Source of the DNA: a virus
Taxonomy: Duplodnaviria > Heunggongvirae > Uroviricota > Caudoviricetes
Length of the DNA: 37,677 bases
Direction: 5' to 3' (one strand)
IMG/VR virus record: IMGVR_UViG_2541047910_000002
Position numbers and translations under genes: made by a program
In this document: positions 1 through 37,677 of the stretch, piece by piece
Position numbering within the stretch: the stretch's first letter is position 1
Layout of the letters: every line of letters starts with the position of its first letter
Notes under the pieces: model-generated
The model's database searches: none
Told to the model about the DNA's origin: nothing
What the model saw: only the letters and a program-made list of their open reading frames with translations

Positions 1-258
1 ATGCAAACCGTTATTTTTGGTCGTCCGGGTTGCCCTTACTGTGTGCGTGCAAAAGATCTGGCTGAGAAATTGAGCAATGAACGCGATGATTTCCAGTATC
101 AGTATGTAGATATTCGTGCGGAAGGGATCACTAAAGAAGATCTACAACAAAAGGCAGGTAAACCCGTAGAAACCGTGCCGCAGATTTTTGTCGATCAGCA
201 ACATATCGGCGGCTATACCGATTTTGCTGCATGGGCGAAAGAGAATCTGGACGCCTGA
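1..258 (+). CDS. grxA: glutaredoxin 1 (host)
   Basis: 85-aa ORF with CPYC active-site motif near N-terminus; recognised as E. coli GrxA by sequence memory. Confidence 0.9.
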   Translation: MQTVIFGRPGCPYCVRAKDLAEKLSNERDDFQYQYVDIRAEGITKEDLQQKAGKPVETVPQIFVDQQHIGGYTDFAAWAKENLDA

Positions 259-287
259 TCGTCTGACAAGCCCTCGCGTTGAGGGCT

Positions 288-665
288 TTATTGATTTTTT
301 CTGTGCTGTGGTTTAAACAAACTACTGATAAATAAGAAACACAATGCCCCCAGCGCACACCAGAACACCGCACTTAATAACCATGCCAACTCTTGCCAGA
401 ATGAGCGCGTCGGTGAAAAAAACAGCCGCATAATGAGCATCGAACAGGGTGCCGCCAGCATTGCGCCAAACAGAGGTTTCAGGACTTCTCTACGATGTGA
501 AAAGAAGCTGGCAACTGCACCAGGAAGAATGAAAAATAGCAAACCGATTTCAGGATGCCCGGCAGCCCGAAAAGCGCCTTTCATGTGCGTCGCCAGAAAA
601 AGACACACCACAATGAAGAGGACAAAACAGCAGATTGCCCCCGCCCAACGTTGTTTATGTTTCAC
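288..665 (-). CDS. ybjM: inner-membrane protein, YbjM-like (host)
   Basis: 125-aa hydrophobic ORF located between grxA and ybjL as in E. coli K-12 gene order; start codon not verified. Confidence 0.55.
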   Translation of the reverse strand: MKHKQRWAGAICCFVLFIVVCLFLATHMKGAFRAAGHPEIGLLFFILPGAVASFFSHRREVLKPLFGAMLAAPCSMLIMRLFFSPTRSFWQELAWLLSAVFWCALGALCFLFISSLFKPQHRKNQ

Positions 666-934
666 TCGTTCCTCCTGACACTGCGTCTATCGAACACATT
701 TTTCGCCAGTGTGGCGTTCAGTAAGATAAAGCCGCTTCGCATTCCATGCTAATATAGGCCAACGCAATTCATATAGCCGTTGATACCTAATGTGATTACA
801 CTAGTAAAATATATTGTTACTTTACTATCTTTTAGGTGCGCTGAATGAATCTGCGCCCTGAATTCTGGTAAAAAACATTATCGTAAATTACCATTTCTTT
901 CAACAGCTTACTAGTAAACAAGAAGTTAGCCTCC

Positions 935-2620
935 GTGAATATAAACGTCGCCGAATTGTTAAATGGGAATTACATTCTGTTATTATTTGTGGTCCTCGCG
1001 CTTGGGCTATGTCTCGGGAAATTACGACTTGGTTCGATCCAACTGGGTAATTCCATTGGCGTTTTAGTCGTATCGCTGTTATTAGGCCAACAACATTTCA
1101 GCATTAACACCGACGCGCTTAATCTTGGCTTTATGCTGTTTATTTTCTGCGTCGGGGTCGAAGCCGGACCGAACTTTTTTTCCATTTTTTTTCGCGATGG
1201 GAAAAATTACCTAATGTTAGCACTGGTGATGGTTGGCAGTGCGCTGGTGATCGCCTTAGGGTTAGGTAAGCTGTTTGGCTGGGATATTGGCCTGACGGCC
1301 GGTATGTTAGCTGGCTCTATGACGTCGACACCGGTTCTGGTCGGTGCTGGCGATACACTGCGTCATTCCGGCATGGAAAGCAGGCAGCTCTCACTGGCAC
1401 TGGATAATCTGAGCCTCGGGTATGCCTTAACCTATTTAATCGGTCTGGTGAGTTTGATTGTTGGTGCGCGTTACTTGCCGAAATTGCAGCATCAGGACTT
1501 ACAGACCAGCGCCCAGCAAATCGCCCGCGAACGTGGCCTGGACACTGATGCCAACCGTAAGGTTTATTTACCGGTGATCCGCGCCTACCGCGTCGGCCCG
1601 GAGCTGGTGGCCTGGACCGACGGCAAAAATCTGCGTGAACTGGGTATTTATCGACAAACTGGCTGCTACATTGAACGTATTCGACGTAACGGGATTCTGG
1701 CGAATCCAGACGGTGATGCTGTGCTACAAATGGGCGATGAAATAGCGTTGGTAGGCTATCCCGACGCCCACGCACGACTCGATCCCAGCTTCCGTAACGG
1801 CAAAGAAGTTTTCGATCGTGACCTTCTCGACATGCGTATCGTCACTGAAGAAGTGGTCGTTAAAAACCATAACGCCGTGGGCAAACGTCTCGCACAACTG
1901 AAGTTGACCGATCACGGTTGCTTCCTTAACCGCGTCATTCGTAGCCAGATTGAGATGCCGATAGATGACAACGTCGTGCTTAACAAAGGTGACGTTTTAC
2001 AAGTCAGCGGCGATGCCCGTCGCGTAAAAACCATCGCCGATCGCATCGGCTTTATCTCGATTCACAGCCAGGTCACTGACTTGCTGGCATTCTGCGCCTT
2101 CTTTGTTATTGGGCTGATGATCGGGATGATCACCTTCCAGTTCAGCACATTCAGTTTCGGCATGGGGAACGCTGCCGGGTTGTTATTCGCCGGAATTATG
2201 CTGGGCTTTATGCGCGCTAACCACCCGACCTTCGGTTACATTCCGCAGGGTGCATTAAGCATGGTGAAAGAGTTCGGCTTAATGGTGTTTATGGCAGGCG
2301 TTGGTCTGAGCGCCGGTAGCGGTATTAATAACGGCCTGGGCGCGATTGGCGGTCAGATGTTGATTGCCGGATTGATTGTCAGTCTTGTGCCAGTGGTTAT
2401 CTGTTTCTTGTTCGGTGCTTATGTATTGCGAATGAACCGCGCACTGTTGTTCGGCGCAATGATGGGCGCACGCACCTGCGCGCCGGCAATGGAGATCATC
2501 AGTGATACAGCTCGCAGTAACATCCCGGCGCTGGGCTATGCGGGCACCTATGCAATCGCCAACGTCCTGCTGACGCTGGCAGGGACAATCATCGTCATGG
2601 TATGGCCAGGATTAGGATAA
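935..2620 (+). CDS. ybjL: putative AAE-family transporter YbjL (host)
   Basis: 561-aa polytopic membrane protein with a central soluble region; GTG start; recognised as YbjL by sequence memory and neighbourhood. Confidence 0.8.
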
Positions 2621-2732
2621 AACTGAAGTTGCCCTGAAAATGAAATTTTTTTGCACAACCGCAGAACTTTTCCGCAGGGCATCAGTCTTAATTAGTGCCA
2701 CTGCTTTTCTTTGATGTCCCCATTTTGTGGAG

Positions 2733-2779
2733 CCCATCAACCCCGCCATTTCGGTTCAAGGTTGATGGGTTTTTTGTTG
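2733..2779 (+). terminator. rho-independent terminator downstream of ybjL
   Basis: stem cccatcaacc (2733-2742) pairs with ggttgatggg (2760-2769), followed by tttttgttg. Confidence 0.5.
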
Positions 2780-2834
2780 CCTAAAATTTATTCTATTTAA
2801 AATCATGAGGTTAGAAGCACTGTTTTTTAACGAT

Positions 2835-2855
2835 GGCGACAAAATGGCGGCAGCG
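2835..2855. repeat. putative att core, ogr-side junction
   Basis: ggcgacaaaatggcggcagcg, repeated with one mismatch at 37638-37659; directly abuts the ogr stop codon. Confidence 0.6.
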
Positions 2856-3074
2856 TCAAAGAGAGAGCGCCACCTGTCCTGATTTCATTGGATGCGGCTG
2901 AACCGGATTTGACTCTTTTGGCGTTGCAATCGAACGAACAAAAGTTTCATGGGTAACAAAAGTATGGCTGCAGTTAATATTCTGGCACTGGTTGTAACGC
3001 TCTTTGGTCAATGAAGATACCTGAAAACTGCTGCGAGTATGGGCGGCACTTCCACACAGTGGGCAAATCATCAT
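2856..3074 (-). CDS. ogr: late-gene transcriptional activator Ogr (zinc finger)
   Basis: 72 aa from MMICPLCG start; CPLCG...CQNINCSHTF zinc-finger pattern matches P2 Ogr; the ORF track extends 11 codons further upstream. Confidence 0.85.
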   Translation of the reverse strand: MMICPLCGSAAHTRSSFQVSSLTKERYNQCQNINCSHTFVTHETFVRSIATPKESNPVQPHPMKSGQVALSL

Positions 3075-3164
3075 TTTTCGAGTTCTCCCCATTTTTGCTA
3101 AATTCACAATAATGATACCGCATTATTCCATTTTGCAAACTTAAAAGTTCTCCATTGCGAAGAA

Positions 3165-4265
3165 TCATTCCATTTCGAAATCATCAATCCTCACTTCAAG
3201 CTCCAGACTGGTCGTAAAACCGTTATCCGGGCTGACGGTATGCGTCAGAGTCGTAATGGTCCATTCCGCATCATCTATCGGCTGTTTAAAGCCACTGACT
3301 TTCACTGGCATTTCCGTGTAGAGATCTGCCCGACCTTCCGCCAGTTGTAGCGAGAATGACGCAACGCCGCGTTGCAGGCGTTCCCACTGCATTTTCGCCG
3401 CTCGTTCGGCGTTGCTCCGGTTGGCATAAGTGCGATTAAGTACCAGCACGTTTTCATCCGTACCCACCAGGTAATCGCCCTGCTTCGCTTCCGGCTCTTT
3501 CTTCTGCTTCTTAGTCCTGCGCTTACGCTTCACCGTGGTGCTTTCTTTCTTCGAGGGTTCGCGAGTATGCAACCAGCTGGCAATTACGCCCGTGTAAGCT
3601 CCGCGATCTGCCAGGGTAAAGCGGTGACTGTCGCCGTCCTTACGTGTGATAGTGATCACCGGCAGTGGTTTACCGCTGGCACTTTTACCCTGTCCCTGTC
3701 GGATGAATAACAGATTGCCATTTTTCACTGACGCGATAGCACCGTACTGGCGCGCCAGCCGCATCAGAAAACTGCCGTCACTCTCATTAGTCTGGTCTAT
3801 ATGTTCCACGGGCTTATCCGACAGGTCATTACCCAGTGCCATCTTCAGCTTGTGACGCGCGGCTATTTCCTTGACCACTTCCCCGACAGTGGTCTTGTGC
3901 CACGACTTTTCACGGCGGGTATTCAGCGTTTCACGAAAATCAGCACTTCGCGCCCGGATAGTCAGGCGGTCCGGTGCGCCAGTGTGTTCAATCTCGTCCA
4001 CCGTGAATGCCCCTTTCGGGAAAAGCGGCTGCCCCTTCCAGCCCAGCGCCAGCGTAATGACCGCACCACGGCGCGGCAGCGCTATTTTTCCATCGGCGTC
4101 GTCCAGCTCCAGATCAAGCTGGTCCGCTTCAAAGCCCCGGTTATCCGTCAGCGTCAGCCTCATCAGGCGGTTATCCAGCACAGTGGTGATATCCCTGCCC
4201 TCAATACTGATGCTGAATGCGGGAGTTTTGTTGCCTTTGTTAAGCAGTTCAGAGCTGAAATTCAC
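3165..4265 (-). CDS. D: tail protein D (late control gene D)
   Basis: 366-aa ORF at the P2 gpD position immediately upstream of ogr; recognised as gpD-like; start is GTG in the track. Confidence 0.8.
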   Translation of the reverse strand: MNFSSELLNKGNKTPAFSISIEGRDITTVLDNRLMRLTLTDNRGFEADQLDLELDDADGKIALPRRGAVITLALGWKGQPLFPKGAFTVDEIEHTGAPDRLTIRARSADFRETLNTRREKSWHKTTVGEVVKEIAARHKLKMALGNDLSDKPVEHIDQTNESDGSFLMRLARQYGAIASVKNGNLLFIRQGQGKSASGKPLPVITITRKDGDSHRFTLADRGAYTGVIASWLHTREPSKKESTTVKRKRRTKKQKKEPEAKQGDYLVGTDENVLVLNRTYANRSNAERAAKMQWERLQRGVASFSLQLAEGRADLYTEMPVKVSGFKQPIDDAEWTITTLTHTVSPDNGFTTSLELEVRIDDFEME

Positions 4266-4747
4266 GACAGCAGCCCTCCCACCGTTTTACTGATATCACT
4301 TAAGGCAGATGTTGCCGTGTCCTGCAGATTATTCAGTTGCGTACTGAGATCACCGAACATATCGGACAGGGATTCATCCACCCGTTTGAGCGACAGGGTG
4401 AACTCAATCCGCCGCGGCATACCGTCGCGGAAAAACTCCGTTTTAGTCAGATTCAGTCCCTCAATCACATACATGCCGTAAATCGTGCCGCTGCCTTCAA
4501 TCAGGGGCCATGCTTTTCCCTGTTCTGCCATCTGCTCCAGAGCCAGCAACGACAGCCTGCCGCCCGTTATCTCCGGCATAAGAACACCAGAAAGCGTCAG
4601 CATGTCGTTGTCCGGTCCCAGAAACTGCGTGGACGGACGACGGTTTACCCGGCTGTTTGCCGCATGTCGCCAACTGCGTTGATACTGCAGTTCCTGATAC
4701 GGAACGGTGCGCAGCATAAACACGTACAATCCCAGCACCATCATCAT
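4262..4747 (-). CDS. U: tail protein U
   Basis: 161 aa, overlaps D start by 4 nt; size and position match P2 gpU. Confidence 0.8.
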   Translation of the reverse strand: MMMVLGLYVFMLRTVPYQELQYQRSWRHAANSRVNRRPSTQFLGPDNDMLTLSGVLMPEITGGRLSLLALEQMAEQGKAWPLIEGSGTIYGMYVIEGLNLTKTEFFRDGMPRRIEFTLSLKRVDESLSDMFGDLSTQLNNLQDTATSALSDISKTVGGLLS

Positions 4748-7700
4748 GCGTCGTATCCCCCCTGATCGCTGTAGTTACTCCTGGCTTTTGCCTTCAGCCT
4801 GCGTTCACGTTCATCAAGCTGGCGTGCCACCTCCCGCGCAATATCCTGCGCACTTTGTCCTGGCTGCATCTGAATGATGATCTGCGTCGGTGCCTCAATC
4901 CTGTAAACGGGCGGCACAGTGGCTGCACGACTCACCATCGCTTCGCCGCCTTTCGCGGGAAGTGCCAAAGGATGCAACGGTGGAAGCTCTGCAGGCGCGG
5001 CAGCAACGCCCATCATTCCGGCAACAACGGCAGCCAGTGCAGCTGTATTTCTCCGGCTGGTCACATTTGCCGGGCCGTTAACAATTTCCGGCCCGTTTTC
5101 ACCGACGATGCCAAACTGCCCGCGCGGGATATAGCCGCCGCTGTCATACATCCCCGCAATGCCATATCCCCATGACGGAAAACCACCCGATGGCATCATC
5201 ACTTTACCGTTTGTATTCACCGTCGCAGGTTGCTGACGCGTCACACTTTCCGGTAGTTTCGCCTTTGCGGCCTCTTTACTGACAACGCCGAGTTTCTCCA
5301 GCAACCAGGAAACGCCGGATTTCAGGGAGTCCAGCGGATGCATGACCATATTCAGCCCTTCCGCCAGTGCCTCCCCGAATCGCCGCCCCATTGCCGCTGC
5401 ACTCTGCAGTTCGGCAGAGGTTGACTTAACGGGCGTCAGCAGATCAGTAAACCAGCCCCACAGCGCCTGTACTTTGTCGCCAATCCACTGGAACACGGGC
5501 TTAAGCGGTTCGAATGCTGCACTGACGGGACCTGCCGCCGCTTTGAATCCTTCCACCACGCCACCAAGAAATGCGGTGATGGGTTGCCAGTATTTCCAGA
5601 CAACCAGCGCCACGCCCGCCAGTGCAGTAACCACAAGACCTATCGGACTGAGCAGAGCACCTAACAGACCAGATACGGCATACAGGGCAACGCGCAGCAT
5701 CGCCAGTGGACCAGATGCCAGTACTCGCAGCACCGTGCCTGCGGCGGCCAGTCCACCACGCAGTACCGCCAGAGGATTCATAAACATCACAGCAACAGCA
5801 CGTAAACCGGATAATCCAGACCGCAAAAGTGCAACCGGCGCACCTGCTACAGTTTTCAGGACATTTCCCGTCAGTGATGCCGTGCGGCGCAAAGACGACA
5901 ACGGCGCAGTAAGTAAACCCGCAGCGTGGCCCGATGAAGCAAGCCCGCGTCGCAGCAGTGCCAGTGGTGCGCCAGCCAGCCAGGACAACGCGCTGCTGGT
6001 TCGAGTTACTGCTGCCGTAACGGAAGGTAACGTTTTGATACCCAGCACAGAGAACCCCAGACGGATCACTGCCAGCGGCCCCAGCACTGCAGCTAACACC
6101 ACCGCTAAGGTGCCGAGGCCCACGGTAACCGCAGCCACAACAGCCGCCGCTTTCATCAGTGTGCCCGTCAGTTCCGGGTTAGCTTCCACCCAGCGACGCA
6201 ACGCCCCCGTGACGCTTTTCACCGTGAACAGAATATCCATCAGCGGCTGGCGCAGCGTTTCGCCCAGGCTGCTGAAGGTGTTCTGCGCTCCGGTTTTGAC
6301 CAGCAACCACTGAGCAGAAAGTGAGTCTTTGTTGATGTCGGATTCTTTCTGCATGGAACCGAGCGCATCATTGCCCGCTGTCAGTTTTAGCTGGCGCTGC
6401 AGTTCCGGCAGGTTGTTTGCCAGTTTCGCCGCGTCATCGCCAAACTCTTTACCAAACAACATGGTCATGGCAGACAGGCGCTTATCCTGCGGCAGCGCGT
6501 TCACCTTCTCCAGCACGCGCTGGATGGTTCCCATCGCATCCTTCGTCATCTGCTTTTCAATCACTTCAGGATTGAGTTTCAGCAGATTCATCCCTTCAAA
6601 GAAACTCTTGCTCTGCATGGTGGCAATGGACAATTCACGCACCATCGCGTTTGCTGCACTGGCTGCAACCTCTGGCGCAGCGCCCAGTGTCAGGAAGGTG
6701 GAACCCAGCGCCGCCGCTTTACGATAATCCAGACGATCAGCCACACCGCCCAGGCGTTGCATGACATCAATGATGTCTGCCCCTTTCGACATGGCGTTAT
6801 CATCCAGATAGTTCAGCGCATCACCGAGCTGTTCAATATTGCGGGTAGGGATTTTGTAGAGCTGGGCGATTTTCCCCAGACTTTCTGACAGTTCATCCGC
6901 TGGCAGCTCAAAGGCTGTTGCCGCCTTTGCCGCCGTACTGGCGAAGGCCAGCAGGTCACGTTTCTGGTCCTCCCAGCTGTCGTCAGGGTTTGCAACGTTC
7001 ATACGCGCACCACCTTCAACCAGTGCAGCGAAGTCCACCGCACCGTTTTCCATCGGCAACTGTTCGCTGGCAGCTTTGATGGCATCCTGCATTTCATAAA
7101 AACGTGCAGTGCGGTTGCCATTATCGTCACGCAGACCATTGACCTGCTTTGCCACACCTTTCATGGCATCTTCCATGCTGGTATAGCTTTTTACTGCCGC
7201 CATCACTGGCGTCCCCATTGCCAGCCCTGCCGCCGTGGTGGTGGCTCCGGTTCCTGCGATGCGATCGCGCACCTCCAGCGAACGGGCATAACTGGCACGC
7301 GCTGCATTCATCCTGCGCTGAGCTTCCCCCAGTCGCTTCAGCCGCGCCTCCTGTTTCGACAGTTCCTGGTTATAACGTGATGTTTCACGGGCTAAACGGG
7401 CAGTTGCTCCCGCATCATCTTTCGCAGAAATTCCCGCCCGGTACAGTTCTGCACGCACAAGCGCCGTTTGCTTCTGCAAATATTTTTGTTGTTCTTCCAG
7501 GCGTTGGACTGCCAGCGTTTGCCGACCTAAAGCCACAAGGTGCCGTTGTGATGGTTGTTCCATCGCTTCCAGCTCAGAACTAAGCAAATTTGCCTTCTGT
7601 CTGGCATAGTTCAGCCTGTCGCCTAACTTTTTGTTATCGGCCTGCAGCTTGCGAAATTTTTCCAGGCTGTTACCCGCCTGATTGAGTTGCTTTAATGCGT

Positions 7701-7821
7701 CACGGGAGTTTCTGATTGCGCCAGCCAGCTCTTTCGAACTGGCCTGTGCAGCACGGAATGGGCGGGTGAGTTTGTCAACCGCATTAAGAATGACCTGCAG
7801 GCGCAGGTTATTATCACTCAT
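4744..7821 (-). CDS. T: tail tape-measure protein
   Basis: 1025-aa Ala/Leu-rich protein with coiled-coil N-terminal part and hydrophobic central repeats, between E/E' and U. Confidence 0.85.
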   Translation of the reverse strand: MSDNNLRLQVILNAVDKLTRPFRAAQASSKELAGAIRNSRDALKQLNQAGNSLEKFRKLQADNKKLGDRLNYARQKANLLSSELEAMEQPSQRHLVALGRQTLAVQRLEEQQKYLQKQTALVRAELYRAGISAKDDAGATARLARETSRYNQELSKQEARLKRLGEAQRRMNAARASYARSLEVRDRIAGTGATTTAAGLAMGTPVMAAVKSYTSMEDAMKGVAKQVNGLRDDNGNRTARFYEMQDAIKAASEQLPMENGAVDFAALVEGGARMNVANPDDSWEDQKRDLLAFASTAAKAATAFELPADELSESLGKIAQLYKIPTRNIEQLGDALNYLDDNAMSKGADIIDVMQRLGGVADRLDYRKAAALGSTFLTLGAAPEVAASAANAMVRELSIATMQSKSFFEGMNLLKLNPEVIEKQMTKDAMGTIQRVLEKVNALPQDKRLSAMTMLFGKEFGDDAAKLANNLPELQRQLKLTAGNDALGSMQKESDINKDSLSAQWLLVKTGAQNTFSSLGETLRQPLMDILFTVKSVTGALRRWVEANPELTGTLMKAAAVVAAVTVGLGTLAVVLAAVLGPLAVIRLGFSVLGIKTLPSVTAAVTRTSSALSWLAGAPLALLRRGLASSGHAAGLLTAPLSSLRRTASLTGNVLKTVAGAPVALLRSGLSGLRAVAVMFMNPLAVLRGGLAAAGTVLRVLASGPLAMLRVALYAVSGLLGALLSPIGLVVTALAGVALVVWKYWQPITAFLGGVVEGFKAAAGPVSAAFEPLKPVFQWIGDKVQALWGWFTDLLTPVKSTSAELQSAAAMGRRFGEALAEGLNMVMHPLDSLKSGVSWLLEKLGVVSKEAAKAKLPESVTRQQPATVNTNGKVMMPSGGFPSWGYGIAGMYDSGGYIPRGQFGIVGENGPEIVNGPANVTSRRNTAALAAVVAGMMGVAAAPAELPPLHPLALPAKGGEAMVSRAATVPPVYRIEAPTQIIIQMQPGQSAQDIAREVARQLDERERRLKAKARSNYSDQGGYDA

Positions 7822-8250
7822 CGTTGGCCCCGCTTCTCTGAATCGCTTTATACCGCCATTCCAGCACTTCGGTCAGCGGCATAACGTCAGTAACGGATGG
7901 CGGCCAGTGAAAGATGGTGGCGATATCAGCCACCAGATCGTCAACCGTCAGGCTGTCGGTAAACCGGCAAGCACCGACTTCTTCAACAAAAAAGTGACAA
8001 CCTCAACCGACATGGCAGTGAGATCTGCCGGGTCCATCTCTGCAATTTCCTGCGCAGTCAGTGCCGGACTGGAGATGCGGGGGATCACGGTCATCATCGC
8101 GTTTACATCCATATCCATAATGGCCTGCAGGCGTGTACCGCGCAGCGCACCGGACTGCGGTTTACGCAGCACAATTTCGGTAATTTCTGTTTTACCGCGC
8201 ATGATGGGGGTATCCAGTTGAATGGTCTTTTCAGTCTGTTTATCGCTCAT
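7814..8250 (-). CDS. E+E': E+E' frameshift fusion product (-1 programmed frameshift)
   Basis: slippery heptamer TTTTTTG on minus strand (plus 7987-7993) in 0-frame ACT.TTT.TTG; the -1 frame then stays open for about 51 codons and stops at TGA overlapping the T start ATGAGTGA. Confidence 0.65.
7948..8250 (-). CDS. E: tail assembly chaperone E
   Basis: 100-aa ORF upstream of T; ends ...VVTFLLKKSVLAGLPTA; contains slippery T_TTT_TTG. Confidence 0.75.
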   Translation of the reverse strand: MSDKQTEKTIQLDTPIMRGKTEITEIVLRKPQSGALRGTRLQAIMDMDVNAMMTVIPRISSPALTAQEIAEMDPADLTAMSVEVVTFLLKKSVLAGLPTA

Positions 8251-8304
8251 TTTGTTGTCCTGTAAATTAGGTTCTGGCGCGGCATTCCGCGCCGTTCAGA
8301 TACA

Positions 8305-8820
8305 TCAGAGGCCGAGGGCGTTGCGGTGCGCTTCCATCAGGTCCACACCGTCCACAATTTCCACCATGTTGATAAGGTCCACTTCATAGAGCACCTCACC
8401 ATTGATGGTCAGCTTCGCGTAGCTGTTGGTACTGGTCACTTTGGTGGTGTTGCTTTCGCCCGTCTTCCACTCGCCGGAATCCACTTCTTTGTGACGCCCA
8501 CGCACCACAAGCTCCACGGCCTGCACTTCTCCGGTATCATCACGCTGGATAGAGCCGGTAAAGCGCAACTGGATACCATCCACCGTGGCTTTGCCCATCT
8601 GCTTAAACAGCAGCAGCTCAGTACCACCAATGGAAAATTCTGTATCCAGTGCACTGTCATCCAGTCCCAAATCCACATCCACCGCCCCCGGCATACCGCC
8701 GCCGCGATACTTCTCATATTTGCGGGTGAATTTCGGCAGCGTCAGCGACTCAACGATCCCCTGCCAGTTGTTCCCGTCGTTAAACAAGTTCAGATGTTTT
8801 AATTTGCGTGGTAAAGCCAT
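8305..8820 (-). CDS. FII: tail tube protein FII
   Basis: 171 aa, directly downstream of sheath gene; size and order match P2 gpFII. Confidence 0.85.
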   Translation of the reverse strand: MALPRKLKHLNLFNDGNNWQGIVESLTLPKFTRKYEKYRGGGMPGAVDVDLGLDDSALDTEFSIGGTELLLFKQMGKATVDGIQLRFTGSIQRDDTGEVQAVELVVRGRHKEVDSGEWKTGESNTTKVTSTNSYAKLTINGEVLYEVDLINMVEIVDGVDLMEAHRNALGL

Positions 8821-8829
8821 GTTGTCCCC

Positions 8830-10002
8830 TTACGCGCTGACCTGGCTGGCGAAATTCACCAGGTACTGATCGGTGATGCGCTGGCGCAGCATCAGATTTT
8901 CAAGTGGCGGCACTGGCGTGTAGTCATAGTCGATGGTGAGTTTTCCGGCTTTCAGCGTGTCTTTGTCGTTCACCGACTCATCCAGCCAGCAATCACCACC
9001 AATGAGATAGCCCTGACTGACCAGGTTGCGCATTTTGGCGCGGATACCTTCGATAATGTCGCGGGCCAGCGACGGGTTCAGCGGTTTGTCCACCGCCCAC
9101 ATATGTGCTTCTGCCATTGTGTCCATCAGTACCTGCGCTGTGCGGGTGTAGTTTTCGAAGGCAAAAAGCGGATCATCGCTCAGACAGCGGGAACCCCAGA
9201 AGCGGAAACCATCCTTGCGCACAAGCGTGGTGACGTCGTTCTGGTTAAGCAGTCCCGCATCGGTTGCCGGGTCCTGCAGATCCCAGAACACATCAGCAGA
9301 AATTCCGGTGACACCGTTCACGCCCACGTTGGACAGGCTTTTGTGCCACCCGGTCTGCTCATCAATTTTGGCACGCAGACCAAGCGCACGGGCGGTGGCA
9401 TATGCCGTTGCTTCGGCATTCAGCACCGTGTCCCAGCCAGTAAAGTCGGGCCAGATCAGCATCCCTTCGCGCTGGCTGAAGTTTTCACGGTAAGTGATTG
9501 CCTCCTGCACAGTCTTGCAGCCATACGCTGACAGGTAAGCAAACCCACGCAGGCTTTGCGCCACACTCAGCAACTCAGTAGCTACCGCCTTGGTGTCGTG
9601 ACCTGGTACACCCAGAATGCGCGGTTTAACGCCGAGCTGTGACTGAGCAGATAACAGAGCTTTCATGCCTGTTTTTTTACCTTCAGCAGTCACTGCGCCG
9701 ATGATATTGGTCGTGGTTTCTTCTTCCGTTTCACCCTGCGGCACACGCACAACAACGGTCACGGGTTTTGCCTGGTCAGCGATGGCATCCAGCGAACGGG
9801 CCAGCGTGCCGGACTCACCCGCTTTACCGCTGGCAGTCAGCACATCAGTGATCAGCACGGGTTTATTAAGAGGAAACATTTTTGCATCGGCATCATCGCC
9901 CGTGCAGACCATACCCACGATGGCGGTGCTCACCGTGGTAATGGATCGGGTGCCTTCGTTGACTTCAACAACGCGCACCCCGTGGTGGTAATCCTGAGCC
10001 AT
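8830..10002 (-). CDS. FI: contractile tail sheath protein FI
   Basis: 390 aa; recognised as P2 gpFI-like sheath. Confidence 0.9.
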
Positions 10003-10078
10003 AGTGGCGAACCTCCTGATTGGATTAGGCTTCGCCCTATGTTGAAGTGATTGTGCCTGACAAACAGCTAAGCGCAGT

Positions 10079-10096
10079 TGTACCGTTATTCACACA
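10079..10096. promoter_or_regulatory. late promoter activator dyad TGT-N12-ACA (P_F-like)
   Basis: TGTaccgttattcacACA upstream of FI; near-identical to the element at 22110-22127. Confidence 0.5.
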
Positions 10097-10144
10097 AAAT
10101 GACGGTATTTGTCTGCTTTCAGGGATAATCAAAATAAAGCTGAT

Positions 10145-10711
10145 TCAGGGAGATTTATTGCTCTTATTTGCCGGAAATTTTCGATAAATGGTAGAAACGC
10201 CTACATCAAAAATCAGTGCAATACGCTGTCTTGATTCTCCGGCCTCGAGTAAACGTCCAATCTGTGCCCACTGTTCAGTGGTCAACTTAGGACGGCGTCC
10301 ACCTACTCTGCCTTTAGCACGAGCTGCAGCCAGCCCTGCCCGGGTACGTTCAACTATCAGTTCGCGTTCCATTTCAGCCAGGGCACCCATGACATGAAAA
10401 AAGAAACGGCCCATTGGGGTACTGGTATCAATACTGTCAGTCAGGCTTCGGAAATTCACACCACGCTGGCGCAACTCTTCTATCAGCGTAACAAGATGCC
10501 GCATACTGCGCCCCAACCTGTCCAGCTTCCAGACAACCAGCGTGTCTCCTGCCAATAGTGTCCTGAGCAGTTTTTTAAGCCCCGGTCTGTCGGACTTAGT
10601 GCCACTGATTTTGTCCTCAAAAATCCGCTCACATCCCGCGCAGTTCAGCGCATTACGTTGCAAATCGGTGTTCTGGTCATTTGTTGACACGCGTACATAG
10701 CCAATAAGCAT
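10145..10711 (-). CDS. serine DNA invertase (Gin/Pin/Hin family)
   Basis: MLIGYVRVSTNDQNTDLQRNAL... with catalytic Ser in YVRVS and C-terminal HTH; closely matches the Gin/Pin sequence from memory; start set at third codon with a GGAG SD 6 nt upstream. Confidence 0.9.
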   Translation of the reverse strand: MLIGYVRVSTNDQNTDLQRNALNCAGCERIFEDKISGTKSDRPGLKKLLRTLLAGDTLVVWKLDRLGRSMRHLVTLIEELRQRGVNFRSLTDSIDTSTPMGRFFFHVMGALAEMERELIVERTRAGLAAARAKGRVGGRRPKLTTEQWAQIGRLLEAGESRQRIALIFDVGVSTIYRKFPANKSNKSP

Positions 10712-10766
10712 GATCATCTCCCTGAATAAAAATAGGGGATGATGCCAGTTAGCCGTAATCGCTGCA

Positions 10767-10792
10767 TTTTCTTAAACGTTGGTTTGGGAGAA
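10767..10792. repeat. invertase crossover site (gix/hix-like), invertase-proximal
   Basis: 26-bp imperfect palindrome ttttcttaaacg-tt-ggtttgggagaa; inner 14 bp (10779-10792) is the exact inverted repeat of 12670-12683. Confidence 0.7.
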
Positions 10793-11152
10793 GCGGCAAA
10801 ACGGGATGTGGGAACAGGGGAAAATCAGATACCGGATATGGCTTCTTTTGCCAGTGGTGATGGATGGATGAAATTACCCAACGGTAAAATCCTGCAATAT
10901 GGTCGAGGTGCGGTTACGCCGACATTATCGACGCAAACAATGAGAATTACATTCAGCATCCCTTTTCCTAAAAAAGTGGACTGCGCCATGCTTACTCATT
11001 CTGGTGATGGTGGTGCACCTTTAGGTGCTGGACGGGGATTCGTGATGACCGCAGAAGGTCCAACATTAACCGGTTTTAATTCCGCTTACAGAACTGCATC
11101 AACCAGTTCCACAGTATCGATGAATTACAGTTGGTGGGCTGTTGGTGAGTAA
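10781..11152 (+). CDS. alternative tail-fibre C-terminal segment (Sv'-like), silent in this orientation
   Basis: open frame begins at the crossover site with GLGE, the same residues that follow the crossover in H; no independent start; in frame with H constant part after inversion. Confidence 0.6.
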   Translation, partial: GLGEAAKRDVGTGENQIPDMASFASGDGWMKLPNGKILQYGRGAVTPTLSTQTMRITFSIPFPKKVDCAMLTHSGDGGAPLGAGRGFVMTAEGPTLTGFNSAYRTASTSSTVSMNYSWWAVGE

Positions 11153-11172
11153 TTTTATTAAGGGTGATTTAT

Positions 11173-11616
11173 ATGAACGAATATGTTTATAGCGCAAGGC
11201 ATAATGCTTTTTTCCCTGTGGATATGATTGATAAATATAAATCAGAGGGATGGGATTTATCAGATGCTAAAGAGGTGAATCAAAATATTATCAGTGAATT
11301 TATGGCTGAACCGCCACAAGGAAAAATCCGTATTGCCGGAGGTGATGGGCAGCCCGCGTGGGCAGATATTCCTCCACCCACGCATGAAGAACTTATTGAA
11401 ATTACTGAATCAGAAAGACAGCTACTAATTAACCAGGCCAACGAATACATGAACAGTAAGCAATGGCCCGGCAAAGCCGCTATTGGTCGTCTGAAAGGTG
11501 ATGAACTGGCGCAATATAATTTGTGGCTGGATTATCTGGACGCACTGGAGCTGATCGATACTTCCGGTGCGCCAGATATTGAATGGCCTACGCCTCCGGC
11601 AGTTCAGGCCAGATGA
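11173..11616 (+). CDS. tail-fibre assembly chaperone (U'-like), alternative orientation
   Basis: about 147 aa downstream of Sv'; C-terminal ...DYLDALELIDTSGAPDIEWP resembles the C-terminus of the converging 11588-12190 gene (...AVLDYIDAVTATDTSTAPDVIWPELP). Confidence 0.7.
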   Translation: MNEYVYSARHNAFFPVDMIDKYKSEGWDLSDAKEVNQNIISEFMAEPPQGKIRIAGGDGQPAWADIPPPTHEELIEITESERQLLINQANEYMNSKQWPGKAAIGRLKGDELAQYNLWLDYLDALELIDTSGAPDIEWPTPPAVQAR

Positions 11617-12190
11617 CATCCGGCGCGGTGCTGGTATCTGTTGCCGTCACCGCGTCAATGTAATCCAGCACAGCGTTAAGTCTGGTTGTTTCTGCCTGCG
11701 TCAGTTTATGTCCGGCCTGCAATTTCAGTTGAATCAGACTGATGGAAGCCATTGCTGCATCAATCAGTGACTGGCGCTGTGCTTCTGCCGCGTCTACTGC
11801 GGCACCGTGTTGTGCCTCAGTATCTGTCACCCATTTTTCACCATCCCATTTATCGTATGGCGTTAACGGGGCGATAGTGGTTGTTTCTTCGGGGTAATCA
11901 CCCGGAGTTGTGATTTCTTTTGCGTCTCCCGTTTCGGTGTTATAGACGATTTCACCGCGATGGTCTGGCACATATTCCCATGAGTTTAAATCCATCGAAC
12001 GGCAGATAGCATAACCCGCCTTATGTGTGCCAGGGGCATCTAAACAGGAATATGCAGGGATACCGACGCCAACAGCAAGATATTCATTTGAAGTGGAAAT
12101 ATATTCTCGAGTTTCACCATCATAGTTATAGACGGTAATATTCCCTGCTTTGGTGGCGATAATCTCGCTATTTAATATGGCGTTATCCAT
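11588..12190 (-). CDS. G: tail-fibre assembly chaperone (gpG/U-like), expressed orientation
   Basis: 200 aa immediately downstream of H, start overlapping the H stop; C-terminal motif shared with the converging paralogue. Confidence 0.75.
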   Translation of the reverse strand: MDNAILNSEIIATKAGNITVYNYDGETREYISTSNEYLAVGVGIPAYSCLDAPGTHKAGYAICRSMDLNSWEYVPDHRGEIVYNTETGDAKEITTPGDYPEETTTIAPLTPYDKWDGEKWVTDTEAQHGAAVDAAEAQRQSLIDAAMASISLIQLKLQAGHKLTQAETTRLNAVLDYIDAVTATDTSTAPDVIWPELPEA

Positions 12191-13731
12191 TATGCAGCCC
12201 TCACAATATAGTTAAATGCAATATTCCTTGGTCGAACCCTAAAACCAGCCCCTGCGCCTGCTCCAGTTGGTGGCAATTCGATAGAGGGGTATGCTGTTGC
12301 AGAGGAATATAAACCTTCACGGGAATCATAATCAGTCGTCATATAGTTAGACGTATTATCAGAAACAGTTTCTGTCGGTCTGGTAACCAGACGATAAGAG
12401 CCAGTGGTTGGTGACCTGACCAGACCAAAACTTTCAACCAGAGTGGCTTTTTGAAAGCTTAATAATCCCCGACCACTGTCAGCTCCACGCCCGTCATCCC
12501 AGCCACGAATAAACTCACCACGTAAATCAGGCAATTTATTTGTCGGATAAGCCTTTGCCAGTTCCGGGTATTCTTCAGCAGAAAAAGCTGCACCGTTGCA
12601 TTTCAGCCAGCCTGTCGGCGGAATGGCTGAAGGCCATGGAACAGGTACACCAACAGGTAATGCCGAACCTTCTCCCAAACCAAGGTATGTGAGAAGACCA
12701 GCTACATCCTTTCCACTCAAATTAGTCAGCGTATTGTCCAGCGGTTGTTTACCTGCCAGCGCATTAAGCATTGTCGTGGCAAAGTTCGGGTCATTCCCCA
12801 GCGCTGCCGCCAGTTCGTTCAGTGTATCCAGTGCCGCAGGTGCAGAACCCACCATTGCCGCAATCGCCGATTTCACAAATGCCGTGGTGGCAATCTGTGT
12901 ATTGTTGACCGACTGTGCCGCAGTAGGTGCGGTTGGCGTTCCGGTGAGTGCCGGACTCGACAGCGGCGCTTTCAGTGCCAGCGCATTGTTAATGGTGGTA
13001 CTGAATTTCGGATCATTGTTAATGGCTGCGGCTATTTCTTTCAGCGTGTCCAACGTGGCTGGCGCACCATTAATAAGAGCCGTCAGAGCCGCCTGAACAA
13101 ACGCGGTGGTCGCAATCTGCGTGGTGTTATTCCCTGCGGCTGGCGTTGGCGCTTTGGGTGTCCCGGTAAACGTCGGACTTTCTTTGGGTGCATACTGTGA
13201 ATGCGGGTCCGGTGCGGCAAGATGTTTTGCCATCTGATCATCCGCGTACACCTTCAGCTCCAGTGCCTTGTCATCCACATACTTGCGGGTTGCCAGCACT
13301 ACGGCAGGGTCGATTTTCAGGGTGATATTGTCCGTGCTGCTGGTAATCAGCACCATGCGCACGGTCTGAGTGCGCCCGCTACCTTCAGCCAGTTGCGGCT
13401 TATAGCTTTCCGGGCAGTTGCCCACGGCAATCAATGCCCCGGACTCATCAAACAAGCCCACTTCACGTATCCACCAACCGCCCTCGTTTTCAGGGATCAC
13501 CTGTTCGGCAATAATCTGGCTGCTGTTCTGCGGGTCGATATAGAGCATATTCAGCGCAGCCCGGCGTTTCTCATTTACCAGTGCAGTCTGCTTTGAGTCT
13601 GGCGTTGGCAATACTCCGCCGCCATCGCCGACCGCCATATGGGTAATTTTTAGCGGCACACCGAGCGCGGCGGCGCTGGCAAGTTTCGCCGCGCCAATAT
13701 CCGTCAGCAGGGTATAAAATTTTGTGCTCAT
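12190..13731 (-). CDS. H: tail fibre protein H (constant N-terminal part plus variable C-terminal part)
   Basis: 513 aa; N-terminus MSTKFYTLLTDIGAAKLA is P2 gpH-like; contains the second crossover site in frame at codon 350. Confidence 0.85.
   Translation of the reverse strand: MSTKFYTLLTDIGAAKLASAAALGVPLKITHMAVGDGGGVLPTPDSKQTALVNEKRRAALNMLYIDPQNSSQIIAEQVIPENEGGWWIREVGLFDESGALIAVGNCPESYKPQLAEGSGRTQTVRMVLITSSTDNITLKIDPAVVLATRKYVDDKALELKVYADDQMAKHLAAPDPHSQYAPKESPTFTGTPKAPTPAAGNNTTQIATTAFVQAALTALINGAPATLDTLKEIAAAINNDPKFSTTINNALALKAPLSSPALTGTPTAPTAAQSVNNTQIATTAFVKSAIAAMVGSAPAALDTLNELAAALGNDPNFATTMLNALAGKQPLDNTLTNLSGKDVAGLLTYLGLGEGSALPVGVPVPWPSAIPPTGWLKCNGAAFSAEEYPELAKAYPTNKLPDLRGEFIRGWDDGRGADSGRGLLSFQKATLVESFGLVRSPTTGSYRLVTRPTETVSDNTSNYMTTDYDSREGLYSSATAYPSIELPPTGAGAGAGFRVRPRNIAFNYIVRAA
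12670..12695. repeat. invertase crossover site (gix/hix-like) inside H
   Basis: ttctcccaaacc-aa-ggtatgtgagaa; the two half-sites match at 10 of 12 positions; inner 14 bp inverted-identical to 10779-10792. Confidence 0.7.
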
Positions 13732-14333
13732 GGATTCACTCTCATTGTGTCAATAACATGGACCGCCCCGCCTTCATGCGCGGTGCCGCCAGAAATAATT
13801 GTTTCGTTGATATACGGATAGATCGTGATTTCTTCGCCAAGATAGCTGGCGGCCCCCACCCAATGCGGACCGCTGGTCTGCAGATTGATGGACATGCCGA
13901 TCATGTGACGGCTACATGGTTTGGCATCGCTTATCAGCCGCTCAAGTTCCAGATAGGTATCTTCAGTGATGCCCTGGTCCTGCACGCCGATATCCAGACG
14001 AAACGTGCCCGGTGCCTCTCCGGTCTGCCACCACTCAATAATGCGGATTAGAAAGCCGAACGGCTCCACCACCCGCCGCACGGCACTGGTGGTCCCTTTA
14101 TGCTGATGAATATAAAAAGCATCCTTCACCACCTGGCGCTTGACGCTTTCTGTCCAGCCTTCGTCCCAGCGATCCACAGAGAACGCCCAGGCGAGATAAG
14201 GCAGGAAGCTGACCGGGCAGGTAGCCGGATTCCACAAGTCACGCAGCGGCACCTGCAGATCAGAAATCCCGCTACAGGTCTGCGCCAGTCGGCGCTCCAG
14301 TGAAGTTGACCCCGATGGCAGCAGACTATTCAT
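13728..14333 (-). CDS. I: baseplate assembly protein I
   Basis: 201 aa; recognised as P2 gpI-like; overlaps H start. Confidence 0.8.
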   Translation of the reverse strand: MNSLLPSGSTSLERRLAQTCSGISDLQVPLRDLWNPATCPVSFLPYLAWAFSVDRWDEGWTESVKRQVVKDAFYIHQHKGTTSAVRRVVEPFGFLIRIIEWWQTGEAPGTFRLDIGVQDQGITEDTYLELERLISDAKPCSRHMIGMSINLQTSGPHWVGAASYLGEEITIYPYINETIISGGTAHEGGAVHVIDTMRVNP

Positions 14334-15234
14334 CCGTTCCCCCGTTGGTCACGCTCCACTCCGTACATGATGCCGCCTGCGTTTTGTCCAAAACCACATC
14401 CGCCAGCGGCGAAGCCAGCTCCACACGCTGCACACCCTCAACATGCAGGGCGGCAAAGATGGCGCTACGGCGAATATCCCGACCAAGCCGCGTCTGACTG
14501 GCGATGTACTTCTGCAGGCTGGCTTTTGCCGCTGCCATTACCGGCTCTGCTTCCGGCCCCGGATAGAGAAAAATGGTGGCTTCCACGCGGTACGGTATGA
14601 TTTCTGCGCTGCGAACCGTCAGACGGTCAGCCACCGGGCGGACGTTCTCACTGTTCAGGGCGTTCTCCACCACATCCAGCAGGTCTTTTTCTGCTGTTCC
14701 GTCGCCTTCGCGGCTAAGGACAGTCAGTACCACCTCTGCAGGTGCCGGGCTGGTTGCACTGGCATCCGCCACCCGACCGTCGGCGCTTCGGGCATGAAAT
14801 TCATAAGCTGCGGTTGGCCCCGCAACCGAAAGCCCTTCAAAAGCCGCAGGCACACGCAGGCGTAACGCTTCATCGCTTTCCATCACAGCCGCAACGGGTG
14901 GCACAGCGTCATTATCAGCAGGCGTCACCGTCAGGCGTTTCACGTTGTAGTTGGCAGCGAGCTGGTCAAGATCGCCGCCCATCGCGTAAGCCACCATCAC
15001 AGCATGCGCGGCTTCGTTAATGCGCTGGCGCAGAAGCAACTCACGGTAAGCATTCTCCTGCAACAATTTGGTAACGGGTTCAGATTCCAGTTCCAGCGTG
15101 CGGATCACTGCTTCCTGCTCATCTTTCGGATGAAGCGCCACAAATTCGGCCTTGCGTTCGGCAAGCAGCGTCTCAAAGTCCGGCACATCCACAATCTGCG
15201 GCGCAGGCAACTGCGAAAGGTCAATCACTGCCAT
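14326..15234 (-). CDS. J: baseplate protein J
   Basis: start set at MAVIDLSQLPAP, matching the P2 gpJ N-terminus from memory; C-terminus ...TEWSVTNGGTDE. Confidence 0.85.
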   Translation of the reverse strand: MAVIDLSQLPAPQIVDVPDFETLLAERKAEFVALHPKDEQEAVIRTLELESEPVTKLLQENAYRELLLRQRINEAAHAVMVAYAMGGDLDQLAANYNVKRLTVTPADNDAVPPVAAVMESDEALRLRVPAAFEGLSVAGPTAAYEFHARSADGRVADASATSPAPAEVVLTVLSREGDGTAEKDLLDVVENALNSENVRPVADRLTVRSAEIIPYRVEATIFLYPGPEAEPVMAAAKASLQKYIASQTRLGRDIRRSAIFAALHVEGVQRVELASPLADVVLDKTQAASCTEWSVTNGGTDE

Positions 15235-15580
15235 TCTCTGCTCCTGTTGATACGGAAAGGGAAACAGGCACACCGTTATTACGCCGCCCGGTCAGCTCCA
15301 CCACCATTGAACCGTCAAAATTGCTGTTAATGGTGATGGAATCCAGCGTCAGCCGTGGCTCCCAGCGACTCAGCGCCACATACACTGCCGACATGACCTG
15401 CAGGCGTAATGCCGGATTTTGTGGCTGGTCTATCAGTGCCGACAGCAGGGAACCATATTCCCGACGGGCAATACGGCTACCCTGCGGTGTCAGCAGAATG
15501 TCCCGAACCGACTGGCGCAGATGGTCAATATCAGTAATGGCTTTGCCGCTGGTATTGTTCATCCCGCTATAAAGCGTCAT
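15221..15580 (-). CDS. W: baseplate wedge protein W
   Basis: 119 aa, overlaps J start and V stop; position and size match P2 gpW. Confidence 0.8.
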   Translation of the reverse strand: MTLYSGMNNTSGKAITDIDHLRQSVRDILLTPQGSRIARREYGSLLSALIDQPQNPALRLQVMSAVYVALSRWEPRLTLDSITINSNFDGSMVVELTGRRNNGVPVSLSVSTGAENGSD

Positions 15581-16155
15581 ACCGGACCTCCGGTTGTGTC
15601 GCCGCCTTTCAGGACGCCAGTATGCTGATGCGCATCAACCACAATCCCGTTAGAATTCATCGCTCCGCCGCCCTGGGTAACGCCACCATTGATCACCACT
15701 TCGCTGTTAATGCGCGTGCGGTCAGCCTCCAGTACAAACTCACTGGTTTTCATGGTGATGTTGTCGACAGCCTCAATGACCATGGATTTGATGCCCCTGA
15801 CATACCAGCGCCCGGTGGCGGGTTCGTATTCAAACCAGCCACCGTCAGGATGTTCTGTCACGCAGGCGTCCGCCGACGTCGACGGTGGTGCGAACTGATT
15901 CGAATAGATGGCGGGCAGCGCAAAAGCTGTTTCCAGATTACCGCCCAGACTCAGCAGCACCACCTGCTCACCTTCCGATGGTCGCCACCATGTCCGGGCA
16001 TTCCCGGCACGCAGCGTCAGCCAGCTAATCCAGTTGGTTTCAAGCTCGCCTGTTTTCACCCGGCAAAGCCAGTTTTCCCGGTCCACTTCGGTGACTACAC
16101 CTGTGCGGATCAGGTTGGTGATAAGGCGCATGATTTCGGTTAATTGTGCGTTCAT
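15577..16155 (-). CDS. V: baseplate spike/assembly protein V
   Basis: 192 aa; recognised as P2 gpV-like. Confidence 0.8.
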   Translation of the reverse strand: MNAQLTEIMRLITNLIRTGVVTEVDRENWLCRVKTGELETNWISWLTLRAGNARTWWRPSEGEQVVLLSLGGNLETAFALPAIYSNQFAPPSTSADACVTEHPDGGWFEYEPATGRWYVRGIKSMVIEAVDNITMKTSEFVLEADRTRINSEVVINGGVTQGGGAMNSNGIVVDAHQHTGVLKGGDTTGGPV

Positions 16156-16201
16156 AGGGAAAGGTTGCCATCAGGGGAAGAAAGGCGGCAGTGCTGCAAC
16201 T

Positions 16202-16219
16202 TGTATCAGTGCTGGTACA
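16202..16219. promoter_or_regulatory. late promoter activator dyad TGT-N12-ACA (P_V-like)
   Basis: TGTatcagtgctggtACA in the S-V intergenic region, centre about 55 bp upstream of the V start codon. Confidence 0.45.
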
Positions 16220-16223
16220 AAAA

Positions 16224-16670
16224 TCACCCCGCCAACCATTGCAGAATCATGTCGCGGGTCATTGCCTCAACATCATCATTTACGCCCAGAAGGCGACGCT
16301 CTGCGTAACGGACCTCCGGTCCTTTGCGGCTGACGCGATCACGCAGGCCATAATGGTGAACGCGGGCAATGCGCTGCACCTTACCTTCAAACTGCACGCT
16401 GGCAGAATCCTCGCTGGCGGCGGTTTTCAGGTATTTTGTGGTGCGAAGTTTTGTAAACATCTGCCGTTTGATACGGCCTTTTTTACTGCGTGCTGTTACT
16501 CGCCTCGGTTCATAGCTGCTGCCATCAGGATTGAGTTGAATCCTGATGTTCTGCTGCTGTGTCCGGCGCAGTTCCTGCGCCAGCTGGCGCATCATGCGGC
16601 TTCTGGCGGCTGGTTCCAGATTCGCCAGCAAGGCACTCAGCCAGTCGTCCACTTTCTGCAGTTCAGCCAC
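16224..16670 (-). CDS. S: tail completion protein S
   Basis: 148 aa, P2 gene order R-S-V. Confidence 0.75.
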   Translation of the reverse strand: MAELQKVDDWLSALLANLEPAARSRMMRQLAQELRRTQQQNIRIQLNPDGSSYEPRRVTARSKKGRIKRQMFTKLRTTKYLKTAASEDSASVQFEGKVQRIARVHHYGLRDRVSRKGPEVRYAERRLLGVNDDVEAMTRDMILQWLAG

Positions 16671-17115
16671 GTTTCACCGTCCACATTTCTTCAGGTTCAT
16701 CAGGTTCCGCTATAGCTTCAACGCTCGACACACTACCGTCAGTGCTGACCAGCACACGCTCCGTCAGTTGCAGGTTCAGGCTGATATCACAGACATCGTT
16801 GCGCAGAATATCCACCTCAAAGGTGAATAGTTTTTTCCGTAACGCCGGGTTATTGATGGCATCGGGCTGGTTATCCCTCAGCCACAGCAAAACCGGGGCC
16901 ATCAGCAGATTCTGGTCGCCGCTGAAATCCTCAATCACCGCGTTCAGGGTGTAACGGTACTCCCACGACATAGAGCTGGCCCCCGTGGCAACCAGCGAAC
17001 CGTTATCCACAAACAGATGCAGTTTGTCCGGGTTATTGCGGACATAAGGCACCGCTTTATTGAGGGCGTGGCGCAGGGATTGTGGTTTGTTCACTGTTTC
17101 GCTCCTGACACGCAA
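16663..17115 (-). CDS. R: tail completion protein R
   Basis: 150 aa, overlaps S start. Confidence 0.75.
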   Translation of the reverse strand: MRVRSETVNKPQSLRHALNKAVPYVRNNPDKLHLFVDNGSLVATGASSMSWEYRYTLNAVIEDFSGDQNLLMAPVLLWLRDNQPDAINNPALRKKLFTFEVDILRNDVCDISLNLQLTERVLVSTDGSVSSVEAIAEPDEPEEMWTVKRG

Positions 17116-17347
17116 TAATCATGTCCACTTTGTCTGCACAGACCGCCCAGGCGGCCTCCGTTTCATCCAGCAACGCGTTCAGATCACCATTAGTGCGCGG
17201 CGTTGCCTGATCCAGCCGACACGGCGTCACTCGCGGACAACCACTGACGGTAAGCTGCACCTCCGGTGAGTGCCGGACGTTCCCGCAGCCGGATAATGTC
17301 AGCAGGCAAAGGAGTATCAGCCCAGCGGCGTAAATCCTCGTTCTCAC
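17057..17347 (-). CDS. lysC: o-spanin lipoprotein LysC (Rz1-like), embedded across lysB and R
   Basis: 96-aa ORF in an alternative frame with lipobox LLTLSGC and a Pro-rich tail. Confidence 0.6.
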   Translation of the reverse strand: MRTRIYAAGLILLCLLTLSGCGNVRHSPEVQLTVSGCPRVTPCRLDQATPRTNGDLNALLDETEAAWAVCADKVDMIIACQERNSEQTTIPAPRPQ

Positions 17348-17618
17348 GTTTCAGTTCCTCCATCCGGCGTTGTCGTTGTCTCAGCAGTGCGCTGGTCTGT
17401 TCTGCGTCGGCATAGAGCCGCGCCTGCTCCCGGTTATTGGTTTCAGTCAGAATGGACAGGCTGATAAGCTGGCTGTTGCTCTTTGCCAGTGCCTGGCTTT
17501 GGCGCTGCAGCTCGTCTGCCTGCGTGCTGATGGTCTGGCTGGCATCAGCCAGCCGCCACGTCTGCCAGCCCAGCGCCGCCAGTAATAACGCCAGCACAAC
17601 CAGCAGCAACCGGTTCAT
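17190..17618 (-). CDS. lysB: i-spanin LysB (Rz-like)
   Basis: 142 aa, N-terminal TM then charged coiled-coil (ELQRQSQALAK...). Confidence 0.75.
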   Translation of the reverse strand: MNRLLLVVLALLLAALGWQTWRLADASQTISTQADELQRQSQALAKSNSQLISLSILTETNNREQARLYADAEQTSALLRQRQRRMEELKRENEDLRRWADTPLPADIIRLRERPALTGGAAYRQWLSASDAVSAGSGNAAH

Positions 17619-17992
17619 GCTGCTACCTGTTGCGCCATCTGATTACGGGTGATCCAGAAGGCAATAACGGTCAGCAGATAAAAGACCAGGGTAATAGCCC
17701 ACCCCGTCCAGGCGAGACTTACGACAATCAGCAATCGCATCACCCAGCTGATAAATACGTTTTCTTTTCGGGTAATTGTCTTCAGCAAAGATGCCCTCAA
17801 CTCCTGCCAGAGCGAGCCATTCTTAATTAACGCAGCCAGTGCTACCGGAATTACCACCCATGTCAGCAGACAGGCTACCCAGACACCAGATGCTGCCAGT
17901 ACCGGAAAAATCCCCTGCGGATACACCATTGCTGCGATTAACAGCGCCATCCATAACATCAGAAACAGTCCGCTGATTAATTTCTTTTTCAT
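17615..17992 (-). CDS. lysA: lysis regulatory membrane protein LysA
   Basis: polytopic small membrane protein; start placed at MKKKLIS just after the K stop; ORF track extends further 5'. Confidence 0.65.
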   Translation of the reverse strand: MKKKLISGLFLMLWMALLIAAMVYPQGIFPVLAASGVWVACLLTWVVIPVALAALIKNGSLWQELRASLLKTITRKENVFISWVMRLLIVVSLAWTGWAITLVFYLLTVIAFWITRNQMAQQVAA

Positions 17993-17993
17993 T

Positions 17994-18506
17994 TCAGTTT
18001 GCTCCCTGTAAACACCAGGCCATCTCCCGCGCACGGCGGTTATCCAGCCCCTGATTAAACACACCTTTTACATAAACCCAGCGCGGCAACTGTCGGCACG
18101 CATCCGCCCAGCGCCGCTGATTGAGTAATTTCACCAGCGTGGAACTGCAGGCATTGCCCGTTCCCACGTTGAAGGCAAACGACACCACCGCGTCATACAC
18201 CTTCTGCGGCGGCTGTTGCTTCACACACCTTTCCAGCGCCCGCTCCACACGCAGCACGTTGGAGATCAGCCCTTCCGCTGCCTGTCGCTCCGTAATGGTT
18301 TTGCCGGGAATGACGCCCGACGTATTACCAATGCCGTCGGTCCAGACACCCGCGCTGCACTGATACGGCTGCAGACGACAGCCTTCGTAATCGGCAATCA
18401 GTTTCAGCCCCTCCACGGAGGTGTGAAGCTGCTGAAAACCCGGCAGCGTGGCAGCAATAGCCAGCACGGTCCCGACAAGGCAGCGTTTAACGATTGATGG
18501 ATTCAT
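17994..18506 (-). CDS. K: endolysin (lysozyme-like) K
   Basis: 170 aa, between holin and lysA as in P2. Confidence 0.8.
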   Translation of the reverse strand: MNPSIVKRCLVGTVLAIAATLPGFQQLHTSVEGLKLIADYEGCRLQPYQCSAGVWTDGIGNTSGVIPGKTITERQAAEGLISNVLRVERALERCVKQQPPQKVYDAVVSFAFNVGTGNACSSTLVKLLNQRRWADACRQLPRWVYVKGVFNQGLDNRRAREMAWCLQGAN

Positions 18507-18702
18507 AGTCCTCCCGCGTGATCTGCCCGTCGCGCAGAAGCTGGTAGGCTTTGTGTTTGTAGTACCAGTTGATAGCCAGCATCAGCACACCGATCATCAG
18601 GCCGCCCAGCGTTGAGGCATCCTTGATGGACAAATCGCCCAGCCAGGCCAGCACGACGGCGATGCAATACGTGATAAAGGCGCTGATTCGCTCAAGCGTC
18701 AT
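18487..18702 (-). CDS. Y: holin Y
   Basis: 71-aa protein with two hydrophobic helices and a charged C-terminus, immediately upstream of the endolysin. Confidence 0.7.
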   Translation of the reverse strand: MTLERISAFITYCIAVVLAWLGDLSIKDASTLGGLMIGVLMLAINWYYKHKAYQLLRDGQITREDYESINR

Positions 18703-18705
18703 AAT

Positions 18706-18909
18706 TCAGTCCCATAGCTGGACGGTCTGCACGGTGGTGGTGGTCGGAATGTCCGGCAGCTCCACCTGCAGCCCGTGAGGTAAAAAGGGGCCGTATTCGG
18801 CAAGCCCCGGATTTGCCTTCAGTACCTGCTCCGTGACACCCTGCGTGCGCCCGTAATGACGCCAGCAAAGCGCGTCCACCGTGTCATACTGATGCGCACG
18901 CACTTTCAT
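18706..18909 (-). CDS. X: tail protein X
   Basis: 67 aa, same length and position as P2 gpX. Confidence 0.8.
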   Translation of the reverse strand: MKVRAHQYDTVDALCWRHYGRTQGVTEQVLKANPGLAEYGPFLPHGLQVELPDIPTTTTVQTVQLWD

Positions 18910-19373
18910 CAGATAAGCTCCACTGTGCAGTGCGGCGCGTCCTGCACCCGGCTGATGGCCCAGCGGGCGTCACGCCATAAATCACCGCTGGCTTCCGCCA
19001 GTTCCTCGCCCCGCTTCACACCGGATGCCGTGGCGTCATAGTCCTGGTAACGTTCGTTGAGCATGGCGCGTGCCCAGCAGTAAACCGCGTTGAAATAGTG
19101 CTGAATGCGCTCACTTTTCCCGTCCAGCTGTTCTGCAGGAACCTCTGCCAGCGAGACATATCCCAGCATCTGCTGGCGTCTGCGAAACTCATACAGCTCT
19201 GCGTTGACCTCCGAAATTGCCGACAGCGCAACCTGCTTTAAACGCGGCTGCGTCACCGTGCCGTCAGTGCGCATCACGCTGCGAAACTCCGACAGGTCCA
19301 CATCAGGCCAGAACGGCGTATTTCTGATGATTTCCGCCTGTTCCGGTGCCTGTTCTGGCGCAACAAACTTCAT
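18909..19373 (-). CDS. L: head completion protein L
   Basis: start placed at MKFVAPEQ with AGGAGG 7 nt upstream; C-terminal ...LWRDARWAISRVQ matches P2 gpL from memory. Confidence 0.8.
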   Translation of the reverse strand: MKFVAPEQAPEQAEIIRNTPFWPDVDLSEFRSVMRTDGTVTQPRLKQVALSAISEVNAELYEFRRRQQMLGYVSLAEVPAEQLDGKSERIQHYFNAVYCWARAMLNERYQDYDATASGVKRGEELAEASGDLWRDARWAISRVQDAPHCTVELI

Positions 19374-19468
19374 GCTGCTTCCTCCTGAAATAGAGGGCGG
19401 TGGACGGGGTTTTGATGTGGCTATGCCTTTCGCCACCCCGTGCCGCCCGTGCGCGGGGGCACGTTCTG

Positions 19469-20119
19469 TCAGCGGCTGTCATTGCGCAGTCTGCGCTCCA
19501 GCTGCTGTTTGTCTTTTTTCACGCCACAGCGGGGATCGAGCTGTAACGCATGGTTGAGATGATTAAGGGCGGAAGCCGGATTGCTTTCACTCAGGACAGC
19601 GCCAATCGCTTTATGCAGACGCGCCCGTGACTGGTCCGGCATATCCAGACCGTCTGTCAGCTCCAGTGTCTGCAGCAACAGATCGGCATCAAAGCCGATG
19701 GCGGCAAGCATTGCGCTCTGCGCGGCGTCTGCCATTTCCTCTGCCAGCACGGTCTGCACGTTGCGGTTACCCAGCGGCATCACCCAGCCATGACGCAGGG
19801 CATGACGCCCGATCTCCAGCGCCCCGGCATAATCTCCGGCATCAATGCGCCACAGCATCACGTACATCAGCACGTCATCCTGTTGAGCGCCTCCGGCAGC
19901 CAGGACACCCTCCGCCCAGGCAGCGTACTTCGGCAGCAGCTCCACCTTGATTTCCGCTTTTTTGACCGTGGACTGAACGCCCTTGAGACGGCGGCGGTCT
20001 TCCGCCAGTTGCAGCAGCATCAGGTCATAGCCCGACGCGTGGCGAACGCTGCCGCCCTCGCGGGCGGCCTGTTCAGCCTGAACGCGCAGGCGATGCTGCC
20101 GTGCGGGACTCAGGCTCAT
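19469..20119 (-). CDS. M: terminase endonuclease (small) subunit M
   Basis: 216 aa; recognised as P2 gpM-like (GAQDDVLMYVMLWRIDAGDYAGALEI). Confidence 0.85.
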   Translation of the reverse strand: MSLSPARQHRLRVQAEQAAREGGSVRHASGYDLMLLQLAEDRRRLKGVQSTVKKAEIKVELLPKYAAWAEGVLAAGGAQQDDVLMYVMLWRIDAGDYAGALEIGRHALRHGWVMPLGNRNVQTVLAEEMADAAQSAMLAAIGFDADLLLQTLELTDGLDMPDQSRARLHKAIGAVLSESNPASALNHLNHALQLDPRCGVKKDKQQLERRLRNDSR

Positions 20120-20122
20120 GGT

Positions 20123-21181
20123 TTACGCTCCAGCTTCTGCTGCGGCGGCGCTGAAGTCGCCAATCTGGATGTTTTCCACCAGTGCGGCGCAGCGGTAGTC
20201 CTCAACCACGTAGGCTTCGTTAACGGATTCAAAATTTTCAATCCGGTCACGTTTCGGGTTGTCGATAACCGAACGGCGGCGGGTGTCTTCCTGCCAGTAG
20301 ATGGACAGGTTATCCAGACGGGTGATCAGCAGCGCATTCGGCGGGAAGAACGGCGCACGTACGGCCTGCAGGCCACCCATGCGTTTCTGACTGATGATCA
20401 TATCGGCAGCCAGTTTTTCACTGTTTTCCTGCTCTTTGTTGACCAGCGGGAAATACTTGTCAGACAGCAGTTCACGACCGCAAATCACCACCAGATCGTC
20501 ATCGTCCTGGTAGACCACATCGATAAGCTCATTGACGGCATCCATCACTACGGCGTCCAGGTTGGCATATTCGCCACCTTTCCCGACTTTCACCGCGCCC
20601 GGAGTGGTTTCCCCGCCCGTGGTGGTGCTGCCCATGACGTGATCCGGTGCATCCTCACGGATTTTCTGCAGCCAGCCTTTGTTCACATCCTGCAGCAGCG
20701 GGTTTTCGCTGCGGTTGGAGGTTTTCGCACGCTTCACGCCGTTAAAGCCGATCATGATGCGGTCCAGTGCCTGACGTTTCACGATGGCGTTACGGATACG
20801 CACCTGGAAATCCTGAAACTTCGCCCACAGGTCCAGCTTCGCGTAGGTCAGCACTGTGTCAAAGTTGGTCTGTTCGCATTTGTATTCCACATCGACCATC
20901 AGCGTCGGATCGACAGGTTCACGCTCTTTCGCGGTGGTGTCAGTGGTTCCGGCAATGGTGCTGCCAACACCCAGCCCCAGCAGCTGACCGGACTGCTCAG
21001 TCACTGGCGTGACGTTAATCAGCGTCAGGAAAGCGGCGGACTGCTGGATCTGGTCTTCCAGCGTCTGCTGTACAGACGGCTCCACGGTGAACTTGCTGGA
21101 CAGTTCTTCAACTGCCACACCGTTCAGACGCGCCAGCTGCTGCAGGTAAGCGTTAAAAGCAAAACGGGTATTCTTCTTCAT
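20123..21181 (-). CDS. N: major capsid protein N
   Basis: 352 aa; strong recognised similarity to P2 gpN throughout. Confidence 0.9.
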   Translation of the reverse strand: MKKNTRFAFNAYLQQLARLNGVAVEELSSKFTVEPSVQQTLEDQIQQSAAFLTLINVTPVTEQSGQLLGLGVGSTIAGTTDTTAKEREPVDPTLMVDVEYKCEQTNFDTVLTYAKLDLWAKFQDFQVRIRNAIVKRQALDRIMIGFNGVKRAKTSNRSENPLLQDVNKGWLQKIREDAPDHVMGSTTTGGETTPGAVKVGKGGEYANLDAVVMDAVNELIDVVYQDDDDLVVICGRELLSDKYFPLVNKEQENSEKLAADMIISQKRMGGLQAVRAPFFPPNALLITRLDNLSIYWQEDTRRRSVIDNPKRDRIENFESVNEAYVVEDYRCAALVENIQIGDFSAAAAEAGA

Positions 21182-21197
21182 CAGGTTTTGTGCTCCA

Positions 21198-22031
21198 TCA
21201 GCAATTGGTCAGAGTGTCAGCGGGGGCGTTACCGCCCGTTGCACGCTGGCGGTAGTCCTGGCGGCTGTCTTCATGGCTCAGCTTGTCCACCAGTTCGTTA
21301 AAGGCGGTCAGCTGTGACTGCAGGGCTGTCTCCAGCTCAGACAGGCGTTCTTCCTGCTCAGACAGGGATTTTTCGGTGCGTGCGCTCAGGTTTTGCTGCT
21401 CAGTGGCGACCAGCTCCACGGCCTTATGCACATCAGAGAACCGGGCATCGTCGGACTGCTCTTTTTTGGTGAACAGCGCCGTGACGCGGGCAAACAGGGA
21501 CGGCTTGTCCTCCTGGATTTCTTCCAGTTCGATCACCGTTTCCTCTGCGGCGGTAAAGAGATTGGCAGGATTCTGCTTGCGGTTTGCCAGCGGGTTATGG
21601 GCTGCACTGGCGCTGAATGTCAGCATTTCCGTACCCAGACTGGCAGGATCATCAGTGGCAGCCAGCCCGACCAGGTAGGCTTTGCCCGTATCAGCGAACT
21701 TCGGGCTGACTTCCATAGAGGTGAATAATTTCTGGCCTTTTTTCACCAGTTCCACCAGGGATTCCGTTGGCTCAACGTCGGCATACAGCGCCATCTTGCC
21801 CGCCAGCGGACCTTCCGTGATTTCTTCAGCAAACAGCGCCGTCACCTTGCCGTAGCGGTTAAAGGTGCTGTCCGGCAGATAAGACTTGATGTGCTCAAGG
21901 TTAATCAGCGCGGTGTACACCGCCGGGTTGTAGCTGGCTGCCATCTGTTCCAGCCATTCACGCTGGATTTCGCGTCCGTCGGTGGTGGCACCTTCCACCC
22001 CGATGCGAAAACGCTTTGCTTTCACTGTCAT
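21198..22031 (-). CDS. O: capsid scaffolding protein O
   Basis: 277 aa upstream of N; acidic, coiled-coil C-terminal half. Confidence 0.85.
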   Translation of the reverse strand: MTVKAKRFRIGVEGATTDGREIQREWLEQMAASYNPAVYTALINLEHIKSYLPDSTFNRYGKVTALFAEEITEGPLAGKMALYADVEPTESLVELVKKGQKLFTSMEVSPKFADTGKAYLVGLAATDDPASLGTEMLTFSASAAHNPLANRKQNPANLFTAAEETVIELEEIQEDKPSLFARVTALFTKKEQSDDARFSDVHKAVELVATEQQNLSARTEKSLSEQEERLSELETALQSQLTAFNELVDKLSHEDSRQDYRQRATGGNAPADTLTNC

Positions 22032-22109
22032 GAGCCGTGCTCCGTTAGAAAAAACTTACTGGAGCCTTATGGTTGCGGTGATGGGGGCAGTGAAACAATG
22101 CGCGGTATT

Positions 22110-22127
22110 TGTACCGACAACCACACA
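22110..22127. promoter_or_regulatory. late promoter activator dyad TGT-N12-ACA (P_P-like)
   Basis: TGTaccgacaaccacACA in the O-P divergent region, centre about 55 bp upstream of the P start codon. Confidence 0.5.
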
Positions 22128-22173
22128 AACCACAGGCGGGGAAAGCCTTCATTCAAGGCTGTAGGTTTGTGCC

Positions 22174-23940
22174 ATGAACACCACACTGACACCCGCAGAT
22201 CTCGATCCCCGTCGGCAGGCCATGCTGCTGTACTTTCAGGGATACCGCGTAGCCCGCATAGCTGAAATGCTGGGCGAGAAAGTTGCAACCGTTCACAGCT
22301 GGAAAAAACGCGACAAGTGGGGTGACTATGGGCCGCTGGATCAGATGCAGCTCACCACCGCCGCACGCTACTGCCAGCTCATCATGAAGGAGCACAAAGA
22401 AGGGAAAGATTTCAAAGAGATTGACCTGCTGGCGCGCCAGTCGGAGCGCCACGCGCGGATCGGCAAGTTTAACAATGGCGGCAACGAAGCCGACTTAAAC
22501 CCAAACGTCGCCAACCGCAACAAAGGCCCACGCCGTCAGCCGGAAAAGAATGTTTTCACCGATGAGCAGATTGAGAAGCTGGAAGAAATCTTCCATTCCT
22601 CCATGTTCAACTACCAGCGCCACTGGTGGGAAGCCGGAAAAACCAACCGCATCCGCAATCTGCTGAAGTCACGCCAGATCGGCGCGACCTTTTACTTTGC
22701 CCGTGAAGCCCTGATTGACGCCCTGCTTACCGGGCGTAACCAGATTTTCCTTTCCGCCAGTAAGGCACAGGCCCACGTCTTTAAGCAGTACATCATCGAC
22801 TTCGCCAAAGAAGTGGAGGTGGAGCTGAAAGGCGATCCGATGGTGCTTCCTAACGGGGCCACGCTTTACTTCCTCGGCACCAATGCCCGCACGGCCCAGA
22901 GTTACCACGGCAACCTGTATCTGGATGAATATTTCTGGATACCGAAATTCCAGGAGCTGCGCAAAGTGGCTTCCGGTATGGCTATTCACAAAAAATGGCG
23001 ACAAACCTATTTTTCCACGCCATCCAGCCTGACACACAGTGCTTATCCGTTCTGGTCCGGTGCGCTGTTCAACCGAGGGCGCAACAAAGCCGATAAGGTG
23101 GACATCGACCTGTCCCACCGCAATCTGGCCCCCGGCCTGCTGTGCGCAGACGGGCAGTACCGCCAGATAGTCACCGTGGAAGATGCGGTGCGCGGCGGCT
23201 GTAACCTGTTCGACCTTGACCAGTTGCGCATGGAGTACAGCCCGGACGAATACCAGAACCTGCTGATGTGCGAGTTTGTGGACGATCTCGCGTCCGTGTT
23301 CCCGCTCAGCGAGCTGCAGGCGTGCATGGTGGACAGCTGGGAAGTCTGGACCGACTTTCATGCACTGGCGCTGCGCCCGTTTGGCTGGCGCGAGGTGTGG
23401 ATCGGTTATGACCCGGCAAAAGGTACGCAGAACGGCGACAGCGCCGGGTGCGTGGTGGTGGCACCGCCAGCCGTGCCGGGCGGTAAGTTCCGCATTCTTG
23501 AGCGTCACCAGTGGCGCGGGATGGACTTCCGCGCCCAGGCTGACGCCATCAAAAAACTGACCGAACAGTACAACGTGACATACATCGGCATCGACTCAAC
23601 TGGCGTCGGCCACGGGGTTTACGAGAACGTGAAAGCATTCTTTCCTGCCGTCCGGGAGTTTGTCTACAACCCCAACGTTAAAAACGCCCTGGTACTCAAG
23701 GCCTACGACATTATCAGCCACCGCCGTCTGGAGTTTGACGCCGGACACACCGACATAGCGCAGTCCTTTATGGCAATCCGTCGCTCCACCACCGCCAGTG
23801 GCAACCGCCCGACCTATGAAGCCAGCCGCAGCGAAGAAGCCAGCCATGCGGATCTGGCCTGGGCAACGATGCACGCACTGTTTAACGAACCGCTGCAAGG
23901 CGAGTCCGCCAATACCAGCAATATTGTGGAGATTTTTTGA
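22174..23940 (+). CDS. P: terminase ATPase (large) subunit P
   Basis: 588 aa; recognised as P2 gpP-like. Confidence 0.9.
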   Translation: MNTTLTPADLDPRRQAMLLYFQGYRVARIAEMLGEKVATVHSWKKRDKWGDYGPLDQMQLTTAARYCQLIMKEHKEGKDFKEIDLLARQSERHARIGKFNNGGNEADLNPNVANRNKGPRRQPEKNVFTDEQIEKLEEIFHSSMFNYQRHWWEAGKTNRIRNLLKSRQIGATFYFAREALIDALLTGRNQIFLSASKAQAHVFKQYIIDFAKEVEVELKGDPMVLPNGATLYFLGTNARTAQSYHGNLYLDEYFWIPKFQELRKVASGMAIHKKWRQTYFSTPSSLTHSAYPFWSGALFNRGRNKADKVDIDLSHRNLAPGLLCADGQYRQIVTVEDAVRGGCNLFDLDQLRMEYSPDEYQNLLMCEFVDDLASVFPLSELQACMVDSWEVWTDFHALALRPFGWREVWIGYDPAKGTQNGDSAGCVVVAPPAVPGGKFRILERHQWRGMDFRAQADAIKKLTEQYNVTYIGIDSTGVGHGVYENVKAFFPAVREFVYNPNVKNALVLKAYDIISHRRLEFDAGHTDIAQSFMAIRRSTTASGNRPTYEASRSEEASHADLAWATMHALFNEPLQGESANTSNIVEIF

Positions 23941-24965
23941 TGGGAAAGAGTAAGAAGAACCGCGCTGCGGCGACGAAACAGATCCAGCTTAAAAGTCAAA
24001 CTACAGCCGAAGCATTCAGCTTCGGCGATCCCGTTCCTGTTCTGGACCGCCGAGAACTGCTGGACTATGTGGAATGCGTACAGACAGATCGCTGGTATGA
24101 GCCGCCAGTAAGCTTTGACGGACTGGCGCGCACCTTCCGCGCCGCCGTGCATCACAGTTCACCAATTGCGGTGAAATGCAACATTCTGACCAGTACCTAC
24201 ATCCCTCACCCGCTGCTCAGCCAGCAGGCTTTTTCACGTTTTGTGCAGGACTATCTGGTATTTGGTAACGCCTACCTGGAGAAACGCACGAACCGCTTCG
24301 GTGAAGTTATCGCCCTTGAGCCTGCTCTGGCAAAATACACCCGACGCGGGTTAGACCTGGATACCTACTGGTTTGTGCAATACGGTATGACAACCCAGCC
24401 GTATCAGTTCACGAAAGGCAGCATTTTTCATCTGATGGAACCGGACATTAACCAGGAGATCTACGGCCTGCCCGGCTATCTTTCTGCCATTCCGTCCGCC
24501 CTGCTCAATGAGTCCGCCACGCTGTTCCGCCGCAAGTATTACATTAACGGTAGTCATGCAGGCTTCATCATGTACATGACCGATGCTGCGCAGAACCAGG
24601 AGGACGTGAACAACCTCCGCAATGCAATGAAAAGTGCCAAAGGTCCGGGTAACTTCCGCAACCTGTTTATGTACTCGCCTAACGGCAAAAAGGACGGGCT
24701 TCAGATTATCCCGTTGTCAGAGGTGGCGGCGAAGGATGAGTTTTTGAATATCAAGAACGTGAGCCGCGATGACATGATGGCTGCGCACCGCGTGCCGCCG
24801 CAAATGATGGGGATTATGCCTAATAATGTTGGAGGGTTTGGGGATGTGGAGAAGGCCGCAAATGTGTTTGTGCGCAATGAACTTTTGCCATTACAGAAAC
24901 GCATGGAGGAGTTAAACCATTGGCTGGGTGAGAAAGTTATTGCATTTTCATCCTATTGTTTATGA
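23937..24965 (+). CDS. Q: portal protein Q
   Basis: 342 aa, overlaps P stop; recognised as P2 gpQ-like. Confidence 0.9.
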   Translation: MMGKSKKNRAAATKQIQLKSQTTAEAFSFGDPVPVLDRRELLDYVECVQTDRWYEPPVSFDGLARTFRAAVHHSSPIAVKCNILTSTYIPHPLLSQQAFSRFVQDYLVFGNAYLEKRTNRFGEVIALEPALAKYTRRGLDLDTYWFVQYGMTTQPYQFTKGSIFHLMEPDINQEIYGLPGYLSAIPSALLNESATLFRRKYYINGSHAGFIMYMTDAAQNQEDVNNLRNAMKSAKGPGNFRNLFMYSPNGKKDGLQIIPLSEVAAKDEFLNIKNVSRDDMMAAHRVPPQMMGIMPNNVGGFGDVEKAANVFVRNELLPLQKRMEELNHWLGEKVIAFSSYCL

Positions 24966-24975
24966 GATATAAATT

Positions 24976-25000
24976 GGTGGCCTTAATTATATAGCCACCA
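24976..25000. terminator. bidirectional hairpin between convergent Q and the TIR gene
   Basis: tggtggc (24976-24982) / gccacca (24994-25000) stem followed by tattgctttttatttt on the plus strand. Confidence 0.5.
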
Positions 25001-25009
25001 TATTGCTTT

Positions 25010-25822
25010 TTATTTTACTCTAAAGGCATCATCGGCTTTATGTGGTATAGGAGCATAACGCTCGGTACTTACTCGATGTAGCACCGCAAATATATTCAAA
25101 GGTGAACCATCCTTTAACCTAAGAGAAACATACATTGGCATCGTTGGTGTTAACCCCCGATTTAGGCCAACAGTGGCACCACTTACTTTCATACCATTTT
25201 CTAAAGATGCATTTTCAATAAACCCCTGAGTGAATGTGCTTTCTCCATTGACCATAACAACAACATCATCATGCTTAATTGTATTATCCATAATCATCAT
25301 AAAATCAGCAATTGGTTCTAAAAAATCCATTGCTGATAATTTCACTATCTTACCCCCATCACCATCCTTAATATCATAGGAGAGGTTTGAATACTTCTCA
25401 GGATTAGGAATATACGTATTTTGTTGATTAATGACATCTATAATTTGTCTTATTGCCACATCGATCCCATACGAATAAAGATCAATATATAGCGTTTGAG
25501 TAAGCAGAGCAGGCAAGGATATATTCTGGCAACGTATTGGTATAAATTTACACTTCCCGGACGATGCCTTAATTAAAGCATTTTGCCATTCCATTTTTAC
25601 CATGTTACTTGCCAAACTATTTTCTGTGACAAAAAAGAAAAAGAACGATACATTCTCCATTCCTAAATTCATCTTGTCAATAATACCCTCTCCGGGTTGG
25701 ATAGACCAAGAATCGTAGAATACGTTATCACGCCCATAAACATCTGCTAGTTTTTCCGCTATAACACTTACAAACCTTTTGTCACGGTGATTATGACTTA
25801 GAAAGATCATAGCATGCCCCAT
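25010..25822 (-). CDS. TIR-domain protein with an uncharacterised C-terminal domain (accessory gene)
   Basis: N-terminal about 130 aa shows TIR-like pattern (MIFLSHNHRDKRFV ... VTENSLASNMVKMEW with candidate catalytic Glu); C-terminal about 140 aa unassigned; A+T-rich; possible true start at 25810 (MIFLSH, GGGG SD). Confidence 0.6.
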   Translation of the reverse strand: MGHAMIFLSHNHRDKRFVSVIAEKLADVYGRDNVFYDSWSIQPGEGIIDKMNLGMENVSFFFFFVTENSLASNMVKMEWQNALIKASSGKCKFIPIRCQNISLPALLTQTLYIDLYSYGIDVAIRQIIDVINQQNTYIPNPEKYSNLSYDIKDGDGGKIVKLSAMDFLEPIADFMMIMDNTIKHDDVVVMVNGESTFTQGFIENASLENGMKVSGATVGLNRGLTPTMPMYVSLRLKDGSPLNIFAVLHRVSTERYAPIPHKADDAFRVK

Positions 25823-25891
25823 TAGAAATTAATGTGTAAGATCTGCGTAGAGAGTCACCGACAGTGTACCAATAATAATCTTCTGCGCGCA

Positions 25892-25910
25892 ATCGTATCC
25901 CCGCCACGCC
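25892..25910 (-). other. putative cos cohesive-end site
   Basis: minus strand reads GGCGTGGCGGGGATACGAT followed by TGCGCGC, resembling the P2/186 19-nt cohesive end as I recall it; lies between Q and A where cos is expected. Confidence 0.4.
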
Positions 25911-26401
25911 TGCCCGCTTTATGCAGTGGTTTTCATGCACCTGCATGACATGAGTAAAAGCTCGCCAGTTCTAGCAGGTCTCTGCAAAAACGATCCTCAA
26001 TCGATCATGCGATTTCATGCAGCATAGTCATGCACAGCCAAGGGAAGCGTAAATCCGTATCTGAATGACCGCTGAAAAGCGAATCATACGGGTTTACAAA
26101 GATGAAAGTCCGCTGTGAGTGAAAAGCGGACATTAACTCCTTGCTTTTTGGCACTGAAACAGAGCGAAGCAGCATGTAAGCTGTTACGGATGCGCAGCGG
26201 TGACAACAGCAACTTCAATTAAGGAAATGCTCTTGGTTTTCGGGGAGACTTTTCGAGCGATATATGATAATGAAGACACTAAAAAACTGAACAGAAACGT
26301 CTAGCTCAATATGACTTCTGTTCAGGTATAAATGGTCTATTTATATATTCTCTCTTCAAATCCTTACTGAATACTCTCGAAGATGGCTAACGCCCCCTCT
26401 C

Positions 26402-27364
26402 TTAACCTTCATAGTTCATGCCGCCAAGATACGAAGGTATCATCATTAATGATTTAACCCTTTCTTTTTCTTTTTCGGTGAGATGACGACATGCAAATGG
26501 GTAAATATTGATCAAAAATGTCTTGAGTTCGTCAAATGCCTCATCTGAATATAGGGTCCCAGATCTTAACTCATTCATTATTGTCATGACCCATTTTATA
26601 AACACAGTTGGCATCATTACATCAGCTATATCTTCCCAGCCATCAATAAGGCCATTGTTTGTTTGTTTTCTAACATACTGCCGGAGTGCTTGGTCGCAGT
26701 TGCCTCGACACGTCCAAAAAATATGTTCATTATACTCTGGTTCTTTTTCGTAGTCGGTGCGGATTCTTTGCCATATAGTGATAATTCCCTTGTCGTCTTG
26801 AGACAGAAGCTCTTTCTTGCAAACTTTGCATTTTAAGCTAGGTTCATCGGAAAATATTCTTGCGGGTTTGGGGTTTTCTGTTTTCCACTCAGATAACGAC
26901 TTTGGGAAGTACCTTTCGGCAATTTCCAATCCTCTGGAAGAGTGTAAAAGTTCCCTCTCTATTTTCTCTTTATCGAAAACCTGAAATTCAATTCGTCCTT
27001 TCAACCCGTCAAGTATTCCAGACAGACCTGCACTAGCAAGAGTTGAATAGAACCCGATAAATCCTTGGCAGTTATTCGCTATTACTCGATCAGTAATATT
27101 TGCATCATCTCCTGGATTAACTGAATTTCCACTATGAGCTTTATGCTTACAGCTTACCAACCAACGGATAATTGTTTCCCCGCCGACACCAGTCCTTTTT
27201 TCTTCGGCTATAATATCAACCCCACCGTCAGCCCCTCTATCTGGGTCAGATATAATTTTATATCCCAGAAAAGCTAAGAAGTCGCGAGAAAAAAGTTCAA
27301 ATGTGTCTTGCAGCCCTGTTGCTTTATGAGCCTCTGGTATTTCTTTGAAGTCTAATACTGGCAT
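26402..27364 (-). CDS. Mrr-like PD-(D/E)xK nuclease-domain protein with Cys-rich C-terminal domain (accessory gene)
   Basis: N-terminal FLGYKIISDPDRGADGGVDIIAEEK ... WLVSCKHK resembles the Mrr_cat restriction-endonuclease core; C-terminal half has CKVCKK and CRGNCDQ Cys pairs; A+T-rich. Confidence 0.5.
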   Translation of the reverse strand: MPVLDFKEIPEAHKATGLQDTFELFSRDFLAFLGYKIISDPDRGADGGVDIIAEEKRTGVGGETIIRWLVSCKHKAHSGNSVNPGDDANITDRVIANNCQGFIGFYSTLASAGLSGILDGLKGRIEFQVFDKEKIERELLHSSRGLEIAERYFPKSLSEWKTENPKPARIFSDEPSLKCKVCKKELLSQDDKGIITIWQRIRTDYEKEPEYNEHIFWTCRGNCDQALRQYVRKQTNNGLIDGWEDIADVMMPTVFIKWVMTIMNELRSGTLYSDEAFDELKTFLINIYPFACRHLTEKEKERVKSLMMIPSYLGGMNYEG

Positions 27365-27646
27365 TTTTATGGGGTCCTTAAGTTGTTAATGCTTATTGGG
27401 TGGAAAGAACCGTATTTAAACACGGAGTTTCTGCCTCTGTAAATTTAATATGTAGAACACTCATCACTTTTTATAACTGACAATAGGATATTTAGACGTC
27501 TGTTTTTGGCACAAAGCAGACAAAAAACTGAAGGCCCACTGTGAACGAGAAACGGACTATGATACTAACAAGAGAGCATCACTGTTAATATTTGAACAAT
27601 TAATGCTCAGCTATTTATCTATTTTTACAATTAGAAAGGACTTGTA

Positions 27647-28057
27647 ATGGTTACGGTTGATGAATTAAAGATGAAATATCCGGACGCGAATGCCTGGCAA
27701 ATGGGCGACAGCCCTGAACTGGCTAACGAGCTTGCAGCGCTTATCAAAAAAGGAATTAAAACGGCCTCCTGCGGCTCTTATGCCTCTTACCAGAAGGAAG
27801 AGTTTGCCCCAAGGATTGGGAGCTATAACATCATCCTTAACGGCCAAGATGTACCGGTATGCGTGACCCGGCTGGTGTCGATGCGACTGGTGCGTTTTTG
27901 TGATGTTACTGCCGAGTTCGCTCGCAAGGAAGGTGAAGGCGATTTGAGTCTTGAATATTGGCAGAGAGAGCATCAACGATTTTTTACATGTGAAGGTTAC
28001 TTTTCTGATGATATGGAGCTGATTATGGAAGAGTTTGAAGTTGTTGATGTTTTGTAA
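27647..28057 (+). CDS. ASCH-domain protein
   Basis: 136 aa; pattern ...ELIKKGIKTASCG...FTCEGYFSD... typical of ASCH/PUA-like fold; AAAGGA SD 8 nt upstream. Confidence 0.6.
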   Translation: MVTVDELKMKYPDANAWQMGDSPELANELAALIKKGIKTASCGSYASYQKEEFAPRIGSYNIILNGQDVPVCVTRLVSMRLVRFCDVTAEFARKEGEGDLSLEYWQREHQRFFTCEGYFSDDMELIMEEFEVVDVL

Positions 28058-28209
28058 TCCAACAACGTTTATGCATGTCAGATTAGAATAACTGAGTACC
28101 GTTTTATCACGTGAAATTTGTATTAATGCCCGCCTCTGGCACAAAGCGAACGAGCACTTATCAAAATGCCCACCCACCTTACGCCTCGTTTCACTCGTTG
28201 CCAAAACTA

Positions 28210-28239
28210 GCCCCCATCAGAATGAATCCTCTTGGGGGC
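28210..28239. terminator. hairpin between convergent ASCH gene and tum/dinI-like gene
   Basis: gccccca (28210-28216) / tgggggc (28233-28239) stem; the minus strand has TAGTTTTGG after the stem. Confidence 0.45.
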
Positions 28240-28247
28240 AACGTTTC

Positions 28248-28481
28248 TTAATGCAGCCAGCTGTCGTCTTCCCACACCTTCTGCATAATTTTCATCACTT
28301 GTTTTCTTTCTTCGTCCAGTTGCAATCCGGTAAGTTCCACACCGTTAGAGCTACCTTTGCGGATACGAATTACCGTTTTGGGATACAGGGGGCGCAGATT
28401 GCGGTAAAGCTCGGATTCAAGGGCGTCCAGGGTAGACTGGCTAATCTTCTGCTCTTTATCGATCATTATTTCAATGCGCAT
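28248..28481 (-). CDS. DinI-family protein (Tum-like antirepressor C-terminal module)
   Basis: 77 aa, MRIEIMIDKEQKISQSTLDALESELYRNLRPLYP...VWEDDSWLH resembles E. coli DinI; GAGGTGA SD overlapping the upstream gene stop. Confidence 0.75.
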   Translation of the reverse strand: MRIEIMIDKEQKISQSTLDALESELYRNLRPLYPKTVIRIRKGSSNGVELTGLQLDEERKQVMKIMQKVWEDDSWLH

Positions 28482-28492
28482 AAAAAGTCACC

Positions 28493-28681
28493 TCAACTGA
28501 TGACATCCATTGAGCGGTTGTATTCGTGGGTTCTGATTTTTGCCATGAGTTCATCTGTTAGTTCAGAAACCCACTGCAAAGCCAGCCCCTTCTCTTCATC
28601 ACTACACTCACTAGTCGCTACAAGCTTAAGAAAAAAATCAATGCGCTGGAGCTTCAAAGACTCCAAAAAATAGTCCTGCAT
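28493..28681 (-). CDS. small protein, first gene of the LexA-controlled operon (possible Tum N-terminal part)
   Basis: 62 aa with AGGAGG SD; translationally coupled to the DinI-like gene; LexA box about 45 bp upstream. Confidence 0.55.
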   Translation of the reverse strand: MQDYFLESLKLQRIDFFLKLVATSECSDEEKGLALQWVSELTDELMAKIRTHEYNRSMDVIS

Positions 28682-28722
28682 CTTTCCTCCTATGACACCA
28701 AAGCAATACTGTATACATAACC

Positions 28723-28741
28723 ACTGTTTATATTTACAGTA
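28723..28741. promoter_or_regulatory. LexA (SOS) box
   Basis: aCTGTttatatttACAGta fits the CTGT-N8-ACAG consensus; a second partial box (tactgtatacataaccactg) overlaps at 28708-28727. Confidence 0.7.
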
Positions 28742-28833
28742 TATAATAATCTTACTGATGTAAAACGTTTTTTTACGTTCATCAGCCTGATATGCCTGGT
28801 ATTATTAAGAGCACGAATTGTTAACCCGCGTAA

Positions 28834-31248
28834 TTAATACAGGTTCCGCCACTTATCATCTTCCTGCAAACGCTGGTTCCGATAGAAGATACGCAGGCCT
28901 GCTCCTGACGGAATACTGCCGCCGCGAAGGAGTAAATCGACCTCTTTCTCGCTACCATCAAATCCTCTGGACTTCAGCTCATAGACGAGCTGCAGTCGCT
29001 GATGGTCTGTAATTCGCTGTTTGTAGTCTTTACGCCGTTTCGGTTTAACCAGGCGTAACCTTGCAGCCAGTTCCCGGCGCTCTTTTTTGCTCATACTGTG
29101 CAGGTAATCGTGCAACTCCTTGTCATCCATGCGGGTAATGTCCGTTCTGATGTCCCCATCAGCTGATTTATCTTTCTCCTGTTGGTTCAAATTTTCAGCA
29201 AGGGGACAGTTATTGCCACGAGTCCAAGGGGCGCAAGCGCCCTGGTCGGCTGCCGCCTCCTGAACGTCAACGGCTTTACGAACCATTTTCCACTTCACTG
29301 CATGGGTGCAGATCTTGCCCTCTGCAATGGGTGACCAGATGCCATAAATACGAATGCCGTGATCGCCATAGGCGGTCGGCTCTTCGTTGATTTCATAAGC
29401 GGTTCTGATGAGGTGATATTTACGGGGAACCAGTACGCCGCCCTGCTTCATGATGTAGGTGGCAAAACAACCAGCATCAGCAGCAGCCAGAATGGCATCA
29501 AGACGCGGGTTATCCAGTACCGGCGCACCTGCTTTTTTGTCACCCTGTTGCCTTGCCGCCTGACCAGCCAGCAAGCGAAGTTCACGGTAAGCCTGACGCC
29601 CCGGAATACCAAAGAAGCGGAATTGCTGAACACGATGCAGAGACGCCCAGGCATTCACGTATTCAGCGTTATCACGCAGAGATTTACCCGTTTCCTTGCT
29701 GATCTCGCCAGCCAGACCACGACCGTCAATGTTCTTACTGATATATTTCGCGATGTAGCTTGTCGGCGTTCCTTTGCGCGGGTTAATCAACTCAGACTTA
29801 AAGCGCGGCCCAGTGTTATTGCCCAGCTCCTCGCGGTCTTCACGGATGGCAAACTTACGCAGTAATGCAGTGATGGCACGGCGGTCTTTTTTGCGCATGA
29901 AACACAACAGGTGCCAGTGAACTGTGCCATCATGATGCGGCTCAGCCACCCGCACGCCATACCAGCGCAACCCGGCTTTGTGCATCGCCTTACGAAATGC
30001 AGCAAACATGCCGACCAGATAATCGCTGCTTTGTCTTACCGTCGCGTTTGTCCAGGTCGGGTTTGGTCTGCCGTTATTTAGCGTGGAATGGAAACGCGAC
30101 GGACAGGTGATAGTGTAGAAAACGGCGCAGTCACCGCGCATTTCCGCAATAAGCTCCAGACCTTTAACACAGGCCATCATCTCATTGCGGCGATGCGCAG
30201 GGTTGCTGCTGCTGGCGTTTACCACCTCCTCCATGTCCAGCGTGTCGCCGTCTTCGTTCACCAGTTCATGAGAACGGAAAAACTCCAGCGACTTACGGCG
30301 CTGCTCACGTTTATGCATCACGGCTTCATAGCTGACATAAGGAGATGCTTTTTTGCTGACCAGGCAAACAGCGCGCAACTGCTCTTCCCGCCATTCGCAA
30401 CGCATCTTCCATAATTTCCGATACCACCAGTCGGCGCACAACATACGCGCCAGCGAACCCGGAATGAGTTCATAGGGCACGGGTTTACGGCGGTTTCTTT
30501 TCCGACGGAGTTGCTCAAACGCAGGTGGGATGACATCCAGACGCAGGGTTTCCGCTGCCACCTTTTCCCATGTCTTGCGGATTTCTTCTGGCTTAACGTC
30601 ATCGGTGGCATACAAATCACCACAAGCTGCATCAAGGCACATACTCATATGCGCAGCTACCAGGGTGGACAGGCGTTTCACCTGATCCTGACTCATTTCA
30701 GGCAGGATCAGCAGGCCGTCCAGCCCTTCATGGCTTGCCATAAAGCGAAAAGATGCAGATAGCTGACTGTCGCGTACATGCTCCAGTCGTTCCAGACATG
30801 GCTTAATCGTCTCACGTAAATAGCGGGAATAAGCCTTTGGCCTGCCCAGGCTGCTGAAGTATTCAATACGTTGCATCAGCGGCTTGCTGATATGGGAAGG
30901 CAGGGCGTTGACGTCCGCCAGAATGACCATGTCTGAATTAAAACGCTGCTGCTCATGCGCCAGCTTTGCCCGGCTAATGAGCTTATCCTGCTCCATTTCG
31001 CGCTGGACAGGATCACGTGATTCATTAAAGAAATAACGCTCCCAGACCTGATCACTCAGTGCCTCGCGGCGCAACTGTTCCTGCTCGTTATCGGCAGCGT
31101 ACAGAGTGATCAGGTTTGAAAGCGTAGAAACCGGCGCAACTTCCGCCGGGTCCAGATAAGGGTTAATGGCCTTTTTCGGGCTGTTCCATGAGAATGCTGC
31201 GGCAGCCTCGTTAAAGCCGCAGCAGTTGTTCATATCGGCATGACTCAT
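28834..31248 (-). CDS. A: rolling-circle replication initiator A
   Basis: 804 aa with HxH (VHWHLL) and YIAKYISK active-site tyrosine motifs typical of P2 gpA; ATG overlaps the dam stop. Confidence 0.9.
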
Positions 31249-32102
31249 GCACGTACTCCGTACACGGCAGAACTATCCACGCCACGCGAATAATCAAATC
31301 CCATCCAGCAGCGCGGCCCGGAAACAGCAATGATTTCTGTTGCTGATTTACCCTCGCCAGTTGCCACACCGATGCTGCGTTTAACCTTGATATAGTGGTG
31401 AGTAAAATTGCGATACAGCGAACGGATCAGGGATGTGTCACTGTTAGAAACAATGACCGGATGTCCTTCTGATGACCGATGTTCAAGAATGGATGCCAGG
31501 TGATACTGGTCATCTTCAGTGAAACCATCAGTGTGATAGCCGGAAAACGTACCGTCATATGGCGGATCGCAATACACCACATCTCCCGCCTTCAACATCG
31601 CCAGCGTTTCATCAAAGCTGGCGCAGATAAACGTTGCTCGCTGGGCTTTTTCTGCAAATGTGCGAAGTTCTTTTTCAGGGAAATACGGATTTTTATAATT
31701 ACCGTAGGGAATGTTGAAATGCCCGCTCTTGTTATAGCGACATAAACCACGGTAACCGTGACGATTGAGATACAGGAAATATACCGCTTTCATGAAATCA
31801 GTAATTTCAGTTGAGCAGTTAAACTCCTGCCTTATGTTGTAATAAGCCACCTCCCTGTTTGCGATCTCAAATAAAACTCTGGCGCGAGATATAAACGATT
31901 CACAATCAGCGGCAACCTTTTTATAGAGGTTGATTAAATCAGGATTAATATCCGCAACCAGATAGCTGGGATAATCCGTTTCCATCATCACAGCACAGGA
32001 ACCCGCGAAAGGTTCAACCAGTCGCGGGCCAGCAGGAAGGTATTTTTTCAGTTCTGGCATAATGGCGGTTTTATTTCCCGCCCATTTCAGGATAGTGCTC
32101 AT
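31245..32102 (-). CDS. dam: DNA adenine methyltransferase (Dam-like)
   Basis: LKWAGNK...LVEPFAGS (AdoMet motif) and CDPPY catalytic motif; start placed at MSTILKWAG, overlapping the upstream stop. Confidence 0.85.
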
Positions 32103-32326
32103 ACAGCACCTCCGTTGTAATGTTTGCCTTTCAGTTCTGCGATTTCCTGACAGGTAATGCAAAGCTGCACTCCCGGAATGGCGCGGCGTCGTGCTGGCGG
32201 AATTGGCGCTTCACATTCAATGCAAAGTACGCGTGACACGCCCGGTGATTTGGCACGGGCTGCACGGATATGGCGCTGGCGTTCTTCTTCAACGCGCTGC
32301 TGTACGAGATCCATTGCATCAGCCAT
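32099..32326 (-). CDS. TraR/DksA-type C4 zinc-finger protein
   Basis: 75 aa with CIECEAPIP...CITCQ (CxxC-N17-CxxC). Confidence 0.7.
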   Translation of the reverse strand: MADAMDLVQQRVEEERQRHIRAARAKSPGVSRVLCIECEAPIPPARRRAIPGVQLCITCQEIAELKGKHYNGGAV

Positions 32327-32565
32327 TAGTGGATCTCCTGCGCTTCGTTCTGGATTGCTTCAGCAGTCACGCGCAGCAGTTCTGCCGCTTCCACGTGGTT
32401 TAGCTGGCGGGATGAGATATGACACGCCAGGCTATCAAGGCGAGCAGCCATTGCTTCAGCCCTTGCCCGGCGTTCTTCCAGACGAGCCTCTGTCAGTAAA
32501 ATATTAAGCCCTGCGTCATCCGGTCCGGTTTTAGTCGTGAGGGTTTCAATATTACGCATAATCAA
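32326..32565 (-). CDS. hypothetical early protein
   Basis: 79-aa ORF in the early operon, stop overlapping the next start. Confidence 0.5.
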   Translation of the reverse strand: MIMRNIETLTTKTGPDDAGLNILLTEARLEERRARAEAMAARLDSLACHISSRQLNHVEAAELLRVTAEAIQNEAQEIH

Positions 32566-32626
32566 TTCTCCTGAATTTAGATAAAGGGATGCCCGGCGGG
32601 TTTACGCCATTAATTTCATTAGTTGG

Positions 32627-32968
32627 TTAATTCGGCATGGTTAGCCGTCTGGGAAATAAGCTCACCACTGCACGAAAATGATTCATTGCTTTAATCAGCT
32701 CCCGCTTTTCGTCAGTGGTCAGCTCATTAATGCTGATGCTATGACGTTCAGCTGGAATTTTTGCCATAAAGAATATGGCAGCCAGTGCCCGTTTATTTTG
32801 TTCATTATTGATATCCCGTGGATCACGCATATCTTTAATAAACCGCTCAAGCTCTGACTCAATATTCAGGCCAAAAACTTTCGCCCTTAACTCCGCAATG
32901 TGATTAAGTCCATTCAGGCGTTCACCGGGGCTTAATGGAACAGTTGCTGCAGCGCCATTAATTGCCAT
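32627..32968 (-). CDS. hypothetical early protein
   Basis: 113-aa ORF co-oriented in the early operon. Confidence 0.5.
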   Translation of the reverse strand: MAINGAAATVPLSPGERLNGLNHIAELRAKVFGLNIESELERFIKDMRDPRDINNEQNKRALAAIFFMAKIPAERHSISINELTTDEKRELIKAMNHFRAVVSLFPRRLTMPN

Positions 32969-32990
32969 ACTTCATATCCCCCAAACGCAG

Positions 32991-33215
32991 CTATCGTTCT
33001 TTGTTCTTACGGTAACGCTCAAGAGGAGATACATTTTTTCGTATCGTCTCTTTAACCTGCTCTCCCCGTAAAAACGTCCCATCCTTTAACGTGAAAAAGT
33101 AACTGCCATCGCCCGACAATGACGGATAGCAACAGAGCAAATCATCTTCAGGTACTGAATAACTCTCCCCTCTGTAACGAAACTGATAAACCACTTCACT
33201 TTCTGCCGCATACAT
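32991..33215 (-). CDS. hypothetical early protein
   Basis: 74-aa ORF with protein-like composition; overlaps the 3' part of the ORF below in another frame. Confidence 0.45.
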   Translation of the reverse strand: MYAAESEVVYQFRYRGESYSVPEDDLLCCYPSLSGDGSYFFTLKDGTFLRGEQVKETIRKNVSPLERYRKNKER

Positions 33216-33382
33216 TTGGACTTTCTCCGTTTCCTCGTGGTCAATTCAGACAGCAATTCATCTTGTGAATGACATGGATGCCAGCGTTTTCCATCCTCAC
33301 CCGTGATCCAGCCGTGACCGTAGTGCATTGCCGGGCTTTGTTTTACCAGCAGCGATGCAAATGATGGTTCTTTCGTCAGCAT
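33086..33382 (-). CDS. hypothetical early protein (uncertain extent)
   Basis: start at MLTKEPSF has GAGGTG SD just after the cII stop; the C-terminal part overlaps 32991-33215, so the true stop and frame are uncertain. Confidence 0.35.
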   Translation of the reverse strand: MLTKEPSFASLLVKQSPAMHYGHGWITGEDGKRWHPCHSQDELLSELTTRKRRKSKCMRQKVKWFISFVTEGRVIQYLKMICSVAIRHCRAMAVTFSR

Positions 33383-33389
33383 AAACACC

Positions 33390-33899
33390 TCACAGCAAAC
33401 CGAATGAAGCACCAAGGCCAGTCATGGTATCAACTGCACTCGCCATCGCAGGATTAGCCTGTAAACGGGCTTGCAATGAAACAGCAGCCAGCGCCATCAG
33501 TCGTGTTACAGAGTTAATGCTGCTGATAGCATCACGACGACCGGCACTAGTTTTTACATCACCAGATACCGCACCTGCTGCAACACGCCCGATCTCTGCA
33601 GTTGCGCTCATGACGTAATGCGGCAGTTTCTCTTTTGCTACCTCATTAATCGGTACACATGGCAGACAATGAATCTGTGCCAGAAAACCATCTACCAACG
33701 TTGAATCTTCAGTCAGATCGGTAAGCAGCCAGATTTCTGGTGCGGTTAATAAATGAGGTTGAGCTGGGTTCAGCTTGTTCCGCAGAATCTGCACATTCAT
33801 GCCCGCACGTTCTGCCAGTTGCACCAGATTGTGGCGCAGTGCGAATGCACGACAGGCTTCATCAAAATGTGGATGTTTGGAAACTTGGTAATCAAACAT
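33390..33899 (-). CDS. cII: CII-like lysogeny establishment regulator (186 type)
   Basis: 169 aa from [24 protein letters not shown]..., matching phage 186 CII from memory; ORF track start is over-extended. Confidence 0.8.
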
Positions 33900-33931
33900 G
33901 GTCGACACCTCTGATGTATCCCAAAATGGAA

Positions 33932-34153
33932 CTAGTTGAATACAACATTGCAATCAGTAAGTGCATCAACGGTAAGAGCAGCAAGGTTGATCATTACCTT
34001 TTCTCTTTTCTTGTCTTTACGAAGACGATGCCGAGGAATGCGACCATCCGCCAACATATCGTTGATTGTGTCGATTGAAAGACCAGTAAGTTCGCTATAA
34101 CGCTCGATTGTGACGTGTGGCGTATTCAGAGTTATTGAAATGTTAGGGGTCAT
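33932..34153 (-). CDS. apl: Apl/Cox-like excisionase and repressor of the lysogenic promoter
   Basis: 73 aa from [10 protein letters not shown] with GGAGA SD; HTH ...[22 protein letters not shown]; divergent from cI. Confidence 0.65.
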
Positions 34154-34203
34154 GATGCAACATCTCCTATTGGCTTGTGGTGAGCCTGTAGTAATCGTGA
34201 CAA

Positions 34204-34219
34204 GTACCCAATTGGGTAC
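34204..34219. promoter_or_regulatory. candidate operator in the apl/cI switch region
   Basis: perfect 16-bp palindrome GTACCCAATTGGGTAC 30 bp upstream of the cI ATG; half-site AGTACCCAA recurs at 34261-34269. Confidence 0.45.
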
Positions 34220-34248
34220 AAAACTGATACTAGGATCGCAAAAGAGAT

Positions 34249-34845
34249 ATGTCAACATCAAAGTACCCAAGTGAGATCAAAATAAATCCCAATAAAGGTG
34301 GTAAGGCTGCGATTGAGCGATTAGTCGAAGCCTATGGCTTTACGACACGACAGGCTTTAGCTGATCACTTGGAAGTATCAAAAAGCACACTAGCGAACAG
34401 GTATTTGCGGGATACATTTCCTGCTGACTGGATAATCCAATGTGCTCTTGAAACAGGAACCTCCCTCAAATGGTTAACTACCGGACAAGGCCTTAAGCAA
34501 AGCTCGCTGACAGCAGCTACAGAAGAGCTTGTTAAGTTTCGCCTTGCCGCAGGCAAAATGATTGAAGACGGTTCATATGTCTTCGATTCATCATTTCTTC
34601 CTGCAAACCTTTCATCACCAATTGTTGTTCAGGATGGACTCGTCACATACATTTGTGATCAAAAATTTTCTGAAGTACTTGATGGAAACTGGTTAATCAA
34701 TATCGACGGAACCTATTCCATTCGAAAAATCACAAGGCTTCCTAAAGGAATGATTAAAATTACAACAGCAGAGAATAGCTTTGAATGTGCATTTTCTGAT
34801 ATTGAAGTGGTTGCTTGTATAAGAAGTACAATAGTCTCGAATTAA
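34249..34845 (+). CDS. cI: CI-like immunity repressor
   Basis: 198 aa, N-terminal HTH (TTRQALADHLEVSKSTLANRY), divergent from apl/cII. Confidence 0.75.
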   Translation: MSTSKYPSEIKINPNKGGKAAIERLVEAYGFTTRQALADHLEVSKSTLANRYLRDTFPADWIIQCALETGTSLKWLTTGQGLKQSSLTAATEELVKFRLAAGKMIEDGSYVFDSSFLPANLSSPIVVQDGLVTYICDQKFSEVLDGNWLINIDGTYSIRKITRLPKGMIKITTAENSFECAFSDIEVVACIRSTIVSN

Positions 34846-34865
34846 TATAGTAAAAGGATTTTAAA

Positions 34866-36542
34866 ATGAATTCATTTGCCATCGTTATACTCTTATTAGC
34901 ATTTCTCGCCCCTGTTCTAGCTGTAATATTATTTAAACAAAGTAAAAAACACAAAGCGGCTATAGATAACCTGACAGCTAACAACATAGCCCTTTCTAAC
35001 CAACTGATTGAAAATCAAGAAAAACTAGCACAGACCGTACGAGAATTATCAGAGCTTGAAGGGCGAGCAGCACCATTGTGGCAATACGAAGAATTGCACA
35101 GCGCAGTAATGGATGCAGAGAATAAGATAAAAAATGCGGACTCAATAGCCAAGCAAAAAATAGATGAAGCCCAAATTAAGGCGGCTAAAACAGTAAACGA
35201 AGCAAATTATCAAGCTCAGATGACAATAAGCAACGCTAATAGCGAAGCTATAGCAATCACCAAAGACGCTCGCGATGCACGCCTGAAAGCCAAAGAACGT
35301 CTTGATAATGCTAATAATAAAGCAAATGAGCTAATCTCAAATGCTAATGACAATGCAGTAAAAATTATTTCTGATGCAGAAGAAAGAGCAAAGGAGATTG
35401 CTGGTTCAGCATATGAAGCTAAAGAGTTTGCAGAAAAATATGAAGCAGTTGCAAAATCAATGAAAAATAAAATTGAAGGTTATGGTGATGAATGGATCAT
35501 CCCTAACCGTAGTGTACTTGATGAGCTGGCAGAAAATTATGAATTTACAGATGCAGGCAAGGAATTACAAAAAGCCAGAGAGTTAACCAAATCATTAATA
35601 AAAACTAATAAAGCTGCTTCGTGTGATTATGTTGAGCAAAACAGGCGTAATACTGCCATAAACTTTGTTTTGGATGCCTTCAATGGAAGAGTTGACAGTA
35701 TTTTATCAAAAGTCAAACACAACAATTTTGGAAAACTTTCCCAAGAAATAAAAGATGCATTTCAACTAGTAAATTACAATGGCTCTGCCTTTAGGTCCGC
35801 AAAAATAAGTGACATCTATCTTCAGGCAAGACTCAACGAGCTAAAATGGGGTGTAGCAGTTAATGAAATTATGCTCGAAGAAAAAGAAGAGCAAAGAAGG
35901 ATTAAAGAACAGCTTCGTGAAGAGGAAAGAGCTCGTAGAGAATATGAAAAAGCGATAAAAGAAGCTGAAAAAGAAGAAAAAGCTATTCAGCAAGCTATAA
36001 ATAAAGCAACGAAAGAACTTATGCTTGCAAATGAAGAACAACGCTTAGCTTTAGAGCAAAAAATAGCTGAACTACAGTTAAAATATGAAGAAGCTGAAGC
36101 TAAAAATCAACGAGCTATTTCTATGGCTCAACAAACCAGATCAGGCCACGTCTATATCATTAGTAATATTGGTTCATTTGGCGAAGATGTATATAAAATT
36201 GGAATGACACGCCGCCTTGAACCACTTGATCGTGTTCGTGAACTCGGAGATGCTAGTGTTCCTTTTTCGTTCGATGTTCATGCGATGATTTATAGTGATG
36301 ATGCACCATCATTAGAAAACCATCTGCATAAAGTTTTCAACGAAAAGCAGGTCAATAAAATTAACTCACGAAAAGAGTTTTTTAACGTAAATTTAAAAGA
36401 AATCAAATCAGTTATTGAAGACATGAACATCAACGCCCACTGGACAATGTTTGCAGAGGCGAAAGAATATAGAGAGTCTCTATCTATTGAGCAGGAGCGC
36501 AAAGCAGCCACTTCCGCCAACGATGAACTACATGTTGCTTAG
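34866..36542 (+). CDS. membrane-anchored coiled-coil protein with C-terminal T5orf172/GIY-YIG-like domain (DUF4041-like architecture), accessory gene
   Basis: N-terminal TM helix, long Ala/Lys/Glu-rich coiled-coil, C-terminal GHVYIISN...YKIGMTRR...VPFSFDVHAMIYSDDAPSLENHLHKVF...RKEFFNV; AAAGGA SD; markedly A+T-rich; inserted between cI and int. Confidence 0.6.
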   Translation: MNSFAIVILLLAFLAPVLAVILFKQSKKHKAAIDNLTANNIALSNQLIENQEKLAQTVRELSELEGRAAPLWQYEELHSAVMDAENKIKNADSIAKQKIDEAQIKAAKTVNEANYQAQMTISNANSEAIAITKDARDARLKAKERLDNANNKANELISNANDNAVKIISDAEERAKEIAGSAYEAKEFAEKYEAVAKSMKNKIEGYGDEWIIPNRSVLDELAENYEFTDAGKELQKARELTKSLIKTNKAASCDYVEQNRRNTAINFVLDAFNGRVDSILSKVKHNNFGKLSQEIKDAFQLVNYNGSAFRSAKISDIYLQARLNELKWGVAVNEIMLEEKEEQRRIKEQLREEERARREYEKAIKEAEKEEKAIQQAINKATKELMLANEEQRLALEQKIAELQLKYEEAEAKNQRAISMAQQTRSGHVYIISNIGSFGEDVYKIGMTRRLEPLDRVRELGDASVPFSFDVHAMIYSDDAPSLENHLHKVFNEKQVNKINSRKEFFNVNLKEIKSVIEDMNINAHWTMFAEAKEYRESLSIEQERKAATSANDELHVA

Positions 36543-36600
36543 CAATGTATGTTTCATAGTAATCACACATTGATTACTGGTTACATATACAGTTAAATTT

Positions 36601-36624
36601 AGCCCTCTGATATGAGGGCTTTTT
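36601..36624 (+). terminator. hairpin terminator immediately upstream of int
   Basis: agccctc (36601-36607) / gagggct (36614-36620) stem then tttt, directly abutting the int ATG at 36625. Confidence 0.5.
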
Positions 36625-37677
36625 ATGGCAGTACGAAAACTAACAACAGGGAAATGGCTTTGCGAATGTTACCCCGCCGGACGAAGTGGGCGTCGTGTGC
36701 GTAAACAATTCGCTACCAAAGGCGAAGCACTGGCTTTTGAGCGCCACACGATGGAAGAAACCGAAGCAAAGCCCTGGCTGGGTGAATCAGTGGATCGTCG
36801 AACACTGAAAGACGTGGTTGAGCTATGGTTCAAACTACATGGTAAATCTCTGACAGCTGGGCAGCATGTCTATGACAAATTGCTGTTGATGGTTGACGCT
36901 CTGGGCAATCCTCTTGCAACCGATCTCACCTCTAAAATGTTTGCCCACTATCGAGATAAACGCCTGACAGGCGAGATCTACTTCAGCGAGAAATGGAAGA
37001 AAGGAGCAAGCCCGGTCACCATTAACCTGGAGCAAAGCTATCTAAGTAGTGTTTTTAGCGAACTATCCCGTCTGGGCGAATGGTCGTATCCGAACCCACT
37101 GGAGAACATGCGAAAATTCACCATCGCAGAAAAAGAGATGGCATGGCTTACCCATGAGCAGATTGTTGAATTGCTGGCTGATTGCAAACGTCAGGACCCA
37201 ATTCTGGCACTGGTAGTTAAGATATGCTTAAGCACAGGCGCACGCTGGCGTGAAGCCGTAAATCTTACCCGCTCACAGGTGACCAAATACCGAATTACCT
37301 TTGTCAGAACGAAGGGGAAGAAAAACAGAAGCATCCCTATCAGTAAAGAGCTTTACGAAGAGATCATGGCGCTTGATGGGTTCAATTTCTTCACAGACTG
37401 CTATTTTCAATTTTTATCCGTGATGGAAAAAACGTCTATCGTGCTCCCTCGCGGTCAACTCACACACGTTCTGCGCCATACGTTTGCGGCGCACTTCATG
37501 ATGTCGGGTGGAAACATTCTGGCCTTACAAAAAATTCTCGGACACCACGATATAAAAATGACTATGCGTTACGCACATCTGGCACCGGATCATCTAGAAA
37601 CGGCGCTCCGTTTCAATCCTCTGGCAACGCTGCCAAGTGGCGACAAAGTGGCGGCAGCGGTTGGCATTACCCCGTAA
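36625..37677 (+). CDS. int: tyrosine integrase (P2 Int family)
   Basis: 350 aa; RHTFAAHFMMSGGNILALQKILGHHDIKMTMRYAHL catalytic region; N-terminus similar to P2 Int; last codons span the att repeat. Confidence 0.9.
   Translation: MAVRKLTTGKWLCECYPAGRSGRRVRKQFATKGEALAFERHTMEETEAKPWLGESVDRRTLKDVVELWFKLHGKSLTAGQHVYDKLLLMVDALGNPLATDLTSKMFAHYRDKRLTGEIYFSEKWKKGASPVTINLEQSYLSSVFSELSRLGEWSYPNPLENMRKFTIAEKEMAWLTHEQIVELLADCKRQDPILALVVKICLSTGARWREAVNLTRSQVTKYRITFVRTKGKKNRSIPISKELYEEIMALDGFNFFTDCYFQFLSVMEKTSIVLPRGQLTHVLRHTFAAHFMMSGGNILALQKILGHHDIKMTMRYAHLAPDHLETALRFNPLATLPSGDKVAAAVGITP
37638..37659. repeat. putative att core, int-side junction
   Basis: tggcgacaaagtggcggcagcg, matching 2835-2855 with one mismatch (A/G). 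Confidence 0.6.

Follow-up and report, generated by a model that had tools for sequence, protein, structure and literature searches.

An intact-looking Pin/Gin-type inversion switch for tail-fibre tips in a P2/186-like prophage of Escherichia coli

Genomic context of the locus

The window, that is, the whole 37.7-kb stretch of DNA analyzed here, contains prophage late genes in the P2-type order J-I-H-G ... FI-FII-E-T-U-D, together with gpA and ogr, and yields matches to the Pfam families Tail_P2_I, sheath and Phage_GPA. Gene I (13728-14333; Tail_P2_I) precedes the tail-fibre gene H in the late operon, and the ogr/Delta gene is located at the left junction. The first 25 kb match records of P2-like prophages with 96% identity over 85%, and in the chromosomal flank, ybjL-ybjM-grxA, identity to E. 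coli reaches 99.9%. This flank rules out an origin outside E. coli, which had been considered in view of the best identity of 96% in the fibre region and of top phage matches labelled Klebsiella. Judged by gene order and homology, the switch described below belongs to a P2/186-like (Peduoviridae) prophage in the E. coli chromosome, where it has H/G on one side and FI on the other.

Fibre tips and chaperones of the invertible segment

The tail-fibre protein H (12190-13731, minus strand; 513 aa) consists of two parts: a constant N-terminal part, codons 1-349 (12685-13731, minus strand), which is outside the invertible segment and matches Phage_tail_fib (9.3e-65, residues 1-150), and a variable C-terminal part, codons 350-513 plus the stop codon (12190-12684, minus strand), which is in the joined orientation and matches Collar (6.7e-15, residues 361-408). 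The expressed orientation also includes the chaperone gene tfa (11588-12190, minus strand; Caudo_TAP, 5.6e-32), a homologue of P2 G and e14 tfaE. The plus strand carries a silent alternative tip, the variable part of H' (10781-11152; Gp53-like_C, 2.3e-13), which at present is unjoined to H, and the gene for its cognate chaperone, Tfa' (11173-11616; Caudo_TAP, 3.8e-30). The two Tfa genes are convergent and overlap tail to tail by 29 bp. This map of domains and ORFs agrees with a preliminary description of the locus, made from the sequence by eye, in which the C-terminal part of H, two convergent tail-fibre assembly genes and a silent ORF had been assigned to the segment.

The crossover had been placed in codon 350 of H, with the residues GLGE following in both H and the silent ORF, and our reading of the codons is the same. 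Codon 350 is CTT (12684-12682), the central TT of the crossover site supplies its bases 2-3, and GLGE comes next; on the plus strand, the ORF at the crossover reads ..NV-GLGE-AAKRD.. in the same register as H. When positions 10779-12683 were reverse-complemented in silico, the silent tip was joined in frame to H codons 1-350 and an uninterrupted H' of 473 aa was obtained, as expected from the fusion predicted earlier. The ORFs of both cassettes are all intact, the fibre fusions being open at 513 and 473 aa.

The two tips have different folds (Collar and Gp53-like_C), with 34% identity over just 32 aa, and because these folds are unrelated, the tips may be assumed to differ in receptor specificity. 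The tip in the expressed orientation belongs to the StfE family of the tail-collar type and is 58.5% identical to e14 StfE, the two proteins being alike at both ends and unrelated over a mosaic distal patch (12226-12484). This 259-bp patch is the 7% of the query left uncovered in the matches to E. coli DNA; at the protein level, however, the patch is found elsewhere in E. coli, the H tip being present at 98-99% identity in other E. coli proteins. Tfa is 90% identical to e14 TfaE, whereas Tfa' is TfaP-like in its C-terminal half only (53% identity over 112 aa).

The silent-tip ORF had been described as lacking a start codon. It is not fully start-less: in-frame ATG codons at 10739 and 10742, preceded by AGGGG, are located outside the segment, just beyond site 1, and the silent tip is called as a 137-aa CDS by NCBI PGAP in relatives. 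Being outside site 1, these codons would start whichever cassette adjoins them, giving 137 aa in the present orientation and 179 aa in the flipped one. The ATGATGCCA motif is kept in e14, in the module of EPEC E2348/69 and in other relatives, and its conservation reaches Mu. The ATGATG is probably the reverse strand of an extended -10 element (TGgCATCAT) of the invertase promoter, and such an element on the opposite strand would account for motif conservation as far as Mu; a consensus promoter scan returned no sigma-70 promoter for the invertase gene. A tip beside the invertase that is not wholly silent, with a free receptor-binding domain and its chaperone made by lysogens, is in our judgement quite unlikely. 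It would require that the region be transcribed divergently from the invertase gene. The free-standing silent tip was rejected as a candidate, its apparent start being probably a by-product of the promoter sequence.

Crossover sites

Two 26-bp sites of the gix/hix/pix type, inverted relative to each other and compatible in their central dinucleotides (TT/AA), bound the segment. Site 1 (10767-10792; TTTTCTTAAACG-TT-GGTTTGGGAGAA; central dinucleotide 10779-10780) adjoins the invertase gene, and site 2 (12670-12695; TTCTCCCAAACC-AA-GGTATGTGAGAA; central dinucleotide 12682-12683) is within H. When the family consensus TTCTCNNAAACCNNGGTTTNNGAGAA was searched with up to 3 mismatches, sites 1 and 2 were the only two matches in the 37.7 kb, and 100 shuffles of the sequence gave 0 matches. 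As positive controls, the pattern was run on Mu, P7 and e14, where it recovered the annotated crossover points of gix and cix as well as the e14 sites.

The site search and the alignment of the cores bear out the inverted arrangement of the two sites around about 1.9 kb that was reported in the preliminary description. The sites themselves stand as described there, as imperfect 26-bp palindromes; their perfect inverted core was given as 14 bp and is in fact 15 bp (10779-10793 and 12669-12683), of which 14 bp fall within the 26-bp limits given. Site 1 departs from the consensus at 2 positions, both in its outer half (AAACG vs AAACC and TTTTC vs TTCTC). It is 1 base apart from the pinE-proximal site of e14 and base-for-base the same as the invertase-proximal site of the P2-like module of EPEC E2348/69.

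DNA invertase and predicted enhancer

The DNA invertase gene (10145-10717, minus strand; 188/190 aa) lies just outside site 1, where a Gin/Pin-like invertase had been noted. Its product matches the Pfam families Resolvase (1.2e-52) and HTH_7 (1.4e-15) and aligns with the sequence of the Gin crystal structure 3UJ3 (E 1.7e-92) over residues 1-184, with RVSTNDQ kept. The identity is 86% to e14 PinE, 78% to Cin of P7 and 75% to Gin. Translation likely begins at the ATG at 10711 (MLIGYVRVSTNDQ...), a codon that lines up with the first residue of Gin, Pin and Cin. The protein has the catalytic Ser (S9 in Gin, S10 in Hin) and keeps 77 of the 78 columns invariant across six reference invertases; the sole changed column, Y168F, is common to relatives that flip. 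The invertase-specific contacts with Fis and the enhancer involve basic residues at Hin positions 47, 48 and 51 together with Gln151, Arg154 and Leu155 (PMC3798978). In an alignment that took in Gin, Cin, Pin and a Hin-like invertase, these residues are kept as K, K and R in RPGLKKLLR and as Q..RL in QIGRLL. The family placement proposed earlier holds in alignment to Gin, Cin, Pin and a Hin-like invertase, PinE being the nearest member, and by its domains and invariant columns the protein belongs to the Gin/Cin/Pin/Hin clade of small serine recombinases and is intact.

A recombinational enhancer (sis, the Fis-binding element) is predicted by homology at 10626-10693, within the first codons of the invertase gene and about 90-150 bp from the centre of site 1, in keeping with the roughly 100 bp expected for such an element. 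This region is the counterpart of nt 19-86 of P7 cin, a stretch labelled in the P7 record as 'putative enhancer of Cin-mediated C-segment inversion', and its DNA gives a gap-free alignment with Mu gin and P7 cin. Among 7 invertase genes, the identity of synonymous codons is 0.73 in codons 1-6, 0.57 in codons 7-29 and 0.40 downstream. Fis cores (15 bp, G-N13-C) were sought by eye; the best candidates, at nt 22-36 and 71-85, form a pair with a spacing of 49 bp and a GC-rich second member. Since this pair is ambiguous, the placement of the enhancer was based on the P7 homology and the synonymous conservation instead.

Both orientations in related genomes

Both orientations of the segment are present in near-identical relatives. 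Among complete E. coli genomes, 79 records have the orientation of the window and 56 the flipped one, a record being counted when its coverage of the unflipped or of the flipped query was 80% or more. One such pair is formed by the E. coli genomes GPEC673 and GPEC1366, in which the module is about 95% identical to that of the window and both sites are identical to the window sites. Over 4806 bp, these two genomes are identical except that the 1881 bp separating the 15-bp cores are exactly reverse-complemented, and the fused ORF equivalent to H' is intact in GPEC1366. In EPEC E2348/69, the P2 locus NC_011601.1:2977580-2979467 was reported to flip within clones, 93±4% being in the forward orientation (Goldberg et al. 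2014, PMC4272514), and the reported ends of the inversion coincide with the centres of its two pattern-matched sites.

According to the preliminary description, a switch would be refuted by a single orientation together with a mutated invertase. This combination is contradicted for the family by the relatives in both orientations and, as far as can be read from the sequence, for the copy in the window too. The window itself holds one orientation only, and flipping of this copy is predicted by comparison with its relatives.

Comparison with known inversion systems

Assignment of the locus to the Mu G / P1 C / e14 P type, made earlier, is supported by the sites, the invertase, the in-frame tips and the Tfa pair, and its nearest counterpart is e14 P/Pin, not Mu G/Gin. 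The closest relative is the P segment of e14, a cryptic prophage of E. coli K-12 (ycfK/stfP-tfaP-tfaE-stfE-pinE), for which inversion within clones is documented. The gene order is the same, tip-Tfa-Tfa-tip in convergent pairs with the invertase beyond the segment, and tfaP and tfaE share the 29-bp tail-to-tail overlap. The invertases are 86% and the TfaE proteins 90% identical, the StfE-type tip is common at both ends, and the proximal sites are one base off. However, e14 is a defective lambdoid element with a short N-terminus as the constant part, whereas the window has a full-length P2-type H (349 codons) in an apparently complete P2/186-like prophage. The alternative tip is of the gp53-like type and bears no relation to that of StfP in e14 (26% identity), and the expressed-orientation tip differs from e14 StfE in the distal patch 12226-12484.

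The EPEC E2348/69 locus has the same order as the window: tip, TfaE-like Tfa, Tfa', gp53-like tip, invertase and sheath. As in the window, it adjoins the sheath gene, and its flipping within clones was measured (PMC4272514). It is, however, a remnant, with an integrase fragment in place of the constant part of H and a degenerate outer half-site, and its DNA is only 75-94% identical to that of the window by block.

The G/Gin system of Mu and the C/Cin systems of P1 and P7 follow the same logic, in which a constant Sc is combined with alternative Sv/Sv' tips and U/U' chaperones. They have the same 26-bp site type, invertases with 75-78% identity and a homologous enhancer region. Mu and P1 differ from the window in their phage backbones and tips and in their larger segments (3 kb and 4.2 kb), and the central dinucleotide in Mu is TC/GA vs TT/AA in the window. 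The Hin/hix flagellar switch of Salmonella shares the invertase family, the site type and the conserved Fis-contact residues; however, Hin inverts a promoter, no coding C-termini are swapped and no phage fibre is involved.

Discussion

We consider it highly probable (about 93%) that the window carries an intact-looking inversion switch of the Pin/Gin type that swaps the fibre tip together with its matching chaperone. In the proposed mechanism, dimers of the Pin-like invertase would bind both 26-bp sites and would presumably synapse on a Fis-bound enhancer near the start of the invertase gene. Cuts staggered by 2 bp would be made in both sites at the central TT/AA, and rotation and religation would invert 10779-12683. 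The late operon (..J-I-H-G) would enter the segment from one side only, with expression presumably from the late promoter alone, so that only the tip joined to H and the Tfa gene behind it would be expressed. The present orientation would thus give the 513-aa H with a collar-type, StfE-like tip and the TfaE-like chaperone, and the inverted one the 473-aa H' with a gp53-like tip and Tfa'.

Part of the evidence could also be read as that of a fossil switch, which inherited the architecture but no longer inverts, having a weakened site 1, subtle defects of the invertase or a lost enhancer, and in which the collar-type state is fixed. The single orientation in the one assembled window, the 2 consensus mismatches of site 1 and the Y168F change at an otherwise invariant column are in line with such decay. 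However, both sites are identical to those of GPEC673 and GPEC1366, which differ by a clean inversion, site 1 also has the same sequence as the EPEC site for which flipping in culture was measured, Y168F is common to active relatives, and the ORFs of both cassettes are all intact; we therefore regard a fossil as very unlikely.

A multiple-inversion, shufflon-like system with more than two tips could be imagined, as in the Min system of plasmid p15B or a three-repeat EPEC P2-like prophage, since such systems occur in P2-like prophages of E. coli. The whole window, however, has only two crossover sites at up to 3 mismatches and no third one in the pattern search at up to 4, long internal inverted repeats are absent from 9500-14000, and there are two tip ORFs and two Tfa genes only. 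On the first two of these grounds the multi-site arrangement was rejected, its probability being minimal. We give as little credence to RecA-dependent homologous recombination between short repeats, in place of the invertase, as the source of the inversions in relatives. Although the inverted repeats agree perfectly over 15 bp, efficient recombination by RecA usually needs a longer stretch. Moreover, the breakpoints match family-type 26-bp sites beside an intact invertase, and for the same sites in e14, Mu and P7 the invertase is the annotated or published agent; this route was likewise rejected.

The flipped state also bears on genome annotation. In two RefSeq records processed by PGAP, it appears as a 'pseudogene' plus a separate 137-aa protein, even though in the one such record checked the 473-aa fibre gene is intact. 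Tallies of fibre types or of intact prophages that draw on such split annotations may therefore be wrong.

This kind of switch is already known and is documented in close relatives: the locus represents a textbook host-range switch, fibre-side invertases have been noted repeatedly, and flipping has been measured in the same prophage family. For the prophage described here, prediction of the host range has two tips to consider, not one. With the tip and chaperone expressed in alternation, a lysogen population would release virions of two receptor specificities, which would amount to bet-hedging of the host range.

Organization of the fibre module

ORF listing, combined with a reading of the region 9600-13800, gave the gene order along the plus strand. 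The tail sheath gene FI (8830-10002, minus strand) is followed by a gene for a 190-aa recombinase with Pfam Resolvase and HTH_7 domains (10145-10717, minus), a start-less 137-aa ORF, the silent tip, whose start lies within a repeat (10739/10781-11152, plus; Gp53-like_C), the gene for its chaperone Tfa' (11173-11616, plus; Caudo_TAP), a second tail-fibre assembly gene (11588-12190, minus; Caudo_TAP), the 513-aa fibre gene H (12190-13731, minus; Phage_tail_fib and Collar) and, upstream of H, P2 gene I (13728-14333, minus; Tail_P2_I). The two assembly genes converge and share 29 bp at their 3' ends (11588-11616). Both chaperones conserve a C-terminal W-P-x-x-P (..DIEWPTPPAVQAR and ..DVIWPELPEA), and through this overlap both motifs are coded by the same DNA on opposite strands.

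Crossover sites and predicted fibre fusion

The preliminary description proposed inversion between two 26-bp imperfect palindromes, and the repeat finder returned them as its top inverted pair (10767-10793/12669-12695). Site 1, adjoining the recombinase gene (10767-10792), is TTTTCTTAAACG-TT-GGTTTGGGAGAA, and site 2, inside H (12670-12695), is TTCTCCCAAACC-AA-GGTATGTGAGAA; the two are self-complementary at 16/26 and 20/26 positions and are mutually inverted, with a perfect core of 15 bp. With up to three mismatches, the family consensus matched only these sites in the 37.7 kb and gave no matches in 100 shuffles. The same pattern recovered exactly the annotated G-segment boundaries of Mu and C-segment boundaries of P7, as well as the sites of the K-12 cryptic prophage e14, and is therefore a valid detector. 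Since just two sites are present, and long internal repeats were not found in the module, a simple two-state switch is indicated; a shufflon was rejected on the same two grounds.

In H, the second and third bases of codon 350 (CTT, 12684-12682) form the central dinucleotide, and G-L-G-E comes next; with GTT-GGT-TTG-GGA-GAA, the plus-strand ORF keeps the same register. The crossover had been placed in this codon with GLGE on both sides, and an in-frame fusion to the alternative tip had been predicted. Both hold, and all numeric details on sites and frame were correct: reverse complementing 10779-12683 in silico produces an open 473-aa product, H', with the gp53-like domain as its tail and Tfa' directly downstream in the same direction.

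Both orientations among relatives

Complete E. coli genomes were queried with the region in its present orientation and in an in silico flipped version. At a coverage of at least 80%, 79 records matched the former and 56 the latter, with a best identity of 96.0% for each. The modules of the GPEC673 and GPEC1366 prophages are ~95% identical to the window and share its two sites base for base; the only difference between the two over 4806 bp is that the 1881 bp enclosed by the 15-bp cores are exactly reverse-complemented, and no mismatches remain after flipping. Strains ET210 and WP4-S18-ESBL-08 are likewise inverted relative to each other at the same breakpoints, with segment lengths one base apart (H of ET210 is annotated as frameshifted). 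The suggested inversion is thus matched by both orientations among relatives, with breakpoints at the cores.

In two flipped relatives (L002 and L004, 2817-4238 in each), the RefSeq annotation (NCBI PGAP) breaks up the fused fibre gene: 3849-4238 is called an "incomplete" pseudogene and the gp53-like part a CDS of its own (137 aa), although the ORF in L002 is intact at 473 aa. Where the orientation is the opposite one, the silent tip is annotated as a protein in its own right.

Invertase and predicted enhancer

The recombinase had been described as Gin/Pin-like, and alignment agrees, with identities of 86% (e14 PinE), 78% (P7 Cin), 75% (Mu Gin) and 67% (a Hin-like phage invertase). The alignment with Gin crystal-structure sequences runs from end to end (E 1.7e-92). 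Of the 78 columns invariant among six reference invertases the protein keeps 77, the nucleophilic Ser among them; its sole change there, Y168F, is common to relatives that flip. All residues specific to Fis/enhancer-dependent invertases, namely basic residues at Hin 47, 48 and 51 together with Q151, R154 and L155 (McLean et al., PMC3798978), are present.

In the P7 record, nt 19-86 of cin are annotated as a putative enhancer; the window gene is gap-free against cin and gin across them, the equivalent interval being 10626-10693. At positions encoding the same amino acid in seven invertase genes, codon identity was 0.73 for codons 1-6, 0.57 for codons 7-29 and 0.40 for codons 30-140. The raised 5' value is as expected of an overlapping DNA element and is suggestive, not proof, of the predicted enhancer; its two Fis cores could not be placed confidently in that interval. 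Just outside site 1, ATGATGCCA (10733-10747; ATCATGCCA in Mu) is kept in e14, the EPEC module and the GPEC prophages, and gives an in-frame ATG to whichever tip occupies that end. Its opposite strand, TGGCATCAT, is a plausible candidate for the extended -10 of the invertase gene.

Comparison with e14 and EPEC E2348/69

The P segment of e14 is the nearest relative of the module. It has the same cassette layout, including the 29-bp tail-to-tail tfaP/tfaE overlap, with TfaE 90% and Pin 86% identical and nearly identical sites. In contrast to e14, the constant part here is a P2-type H, the second tip is gp53-like and unrelated to StfP, and the active tip carries a 259-bp mosaic patch (12226-12484). 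Blastn gave no match between this patch, in the distal part of the active H tip, and the StfE-type tips of e14 and the closest E. coli prophages, whereas its flanks are 90-98% identical on both sides; the pattern resembles a mosaic exchange in the receptor-binding region. Other E. coli proteins, mostly 176-aa or 276-aa ORFs, have the same tip, patch included, at 98-99% identity.

In clonal cultures of EPEC E2348/69, inversion was measured at NC_011601.1:2977580-2979467, with 93±4% forward (Goldberg et al., PMC4272514). The gene order there is that of the window (tip, TfaE-like Tfa, Tfa', gp53-like tip, invertase, sheath), the published inversion ends coincide with the centres of its two pattern-matched sites, and the invertase-proximal site is identical to site 1. 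The EPEC locus differs in having a truncated integrase fragment (NC_011601.1 2977243-2977593; 1444-1794 of the fetched record L012) abutting the crossover site instead of the H constant part. Its outer half-site is degenerate (TTCTTCTTTCCC), yet ~7% of the population was flipped in the published data.

Prophage context and cargo

The left 2.9 kb of the window is E. coli ybjL-ybjM-grxA (99.9% identity). The remainder is a P2/186-like prophage with gpA, a CI repressor and an integrase, whose first 25 kb are 96% identical over 85% to prophage-derived phage records. The module lies between G and FI, in the Z/fun hotspot of P2-like phages, where a 2024 preprint reports frequent DNA invertases accompanied by inversion of adjacent genes. 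Between the CI repressor and integrase genes, a 558-aa protein (34866-36542, plus) is matched by PADLOC to the anti-phage defence family PD-Lambda-1 (E 3e-120) and by Pfam to DUF4041, T5orf172 and MUG113. Adjoining the capsid and terminase genes are those for a 270-aa TIR-domain protein (25010-25822, minus; TIR_2, 1.3e-22; weak PADLOC TIR matches) and a 320-aa protein whose N-terminus is restriction-endonuclease-like (Mrr_cat; 26402-27364, minus); the two may be a defence pair in a P2 hotspot. The early region also encodes an ASCH-domain protein (27647-28057, plus) and a Dam-type (D12 class) N6-adenine methyltransferase (31245-32162, minus).

Conclusions

The system is of a kind already known, with near-identical annotated relatives, and its interest is therefore low. 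The reading proposed at the outset, a switch of the Mu G / P1 C / e14 P type, is supported and the observation confirmed: judged from sequence, the module is very probably (about 93%) a working Pin/Gin-type host-range switch.

Follow-up and report, generated by a model that had tools for sequence, protein, structure and literature searches.

A prophage-borne Mrr-type nuclease domain fused to a Cys4 tail in the P2 old/tin slot: a candidate one-protein anti-phage nuclease

The window analyzed here, a stretch of 37,677 nucleotides from a Caudoviricetes virus record (IMGVR_UViG_2541047910_000002), carries a gene whose product joins an N-terminal Mrr-type nuclease domain (head) to a C-terminal domain with four invariant cysteines (tail). 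Based on the results below, we suggest that this prophage cargo gene specifies an anti-phage nuclease that works autonomously as one protein and in which the tail is a swappable sensor or specificity domain. We consider this reading about evenly balanced between right and wrong. The conserved fold and motifs, the autonomy of the gene, its distribution over hotspots and mobile elements and the modularity of head and tail were observed in the data, while nuclease activity, zinc binding, autoinhibition, the trigger and the anti-phage phenotype are proposed.

The Gene and Its Product

The gene and the putative signals in front of it are as follows.

26402..27364, minus strand: complete gene, single-gene module, 320 aa plus stop, ATG start (from the ORF list and codons)
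27374–27378, minus strand: Shine–Dalgarno-like AAGGA, read from the sequence, weak
27559..27588, minus strand: promoter-like TTAACA-18-TATCAT, about 195 nt upstream of the start, weak (10/12 in a consensus scan)

The 320-aa ORF was present and intact as first described, and its product was 100% identical to P0001 in a protein comparison. Intact copies with 99.9–100% DNA identity to the window gene were found in E. coli 2547 and MB06022, and the 320-aa product of strain 2547 is annotated as WP_016248371. The GC content was 39.9% for the gene versus 50.9% for the window. Promoter-like sites were no more numerous in the upstream region than in shuffled sequences.

The Head Is an Mrr-Type Nuclease Domain

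26870..27364, minus strand: head, Mrr-type PD-(D/E)xK nuclease domain with a helical linker, residues 1–165 (Pfam, Foldseek)

Judged by its motifs and its predicted fold, the head is an Mrr-type PD-(D/E)xK nuclease domain, as the preliminary description had proposed for the N-terminal region, and it would be expected to have cleavage activity. Pfam Mrr_cat (PF04471) matched residues 20–82 at 27.1 bits (gathering cut-off 21; E = 4.7e-6), the match spanning only the first half of the model (positions 7–61 of 115). Relatives reached 41.6 bits with nearly the whole model covered, and one relative of 28% identity matched 106 of the 115 profile positions (E = 1.6e-10).

The AF2 model of the full protein (mean pLDDT 84) contained a restriction-endonuclease-like alpha/beta fold according to Foldseek matches. 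The top matches of the head were the nuclease domains of MspJI (4f0q, E = 3e-5) and AspBHI (4oc8, E = 1e-4), with TM-scores that are low (about 0.3) because the head alone aligns; the N-domain of RPB5 and, weakly, Avs4 were also matched. PDB sequence searches with the whole protein and with family profiles returned nothing useful. The motifs quoted earlier were all located, namely GADGGVDIIAEEK (residues 44–56), WLVSCKHK (68–75), CKVCKK (179–184) and CRGNCDQ (219–225). They lie beyond chance, since the Mrr_cat match is above the cut-off and the set of homologues is large and conserved.

A Non-Canonical Active Site

27296..27298, minus strand: E23, helix-1 Glu, invariant, equivalent to EcoKMrr E172 (hhalign, MAFFT)
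27215..27217, minus strand: D50, catalytic Asp of ‘GxDGGxD’, invariant, equivalent to EcoKMrr D203 (hhalign)
27146..27154, minus strand: S71-C72-K73, the ‘(D/E/Q)xK’ position on strand beta-3, here SxK (MAFFT)
27107..27109, minus strand: D86, acidic residue of the helix after beta-3, invariant, candidate replacement carboxylate

In an alignment of 31 sequences, E23, D46, D50, S71-C72-K73-H74 and all four Cys were invariant. MAFFT aligned S71-C72-K73 with Q217-A-K219 of EcoKMrr and with QCK of a Vibrio nuclease-SMC protein, and the three residues were retained even at 28–40% identity and in the sister family described below. The hhalign alignment against EcoKMrr covers E23 through D50 only and ends before the xK strand; S71 and K73 were equated with the EcoKMrr residues from the MAFFT alignment, from how far the Pfam match extends and from the register of the hairpin in the model.

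The preliminary description made its proposal dependent on conserved catalytic residues. Conservation was confirmed for D50 and K73, but the triad is non-canonical: the Glu or Gln expected two residues before the Lys is absent, and an invariant Ser71 takes its place throughout the family, its distant relatives and the sister family. Because D50 and K73 are kept but the middle residue is Ser, the alignment neither refutes that proposal nor fully clears it. With Ser where the second metal ligand is expected, catalysis could be reduced or altered. In Cfr10I, NgoMIV and Bse634I, sites of the SxK type receive the missing carboxylate from a nearby helix, and those of Cfr10I and NgoMIV are catalytically competent. 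By analogy, D86 (or possibly D92) may supply the missing carboxylate here.

The Tail Is a Putative Zinc Domain without a Known Family or Fold Relative

26405..26869, minus strand: tail, Cys4 putative zinc-site and helical domain, residues 166–320, no known family
26819..26830, minus strand: C179-x2-C182, predicted zinc knuckle, invariant in fused and stand-alone forms
26696..26710, minus strand: C219-x3-C223, at the N-terminus of a helix, invariant in fused and nearly so in stand-alone forms
26609..26638, minus strand: W243-x4-D248-x3-P252, ‘GWEDIxDxxxP’ tail signature; W, D and P invariant in fused and stand-alone forms

The two Cys pairs, previously noted as possible zinc ligands, make up an invariant four-Cys site whose sequence is of a zinc-binding kind. 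C179/C182 and C219/C223 satisfy a CxxC...CxxxC pattern with a knuckle, a hairpin and a helix N-terminus; in the AF2 model, a beta-hairpin (194–218) is followed directly by a helix (222–235). From this pattern and the model we infer a TRASH-like treble clef as a candidate zinc binder. Among 15 stand-alone members, 4 gave weak, sub-threshold matches to Pfam Arc_trans_TRASH, the best with E = 0.009. At 36 residues, the ligand spacing in the tail exceeds the 19–22 of TRASH domains. Four Trp residues of the tail are also invariant.

Searches of the tail against Pfam, NCBIfam, PHROG and PADLOC found no family, and those against PDB and BFVD structures found no fold relatives. Among modified-DNA reader folds, neither SRA, EVE/ASCH/YTH, winged helix nor SBD was found in it. 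The tail domains are acidic in essentially all members (median pI 5.3–5.45). Since the tail is acidic and no DNA-reader fold was found, it is probably not a generic DNA binder, although a protein of acidic overall pI can still have a basic patch for binding DNA, and nucleic acids are frequent ligands of zinc treble clefs. The tail also occurs as a stand-alone protein of about 145 aa, encoded at sites that do not look like defence loci, for example a capsule/glycosyltransferase locus.

The Same Head on a PD-T4-6 Tail

Head and tail are modular: the head is joined to different tails, and the Cys4 tail also exists alone. A sister family of more than 100 clusters shares the head up to W160, with about 55% identity to the window protein over this segment. 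In 11 of 11 sampled members, its tail matched positions 409–553 of the PD-T4-6 model (best E = 1e-24). PD-T4-6 itself has a Ser/Thr kinase as the effector in front of this C-terminal tail (PMC9519451, PMC11514479). The window protein did not match the PADLOC PD-T4-6 model; only the sister family did, on 409–553, so that the window protein is connected with PD-T4-6 indirectly, by way of that family. A tblastn search for a PD-T4-6 sequence in phage and plasmid collections, with the sister tail as query, recovered nothing except the Rhizobium gene itself. The swap of the head onto the PD-T4-6 tail in the sister family lends genuine support to the earlier idea of an effector combined with a sensor or specificity domain.

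Genomic Slot and Neighbors

25010–25822, minus strand: TIR_2 protein gene, 579 bp downstream of the nuclease gene on the same strand
25884–25990: conserved non-coding element of 107 bp, containing the cos-like GGCGTGGCGGGGA
27647–28057: ASCH protein gene, divergent from the nuclease gene
31245–32162: Dam-like gene of the prophage backbone, 3.9 kb from the nuclease gene

The gene lies between the portal gene Q (23937–24965) and the replication gene A (28834–31248), in the P2 old/tin slot and on the A side of the cos-like element, which is where it had been placed originally. In P2, this slot holds lysogen-expressed cargo that excludes other phages. A comparison of the Q–A interval across P2-like prophages, suggested at the outset, found the family in this hotspot in Escherichia and Aeromonas.

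The P2 cos sequence (GGCGAGGCGGGGAAAGCAC) gave no match in the window allowing up to 3 mismatches; a 186-like cos variant was spotted by eye at about 25893–25911. The 107-bp element is conserved in 93 phage records, and from this conservation and its resemblance to cos we take it to be cos-like. It separates the TIR gene from the nuclease gene. Neighbors of the family in the P2 hotspots include retron Ec67, the TIR protein, PDC-M03A/B and DUF4062, and the prophage that carries the nuclease gene also carries PD-Lambda-1. Non-defence cargo is likewise carried by P2 hotspots (PMC9122126). No inverted or direct repeats of note, such as those annotated around ORF1 of P2-EC67, were found flanking the gene.

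Distribution, Autonomy and Decay of the Family

The search returned 1200 homologues at E ≤ 1e-3 (clusters at 90% identity). The best 120 of the 1200 were all about 320 aa long and 59–100% identical over the full length. The family is spread over Gamma-, Alpha- and Deltaproteobacteria-like lineages and Nitrospirota.

For a defence gene, 60–90% identity between phyla is unusually high.

Copies in the Q–A hotspot belong to Escherichia and Aeromonas, and those in the Z/fun slot to E. coli and Providencia. The lone ORF of the P2-EC67 Z region is a homologue, annotated as a putative lysogenic conversion protein and nothing more; another is a lone insertion between the tail genes S and V (gpS/gpV) of a P2-like phage. 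In all, P2-like phages carry the family at four or more different insertion sites. Outside them, a 65%-identical homologue is located within a V. cholerae superintegron gene array, and one is the main cargo of a 4.9-kb MOBQ plasmid.

No conserved neighbor was found across 8 contexts, and no adjacent methyltransferase in the contexts examined, including the integron array and the 4.9-kb plasmid. The gene behaves as an autonomous single-gene module: it has no conserved neighbor, occurs in the integron and as main plasmid cargo, and stands alone in the S/V and Z contexts.

Proteins of about 200–220 aa flank the gene in several loci. They were considered as a conserved partner and rejected, having no homology to each other.

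In E. coli, the gene was intact in only 2 of the 23 complete genomes carrying it, a count of pseudogenes dominated by one STEC lineage. At least three independent disruptions were observed, namely two different frameshifts and an IS2 insertion. It is possible that the frequent disruption reflects a cost of carriage.

The whole protein matched no validated system among the PADLOC models, and no meaningful family was obtained for it from NCBIfam, PHROGs or PADLOC. In the accessible part of the P2-hotspot catalogue of Rousset et al. 2022, WP_016248371 is present with two occurrences, which falls below the curation cut-off of 10. No characterization turned up in a literature search covering WP_016248371, P2-EC67 and zinc defence proteins of the Mrr-like kind.

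Alternative Interpretations

The main rival to a one-protein defence nuclease is type IV restriction, which we regard as a substantial minority possibility. The protein would be a modification-dependent endonuclease whose tail is a new reader of modified phage DNA, guiding the head and sparing the unmodified host. The catalytic family (Mrr_cat), the best fold matches to the type IV enzymes MspJI and AspBHI, the lack of a cognate methyltransferase in any context seen and the architecture itself (a nuclease and a small second domain in one chain of about 320 aa) all agree with this. Zinc fingers commonly bind nucleic acids, the four invariant Trp of the tail could build an aromatic pocket, and repeated inactivation in E. 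coli would fit a conflict with newly acquired methyltransferases. However, the tail is unlike the known modified-base readers and is acidic in essentially all members. Furthermore, elsewhere the same head carries a PD-T4-6 tail, whose partner in PD-T4-6 itself is a kinase rather than a DNA-cutting enzyme, and Avs, Lamassu and NLR-like systems employ Mrr-like heads as effectors that are activated (bioRxiv 10.1101/2024.07.02.601686; PMC9122126).

It is rather improbable that the gene has no role in defence, being instead a selfish or addictive nuclease, a function of benefit to the phage (host DNA degradation, induction) or a DNA-processing rider. The unusual conservation across phyla, the bare annotation of the P2-EC67 homologue, the presence of non-defence cargo in P2 hotspots (PMC9122126) and the frequent loss or disruption in E. 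coli would be consistent with such a role. Against it are the patchy, mobile-element-borne distribution (the four or more P2-like sites, the integron and the small plasmid), the defence genes kept as company and the tail of the sister family, which is common to the validated defence protein PD-T4-6.

The head might also be a catalytically dead restriction-endonuclease fold that acts by binding, as a scaffold, which we consider very unlikely. Every member has S71 in place of a metal ligand, and one relative weakly matched Pfam NA-iREase1, an inactive REase family (E = 0.024). Yet more than 1000 homologues and the sister family all keep E23, D50 and K73, and such invariance would not be expected of a dead site; SxK with a relocated carboxylate is competent in Cfr10I and NgoMIV, and the invariant D86 is a candidate for that carboxylate.

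The least probable reading is a multi-gene system, either a Thoeris-like pair in which the tail senses a TIR signal or a pair with an ASCH reader of modified bases. It was suggested by the TIR_2 gene downstream on the same strand and by the ASCH gene, found next to the nuclease gene in all of the E. coli P2 contexts seen; ASCH is a member of the PUA-like reader superfamily. This reading is largely refuted by distribution. The TIR gene lies across the cos-like element; loci that are otherwise identical have retron Ec67 or PDC-M03A/B in its place, and elsewhere it is paired with a DUF4145 protein, without the nuclease. Of 5426 E. coli genomes, a single one showed the exact TIR and nuclease arrangement, and each of the two genes also occurs with other partners. 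An ASCH gene is lacking at the STEC island copy, in the Aeromonas and Providencia prophages, in the integron, on the plasmid and in every other context, and no neighbors are homologous between loci.

Type II restriction-modification is not supported, as no linked cognate methyltransferase was seen in the contexts examined.

Proposed Function and Significance

For the autonomous one-protein anti-phage nuclease that we favor, the following scheme can be suggested. The active site of the head would consist of E23, D50 and K73, with Ser71 replacing the usual Gln/Glu and the carboxylate relocated, probably to a residue such as D86. The tail would decide when, or on what, the head cuts. In the uninfected lysogen, the tail may keep the head inactive by autoinhibition; once the tail meets an infection cue, DNA cleavage by the head would be licensed. 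Such a trigger is more likely to be a phage protein or a small ligand than bulk DNA.

A more specific version of this proposal, which we put forward tentatively and hold to be more doubtful than probable, is that the tail is a new zinc-dependent sensor fold for a phage-made cue and the head a portable warhead placed on different sensors. If so, this zinc tail and the PD-T4-6 tail are two of the sensors that have received the head, and PDC-S73 may be a further one; the 145-aa proteins made of the tail alone would be sensors in free form, either regulators or decoys. Consequently, the two sister families would represent a natural swap experiment that maps what each tail senses and would give a mechanistic handle on the PD-T4-6 trigger.

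Single-protein defence nucleases combining an effector and a sensor are already known, and Mrr-like heads occur in Avs, Lamassu and the integron-borne Epona. The present family is set apart by its size, wide spread, unusual conservation and a tail fold without a solved or predicted viral relative. It is missing from PADLOC 2.0, and no paper describing it was found in the literature. Both classic P2 hotspots are used repeatedly, and the gene is therefore a direct and cheap candidate for phage challenge. The PD-T4-6 tail swap connects the family with a validated system and points to a likely location of sensing. For studying active-site plasticity in Mrr-type nucleases, the invariant SxK site offers a natural test case.

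Comparison with Known Systems

The window protein shares with EcoKMrr and Mrr_cat the helix-1 FE, GxDGGxD, hhh-x-K in the next strand and then a G-h-h-h-T/S-S strand; like EcoKMrr, it has no cognate methyltransferase. In contrast to EcoKMrr, the domain order is reversed, the nuclease being N-terminal, there is no winged-helix DNA-binding domain, Ser replaces Gln217, and the beta-hairpin between D and xK is 7 residues longer. MspJI and AspBHI (4f0q, 4oc8) have a similar Mrr-like nuclease domain, with D...QxK, but their N-terminal SRA-like 5mC reader has no counterpart here. Cfr10I, NgoMIV and Bse634I also have a Ser at the second acidic position followed by xK, whereas they are type II enzymes of another subfamily, with cognate methylases.

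Epona and its relatives are single-gene Mrr_cat fusions with proven anti-phage activity from Vibrio integron cassettes (bioRxiv 10.1101/2024.07.02.601686). The location of an Mrr_cat fusion in an integron is common to Epona and the 65%-identical V. cholerae homologue of the window protein. The partner domains differ, however, Epona having a two-TM holin-like domain and the window protein a soluble putative zinc domain, and the sequence relation ends at Mrr_cat. PD-T4-6, a single-gene E. coli defence system (Vassallo et al. 2022), likewise combines an effector head and a C-terminal domain in one polypeptide, but both its kinase and its C-terminal tail are missing from the window protein. Finally, P2 Old, an ATPase-TOPRIM nuclease, and Tin, which is unrelated to it, have no sequence or fold relation to the window protein but occupy the same slot between A and cos.

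Organization of the Prophage and of the Q-A Interval

The element carrying the nuclease gene is a P2/186-like prophage with recognisable sheath, tube and tape-measure genes. Its landmarks, including those of the Q-A interval in Q to A order, are as follows:

22174-23940, terminase P
23937-24965, portal Q
25010-25822 (-), TIR_2 protein
25884-25990, non-coding element of 107 bp
26402-27364 (-), nuclease gene
27647-28057 (+), ASCH protein
28248-28481 (-), DinI
last before A, PHROG-698 protein of 62 aa
28834-31248, replication gene A
31245-32162, Dam-type methylase
34249-34845, CI repressor
from 36625, integrase

Based on the ORF list and a check of codon positions, the nuclease gene is an intact ORF of 320 codons with an ATG start. 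The motifs quoted in the preliminary description were all present, namely GADGGVDIIAEEK (residues 44-56), WLVSCKHK (68-75), CKVC (179-182) and CRGNC (219-223). The earlier observation, an Mrr-like head (here residues 1-165) followed by a Cys-rich tail (residues 166-320) in the old/tin slot, is confirmed. The GC content of the gene was 39.9% against 50.9% for the window, and the Q-A interval as a whole (24966-28833) had 40.5%, as expected for imported cargo.

The 107-bp element contains, on the minus strand, GGCGTGGCGGGGATACGAT, which resembles the 186/P2 cohesive end, and it is probably the cos region. The element recurs at 82-91% identity in 93 records of P2-like phages, with an annotation in only two of those listed. 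The earlier placement of the nuclease on the A side of cos, at the old/tin position of P2, is therefore reasonable, this element being the probable cos. Homology with prophages having other Q-side cargo has its left limit exactly at this element, indicating that cargo is exchanged independently on either side of cos. The A-side block of ASCH and nuclease does not vary among the P2-like prophages of E. coli, and the Q-side cargo varies between the TIR protein of the window, retron Ec67 and PDC-M03A/B, a pair of HipA-like and HIRAN proteins. In one near-identical P2-like phage (IMG/VR UViG 3300014614_000024, 7626-9277), genes for HipA_C-like and HIRAN proteins replace the TIR gene; the PADLOC matches of these proteins are to the candidates PDC-M03A (E=1e-121) and PDC-M03B (E=3e-93).

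The gene for the TIR_2 protein (270 aa, E=1e-22) is flanked by portal Q and the cos-like element; no family match was found for the C-terminal 150 aa of the protein. In other E. coli P2-like prophages that lack the nuclease, this TIR gene has a divergent gene for a DUF4145 protein as its partner. This partner is missing in the window, so the TIR gene may be the orphan half of a two-gene system. The gene for the ASCH-domain protein (136 aa, E=1e-22) is divergent from the nuclease gene, with a spacer of 282 bp between them; it was present beside the nuclease in all E. coli P2 contexts seen and in none of the other contexts. A small DUF3850/ASCH gene is also listed for P2's own old/tin locus in Table S3 of Rousset et al.

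Two other cargo positions were observed in the prophage. In the third cargo slot, between the CI repressor and integrase (34866-36542, +), a gene for a 558-aa DUF4041 and T5orf172/MUG113 protein matches PADLOC PD-Lambda-1 (E=3e-120) and represents a second defence gene, of a validated type. The Z/fun position (10145-11616) is occupied by a Hin/Cin-type invertase (Resolvase and HTH_7, E=1e-52), together with a second tail-fibre assembly gene and an alternative C-terminus of the tail fibre (Gp53-like_C). The set is more suggestive of an invertible host-range switch than of defence cargo.

The Predicted Nuclease Head

Pfam Mrr_cat matched residues 20-82 (E=4.7e-6, 27.1 bits; gathering cut-off 21), this match spanning only profile positions 7-61 of 115. 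A Photobacterium plasmid relative, 28% identical, matched positions 6-111 (E=1.6e-10), so the whole head can be assigned to Mrr_cat by transitivity. The AlphaFold2 model (mean pLDDT 84, 31-sequence alignment) has the expected alpha-beta-beta-beta-alpha-beta core, composed of helix 21-33, strands 36-73, helices 84-96 and strand 101-106. In a Foldseek search against the PDB, the best matches were the type IV enzymes MspJI (4f0q, E=3e-5) and AspBHI (4oc8, E=1e-4), followed by the RPB5 N-domain and, weakly, Avs4, all confined to the head. These results support the Mrr-type core proposed earlier. Other relatives of the head match the defence-candidate models PDC-S73, PDC-M58A and Argonaute-associated REase-TIR.

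Based on hhalign and MAFFT alignments with EcoKMrr, E23 corresponds to E172, D50 to D203 and S71-C72-K73 to Q217-A-K219. Residues E23, D46, D50, K73 and H74 are invariant in the 31-member alignment, in relatives of 28-43% identity and in the sister family described below. The conservation of catalytic residues that the preliminary description set as a check therefore held for the Asp and Lys and formally failed for the middle one, since Ser occupies the second metal-ligand position without exception. An SxK site still supports catalysis in Cfr10I and NgoMIV, with a Glu of the following helix completing it. By analogy, the completing carboxylate would most obviously be that of the invariant D86, which lies on the helix immediately following the strand. 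We read the predicted SxK site as a variant active site. A catalytically dead head is less likely, because in that case E, D and K would not have stayed unchanged in over 1000 homologues.

The Cysteine-Rich Tail

Residues 166-320 fold independently in a domain-only model (pLDDT 84, pTM 0.75). In the model, a CxxC knuckle is followed by a long beta-hairpin (194-218), a CxxxC entering helix 222-235, a third strand (239-245) and a four-helix region. The suggestion that the two Cys pairs could bind zinc gained from this analysis, as all four Cys are invariant and their modelled arrangement is that of a treble clef; the zinc site is a predicted one. Sub-threshold matches to Pfam TRASH, which shares the CxxC...CxxxC ligand pattern, were obtained for 4 of 15 stand-alone tail homologues. 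The TRASH spacer is shorter than that of the tail.

A search of the tail profile against 1.84 billion cluster representatives gave 405 proteins at E≤1e-3, most with the same architecture of about 315 aa. Many of the others were complete proteins of 135-155 aa with their own Met start, consisting of the tail alone and retaining the Cys4 site and a GW-D-x4-D-x3-P signature. Consequently, the tail is an evolutionarily independent domain. The neighbourhoods of stand-alone tails are heterogeneous (a glycosyltransferase/capsule locus, an HD/dGTPase-like gene neighbour, an integrase island). One stand-alone tail of 141 aa (P0282) was found on 621 metagenome contigs of a very abundant organism, within a glycosyltransferase/capsule-type cluster with polysaccharide deacetylase and sugar transferase genes on either side, an odd location for a relative of a defence-protein domain. 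Tails are acidic almost without exception (median pI 5.45 when fused and 5.3 when stand-alone), which is a modest argument against a generic nucleic-acid-binding role.

Exchange of Heads and Tails

The protein WP_164057033 (Rhizobium plasmid, 300 aa) shares 54% identity with residues 1-160 of the window protein; beyond that point the two sequences are wholly different. It represents a large, uncharacterised sister family of proteins of about 300 aa (full-length clusters make up more than 100 of the best 120 matches) from Rhizobiales, Pectobacterium, Pseudomonas, Candidatus Obscuribacter and others. The heads of both families share an invariant N-terminal LDFKEIP, WLVSCKH, GFIxFYST and the linker RYxPxSxxxW. 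In all 11 sister proteins sampled, the tail matched positions 409-553 of the 564 in the PADLOC PD-T4-6 model (best E=1e-24); the window protein gave no match to this model. The match begins at residue 151, inside the shared linker, which suggests that the RYxPxSxxxW helix is part of the junction used in swaps.

PD-T4-6 is a single-gene system validated in E. coli by functional selection (Vassallo et al. 2022), in which the tail is joined to a Ser/Thr kinase (PMC9519451, PMC11514479). Since one tail occurs on kinase or nuclease heads and one head occurs on PD-T4-6 or zinc tails, these parts behave as swappable modules. One-protein immune systems made of effector and sensor modules would be expected to show this pattern. 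The interpretation in the preliminary description is partly supported, as regards the Mrr-type head and effector/sensor modularity, with a noncanonical Ser as the middle catalytic residue.

Distribution of the Family

The family comprises 1200 clusters at E≤1e-3, and the best 120 are full length and 59-100% identical, a striking degree of conservation for mobile cargo. These 120 come from Aeromonas, Providencia, Acinetobacter, Vibrio, Pseudomonas, Methylococcales, Cycloclasticus, Rhodobacterales, Desulfuromonadales, Nitrospirota and Thermodesulfovibrionales. The gene was found in the following contexts:

Q-A hotspot of P2-like prophages of E. coli and Aeromonas
gpS-gpV gap of another P2-like phage (93%-identical copy, alone, opposite orientation)
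cargo end of an Acinetobacter prophage
A. baumannii island, adjoining a DUF4062 gene
gene array of the V. cholerae chromosome-2 superintegron
4.9-kb MOBQ Acinetobacter plasmid, as main cargo
small islands of Pseudomonas and Methylovulum

In the contexts examined, flanking genes were unrelated between loci and included no methyltransferase. Given that Q-side cargo swaps and that the TIR gene is elsewhere paired without the nuclease, the nuclease is a self-contained single-gene module that belongs to neither a TIR nor an ASCH system.

On the 4.9-kb Acinetobacter plasmid, p3SAAs470, a convergent gene (3716-4168) after the nuclease homologue encodes a 150-aa protein with weak membrane-protein-like matches only. 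A 99.2%-identical copy occurs in E. coli 2013C-3181 (NZ_CP027312.1, 3123867-3124825) and about 18 other STEC genomes, on a non-P2 island adjoining an integrase pseudogene and IS66. It carries a net 4-nt deletion, and the annotated 244-aa product, without the whole catalytic motif, is still called 'restriction endonuclease'.

Proposed Function and Relation to Known Systems

Based on the above results, we suggest, at about even chances, that the window protein is a candidate one-protein defence nuclease whose tail controls its head. The tail would sense an infection cue rather than read DNA modification, given its acidity, the lack of a reader-like fold in it and the pairing of the analogous sister-family tail with a kinase. 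A type IV (modification-dependent) restriction enzyme is a serious though less probable alternative, supported by the Mrr_cat assignment, the resemblance of the head to MspJI and AspBHI, the lack of any methylase in the contexts and the frequent binding of nucleic acids by zinc fingers. A non-defence role is less likely, and a multi-gene system with TIR or ASCH is essentially excluded by the gene distribution.

WP_016248371 is the 320-aa product annotated in E. coli 2547, whose copy of the gene is 99.9% identical. This protein is listed in Table S5A of Rousset et al. 2022, with at least two occurrences in a catalogue whose curation cut-off was 10; no report of its being assayed was found. We found no literature on WP_016248371, P2-EC67 or an Mrr-like zinc-tail defence protein. 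The family merits bench work, as it is large and conserved, lacks characterisation and is connected with a validated system through a domain swap. A different Mrr_cat fusion, Epona, was described in a study of the V. cholerae integron (bioRxiv 10.1101/2024.07.02.601686); its tail is holin-like, whereas that of the window protein is a putative zinc domain.

Follow-up and report, generated by a model that had tools for sequence, protein, structure and literature searches.

Two types of palindromic unit bound cargo cassettes in the cos-DinI gap of P2-like prophages

The cargo genes between cos and DinI in the window, by which we mean the whole 37,677-nucleotide stretch of viral DNA analysed, lie in two cassettes bounded by short palindromic units of two types, termed A and B. 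Both are sites of 24–28 bp with identical ~11-bp inverted arms and differing ~6-bp centres (A consensus, xxGTCCGCTTC-TGGCAC-AAAGCGGACxx; B consensus, xxGTCCGCTRT-GAGCGA-AAAGCGGACxx), and a cargo cassette takes the form B-gene(s)-A on a single strand. The window reads cos - B - Mrr-like gene - A.B' - ASCH - A - DinI, that is, B-Mrr-A followed by B'-ASCH-A, an A.B doublet being present because two cassettes abut. Cassette-wise exchange of cargo at short conserved sequences, as the initial annotation had suggested, is supported because related loci change their cargo exactly at the units. Our tentative explanation is that cassettes would be exchanged at these two-type sites via a recombinase, a mechanism to which we give slightly less than an even chance.

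The repeat had initially been described as an 11-mer, TGGCACAAAGC, and this string is indeed found exactly at 27507-27517 and 28137-28147, with no other exact copy in the window; GAACGAG is likewise present at 27543-27549 and 28148-28154. A related string, TTTTTGGCAC, does occur in two copies as reported, but its coordinates were off by one and should read 26145-26154 and 27503-27512. As bare strings, the 11-mer and GAACGAG are not above chance. Allowing one mismatch, the 11-mer gives 4 matches against 1.37 expected, a count reached by 7 of 100 shuffles, and GAACGAG gives 5 against 3.5 expected; three further exact 11-mer pairs fall within the same 4 kb. The two main copies are real when scored by position weight matrix (PWM). 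The 11-mer is in fact the centre and 3' arm of unit A (GTCCGCTTC-TGGCAC-AAAGCGGAC), a palindrome of more than twice its length, and the second unit type, B, had been overlooked.

The PWMs were trained solely on non-P2 enterobacterial copies (Pantoea, Erwinia, Mixta, Klebsiella and others), and in 100 simulated windows, used as the null, the maxima were 12.8 bits for A and 16.7 bits for B. Four sites were found in the whole window, all on the plus strand and all within the cos-DinI gap (Table 1), and the scan gave no further A or B site above threshold in the 37.7 kb.

Table 1. Features of the window from cos to DinI, with the span over which each PWM score was obtained
Feature	Position	Strand	Remark
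cos block (packaging site)	25885-26035		84–91% identical in every P2-like locus examined
Conserved leader, cos to B	26036-26107	+	Common to all B-containing cargo classes
Unit B (GTCCGCT-GTGAGTGAA-AAGCGGAC), cos-side cargo boundary	26108-26131	+	B PWM 41.1 bits (26104-26135)
Mrr cassette, 1,426 bp	26119-27544		Present here, missing in L154
Possible decayed A with loop insertion, holding TTTTTGGCAC	26137-26170	+	Not significant
Mrr_cat restriction-endonuclease-like cargo, 320 aa	26402-27364	-	Pfam PF04471, E = 4.7e-6
Upstream unit A (GTCTGTTTT-TGGCAC-AAAGCAGAC), holding 11-mer 27507-27517	27498-27521	+	A PWM 28.0 bits (27494-27525)
A.B' doublet linker, 11 nt	27522-27532	+	Same spacing in Pantoea sp. 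S18
Degenerate unit B' (GGCCCAC-TGTGAACGAGA-AACGGAC)	27533-27557	+	B PWM 23.1 bits (27530-27561)
ASCH-domain cargo, 136 aa	27647-28057	+	Pfam PF04266, E = 1.3e-22
Downstream unit A (GCCCGCCTC-TGGCAC-AAAGCGAAC), DinI-side cargo boundary	28128-28151	+	A PWM 28.0 bits (28124-28155)
Conserved backbone tail with hairpin 28210-28239 then T-run	28152-28247	-	Kept in relatives
DinI-like gene, first A-side backbone gene of gap	28248-28481	-	Pfam PF06183, E = 6.6e-23

Placing the strings within units changes how they relate to one another. The downstream repeat had been read as the upstream one with an internal deletion, which we reject because the two GAACGAG copies sit in different unit types, at non-homologous positions: the upstream copy lies within the centre of B' (27533-27557), while the downstream copy is the final 4 nt of the 3' arm of A plus GAG, so that downstream A (28128-28151) takes in the whole second 11-mer (28137-28147) but just the four leading nucleotides of that GAACGAG. 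Nor could the string at 26145-26154 be upheld as a third copy. As a decayed A it is not significant, with a gapped local score of 18 against a 99th percentile of 20 for window tiles, and the conservation of 26137-26170 is simply that of the Mrr module around it. The motif had also been placed in every gap of the hotspot, which goes too far: the Q-TIR and TIR-cos gaps contain no units.

On either side of the cos block the Q-to-A hotspot has one gap, Q-cos and cos-DinI respectively; read in reverse complement, 25895-25911 gives GGCGTGGCGGGGATACG, and annotated P2 cosR is GGCGAGGCGGGGAAAGCAC. The leader between cos and B is found only in unit-carrying P2-like lineages and is missing from 'empty' gaps of 83–84 bp. 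At the other end of the gap, the DinI-like gene is 100% identical in 80 IMG/VR loci, and the hairpin at 28210-28239 is, judging from its sequence, likely to be the terminator of the DinI operon.

In the arms it is the sequence, rather than the pairing, that is kept. Among 248 distinct cores, arm pair 4 was CG in 163, TG in 34, CA in 15 and TA in 5, and compensatory change in the arms is almost absent. In Alphaproteobacteria the same arms surround other centres, and the alphaproteobacterial form of the site (ATGTCCGCTTT-TGGCAC-AAAGCGGACAT) has the same layout as enterobacterial A and B. Conserved arm sequence, together with the use of the same arms around other centres, fits recognition by a protein. 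We rejected a structured RNA or DNA selected for pairing, given the scarcity of compensatory change and the ordinary fold energies of A copies, and dropped our reading of the T-A pair in the upstream A copy as covariation. Upstream A can form a perfect 9-bp stem of unexceptional energy (z = -0.5), while the DNA hairpin of unit B has z = -4.4. Neither the hotspot nor any of six unit-rich loci matched Rfam at E <= 1. A sigma-54 promoter (TGGCAC-N5-TTGC) was also rejected, the -12 element being missing in both A copies.

Comparison of the window with its relatives locates the junctions at nucleotide level. The P2-like contig L154 has the order cos-B-ASCH-A-DinI with a single, hybrid B: the contig's alignments to 25882-26131 and to 27529-29000 overlap by 29 nt in a single B, which consists of the left part of window B and the right part of B', placing the crossover within the 6-nt CTGTGA, the sequence in B and B' that delimits the Mrr cassette. 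An E. coli genomic island that lies next to an integrase pseudogene shares the Mrr module (26100-27513) at 98.8% identity, and this homology stops at 27513, the centre/arm boundary of upstream A. The 5' flank of B' (CTGAAGG) is the 5' flank of B in the island copy of the module, which is what insertion of a circular cassette predicts. Between the window and a further contig, L153, divergence begins at the outer edge of the left arm of A; other junctions lie in centres.

The ASCH cargo has a separate set of relatives. The gene with both flanks (27542-28126) shows 78% DNA identity to a Rahnella aceris plasmid locus, and B' aligns with a B-like remnant upstream of ASCH on the Rahnella plasmid. 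On a plasmid of Pantoea sp. S18, ASCH lies between an upstream A.B and a downstream A; this doublet has an 11-nt linker, other doublets 14–18 nt. The exact ASCH protein has Mrr alongside in 10 of 10 contexts. Mrr and ASCH as an obligate two-gene system was nevertheless rejected, since ASCH stands alone in L154 and Mrr alone in the island, and PADLOC returned no strong match for the Mrr-like protein and no system match for the pair.

Across P2-like loci the units keep their place while the cargo changes. Whatever the cargo, the distance from the cos block to B is 71–73 nt and that from A to the DinI stop ~126 nt, and at least 10 cargo types occur between the same B and A. Downstream A is conserved beside at least 10 different cargos. 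Of 40 rows sampled evenly from E. coli P2-like prophages, 11 (roughly one in four) have it right where the backbone homology breaks off. Ten of 17 cargo clusters in the cos-DinI gap carry a unit and seven do not. Furthermore, a 1,489-bp B-HAD-NUDIX-A cassette is 99.5% identical between one P2-like and one Rac-like (lambdoid) prophage, with homology running from the first base of B to the last base of A and the differences inside B confined to its outer arm. One lambdoid site holds five different cargos between the same B and A. No target duplication was seen at two insertion sites, where the left flanks are ..CCTTCTA|G (lambdoid) and ..GATGAAA|G (P2-like).

By these alignments, whole cassettes come, go and are exchanged for others, the junctions lying within units or at their edges, and the same cassette moves between unrelated phage backbones. 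The cargo-proximal arm goes with the cargo; the outer arm and centre remain with the backbone. The hybrid unit in L154 and the nucleotide-exact cassette ends show that the units have themselves recombined.

The units also follow a grammar. A sample of 120 viral loci was seeded with an exact A; in it, spaced pairs were B-then-A in 83 cases and A-then-B in 1, adjacent doublets were A.B in 29 and B.A in 1, and all units lay on one strand in 79 of 89 multi-unit loci, counts that this seeding biases towards intact units. In E. coli, where the genome sample was seeded in the same way and is biased likewise, units occur at 1–5 places per genome (median 1) in 2,431 of 5,426 genomes, beside accessory genes. 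The suggestion that the repeats mark cargo boundaries therefore stands: units lie at the boundaries in relatives, nowhere else in the window, and at these few places per E. coli genome. None of the INPHARED phage genomes has a B leader of this TO type. On a Pantoea plasmid, four 50-kb stretches contain 0, 0, 23 and 21 units. In the two unit-rich stretches, with ~1 unit per 2.2 kb, all 44 units are on the same strand despite mixed gene orientation, and in the first of them 23 of 23 are intergenic. The cargo of these arrays includes GNAT, VOC, cupin, NUDIX, GST and ASCH genes, and no recombinase gene is annotated by the arrays in 138 kb.

We propose that exchange would take place at the units themselves, with a recombinase recognising the arms and exchanging strands in or beside the centre, and that like units alone would recombine, A with A and B with B. 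Two crossovers would swap a cassette, while one crossover with a circular cassette would insert it, the outcome amounting to a natural two-site cassette exchange. The junction expected of a circular Mrr cassette would be ...AAAAAACTGAAGG + hybrid B + ATTAACTCC...

Several observations run against a recombinase. None was found beside the units, and P2-like and lambdoid phages share no obvious one; junctions are not fixed to one phosphodiester; and the seven unit-free clusters of the cos-DinI gap, together with the whole Q-cos gap, exchange cargo without units. Rac-like prophages encode RecET, which can recombine homologies of ~25 bp, so that a dedicated enzyme is not required.

There are four other explanations to consider. 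The first, which we regard as possible but doubtful, is that the units are simply portable short homology: dispersed 24–28-bp repeats, bordering genes in the donor genomes, at which ordinary or relaxed homologous recombination (RecA, RecET, Red-type annealing), or template switching, would act with no dedicated recombinase. Intact units are near-identical across 24 nt, junctions fall at variable places in or beside them, and no recombinase gene is linked to them, all as this explanation would have it; relaxed recombination by Rad52-like phage recombinases is, moreover, said to be an established source of phage mosaicism. Yet the partners of the L154 crossover, B and B', agree at no more than 18 of 24 aligned positions, differ by one indel and have just 6 nt of exact identity. 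At the island junction, in the centre of A, the partner is not homologous. Homology alone also sits poorly with the grammar: both arms are common to A and B, but products of A x B exchange are nearly absent (83:1 and 29:1 in the A-seeded sample).

The second is single-strand HUH transposition, in which B and A would be the end hairpins of non-autonomous IS200/IS605-like or REP/RAYT-type elements with passenger genes, mobilised by a Y1 transposase in trans. We consider this improbable. A tblastn search of every fetched locus with E. coli RayT turned up no homologue, the A copies have unexceptional hairpin energies, and the crossovers map within units and not to offset cleavage sites. Several points nonetheless speak for it: hairpins stand on the same strand at both ends with no duplication at the two sites, the homology of the shared cassette stops exactly at the stem feet, and the Pantoea units keep one strand (44 of 44) regardless of gene orientation. 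The left flanks differ (..TTCTA|G against ..TGAAA|G), so that no common target tetranucleotide is apparent, and there is no conserved tetra- or pentanucleotide 5' of the insertion as there is for IS200/IS605. Reverse-complemented, B agrees with A at 20 of 24 positions; the cassette ends can therefore also be read as inverted repeats, whereas IS200/IS605-type elements have subterminal hairpins and no terminal inverted repeats in the usual sense. On the same count, A.B doublets resemble REP doublets. Like REP and REPIN sequences, the units are extragenic imperfect palindromes of 24–28 nt that form inverted doublets and can be locally dense. REP and REPIN sequences number hundreds of copies across the host chromosome, with a RAYT gene flanked by repeats. 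The units, in contrast, have only 1–5 copies in E. coli and no GTAG head, and are clustered on one strand in accessory-gene stretches, with none in the two other Pantoea stretches.

The third explanation, to which we give equally little credence, is that the units are passive or regulatory elements (terminators, insulators or mRNA-stabilising hairpins), part of the backbone or carried along with cargo, with junctions falling wherever non-essential DNA is tolerated. The units keep to one strand however the genes around them are oriented, no T-run comes after them, and neither promoters nor terminators were matched on them; the initial annotation's alternative of a shared regulatory site found no support either. 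A does adjoin the likely DinI operon terminator, within the conserved backbone tail, and REP-type palindromes stabilise transcripts, but the hybrid unit in L154 and the nucleotide-exact cassette ends show recombination in the units. Last, a chance repeat of the 11-mer in AT-rich intergenic DNA, with which the frequency of the 11-mer alone and the other exact 11-mer pairs in the region would agree, has practically no standing, because four sites score 23–41 bits with independent PWMs, where the null reached no more than 12.8 and 16.7, and units lie at the same offsets in dozens of relatives.

Returning to site-specific exchange at A and B, pdif modules and integrons are among the closest known systems. 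The pdif modules of Acinetobacter plasmids (PMC6449649, PMC13141974) likewise use ~28-bp sites with an 11-6-11 layout, oppositely oriented sites bracketing accessory modules that are shuffled between replicons, and these sites are recombined by XerC/XerD (PMC6449649, PMC13141974). The arms of the units differ in being palindromic, which suggests a single recognition specificity; neighbouring cassettes are separated by a two-site doublet rather than by one shared site, and the hosts are prophages, islands and plasmids of Enterobacterales. We know of no Xer dependence of the units. A dif-like sequence was itself rejected, with 6–8 of 28 identities to E. coli dif in either orientation.

Like integron attC sites, the units are co-oriented structured repeats between single small accessory genes; an A.B doublet of ~60–70 nt holds two nested inverted repeats, as attC does, and the architecture of the window is that expected from circular-cassette insertion. 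An attC site has R'' RYYYAAC and R' GTTRRRY, L'' and L', and extrahelical bases. Of the R''/R' consensus, the units often have ..AAC ahead of A and GTT.. behind B, and nothing more. Unlike integron cassettes, genes here stand in both orientations with the cassette boundary between two palindromes, and in the PLSDB gene tables, which are themselves incomplete, the Pantoea stretches have no annotated IntI, attI or Pc platform.

Inverted repeats containing these units were already annotated in the Z region in 2004, and it is the width of their reach that is unexpected here. Left and right inverted repeats are annotated in the Z regions of the GenBank records AJ512677 and AJ512681 (Nilsson et al. 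2004). The annotated 'left inverted repeat' of P2-EC31 and of P2-EC48 contains unit A (34.6 and 44.6 bits with the same PWMs that were applied to the window), P2-EC48 has three further B units between its ORFs, and fun(Z) of reference P2 has B on one side and A on the other (flanks 36.5 and 23.8 bits). The Z (fun) inserts of P2-like coliphages thus carry the same unit family, foreign genes entering a variable locus at conserved repeats. Those units are in the Z region, whereas the cargo of the window occupies the other of the two P2-like variable loci, Q-to-A (TO), with its units between cos and DinI; the tin/old TO region of P2 itself contains no unit. Nilsson et al. (2004) reportedly argued for site-specific recombination, with copies in pathogenic enterobacteria; PMC9122126 cites this P2 variable-locus work in one line. 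For the hotspot cargo, Rousset et al. (2022) only speculated that exchange involves cos ends and homologous recombination. In recent hotspot papers palindromes and hairpins go unmentioned, and repeats are mentioned solely for other things; a full-text literature search for the unit sequence returned one unrelated microRNA paper only. The 2004 observation appears to have been lost from the current hotspot literature, and is worth reconnecting with it.

P2-like and P4-like hotspots are now mined for anti-phage systems. For one part of the P2-like hotspot, our results give junction sites at the nucleotide level, and the same sites bound cargo in the Z/fun hotspot, lambdoid prophages, E. coli islands and plasmid arrays. 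The units offer a practical marker for delimiting prophage cargo cassettes, and the movement of moron and defence genes becomes testable, in that one can ask which enzyme acts on a 24–28-bp site. A bolder version of the proposal, which we think unlikely but not far-fetched, is that A and B would be heterospecific sites of a dedicated recombination system absent from the current mobile-element and defence-hotspot literature. If so, B-gene-A cassettes would be shuttled by it among unrelated prophages (both P2-like hotspots and Rac-like lambdoid phages), islands and megaplasmid arrays of Enterobacterales, and sites with the same arms and other centres would serve related systems in Alphaproteobacteria.

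The window is an E. coli P2/186-like prophage, reversed in orientation relative to the P2 map. Its cos block, which reads GGCGTGGCGGGGATACG on the minus strand (annotated P2 cosR: GGCGAGGCGGGGAAAGCAC), is kept in every relative and so splits the 'Q-to-A hotspot' into two gaps, Q to cos and cos to the DinI-like gene. The latter contains every motif of the initial annotation, in the order cos, B, Mrr, A.B', ASCH, A, terminator, DinI, where A and B are palindromic units and B' is a degenerate B.

Features of the window between the terminase genes and gene A (unit scores refer to a 32-nt weight-matrix window)
Feature	Position	Strand	Basis or score
Terminase and portal (Q)	22174-24965	+	
TIR-domain gene	25010-25822	-	Pfam
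cos block	25885-26035		conserved in every relative
Unit B	26104-26135	+	41.1 bits
Mrr_cat nuclease-like gene	26402-27364	-	Pfam
Unit A, upstream copy	27494-27525	+	28.0 bits
Unit B'	27530-27561	+	23.1 bits
ASCH gene	27647-28057	+	Pfam
Unit A, downstream copy	28124-28155	+	28.0 bits
DinI-like gene	28248-28481	-	Pfam
62-aa ORF	28493-28681	-	
Replication gene A	28834-31248	-	

Related P2-like prophages share a conserved tail of the backbone adjoining DinI; TGGCACAAAGCG.AC forms its left end and has a complementary arm in front of it. A Rahnella plasmid ASCH gene shows 78% DNA identity across the gene and both flanks, with the motif sequence at the same place downstream, and a Pantoea plasmid has three motif copies within 4.4 kb. 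These comparisons identify the 11-mer noted around ASCH as part of a palindrome, unit A (GTCCGCTTC-TGGCAC-AAAGCGGAC), of which it forms the centre plus the 3' arm. Unit B, GTCCGCT(A/G)T-GAGCGA-AAAGCGGAC, has the arms of A around a different centre; A and B in reverse complement agree at 20/24 positions, and in Enterobacterales B commonly lies 11-18 nt after A. Weight matrices for A and B, derived exclusively from copies outside P2-like phages, pick out four sites in the entire window, all on the plus strand, while the highest scores in 100 simulated windows were 12.8 (A) and 16.7 (B).

The initial annotation is partly confirmed. It placed the 11-mer (27507-27517 and 28137-28147) and the 7-mer GAACGAG correctly, yet as bare strings both are within chance expectation; its third motif, TTTTTGGCAC, is present, one base away from where it was put, and the site at 26145 is not significant. 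The downstream copy had been read as the upstream one with an internal deletion. This reading is wrong, because the upstream GAACGAG lies in the centre of B', while the downstream one consists of the last bases of A's arm followed by GAG.

Comparison of P2-like relatives bore out the suggestion that cargo breakpoints coincide with the motifs, in that boundaries in the cos-DinI gap fall at units, at fixed offsets, in those cargo types that carry them. Across 84 distinct cos-DinI intervals from IMG/VR, B always lies 71-73 nt past the cos block and A about 126 nt ahead of the DinI stop, and neither the Q-cos gap nor the flanking 6 kb holds a unit. Both A and B are missing from 'empty' gaps, which measure 83-84 bp. 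Clustering gave 17 cargo types in 98 loci, ten with a unit and seven with none. The proposal of cassette exchange at short conserved sites therefore largely stands, though its details are wrong.

Several other features of the region deserve mention. A conserved leader between cos and B (26043-26107), with nested inverted repeats AAATCCGTAT...ATACGGGTTT around GACCGCTGAAAAGCGAATC, occurs in all unit-bearing P2-like lineages and is missing from 'empty' gaps. The Q-cos gap (24950-25886) is a separate cargo slot, holding a TIR_2 gene in the window and, in otherwise identical prophages, the retron Ec67 RT, SLFN/AlbA_2 plus HATPase_c_4, or HIRAN plus an unknown gene; sharp breakpoints delimit this slot, one at the 3' end of Q (24950-24975), the other ∼10 nt to the left of the cos cohesive end (25880-25886). 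The region upstream of the 62-aa ORF and of the DinI-like gene (28706-28742) contains a perfect palindrome resembling a LexA box, CTGTTTATATTTACAG (28724-28739), with no second site of this kind in the window; it suggests an SOS-controlled operon akin to the tum region of phage 186.

Contig L154 has the arrangement cos-B-ASCH-A-DinI, without the Mrr gene. Its two alignments to the window (25882-26131 and 27529-29000) overlap by 29 nt within one B. The left part of this single B is that of the window's B and the right part that of B', with the crossover inside CTGTGA. B and B' match at only 18/24 aligned positions. Given this hybrid, the Mrr-bearing 1,426 bp must have been gained or lost by recombination within poorly matching B units. 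The Mrr module (26100-27513) is 98.8% identical in an E. coli island adjoining an integrase pseudogene, the homology stopping in the centre of A, and the 5' flank of B' is that of the island's B, as expected had a circular cassette been inserted. In E. coli CFIAFB20180540 an otherwise identical prophage carries IS2 in the Mrr-like gene, with ASCH intact. Ahead of the Mrr-like gene, ∼100 nt (27387-27487) show ∼82% identity to an unannotated spacer of ∼124 E. coli genomes, which directly follows a tyrosine integrase gene adjoining ychF.

At least 120 contigs in IMG/VR carry exact A units, as do at least 120 contigs from genomes. Among the viral loci in the matches listed, spaced pairs are B-then-A in 83 cases (median spacing 1.7 kb) versus one A-then-B, adjacent doublets are A.B in 29 versus one B.A, and 79/89 multi-unit loci have all units on a single strand. 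One 1,489-bp segment, B-HAD hydrolase-NUDIX-A, is 99.5% identical between L355, which is a P2-like contig, and L344, a lambdoid prophage of Rac-like type with YdaT, DUF977, DUF968, RusA and antiterminator Q genes. Cassettes, then, move among unrelated backbones. The identity runs from the first stem base of B to the last stem base of A. The units themselves form the junctions. This 1.49-kb cassette (L344 4484-5972) also occurs at ∼10 other IMG/VR loci and is the commonest B-cargo-A content among the viral matches listed, its hosts being Rac-like prophages and one P2-like phage. The lambdoid site of L344 holds five cargos (1466, 1707, 2080, 2994 and 4108 bp) between the same flanks of backbone. 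In each unit the arm next to the cargo changes with it, and the outer arm and centre remain with the backbone. Recombination took place inside the units.

In complete E. coli genomes units are rare (1-5 places per genome), lying in spacers adjoining accessory or defence-type genes and prophage morons. Of four 50-kb stretches of the 558-kb Pantoea agglomerans megaplasmid pAR1aA, two with many small accessory genes (GNAT, VOC, cupin, NUDIX, GST, ASCH) hold 23 and 21 units, and two hold none. All 44 are on one strand, and the 23 compared with the gene table are all intergenic, an array-like pattern that recalls integron cassette arrays, with no integrase annotated in the stretches read. Alphaproteobacterial runs have arms as in A/B and centres TGGCAC, CGGGGGT and TGACCC, usually in that order. 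In Xanthobacteraceae, Pseudolabrys and Hyphomicrobiales genomes, among many alphaproteobacterial loci, two or three 28-29-bp palindromes share the arms ATGTCCGCTT..AAGCGGACAT, with spacers of ∼17-20 nt, often after genes ending ...ADEVIE*; a 22-nt pattern is exactly identical across phyla.

How exchange occurs is less certain. We tentatively favour a recombinase that would recognise the arms and exchange strands at the centre, so that like units alone would recombine. This is favoured by the 11-6-11 arrangement, the existence of two conserved kinds of centre in strict unit order, conservation of sequence rather than pairing, the in-register crossover between poorly matching partners, and a junction at the centre/arm boundary with a non-homologous partner. 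Against it, no such enzyme was found beside the units, junction positions vary, and the units are unlike dif. The main rival, short-homology recombination, is a serious though somewhat less probable account; HUH single-strand transposition and a purely regulatory or passive role of the units are each improbable. The closest analogues in kind are Acinetobacter dif modules, integron cassettes and REP doublets; membership tests were mixed, and we assign the units to none of these.

The G-FI (Z/fun) hotspot of other P2-like phages also holds B-cargo-A. In reference P2, fun(Z), the classical lysogenic-conversion gene, sits between B and A as a minus-strand cassette (36.5 and 23.8 bits, ∼15331-15362 and 17428-17459), while the tin/old region has no unit. 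The study behind GenBank AJ512677 and AJ512681 asserts site-specific recombination in its title. The two records give the 'proviral Z-region' of P2-EC31 and of P2-EC48; their annotation places a 'left inverted repeat' and a 'right inverted repeat' around inserted ORFs, and unit A lies within the former. That study is cited for 'two variable loci', and recent hotspot papers make no mention of palindromes or hairpins. Repeat-flanked inserts in P2-like phages were thus already known; their reach across phage families, islands and plasmids appears to be unappreciated.

What the first reader, a model, noticed from the sequence alone, without database searches (positions are those of the whole stretch)
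28248..28741. LexA box upstream of a two-gene Tum/DinI-like module implies SOS-inducible 186-type control
A canonical LexA box (CTGT-N8-ACAG) lies about 45 bp upstream of a 62-aa gene that is translationally coupled, through an SD overlapping its stop, to a 77-aa DinI-family gene. In phage 186 the LexA-repressed tum gene encodes an antirepressor with a DinI-like part; here the equivalent appears as two separate ORFs in different frames, either a natural two-gene variant or a split tum. Together with 186-like cII, apl and cI, this predicts SOS induction, unlike P2.
Basis: partly seen in the sequence, partly recalled or inferred. Interest (0 to 1): 0.45.

Follow-up and report, generated by a model that had tools for sequence, protein, structure and literature searches.

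The report
LexA-controlled tumA–tumB prophage induction module
This is the DNA-damage switch of a Fels-2/186-type P2-like prophage of E. coli, a LexA-repressed promoter driving a small antirepressor gene (tumA) and a DinI-like gene (tumB); the arrangement is real but has already been described and tested in close relatives.

Summary
On the minus strand, just downstream of the gpA-like replicase gene, there is a LexA box (28722-28741, 17/20 to consensus, the only one in the window). It is followed by a 62-aa ORF (28493-28681) and a 77-aa DinI-family ORF (28248-28481), then a strong hairpin.

The interpretation also holds, but it is not new. PSP3 annotates the same two genes as tumA and tumB, and Fels-2 has them too. 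Lemire et al. 2011, citing Bunny et al. 2002, describe tum as split in these phages, with the upstream gene encoding the antirepressor.

The 62-aa protein has no pairwise BLAST match to 186 Tum. Profile methods link it to Tum residues about 2-44 (hhalign 95.6%, E 1e-8; reciprocal PHROG HMM hits).

In E. coli HS prophage DuoHS, the published delta-tum deletion removes exactly this ORF (60/62 identical) and abolishes mitomycin C induction, as does lexA(Ind-).

The module occurs in 1125 of 5426 complete E. coli genomes. The fused 186 form is full length in only 5.

Two points go beyond the finding:
- The operator is a colicin-type pair of overlapping SOS boxes.
- The same TumA accompanies CI repressors that are 39-55% identical overall but 70-82% identical in the N-terminal domain.

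The parts
28754..28786 (-). Hairpin between the gpA stop codon and the tumA promoter. It probably insulates or terminates early-operon read-through. Its 3' arm contains the putative -35 element.
   Evidence: RNA fold -12.6 kcal/mol, z -3.2. Lemire 2011 notes terminator-like palindromes ahead of the LexA boxes of the Gifsy SOS loci.
28736..28764 (-). Putative sigma-70 promoter. The arrangement is -35 TTTACA (28764-28759), a 17-nt spacer, and -10 TACTGT (28741-28736), the same layout as annotated for 186 p95. An alternative -10, TATACT (28743-28738), would give a 15-nt spacer.
   Evidence: Read from the sequence by analogy with the 186 p95 annotation. The consensus scan did not call it. Inferred, not shown.
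28722..28741 (-). SOS box 1, TACTGTAAATATAAACAGTG. It overlaps the -10 element.
   Evidence: 17/20 to consensus, none in shuffles. Both half-site cores (CTGT and ACAG) are kept in 13 of the 15 lineages compared; ST15phi14.1 and ST13phi12.1 keep one.
28707..28726 (-). SOS box 2, CAGTGGTTATGTATACAGTA. It overlaps box 1 by 5 nt. Together the two boxes form a colicin-type double operator.
   Evidence: 15/20 to consensus. Across Fels-2-like relatives the half-sites are conserved and the spacer varies. The combined operator is about 90% identical to the sequence 8-9 nt upstream of the colicin R and colicin Y genes. [quoted passage not shown]
28493..28681 (-). tumA, 62 aa. It encodes an acidic protein (pI 4.6) predicted to be a helical hairpin, the presumed antirepressor of CI.
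   Evidence: phrog_698 at 7.5e-38. Homology to the 186 Tum N-terminus. 97% identical to Fels-2 STM2728 and to the E. coli HS gene deleted as 'tum'. dN/dS about 0.1. AlphaFold2 pLDDT 90, helices 2-23 and 28-61.
28487..28504 (-). Small hairpin with the tumA stop codon in its loop and the tumB Shine-Dalgarno sequence in its 3' arm. It probably couples tumB translation to tumA translation.
   Evidence: -8 kcal/mol, z -1.4, weak on its own. A hairpin with a different stem sequence is kept at this position in ST258phi16.1; ST13phi12.1 folds differently.
28248..28481 (-). tumB, 77 aa, a phage DinI-family protein.
   Evidence: PF06183 at 6.6e-23. Matches E. coli DinI structure 1GHH at 2.7e-6. 100% identical to Fels-2 STM2726.1, 78% to PSP3 TumB, 41% to 186 Tum residues 71-145. 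It scores below the NCBIfam DinI equivalog cut-off (42.7 against 111), so it is a phage paralogue and not the host DinI.
28201..28239 (-). Probable terminator of the SOS operon. It is a GC-rich hairpin (28210-28239) followed by UAGUUUUGG.
   Evidence: RNA fold -21 kcal/mol, z -3.1. Its tail has too few T residues for the scan's criterion, so the scan missed it. DNA homology to most related phages ends at the tumB stop codon.
34249..34845 (+). cI, a 186-family immunity repressor and the presumed target of TumA.
   Evidence: Pfam Phage_CI_repr and Phage_CI_C, with no other domain at E <= 0.01. 100% identical to the CI of phage vB_EcoM-813R9. 55% identical to the CI of E. coli HS DuoHS.
28834..31248 (-). 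gpA-like replication endonuclease, the gene immediately upstream. It occupies the same position relative to tum as in 186, PSP3 and Fels-2.

Best explanation
The region is the SOS operon of a Fels-2-like (186-type, Peduoviridae) prophage in an E. coli chromosome.

Proposed mechanism:
1. In an undamaged lysogen, LexA occupies a double operator made of two overlapping SOS boxes. The operator covers the -10 region of a promoter lying just downstream of the replicase gene, so the operon stays silent.
2. After DNA damage, RecA-stimulated LexA self-cleavage frees the promoter and a short bicistronic mRNA is made.
3. The first product, TumA, is a 62-aa acidic helical hairpin. It is the free-standing counterpart of the N-terminal part of 186 Tum.
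4. TumA binds the 186-family CI repressor, most likely its conserved N-terminal DNA-binding domain, and stops it from binding its operators. The early lytic promoter then fires and the prophage enters lytic growth.
5. The second product, TumB, is a DinI paralogue whose translation is coupled to that of tumA. It probably modulates RecA-filament activity during the response and is dispensable for induction.
6. A strong hairpin ends the operon, and cargo genes that vary between phages begin beyond it.

What is shown here: the gene and site anatomy, the homologies, the conservation, and the identity of this ORF with the experimentally deleted E. coli HS gene.

What comes from the literature: Tum of 186 binds CI and prevents operator binding; delta-tum and lexA(Ind-) block induction in E. 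coli HS.

What is inferred: LexA occupies both boxes, the CI N-terminal domain is the contact surface, and the role of TumB.
For: - **LexA operator.**. The double operator aligns with colicin operators.
- **Position.** The operon sits directly after gpA, as in 186, PSP3 and Fels-2.
- **TumA homology to the Tum N-terminus.**
  - 186 Tum residues 1-70 hit phrog_698 at 6.7e-6, residues 7-44 on profile positions 7-44.
  - The window protein hits phrog_8554 at 2.2e-8 and phrog_1993 (the family that PSP3 TumA matches at 2.7e-32) at 1.4e-3.
  - hhalign gives 95.6% probability and E 1.2e-8.
- **TumB.** It is a DinI-family protein.
- **Real gene.** dN/dS is about 0.1 and the module is in 1125 of 5426 E. 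coli genomes.
- **Prior description.**
  - PSP3 annotates tumA as 'UV induction of prophage' and tumB as DinI-like.
  - Lemire 2011 (PMC3121763) says Fels-2 and PSP3 have tum split in two. [quoted passage not shown]
- **Experiment.** The delta-tum primers of PMC11195241 fuse the ATG and TGA of E. coli HS ORF ECHS_RS04495, which is 60/62 identical to the window ORF, and leave the DinI-like gene intact. [quoted passage not shown]
- **Autonomy of TumA.** Stand-alone tumA with no dinI gene, still behind a LexA box, occurs in ESSI2_ev040 and YenM_06.16-2. Stand-alone homologues with no dinI also occur in ENT90 and YenM_324.
Against: - No binding or expression data exist for this exact prophage.
- Its CI is only 55% identical to the DuoHS CI and 44% to the Fels-2 CI, so TumA activity on this CI is extrapolated.
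- The consensus promoter scan did not call a promoter.
- Box 2 lacks a canonical CTGT left half.
- Pairwise BLAST finds no similarity between the 62-aa protein and 186 Tum or PSP3 TumA. The homology rests on profile methods.
- The PSP3 antirepressor assignment is a personal communication relayed through two papers.
Confidence: 0.88

Rival explanations
1. The two ORFs are the remains of a 186-type fused tum gene broken by a frameshift or stop codon. On this reading the module is decaying and the prophage is no longer SOS-inducible.
For: 186 encodes the two parts as one 146-aa protein. Here the two ORFs are in different frames.
Against: - Both ORFs are under strong purifying selection (dN/dS 0.05-0.16).
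- Each has its own Shine-Dalgarno sequence and ATG.
- The split layout is in 1125 E. coli genomes, against 5 with a full-length fused form.
- The same layout occurs in PSP3, Fels-2 and many Klebsiella phages.
- The region corresponding to the 186 linker (residues about 45-70) is replaced by unrelated sequence, not merely interrupted.
- E. coli HS, with the same layout, is inducible.
Confidence: 0.02
2. LexA controls the operon, but the 62-aa protein does not act on CI. It would trigger induction through another target such as Apl/Cox, CII, LexA or RecA.
For: - TumA is at least 97% identical in phages whose CI proteins are only 39-55% identical overall. That is unusual for a specific repressor-antirepressor pair.
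- Direct CI binding has been reported only for the distant 186 Tum.
- The Phollow papers say only that Tum inhibits 'pro-lysogenic regulators'.
Against: - The CI N-terminal domain stays 70-82% identical within the group that shares this TumA, but is only 44-49% identical in phages with 186-, PSP3- or Yersinia-type TumA.
- 186 and PSP3 share a gpA that is 93% identical, yet they differ in both TumA (20%) and the CI N-terminal domain (38%). TumA therefore follows the CI class and not the genome backbone.
- The protein is homologous to the part of 186 Tum that lies outside its DinI-like half.
Confidence: 0.08
3. The 62-aa ORF is a non-functional leader, and the DinI-like protein is the only effector of the LexA-controlled unit.
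For: PGAP and most phage records call the 62-aa ORF 'hypothetical protein'. It has no Pfam or NCBIfam family.
Against: - Deleting only this ORF, with the DinI-like gene left intact, abolishes induction in E. coli HS.
- Several phages carry tumA without any dinI gene.
- The ORF is under purifying selection.
- AlphaFold2 predicts a confident fold.
Confidence: 0.02

Closest known systems
E. coli HS prophage DuoHS tum (ECHS_RS04495) with the adjacent DinI-like gene (Nat Microbiol 2025, PMC12055606; preprint PMC11195241)
   Same: TumA is 60/62 identical. The double SOS operator, Shine-Dalgarno sequences, tumA-tumB junction and position after gpA are the same. Induction by mitomycin C requires tum and cleavable LexA.
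   Different: CI is 55% identical (N-terminal domain 78%, C-terminal domain 42%). The cargo genes downstream of tumB and beside cI differ.
Salmonella prophage Fels-2, STM2728 plus STM2726.1 (Bunny et al. 2002, as cited in PMC3121763)
   Same: TumA is 97% identical and TumB 100% identical. The operator is the same double box. The lexA-null lethality in Salmonella is attributed to this prophage.
   Different: CI is 44% identical. Fels-2 has a further gene, STM2726, after tumB, where the window has a terminator followed by different cargo.
Phage PSP3 tumA/tumB
   Same: The two-gene layout after gpA is the same, behind a LexA box (19/20). TumB is 78% identical. tumA is annotated 'UV induction of prophage'.
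   Different: PSP3 TumA belongs to another subfamily, phrog_1993, and has no pairwise BLAST match to the window protein. PSP3 has a single SOS box and no junction hairpin.
Coliphage 186 Tum (p95 SOS operon)
   Same: A LexA box overlaps the -10 of a promoter after gene A. The module has an N-terminal antirepressor part plus a DinI-like part. CI and CII are of the 186 family, and the Apl-position protein is Cox-like.
   Different: In 186 the two parts are fused into one 146-aa protein with internal starts, there is a single SOS box, and orf97 follows in the operon. The N-terminal parts are about 16-19% identical.
Colicin operators with two overlapping SOS boxes (colicin R and Y examples)
   Same: 37-39 nt of the 40-nt operator query are about 90% identical, with the same 15-nt offset between boxes.
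   Different: In colicin plasmids the operator drives a toxin operon and lies 8-9 nt from the start codon. Here it drives an antirepressor gene and ends 25 nt before the ATG.
Gifsy prophage SOS loci (dinI homologue followed by antirepressor GfoA/GftA; PMC3121763)
   Same: A LexA-repressed operon preceded by a terminator-like palindrome encodes a small antirepressor and a DinI homologue. The repressor is not cleaved. Antirepressors can act in trans across prophages.
   Different: The gene order is reversed, with dinI first. The Gifsy prophages are unrelated lambdoid phages with different repressor and antirepressor families.

Membership tests
186-type SOS (tum) operon of P2-like phages | A LexA operator overlaps the promoter immediately upstream of tum | tested here: met
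   17/20 box, none in shuffles. It overlaps the putative -10 element. It is conserved in 15 lineages. LexA binding itself was not tested.
186-type SOS (tum) operon of P2-like phages | Located directly downstream of replication gene A, on the same strand, at the end of the early region | tested here: met
186-type SOS (tum) operon of P2-like phages | The product is homologous to the N-terminal (non-DinI) part of 186 Tum | tested here: met
   Pairwise BLASTP is negative. Profile methods are positive: PHROG cross-hits and hhalign at 95.6% probability, E 1.2e-8, columns 2-44.
186-type SOS (tum) operon of P2-like phages | The antirepressor and DinI-like parts are fused in one polypeptide of about 146 aa | tested here: not met
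   There are two ORFs in different frames, each with its own start. The module is therefore of the PSP3/Fels-2 split type and is not a 186 Tum orthologue in architecture.
186-type SOS (tum) operon of P2-like phages | Partnered with a 186-family CI repressor with no detectable self-cleavage domain, plus 186-type CII and an Apl/Cox-like protein | tested here: met
   CI has Phage_CI_repr and Phage_CI_C, with no other Pfam domain at E <= 0.01. CII matches PF06892. The Apl-position protein matches phrog_575.
186-type SOS (tum) operon of P2-like phages | The protein binds CI and blocks operator binding, and it is required for SOS induction | not testable with these tools
   The requirement for induction has been shown for the 97%-identical E. 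coli HS gene. CI binding has been shown only for 186 Tum (cited).
PSP3/Fels-2 split tumA-tumB module | tumA of about 60 aa, followed within a few nucleotides by a 77-aa DinI-like tumB | tested here: met
   The ORFs are 62 aa and 77 aa with an 11-nt gap. Identity is 97% and 100% to the Fels-2 pair and 78% to PSP3 TumB.
DinI family (Pfam PF06183) | Scores above the Pfam gathering threshold over the whole domain | tested here: met
   81.3 bits against a cut-off of 24.2, profile positions 1-63 of 63. Matches structure 1GHH at 2.7e-6.
Host DinI equivalog (NCBIfam NF007893) | Scores above the equivalog cut-off | tested here: not met
   42.7 bits against a cut-off of 111. It is a phage paralogue and not the chromosomal dinI.
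Colicin-type double SOS operator | Two 20-nt SOS boxes that overlap by a few nucleotides, with sequence similarity to colicin operators | tested here: met
   The boxes lie at 28722-28741 and 28707-28726. They align at about 90% with the sequence upstream of the colicin R and Y genes.
Colicin-type double SOS operator | Binds two LexA dimers, giving very tight repression and late induction | not testable with these tools
   Stated for colicin genes in PMC2994835. Not measured for any tum promoter that I could find.

The most novel reading that the evidence does not exclude
TumA of the Fels-2 group may be a broad-range antirepressor. On this reading it recognises the conserved N-terminal DNA-binding domain shared by many heteroimmune 186-family CI repressors. 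One induced P2-like prophage could then cross-induce co-resident relatives of different immunity. The promoter also uses a double SOS operator about 90% identical to those of colicin genes. That would give the same tight, late, subpopulation-type firing, and it may reflect exchange of a regulatory cassette between Col plasmids and phages.
Probability: 0.35. Interest if true: 0.4.

Novelty: already known. Interest (0 to 1): 0.15.

Why it matters
**Annotation.** The 62-aa gene is labelled 'hypothetical protein' by PGAP in every E. coli record listed, and the module is present in about a fifth of complete E. coli genomes. Some phage records call it 'levan regulatory domain protein'. It has no Pfam or NCBIfam model. 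Yet it is the gene that decides whether these very common P2-like prophages respond to DNA-damaging antibiotics. Naming it TumA would make the SOS-inducibility of such prophages predictable from sequence.

**Biology.** Nothing here overturns current understanding. The double colicin-type operator and the pairing of one TumA with many CI variants are modest, testable refinements.

Tried and rejected
- **Pairwise BLASTP.** The 62-aa protein gave no alignment against 186 Tum or PSP3 TumA. I did not take this as absence of homology, because profile methods agree on one register.
- **Family libraries.** Pfam, NCBIfam and PADLOC have no family for TumA. The PDB sequence search found nothing.
- **Fold search.** Foldseek of the AlphaFold2 model against the PDB returned only generic helical hairpins, best E 0.78. 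This is uninformative.
- **Promoter and terminator scan.** The scan called no promoter, and the only terminator-like site was the junction hairpin. The promoter is inferred from the 186 p95 layout. The operon terminator comes from folding.
- **Bunny et al. 2002.** The paper (PMC151935) is not held in the library, so its content is cited only through Lemire 2011.
- **P2 cos site.** A search with the sequence as I remember it found no match. I dropped this line.
- **TumA and CI correlation.** TumA identity correlates with CI N-terminal-domain identity (Spearman 0.80), but it correlates even better with gpA identity (0.90). The statistic is therefore confounded by shared ancestry. Only the 186/PSP3 contrast separates the two effects.
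- **Literature search for 'TumA TumB PSP3'.** It returned no relevant papers.
Full report
**1. What is in the sequence**

The genes of the finding lie on the minus strand.

A gpA-like replication endonuclease gene (28834-31248) ends 93 nt before the LexA site. The intergenic stretch begins with a hairpin at 28754-28786 (-12.6 kcal/mol, z -3.2).

The core pattern CTGT-N8-ACAG occurs once in the 37.7-kb window, at 28724-28739. On its own this is weak evidence, because 39 of 100 shuffles contain at least one. The 20-mer at 28722-28741 reads TACTGTAAATATAAACAGTG on the gene's strand. It matches the LexA consensus at 17 of 20 positions, and no shuffle of the window gives such a match.

The 62-aa ORF (28493-28681) starts at an ATG preceded by AGGAGG, with no in-frame alternative start upstream. 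Its TGA stop runs into GAGGTGA. The 77-aa ORF (28248-28481) starts 11 nt after the stop, in another frame.

A small hairpin at 28487-28504 holds the stop codon in its loop and the downstream Shine-Dalgarno sequence in its 3' arm. A hairpin with a different stem sequence is kept at the same position in Klebsiella phage ST258-KPC3phi16.1, although ST13-OXA48phi12.1 folds differently.

After the 77-aa ORF comes a GC-rich hairpin at 28210-28239 followed by UAGUUUUGG (-21 kcal/mol, z -3.1).

**2. What the two proteins are**

The 77-aa protein is a DinI-family protein:
- Pfam PF06183 at 6.6e-23.
- E. coli DinI structure 1GHH at 2.7e-6.
- 41% identical to 186 Tum residues 71-145.
- 78% identical to PSP3 TumB.
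- 100% identical to Fels-2 STM2726.1.
- It scores below the NCBIfam cut-off for the host DinI equivalog, so it is a phage paralogue.

The 62-aa protein has no Pfam, NCBIfam or PADLOC family. BLASTP finds no match to 186 Tum or PSP3 TumA. That negative result is misleading, for three reasons:
- *PHROG profiles.*
  - The window protein matches phrog_698 (7.5e-38).
  - It also matches phrog_8554 (2.2e-8), the family of a Yersinia protein annotated 'tum protein'.
  - It also matches phrog_1993 (1.4e-3), the family that PSP3 TumA matches at 2.7e-32.
  - In the other direction, residues 1-70 of 186 Tum match phrog_1993 (2e-23), phrog_8554 (3.3e-12) and phrog_698 (6.7e-6, residues 7-44 on profile positions 7-44).
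- *Bridging sequence.* The Yersinia protein is hit in the same frame and register by both queries.
- *Profile-profile comparison.* A small alignment of the 62-aa family against one of the Tum N-terminal family gives 95.6% probability and E 1.2e-8 over columns 2-44 of both.

The 62-aa protein is thus a remote homologue of the non-DinI part of Tum.

It is a real gene. Against relatives that are 84-87% identical, dS is about 0.9 and dN/dS about 0.1. AlphaFold2 predicts a confident helical hairpin (pLDDT 90, helices 2-23 and 28-61). The protein is acidic (pI 4.6). A fold search of the model was uninformative.

**3. This arrangement is already described and tested**

The PSP3 record annotates the same two genes after its gene A. 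They are tumA ('similar to 5' end 186 tum; UV induction of prophage') and tumB ('similar to dinI and 3' end of 186 tum').

Fels-2 has a 62-aa ORF, STM2728, that is 97% identical, followed by the DinI-like STM2726.1.

Lemire et al. 2011 (PMC3121763) make three relevant statements:
- 186 Tum binds its repressor and prevents operator binding.
- Tum looks like an antirepressor fused to DinI.
[quoted passage not shown] This is attributed to a personal communication cited in Bunny et al. 2002.

Bunny et al. could not be read here.

The most direct evidence comes from the Phollow papers (PMC11195241 and PMC12055606). In E. coli HS, a delta-tum strain and a lexA(Ind-) strain both fail to lyse or to form virion foci after mitomycin C. 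Their deletion primers read ATAGGAGGAAAG-ATG-TGA-GGTGACTTTTATGCGCATTG.

I fetched the E. coli HS prophage region. This sequence fuses the start and stop codons of ECHS_RS04495, a 62-aa 'hypothetical protein' that is 60/62 identical to the window ORF, and it leaves the DinI-like gene intact.

**4. How common it is**

The 801-bp region matches 1125 of 5426 complete E. coli genomes, 1070 of them over at least 80% of its length and four at 100% identity. The listed records are annotated 'DinI-like family protein | hypothetical protein | replication endonuclease'.

The fused 186-type tum is found at full length in only 5 genomes. The split form is the usual one in E. coli, and the textbook fused form is the rarity.

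In the phage collection the module is present in Klebsiella, Salmonella, Escherichia and Yersinia P2-like phages. The nearest deposited phage is vB_EcoM-813R9, whose CI is 100% identical.

Several phages carry a stand-alone tumA homologue with no dinI gene: ESSI2_ev040, vB_YenM_06.16-2, vB_YenM_324 and ENT90. In ESSI2_ev040 and vB_YenM_06.16-2 it sits behind a LexA box. TumA is therefore the autonomous core of the module and TumB an optional companion.

**5.

*(a) The operator is double.* A second box, CAGTGGTTATGTATACAGTA (28707-28726), overlaps box 1 by 5 nt.
- Across Fels-2-like relatives the half-sites are kept while the spacer between them varies, as expected for a protein-binding site. 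186, PSP3, ESSI2_ev040 and the Yersinia phage have a single box.
- The combined 40-nt sequence matches 318 plasmid records at 80% identity or more over the aligned part; 164 of them cover at least 80% of it. In the two I inspected, it lies 8-9 nt upstream of the colicin R and colicin Y genes.
- The alignment is nearly continuous through both boxes.

By inference, this tum promoter is held more tightly, and fires later, than a single-box promoter such as 186 p95.

*(b) One TumA accompanies many CI variants.* TumA is at least 97% identical in phages whose CI is only 39-55% identical to the window's.
- The divergence is concentrated in the CI C-terminal domain (28-42% identity). The N-terminal helix-turn-helix domain stays at 70-82%.
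- The two experimentally inducible prophages, Fels-2 and DuoHS, have TumA proteins that are 60/62 identical and CI proteins that are 41% identical (N-terminal domain 69%, C-terminal domain 28%).
- In contrast, 186 and PSP3 share a gpA that is 93% identical but differ in both TumA (20%) and the CI N-terminal domain (38%).

This pattern suggests that TumA recognises the N-terminal domain class of CI. It is an inference. The overall correlation is confounded by shared ancestry, since TumA identity tracks gpA identity even better (Spearman 0.90 against 0.80).

**6. Mechanism and rivals**

Best explanation, confidence about 0.88:
1. LexA holds the double operator over the -10 region of a promoter laid out like 186 p95. 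The elements are -35 TTTACA, a 17-nt spacer and -10 TACTGT. This layout is inferred, because the consensus scan did not call it.
2. DNA damage removes LexA.
3. TumA is made and inactivates CI.
4. TumB is co-translated and modulates RecA activity.
5. The hairpin at 28210-28239 ends the operon.

Rivals:
- *A broken tum pseudogene* is contradicted by purifying selection, prevalence and the E. coli HS experiment.
- *A leader ORF with DinI as the only effector* is contradicted by the in-frame deletion and by phages that lack dinI.
- *TumA acting on a target other than CI* remains possible at low probability, because CI binding has been shown only for the distant 186 protein.

**7. Verdict**

The finding is correct and well read, but it describes a known module: TumA/TumB of PSP3 and Fels-2, called Tum in DuoHS. 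Novelty is 'already known' and interest is low.

The practical value is for annotation. TumA has no curated family and is called hypothetical in the E. coli records listed, in a module present in more than a thousand complete genomes.

The double colicin-type operator and the broad pairing of TumA with CI variants are small, testable additions. I did not find either noted in the papers available here.

Noticed in passing
window 34866-36542 (+): A 558-aa gene lies between cI and the integrase gene. It is a PD-Lambda-1 anti-phage defence protein (PADLOC PDLC03976 at 3e-120; Pfam DUF4041 plus T5orf172/MUG113). It is cargo in the cI-int hotspot of the prophage.
   Followed up: partly
window 25010-28057: The stretch between the tumB terminator and the portal gene holds variable cargo. 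It comprises a TIR_2-domain protein (25010-25822, -), an Mrr_cat-like nuclease-domain protein (26402-27364, -) and an ASCH-domain protein (27647-28057, +). DNA homology to most related phages stops at the tumB stop codon, so this is a swap-in hotspot, possibly for defence genes.
   Followed up: partly
L005 204-1145 (Klebsiella phage 4LV2017) and L006 1-936 (ST340-VIM1phi10.2): The CI repressors of these phages are 311-313 aa long and carry two tandem copies of the CI N-terminal helix-turn-helix domain. They still sit beside an Apl protein 100% identical to the window's and the same TumA (98% identical).
   Followed up: no
L007, L009, L012, L013, L014 and L004, just downstream of tumB: A conserved frame, AACGTTG-[hairpin]-CAAGGTTGAACAACGAG...GCGAGGCGTTAG, follows tumB in these phages. 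The hairpin stems differ in sequence between phages but stay paired. The element is not T-rich, so it may not be a simple terminator. Its function is unknown.
   Followed up: no
L015 563-823, L016 5951-6133, L019 559-798, L020 568-801: ESSI2_ev040, vB_YenM_06.16-2, ENT90 and vB_YenM_324 carry a stand-alone tumA homologue with no dinI gene. In vB_YenM_324 the ORF is not annotated at all.
   Followed up: partly
window 28707-28741; L017 485-523; L018 1501-1537: The tumA double SOS operator is about 90% identical to the operator upstream of the colicin R and colicin Y genes on small Col plasmids. The 40-nt query matches 318 plasmid records. It is open whether this reflects exchange of a cassette or convergence on an optimal double LexA site.
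   Followed up: partly
window 31245-32105 (-): A D12-class Dam-like adenine methyltransferase gene lies immediately upstream of gpA and overlaps it. The same arrangement is seen in Fels-2 and the Klebsiella relatives; 186 has a different gene at this position.
   Followed up: no
phage and protein database records of the 62-aa gene: Many database entries extend this ORF upstream to 84-101 aa, and some name it 'levan regulatory (domain) protein'. In ST340-VIM1phi10.2 the annotated 96-aa version (6146-6436) starts upstream of the LexA boxes, so such extensions are probably mis-called starts. The window has no in-frame start upstream of the ATG at 28681.
   Followed up: partly

Follow-up and report, generated by a model that had tools for sequence, protein, structure and literature searches.

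A SNIPE-family (PD-λ-1) nuclease as a probable direct-defence cargo of the cI-int operon in a 186-like E. coli prophage

The window, a 37,677-nucleotide stretch of viral DNA (Caudoviricetes; IMG/VR record IMGVR_UViG_2541047910_000002), carries between the cI repressor and integrase genes a real 558-aa open reading frame (34866..36542, + strand, start ATG), whose product is very probably, at roughly 0.85, a direct-defence nuclease of the SNIPE (PD-λ-1) family and the cargo of the lysogenic cI-int operon in a 186-like (Peduoviridae) prophage. The open reading frame, PADLOC, PHROG, BLASTP and the RefSeq name together identify a SNIPE homologue, predicted to be a membrane-anchored GIY-YIG nuclease. 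The system is already known, as a named and mechanistically studied family: PD-λ-1 was discovered experimentally by Vassallo et al. in 2022 (PMC9519451) and the mechanism of SNIPE was described by Saxton et al. in 2025 (bioRxiv 10.1101/2025.11.03.685801). A sequence-only reading of the locus had proposed an exclusion or defence moron, and it was right, the role fitting this experimentally characterised family (PADLOC E=3e-120); the finding itself is an ordinary one.

The family assignment comprises (i) a match to the PADLOC PD-Lambda-1 model (3.1e-120) pairing aa 106-550 with model positions 36-481 of 491; (ii) a match to PHROG 1847 (1e-132); (iii) a BLASTP alignment (E=2e-76) of aa 265-541, 51% identical, with a reference-type 500-aa E. 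coli SNIPE; and (iv) the name 'SNIPE associated domain-containing protein' that RefSeq gives to a strain N61 gene of 99.9% identity. The 500-aa comparison protein gives a full-length match to the PD-Lambda-1 model (1.9e-198) and agrees with all the published SNIPE residues that were compared, E223, N250, L253, W257, E264, K305, I308, T319, and E414; its equation with RCP76574.1 is based on equal length and these nine residues, that accession being absent among the cluster members listed. Both are single-gene, prophage-borne systems that match the PADLOC model and share an N-terminal transmembrane helix, a helical region, DUF4041, a helical hairpin, and a GIY-YIG nuclease with the catalytic glutamate and all motif residues kept. 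The host elements differ, a 186-like myovirus prophage with the gene in the cI-int slot here, and a lambdoid prophage with the gene adjoining ren in the one reference-type copy examined.

The GIY-YIG-type nuclease domain (T5orf172/MUG113; aa 427-520, 36144..36425, + strand) is delineated by Pfam, motif residues and AF2. The Pfam matches to T5orf172 (aa 427-520, 3.2e-17) and MUG113 (aa 443-520, 3.7e-20) lie above the gathering threshold, and that to DUF4041 (aa 267-322, 3.1e-12) scores 46.6 bits where 27 would suffice, so that the domain searches confirm both the DUF4041 and the GIY-YIG-like assignments first made from the sequence alone, and do not reject the nuclease. The motif residues Y430, Y443, R449/R450, R456, H472, E484 (codon 36315-36317), and N497/N500 are all shared with reference SNIPE and do not vary among 30 homologues; E484 aligns with the catalytic E414, whose replacement in E414A abolishes SNIPE function (bioRxiv 10.1101/2025.11.03.685801). 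The β-β-α-β-α order of secondary structures in the AF2 model fits a GIY-YIG fold, and the top globular Foldseek matches are to the GIY-YIG nuclease Slx1, albeit weak (prob 0.8, E 0.35); sequence and profile searches found no relatives in the PDB. The full-length AF2 model, built from a shallow alignment of 30 sequences that are 82-100% identical, has a mean pLDDT of 54 and was used for secondary structure only.

Upstream of the nuclease, the DUF4041 core (PF13250; aa 267-322, 35664..35831, + strand; Pfam, conservation and AF2) belongs to a family named 'SNIPE' in the newer Pfam matches precomputed for the contig collection, and in SNIPE this domain binds DNA (bioRxiv 10.1101/2025.11.03.685801). 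The conserved globular domain extends upstream of the core to about aa 175-200, the region of aa ~175-330 being conserved across 325 representatives, and an AF2 model of aa 201-558 gives pLDDT values of 85-93 across the DUF4041 domain. A Glu/Lys/Ala-rich helical hairpin (aa 326-424, 35841..36137, + strand; E 24%, A 14%, K 13%) joins DUF4041 to the nuclease and aligns with the 'downstream alpha helix' of reference SNIPE; the AF2 helices span model residues 116-187 and 190-225, corresponding to aa 316-387 and 390-425, with pLDDT 75-87.

At the N-terminus, the transmembrane anchor that had been read from the sequence is borne out as a single hydrophobic segment, aa 4-23 (FAIVILLLAFLAPVLAVILF; codons 34875..34934, + strand), followed by the basic stretch KQSKKHK, with a Kyte-Doolittle 19-residue mean of 3.16 where every other stretch of the protein scores at most 1.6. 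The 17 residues after the helix contain four K/R and one D/E, and by the positive-inside rule the nuclease is predicted to be cytoplasmic, a topology equal to that shown experimentally for SNIPE together with its membrane localisation (bioRxiv 10.1101/2025.11.03.685801); about two thirds of SNIPE homologues carry such a helix. Between the anchor and DUF4041 lies an Ala/Lys/Glu/Asn-rich helical stalk (aa 85-200, 35118..35465, + strand), composed of about ten degenerate 11-residue (hendecad) repeats and one 14-residue unit, with a lag-11 autocorrelation of 0.94 against -0.36 ± 0.19 and 0 of 2000 shuffles as high. Of the coiled coil with NAN/KAK motifs described earlier, the repetitive character stands as this 11-residue periodicity, whereas the literal motifs are scarce (NAN three times, KAK once). 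Tandem Repeats Finder detects no DNA tandem repeat beneath the periodicity, and the protein repeats are thus old or convergent and not the product of a recent duplication.

Taken with the published behaviour of SNIPE, this architecture suggests a course of action in which (1) the gene would be transcribed with cI in the lysogen; (2) the protein would be anchored in the inner membrane by its only transmembrane helix, at the N-terminus, with the stalk, DUF4041 and nuclease facing the cytoplasm; (3) by homology, the membrane tether would hold a non-specific GIY-YIG nuclease off the chromosome; (4) again by homology, on injection by a superinfecting phage, most likely a siphovirus, DUF4041 would contact the DNA together with the injection channel or tape-measure protein, the nuclease would cleave the entering genome and the cell would survive, the resident myovirus prophage being spared, also on induction; and (5) the hendecad stalk and substituted DUF4041 surface residues might direct the protein to another partner or phage range than the λ/ManYZ-tuned reference. 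For SNIPE itself, 32P-labelled λ DNA is cleaved during injection, the protein lies in proximity to ManYZ and the tape-measure protein, and prophage induction is unaffected (bioRxiv 10.1101/2025.11.03.685801).

The alternative that best survives, though improbable, is an abortive-infection or toxin-type effector, in which the nuclease would be freed or activated on infection and degrade host and phage DNA alike, killing the cell. Such an outcome is possible in principle, since SNIPE lacking its transmembrane helix (ΔTM) is highly toxic and cuts the chromosome (bioRxiv 10.1101/2025.11.03.685801); furthermore, the N-terminal region here is unlike that of the reference, so regulation could differ, and abortive action is debated for membrane-associated nuclease systems such as Zorya. 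However, defence by the closest characterised relative is direct and non-abortive, with cells surviving high MOI (bioRxiv 10.1101/2025.11.03.685801), the present protein keeps both the anchor and the DUF4041-nuclease module, and domain and profile searches detect no protease or release motif. Other systems likewise act at the inner membrane during genome injection, such as HK97 gp15, Zorya, and Kiwa, but they are unrelated to the 558-aa protein in sequence and domains: HK97 gp15, for which dependence on the tape-measure protein is known, as in the SNIPE-type model, blocks injection without a nuclease, whereas Zorya and Kiwa each comprise several genes and respond to perturbation of the envelope.

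The gene is flanked by (i) a 198-aa cI repressor of the 186 type with HTH and C-terminal domains (34249..34845, + strand; Phage_CI_repr 8e-32, Phage_CI_C 3.5e-27), whose counterpart in a sister prophage shares 55% identity with it; and (ii) a 350-aa tyrosine integrase (36625..37677, + strand; Int_N 3e-32, Phage_integrase 7e-22). The flank seen in identical prophages places the element next to host rcdA-ybjJ. The claim that int closely follows the repressor gene in P2/186 phages agrees with phage 186, where cI and int abut with one base in common and form the lysogenic operon driven from pL. Here the cI stop codon (34843-34845) lies 20 nt upstream of the cargo ATG, and a Shine-Dalgarno sequence read as AAAGGA (34853..34858, + strand) stands 7 nt before it, as the earlier account of spacing and ribosome-binding site had it. 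Both genes lie on the + strand and no terminator is predicted between them; this arrangement, the short gap and the 186 layout suggest that the cargo gene is co-transcribed with cI in the lysogen. A scan for consensus promoters gave none on the + strand for either gene, and we make no promoter claim since a relaxed scan yields weak candidates only, including an internal promoter-like site at 34802-34832.

Lambda rexAB, co-transcribed with cI, and P2 old are lysogen-expressed exclusion genes. The present gene shares with them a location in or beside the repressor operon, from which production in the lysogen is predicted, and heterologous phages as targets; the Rex and Old proteins, in contrast, are unrelated to it and act after infection in an abortive or toxic manner, whereas SNIPE-type proteins cut at entry and spare the cell.

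The segment between the cargo stop codon and int (36543..36624, + strand) is a conserved int leader, with a promoter-like site and a hairpin, defined by breakpoints, a six-locus alignment and the fold z-score; homology to sister prophages restarts directly after the stop codon. The relaxed promoter scan reads the promoter-like site as TTGATT-18-TAAATT here and TTGACA-17-AAAAAT in relatives. The hairpin, AGCCCTC-TGATAT-GAGGGCT (36601-36620), has directly behind it TTTTT, which leads into the ATG of int (36625), and draws a terminator-like call, the surrounding RNA folding at -21.2 kcal/mol (z = -3.55); it is kept throughout the six-locus alignment with changed stem and loop sequences, and its 3' arm GAGGG is the Shine-Dalgarno sequence of int. 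The hairpin described before int by the sequence-only reading is present, but as part of a leader that is conserved whatever the cargo, and because the 3' arm doubles as the int Shine-Dalgarno within that leader, the hairpin may control int instead of terminating the cargo transcript.

This position, in the lysogenic operon and directly upstream of the int leader, is what might commend a role in the prophage's own life cycle, namely the exclusion of P2/186-like phages or the modulation of int in place of an anti-siphovirus function, the more so as some P2-hotspot systems also restrict P2-like phages. Such a role nevertheless appears slightly less probable still than abortive action: reference SNIPE is active against siphoviruses only and restricted no tested myovirus (bioRxiv 10.1101/2025.11.03.685801), and leader and hairpin do not change with the occupant of the slot, be it SNIPE, Old, a KAP NTPase or YdcA, which argues that int control is independent of the SNIPE homologue.

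The defence reading is further consistent with what else occupies the slot. Beside an identical 350-aa integrase stand the SNIPE homologue, P2 Old (PADLOC 5.6e-234), the KAP NTPase PDC-S20 (2.4e-171), or nothing but a 63-aa YdcA ORF; given these alternatives, E. coli 186-like prophages have in the cI-int slot a defence-cargo hotspot with conserved flanking anchors. N44, MB19, CX12, ECCWS199, and Klebsiella phage 4LV2017 are further instances of the slot, which in 4LV2017 holds an unknown 349-aa protein. The cI-SNIPE-int arrangement occurs in 163 of the 1135 E. coli genomes with the same int. Among 5426 complete E. coli genomes, 165 carry full-length copies of the gene (94-100% DNA identity), and its exact sequence is present on at least 1000 contigs. 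Published counterparts are old/tin, the P2-like hotspot adjoining cos, and, in K139-like P2-related phages of Vibrio, a hotspot between cI and integrase, both from Rousset et al. 2022 (PMC9122126), and hotspots #1 and #2 of Vassallo et al. 2022 (PMC9519451). Like the P2-like hotspots, the present one is a short variable locus between conserved anchors, here cI and int, with fast turnover of defence genes; it differs in that the published cI-int case concerns Vibrionaceae phages and the published E. coli hotspots lie at other positions.

In composition, the cargo gene (GC 0.369, GC3 0.272) is A+T-rich against a window GC of 0.509, the replication and tail genes reaching 0.53-0.57. The striking A+T-richness ascribed to an insert holds, although the tract begins already within cI (~34550) and stops at ~36600 in the GC profile. 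The 3' half of cI, from ~34500-34550, falls within this variable A+T-rich segment. Homology to relatives breaks at 34200-34501 on the left and 36543-36563 on the right. In the E. coli lineage at hand the left recombination boundary lies within or at cI, so the cargo is swapped jointly with the C-terminal half of cI, which could couple immunity type to defence repertoire.

A gene exactly at a mosaic breakpoint, with foreign composition, might also be a selfish, homing-endonuclease-like T5orf172/GIY-YIG mobile gene lodged between cI and int without a defence role, T5orf172 domains being found in phage homing endonucleases at recombination boundaries (PMC10448857). We reject this reading as highly improbable: the protein has a transmembrane anchor, a 400-aa stalk and DUF4041, matches a validated defence family at full length, and is kept as an intact, highly conserved 558-aa protein across Enterobacteriaceae (homologues ~83-85% identical between genera), while elsewhere the slot is filled by defence genes (Old, PDC-S20) and not left as an endonuclease-free empty site with a recognisable target. 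The structural or cell-cycle coiled-coil protein of the deposited annotations (GenBank phage records and JGI names such as 'chromosome segregation ATPase', 'V-type ATPase subunit H' and DivIVA-like) is the least credible reading, and as an SMC/ATPase is rejected, because its basis in matches to DivIVA/Wag31, SMC and ATP synthase b/E stalks lies in low-complexity helical sequence far under curated cut-offs (22 bits where 260 is required, for example, and SMC_prok_A 15.7 bits against 729), a motif search finds no Walker A or B motif in the 558-aa protein, and its C-terminus is a nuclease domain.

In being built of 11-residue repeats the stalk is like those of ATP synthase b or DivIVA; its similarity to these and to V-ATPase stalks in searches is sub-threshold only.

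As a discovery the SNIPE-family assignment is modest, the family dating from 2022 and the mechanism from 2025, with PADLOC, Pfam PF13250 'SNIPE' and RefSeq PGAP already labelling the exact protein. It does set right the database labels 'chromosome segregation ATPase' and 'V-ATPase subunit H', which mislead, and it documents a cI-int hotspot in E. coli 186-like prophages that could be mined for new systems.

One departure from reference SNIPE is the N-terminal stalk, which is unrelated and longer: BLASTP finds no similarity between aa 1-264, a region longer by ~70 aa, and the reference N-terminus, and autocorrelation reveals no 11-residue periodicity in the latter. As the N-terminal region is highly variable among accepted SNIPE homologues (bioRxiv 10.1101/2025.11.03.685801), it is not a criterion of family membership. 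In the reference it is also the part proposed to associate with ManYZ. Several positions aligned to the reference's tape-measure-linked residues are substituted (E223→S292, W257→K327, N250→Q320, K305→Q375, T319→N389). We tentatively raise, as a possibility with the odds against it, that the 558-aa subfamily is a functionally distinct SNIPE variant redirected to another group of phages or another route of injection, without dependence on ManYZ. This very common natural variant, with its different N-terminal adapter, suits a test of the idea in the SNIPE paper that the adapter determines specificity. Among 62 long homologues, DUF4041 is present in 57 and the nuclease in 30, and these counts give no evidence that the N-terminal module travels with other effectors as a portable adapter outside the family. 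K327 sits at the position where W257R raised the defence of reference SNIPE (bioRxiv 10.1101/2025.11.03.685801).

The 558-aa protein encoded between cI and int is a member of SNIPE/PD-λ-1, a defence family that already has a name, a characterised mechanism and automatic annotation, matching PD-Lambda-1 of the PADLOC library with E=3.1e-120. The sequence-only reading, which had seen in it an exclusion or defence gene, is supported by this family match and by the intact domains and catalytic residues. PD-λ-1 was recovered by functional selection from the E. coli pangenome (ECOR26, RCP76574.1, 1503 nt, DUF4041 and T5orf172) and renamed SNIPE on later detailed characterisation, which describes (i) a protein that spans the inner membrane once, its DUF4041 and GIY-YIG domains lying in the cytoplasm; (ii) loss of defence in E414A; (iii) toxicity and nucleoid binding once the TM helix is removed; (iv) DNA binding promoted by DUF4041; (v) degradation of 32P-labelled λ DNA during injection, not after; (vi) proximity to ManYZ and the λ tape-measure protein; and (vii) protection against siphoviruses, not against myoviruses or podoviruses (bioRxiv 10.1101/2025.11.03.685801).

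The comparison relies on an E. coli protein encoded in a lambdoid prophage (L002); at 500 aa it equals the reference SNIPE in length, and it preserves the published SNIPE residues E223, N250, L253, W257, E264, K305, I308, T319 and E414 and matches the PADLOC PD-Lambda-1 model end to end (1.9e-198). Over aa 265-541 the window protein and this comparison protein share 51% identity (BLASTP, E=2e-76), whereas aa 1-264 display no detectable BLASTP similarity, the global identity being 39%. Catalytic position E414 corresponds to E484 in the window protein, and Y430, Y443, R449/450, R456, H472 and N497/500 (window numbering) are common to both proteins and invariant among 30 close homologues.

The domain calls made from sequence are confirmed. 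Pfam places DUF4041 at aa 267-322, T5orf172 at aa 427-520 and MUG113 at aa 443-520, each above the gathering cut-off, and the N-terminal TM anchor is a single hydrophobic helix (aa 4-23), the sole hydropathy peak in the protein, followed by KQSKKHK, a segment that predicts an outward N-terminus and a cytoplasmic remainder. The anticipated NAN/KAK repeats are scarce as literal motifs (NAN three times, KAK once), but the region does show a strong 11-residue periodicity: aa 85-200, rich in Ala, Lys, Glu and Asn, give a lag-11 autocorrelation of 0.94 versus -0.36 ± 0.19 for shuffled sequences, with 0 of 2000 shuffles as high, and no tandem repeat was found beneath it at the DNA level. The AF2 model of aa 201-558, built from a diverse alignment (mean pLDDT 81), comprises a globular α-helical domain, an extended helical hairpin and, at the C-terminus, a β-β-α-β-α domain; the full-length protein yields a poor model, and PDB sequence searches return no match. 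No Walker motifs occur in the protein, and the names under which it is deposited, 'chromosome segregation ATPase' or 'V-type ATPase subunit H', are unsupported.

A search with aa 1-264 against 1.84 billion representatives retrieves 325 relatives. Among the 62 long ones scanned (alignment A4 of N-terminal homologues, P0152-P0297), 57 contain DUF4041 and only 30 a detectable T5orf172/MUG113; the stalk is therefore family-bound and not a portable module. The other long relatives may be incomplete sequences, or may pair DUF4041 with different C-terminal effectors. Thioredoxin-like, NHL or TM2 domains occur in single proteins of this set.

For the SNIPE family, experiments have shown that the protein is tethered to the membrane, that defence depends on the nuclease and that incoming DNA is cleaved. 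Judged by its sequence, the window ORF is intact and widely conserved, with all domains and catalytic residues present. The gene would be expressed from the lysogenic operon and its product would act against siphoviruses; its partner or phage range may differ from that of the reference SNIPE, because the N-terminal stalk is different and substitutions occur at five residues aligned with tape-measure-linked positions of the reference (S292, Q320, K327, Q375 and N389). A siphovirus-specific weapon that spares resident DNA, carried by a myovirus prophage, is a coherent arrangement.

The ORF call places the gene at 34866-36542 on the + strand with an ATG start, as first read, between a 186-type cI repressor (34249-34845; Phage_CI_repr and Phage_CI_C, Pfam) and a tyrosine integrase (36625-37677; Pfam). 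The cI stop lies 20 nt from the ATG, with AAAGGA 7 nt 5' of it. That the gene is an insertion is correct, since cI and int overlap by one base in phage 186 itself. Its A+T-rich composition is equally borne out (GC 0.369 and GC3 0.272, versus 0.509 for the window and 0.53-0.57 for replication and tail genes), the A+T-rich tract extending from ~34550 to ~36600 in the GC profile.

The hairpin reported immediately before int exists (36601-36620; 7 bp, G+C-rich, followed by T5 running into the int start codon), but it does not belong to the inserted gene. It is retained in all six loci compared (the window, L004-L007 and L009) with any cargo, stem and loop sequences varying while pairing is kept, and its 3' arm is the int Shine-Dalgarno sequence; it is thus a feature of the int leader. 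In the six-locus alignment this conserved leader (36543-36624) comprises a promoter-like site just upstream of the hairpin (TTGATT-18-TAAATT in the window, TTGACA-17-AAAAAT in relatives), the hairpin and the T-run into the ATG. The hairpin could serve as a terminator that shields int from transcripts of cI and the cargo, act as a translational operator, or do both.

The cI-int interval is a defence hotspot. The integrase module occurs in 1135 complete E. coli genomes and the cI-SNIPE-int arrangement in only 163. Beside an identical or closely related integrase, the slot houses (i) a full-length P2 Old homologue (L019:2658-4427; PADLOC 5.6e-234); (ii) KAP P-loop NTPases (L015:3090-4421, L005:3550-5001), for which matches to PADLOC candidate PDC-S20 score 2.4e-171 and 4e-82; (iii) a 349-aa protein of Klebsiella phage 4LV2017 without Pfam or PADLOC match (L004:2053-3102); or (iv) a 63-aa YdcA-family ORF alone, the commonest minimal state (L009:3699-3890). 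A cI/integrase hotspot was previously reported in Vibrio K139-like P2-related phages (Rousset et al. 2022, PMC9122126), and that of the window is of the kind already described. Homology to sister prophages restarts at 36543-36563, immediately 3' of the SNIPE stop codon, and on the left stops at 34200-34501, at or within cI. Against several sister prophages the DNA match breaks off at 34501, midway through cI: the HTH half is 82-86% identical in DNA, the stretch coding for the C-terminal half (34502-34845) has diverged, and overall protein identity is 55%. The C-terminal domain of cI thus seems to be exchanged together with the cargo gene, as a single block.

The exact 558-aa sequence occurs on at least 1000 contigs, and full-length copies (94-100% DNA identity) in 165 of 5426 complete E. 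coli genomes; homologues ~83-85% identical are found in Klebsiella, Citrobacter, Salmonella, Enterobacter and others. Deposited phage vB_EcoM-813R9 carries an identical locus and Klebsiella phage KP12 a 95% copy. The current RefSeq pipeline names the 99.9% identical gene of strain N61 'SNIPE associated domain-containing protein', and PF13250 carries the precomputed Pfam label 'SNIPE' in the contig collection. Two damaged copies also turned up: at L010:2793-4417 a 110-aa truncated cI precedes a 426-aa truncated SNIPE call, and in another genome (NZ_CP116094.1) an IS4-like ISVsa5 element breaks the gene.

A second A+T-rich island (25010-28700, GC 0.36-0.44) is flanked by a replication endonuclease gene (28834-31248, -) and a 342-aa ORF (23937-24965, +); if the structural genes start at the latter, the island occupies the classical P2 old/tin hotspot position. 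It encodes a TIR-domain protein (25010-25822, -; Pfam TIR_2, 1.2e-22), a Mrr_cat-like protein (26402-27364, -; 4.7e-6), an ASCH-domain protein (27647-28057, +; 1.3e-22) and a 140-aa ORF without match. PADLOC places no island gene in a known system, returning weak TIR matches only. These genes are candidate defence cargo, and the island may be more novel than the SNIPE homologue. Another variable slot lies between int and host gene rcdA, on the attachment-site side, holding a DUF2971 protein in strain MB19 (L006:5299-6051, -; PADLOC candidate PDC-S31, 3e-23) and a Panacea-domain protein with a hypothetical protein in strain CX12 (L007:5246-6474, +).

A serine invertase (10145-10717, -; Resolvase and HTH_7) adjoins a tail-fibre C-terminal module (10739-11152, +), itself beside a tail-fibre assembly gene (11164-11616, +); the stretch 10145-11616 resembles an invertible host-range segment of the Cin/Gin type. 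Host DNA makes up the left end of the window (1-2620), with ybjM (288-665, -) and an Asp-Al_Ex/TrkA_C permease (935-2620, +); at its int end the same prophage borders host genes rcdA-ybjJ-ybjI.
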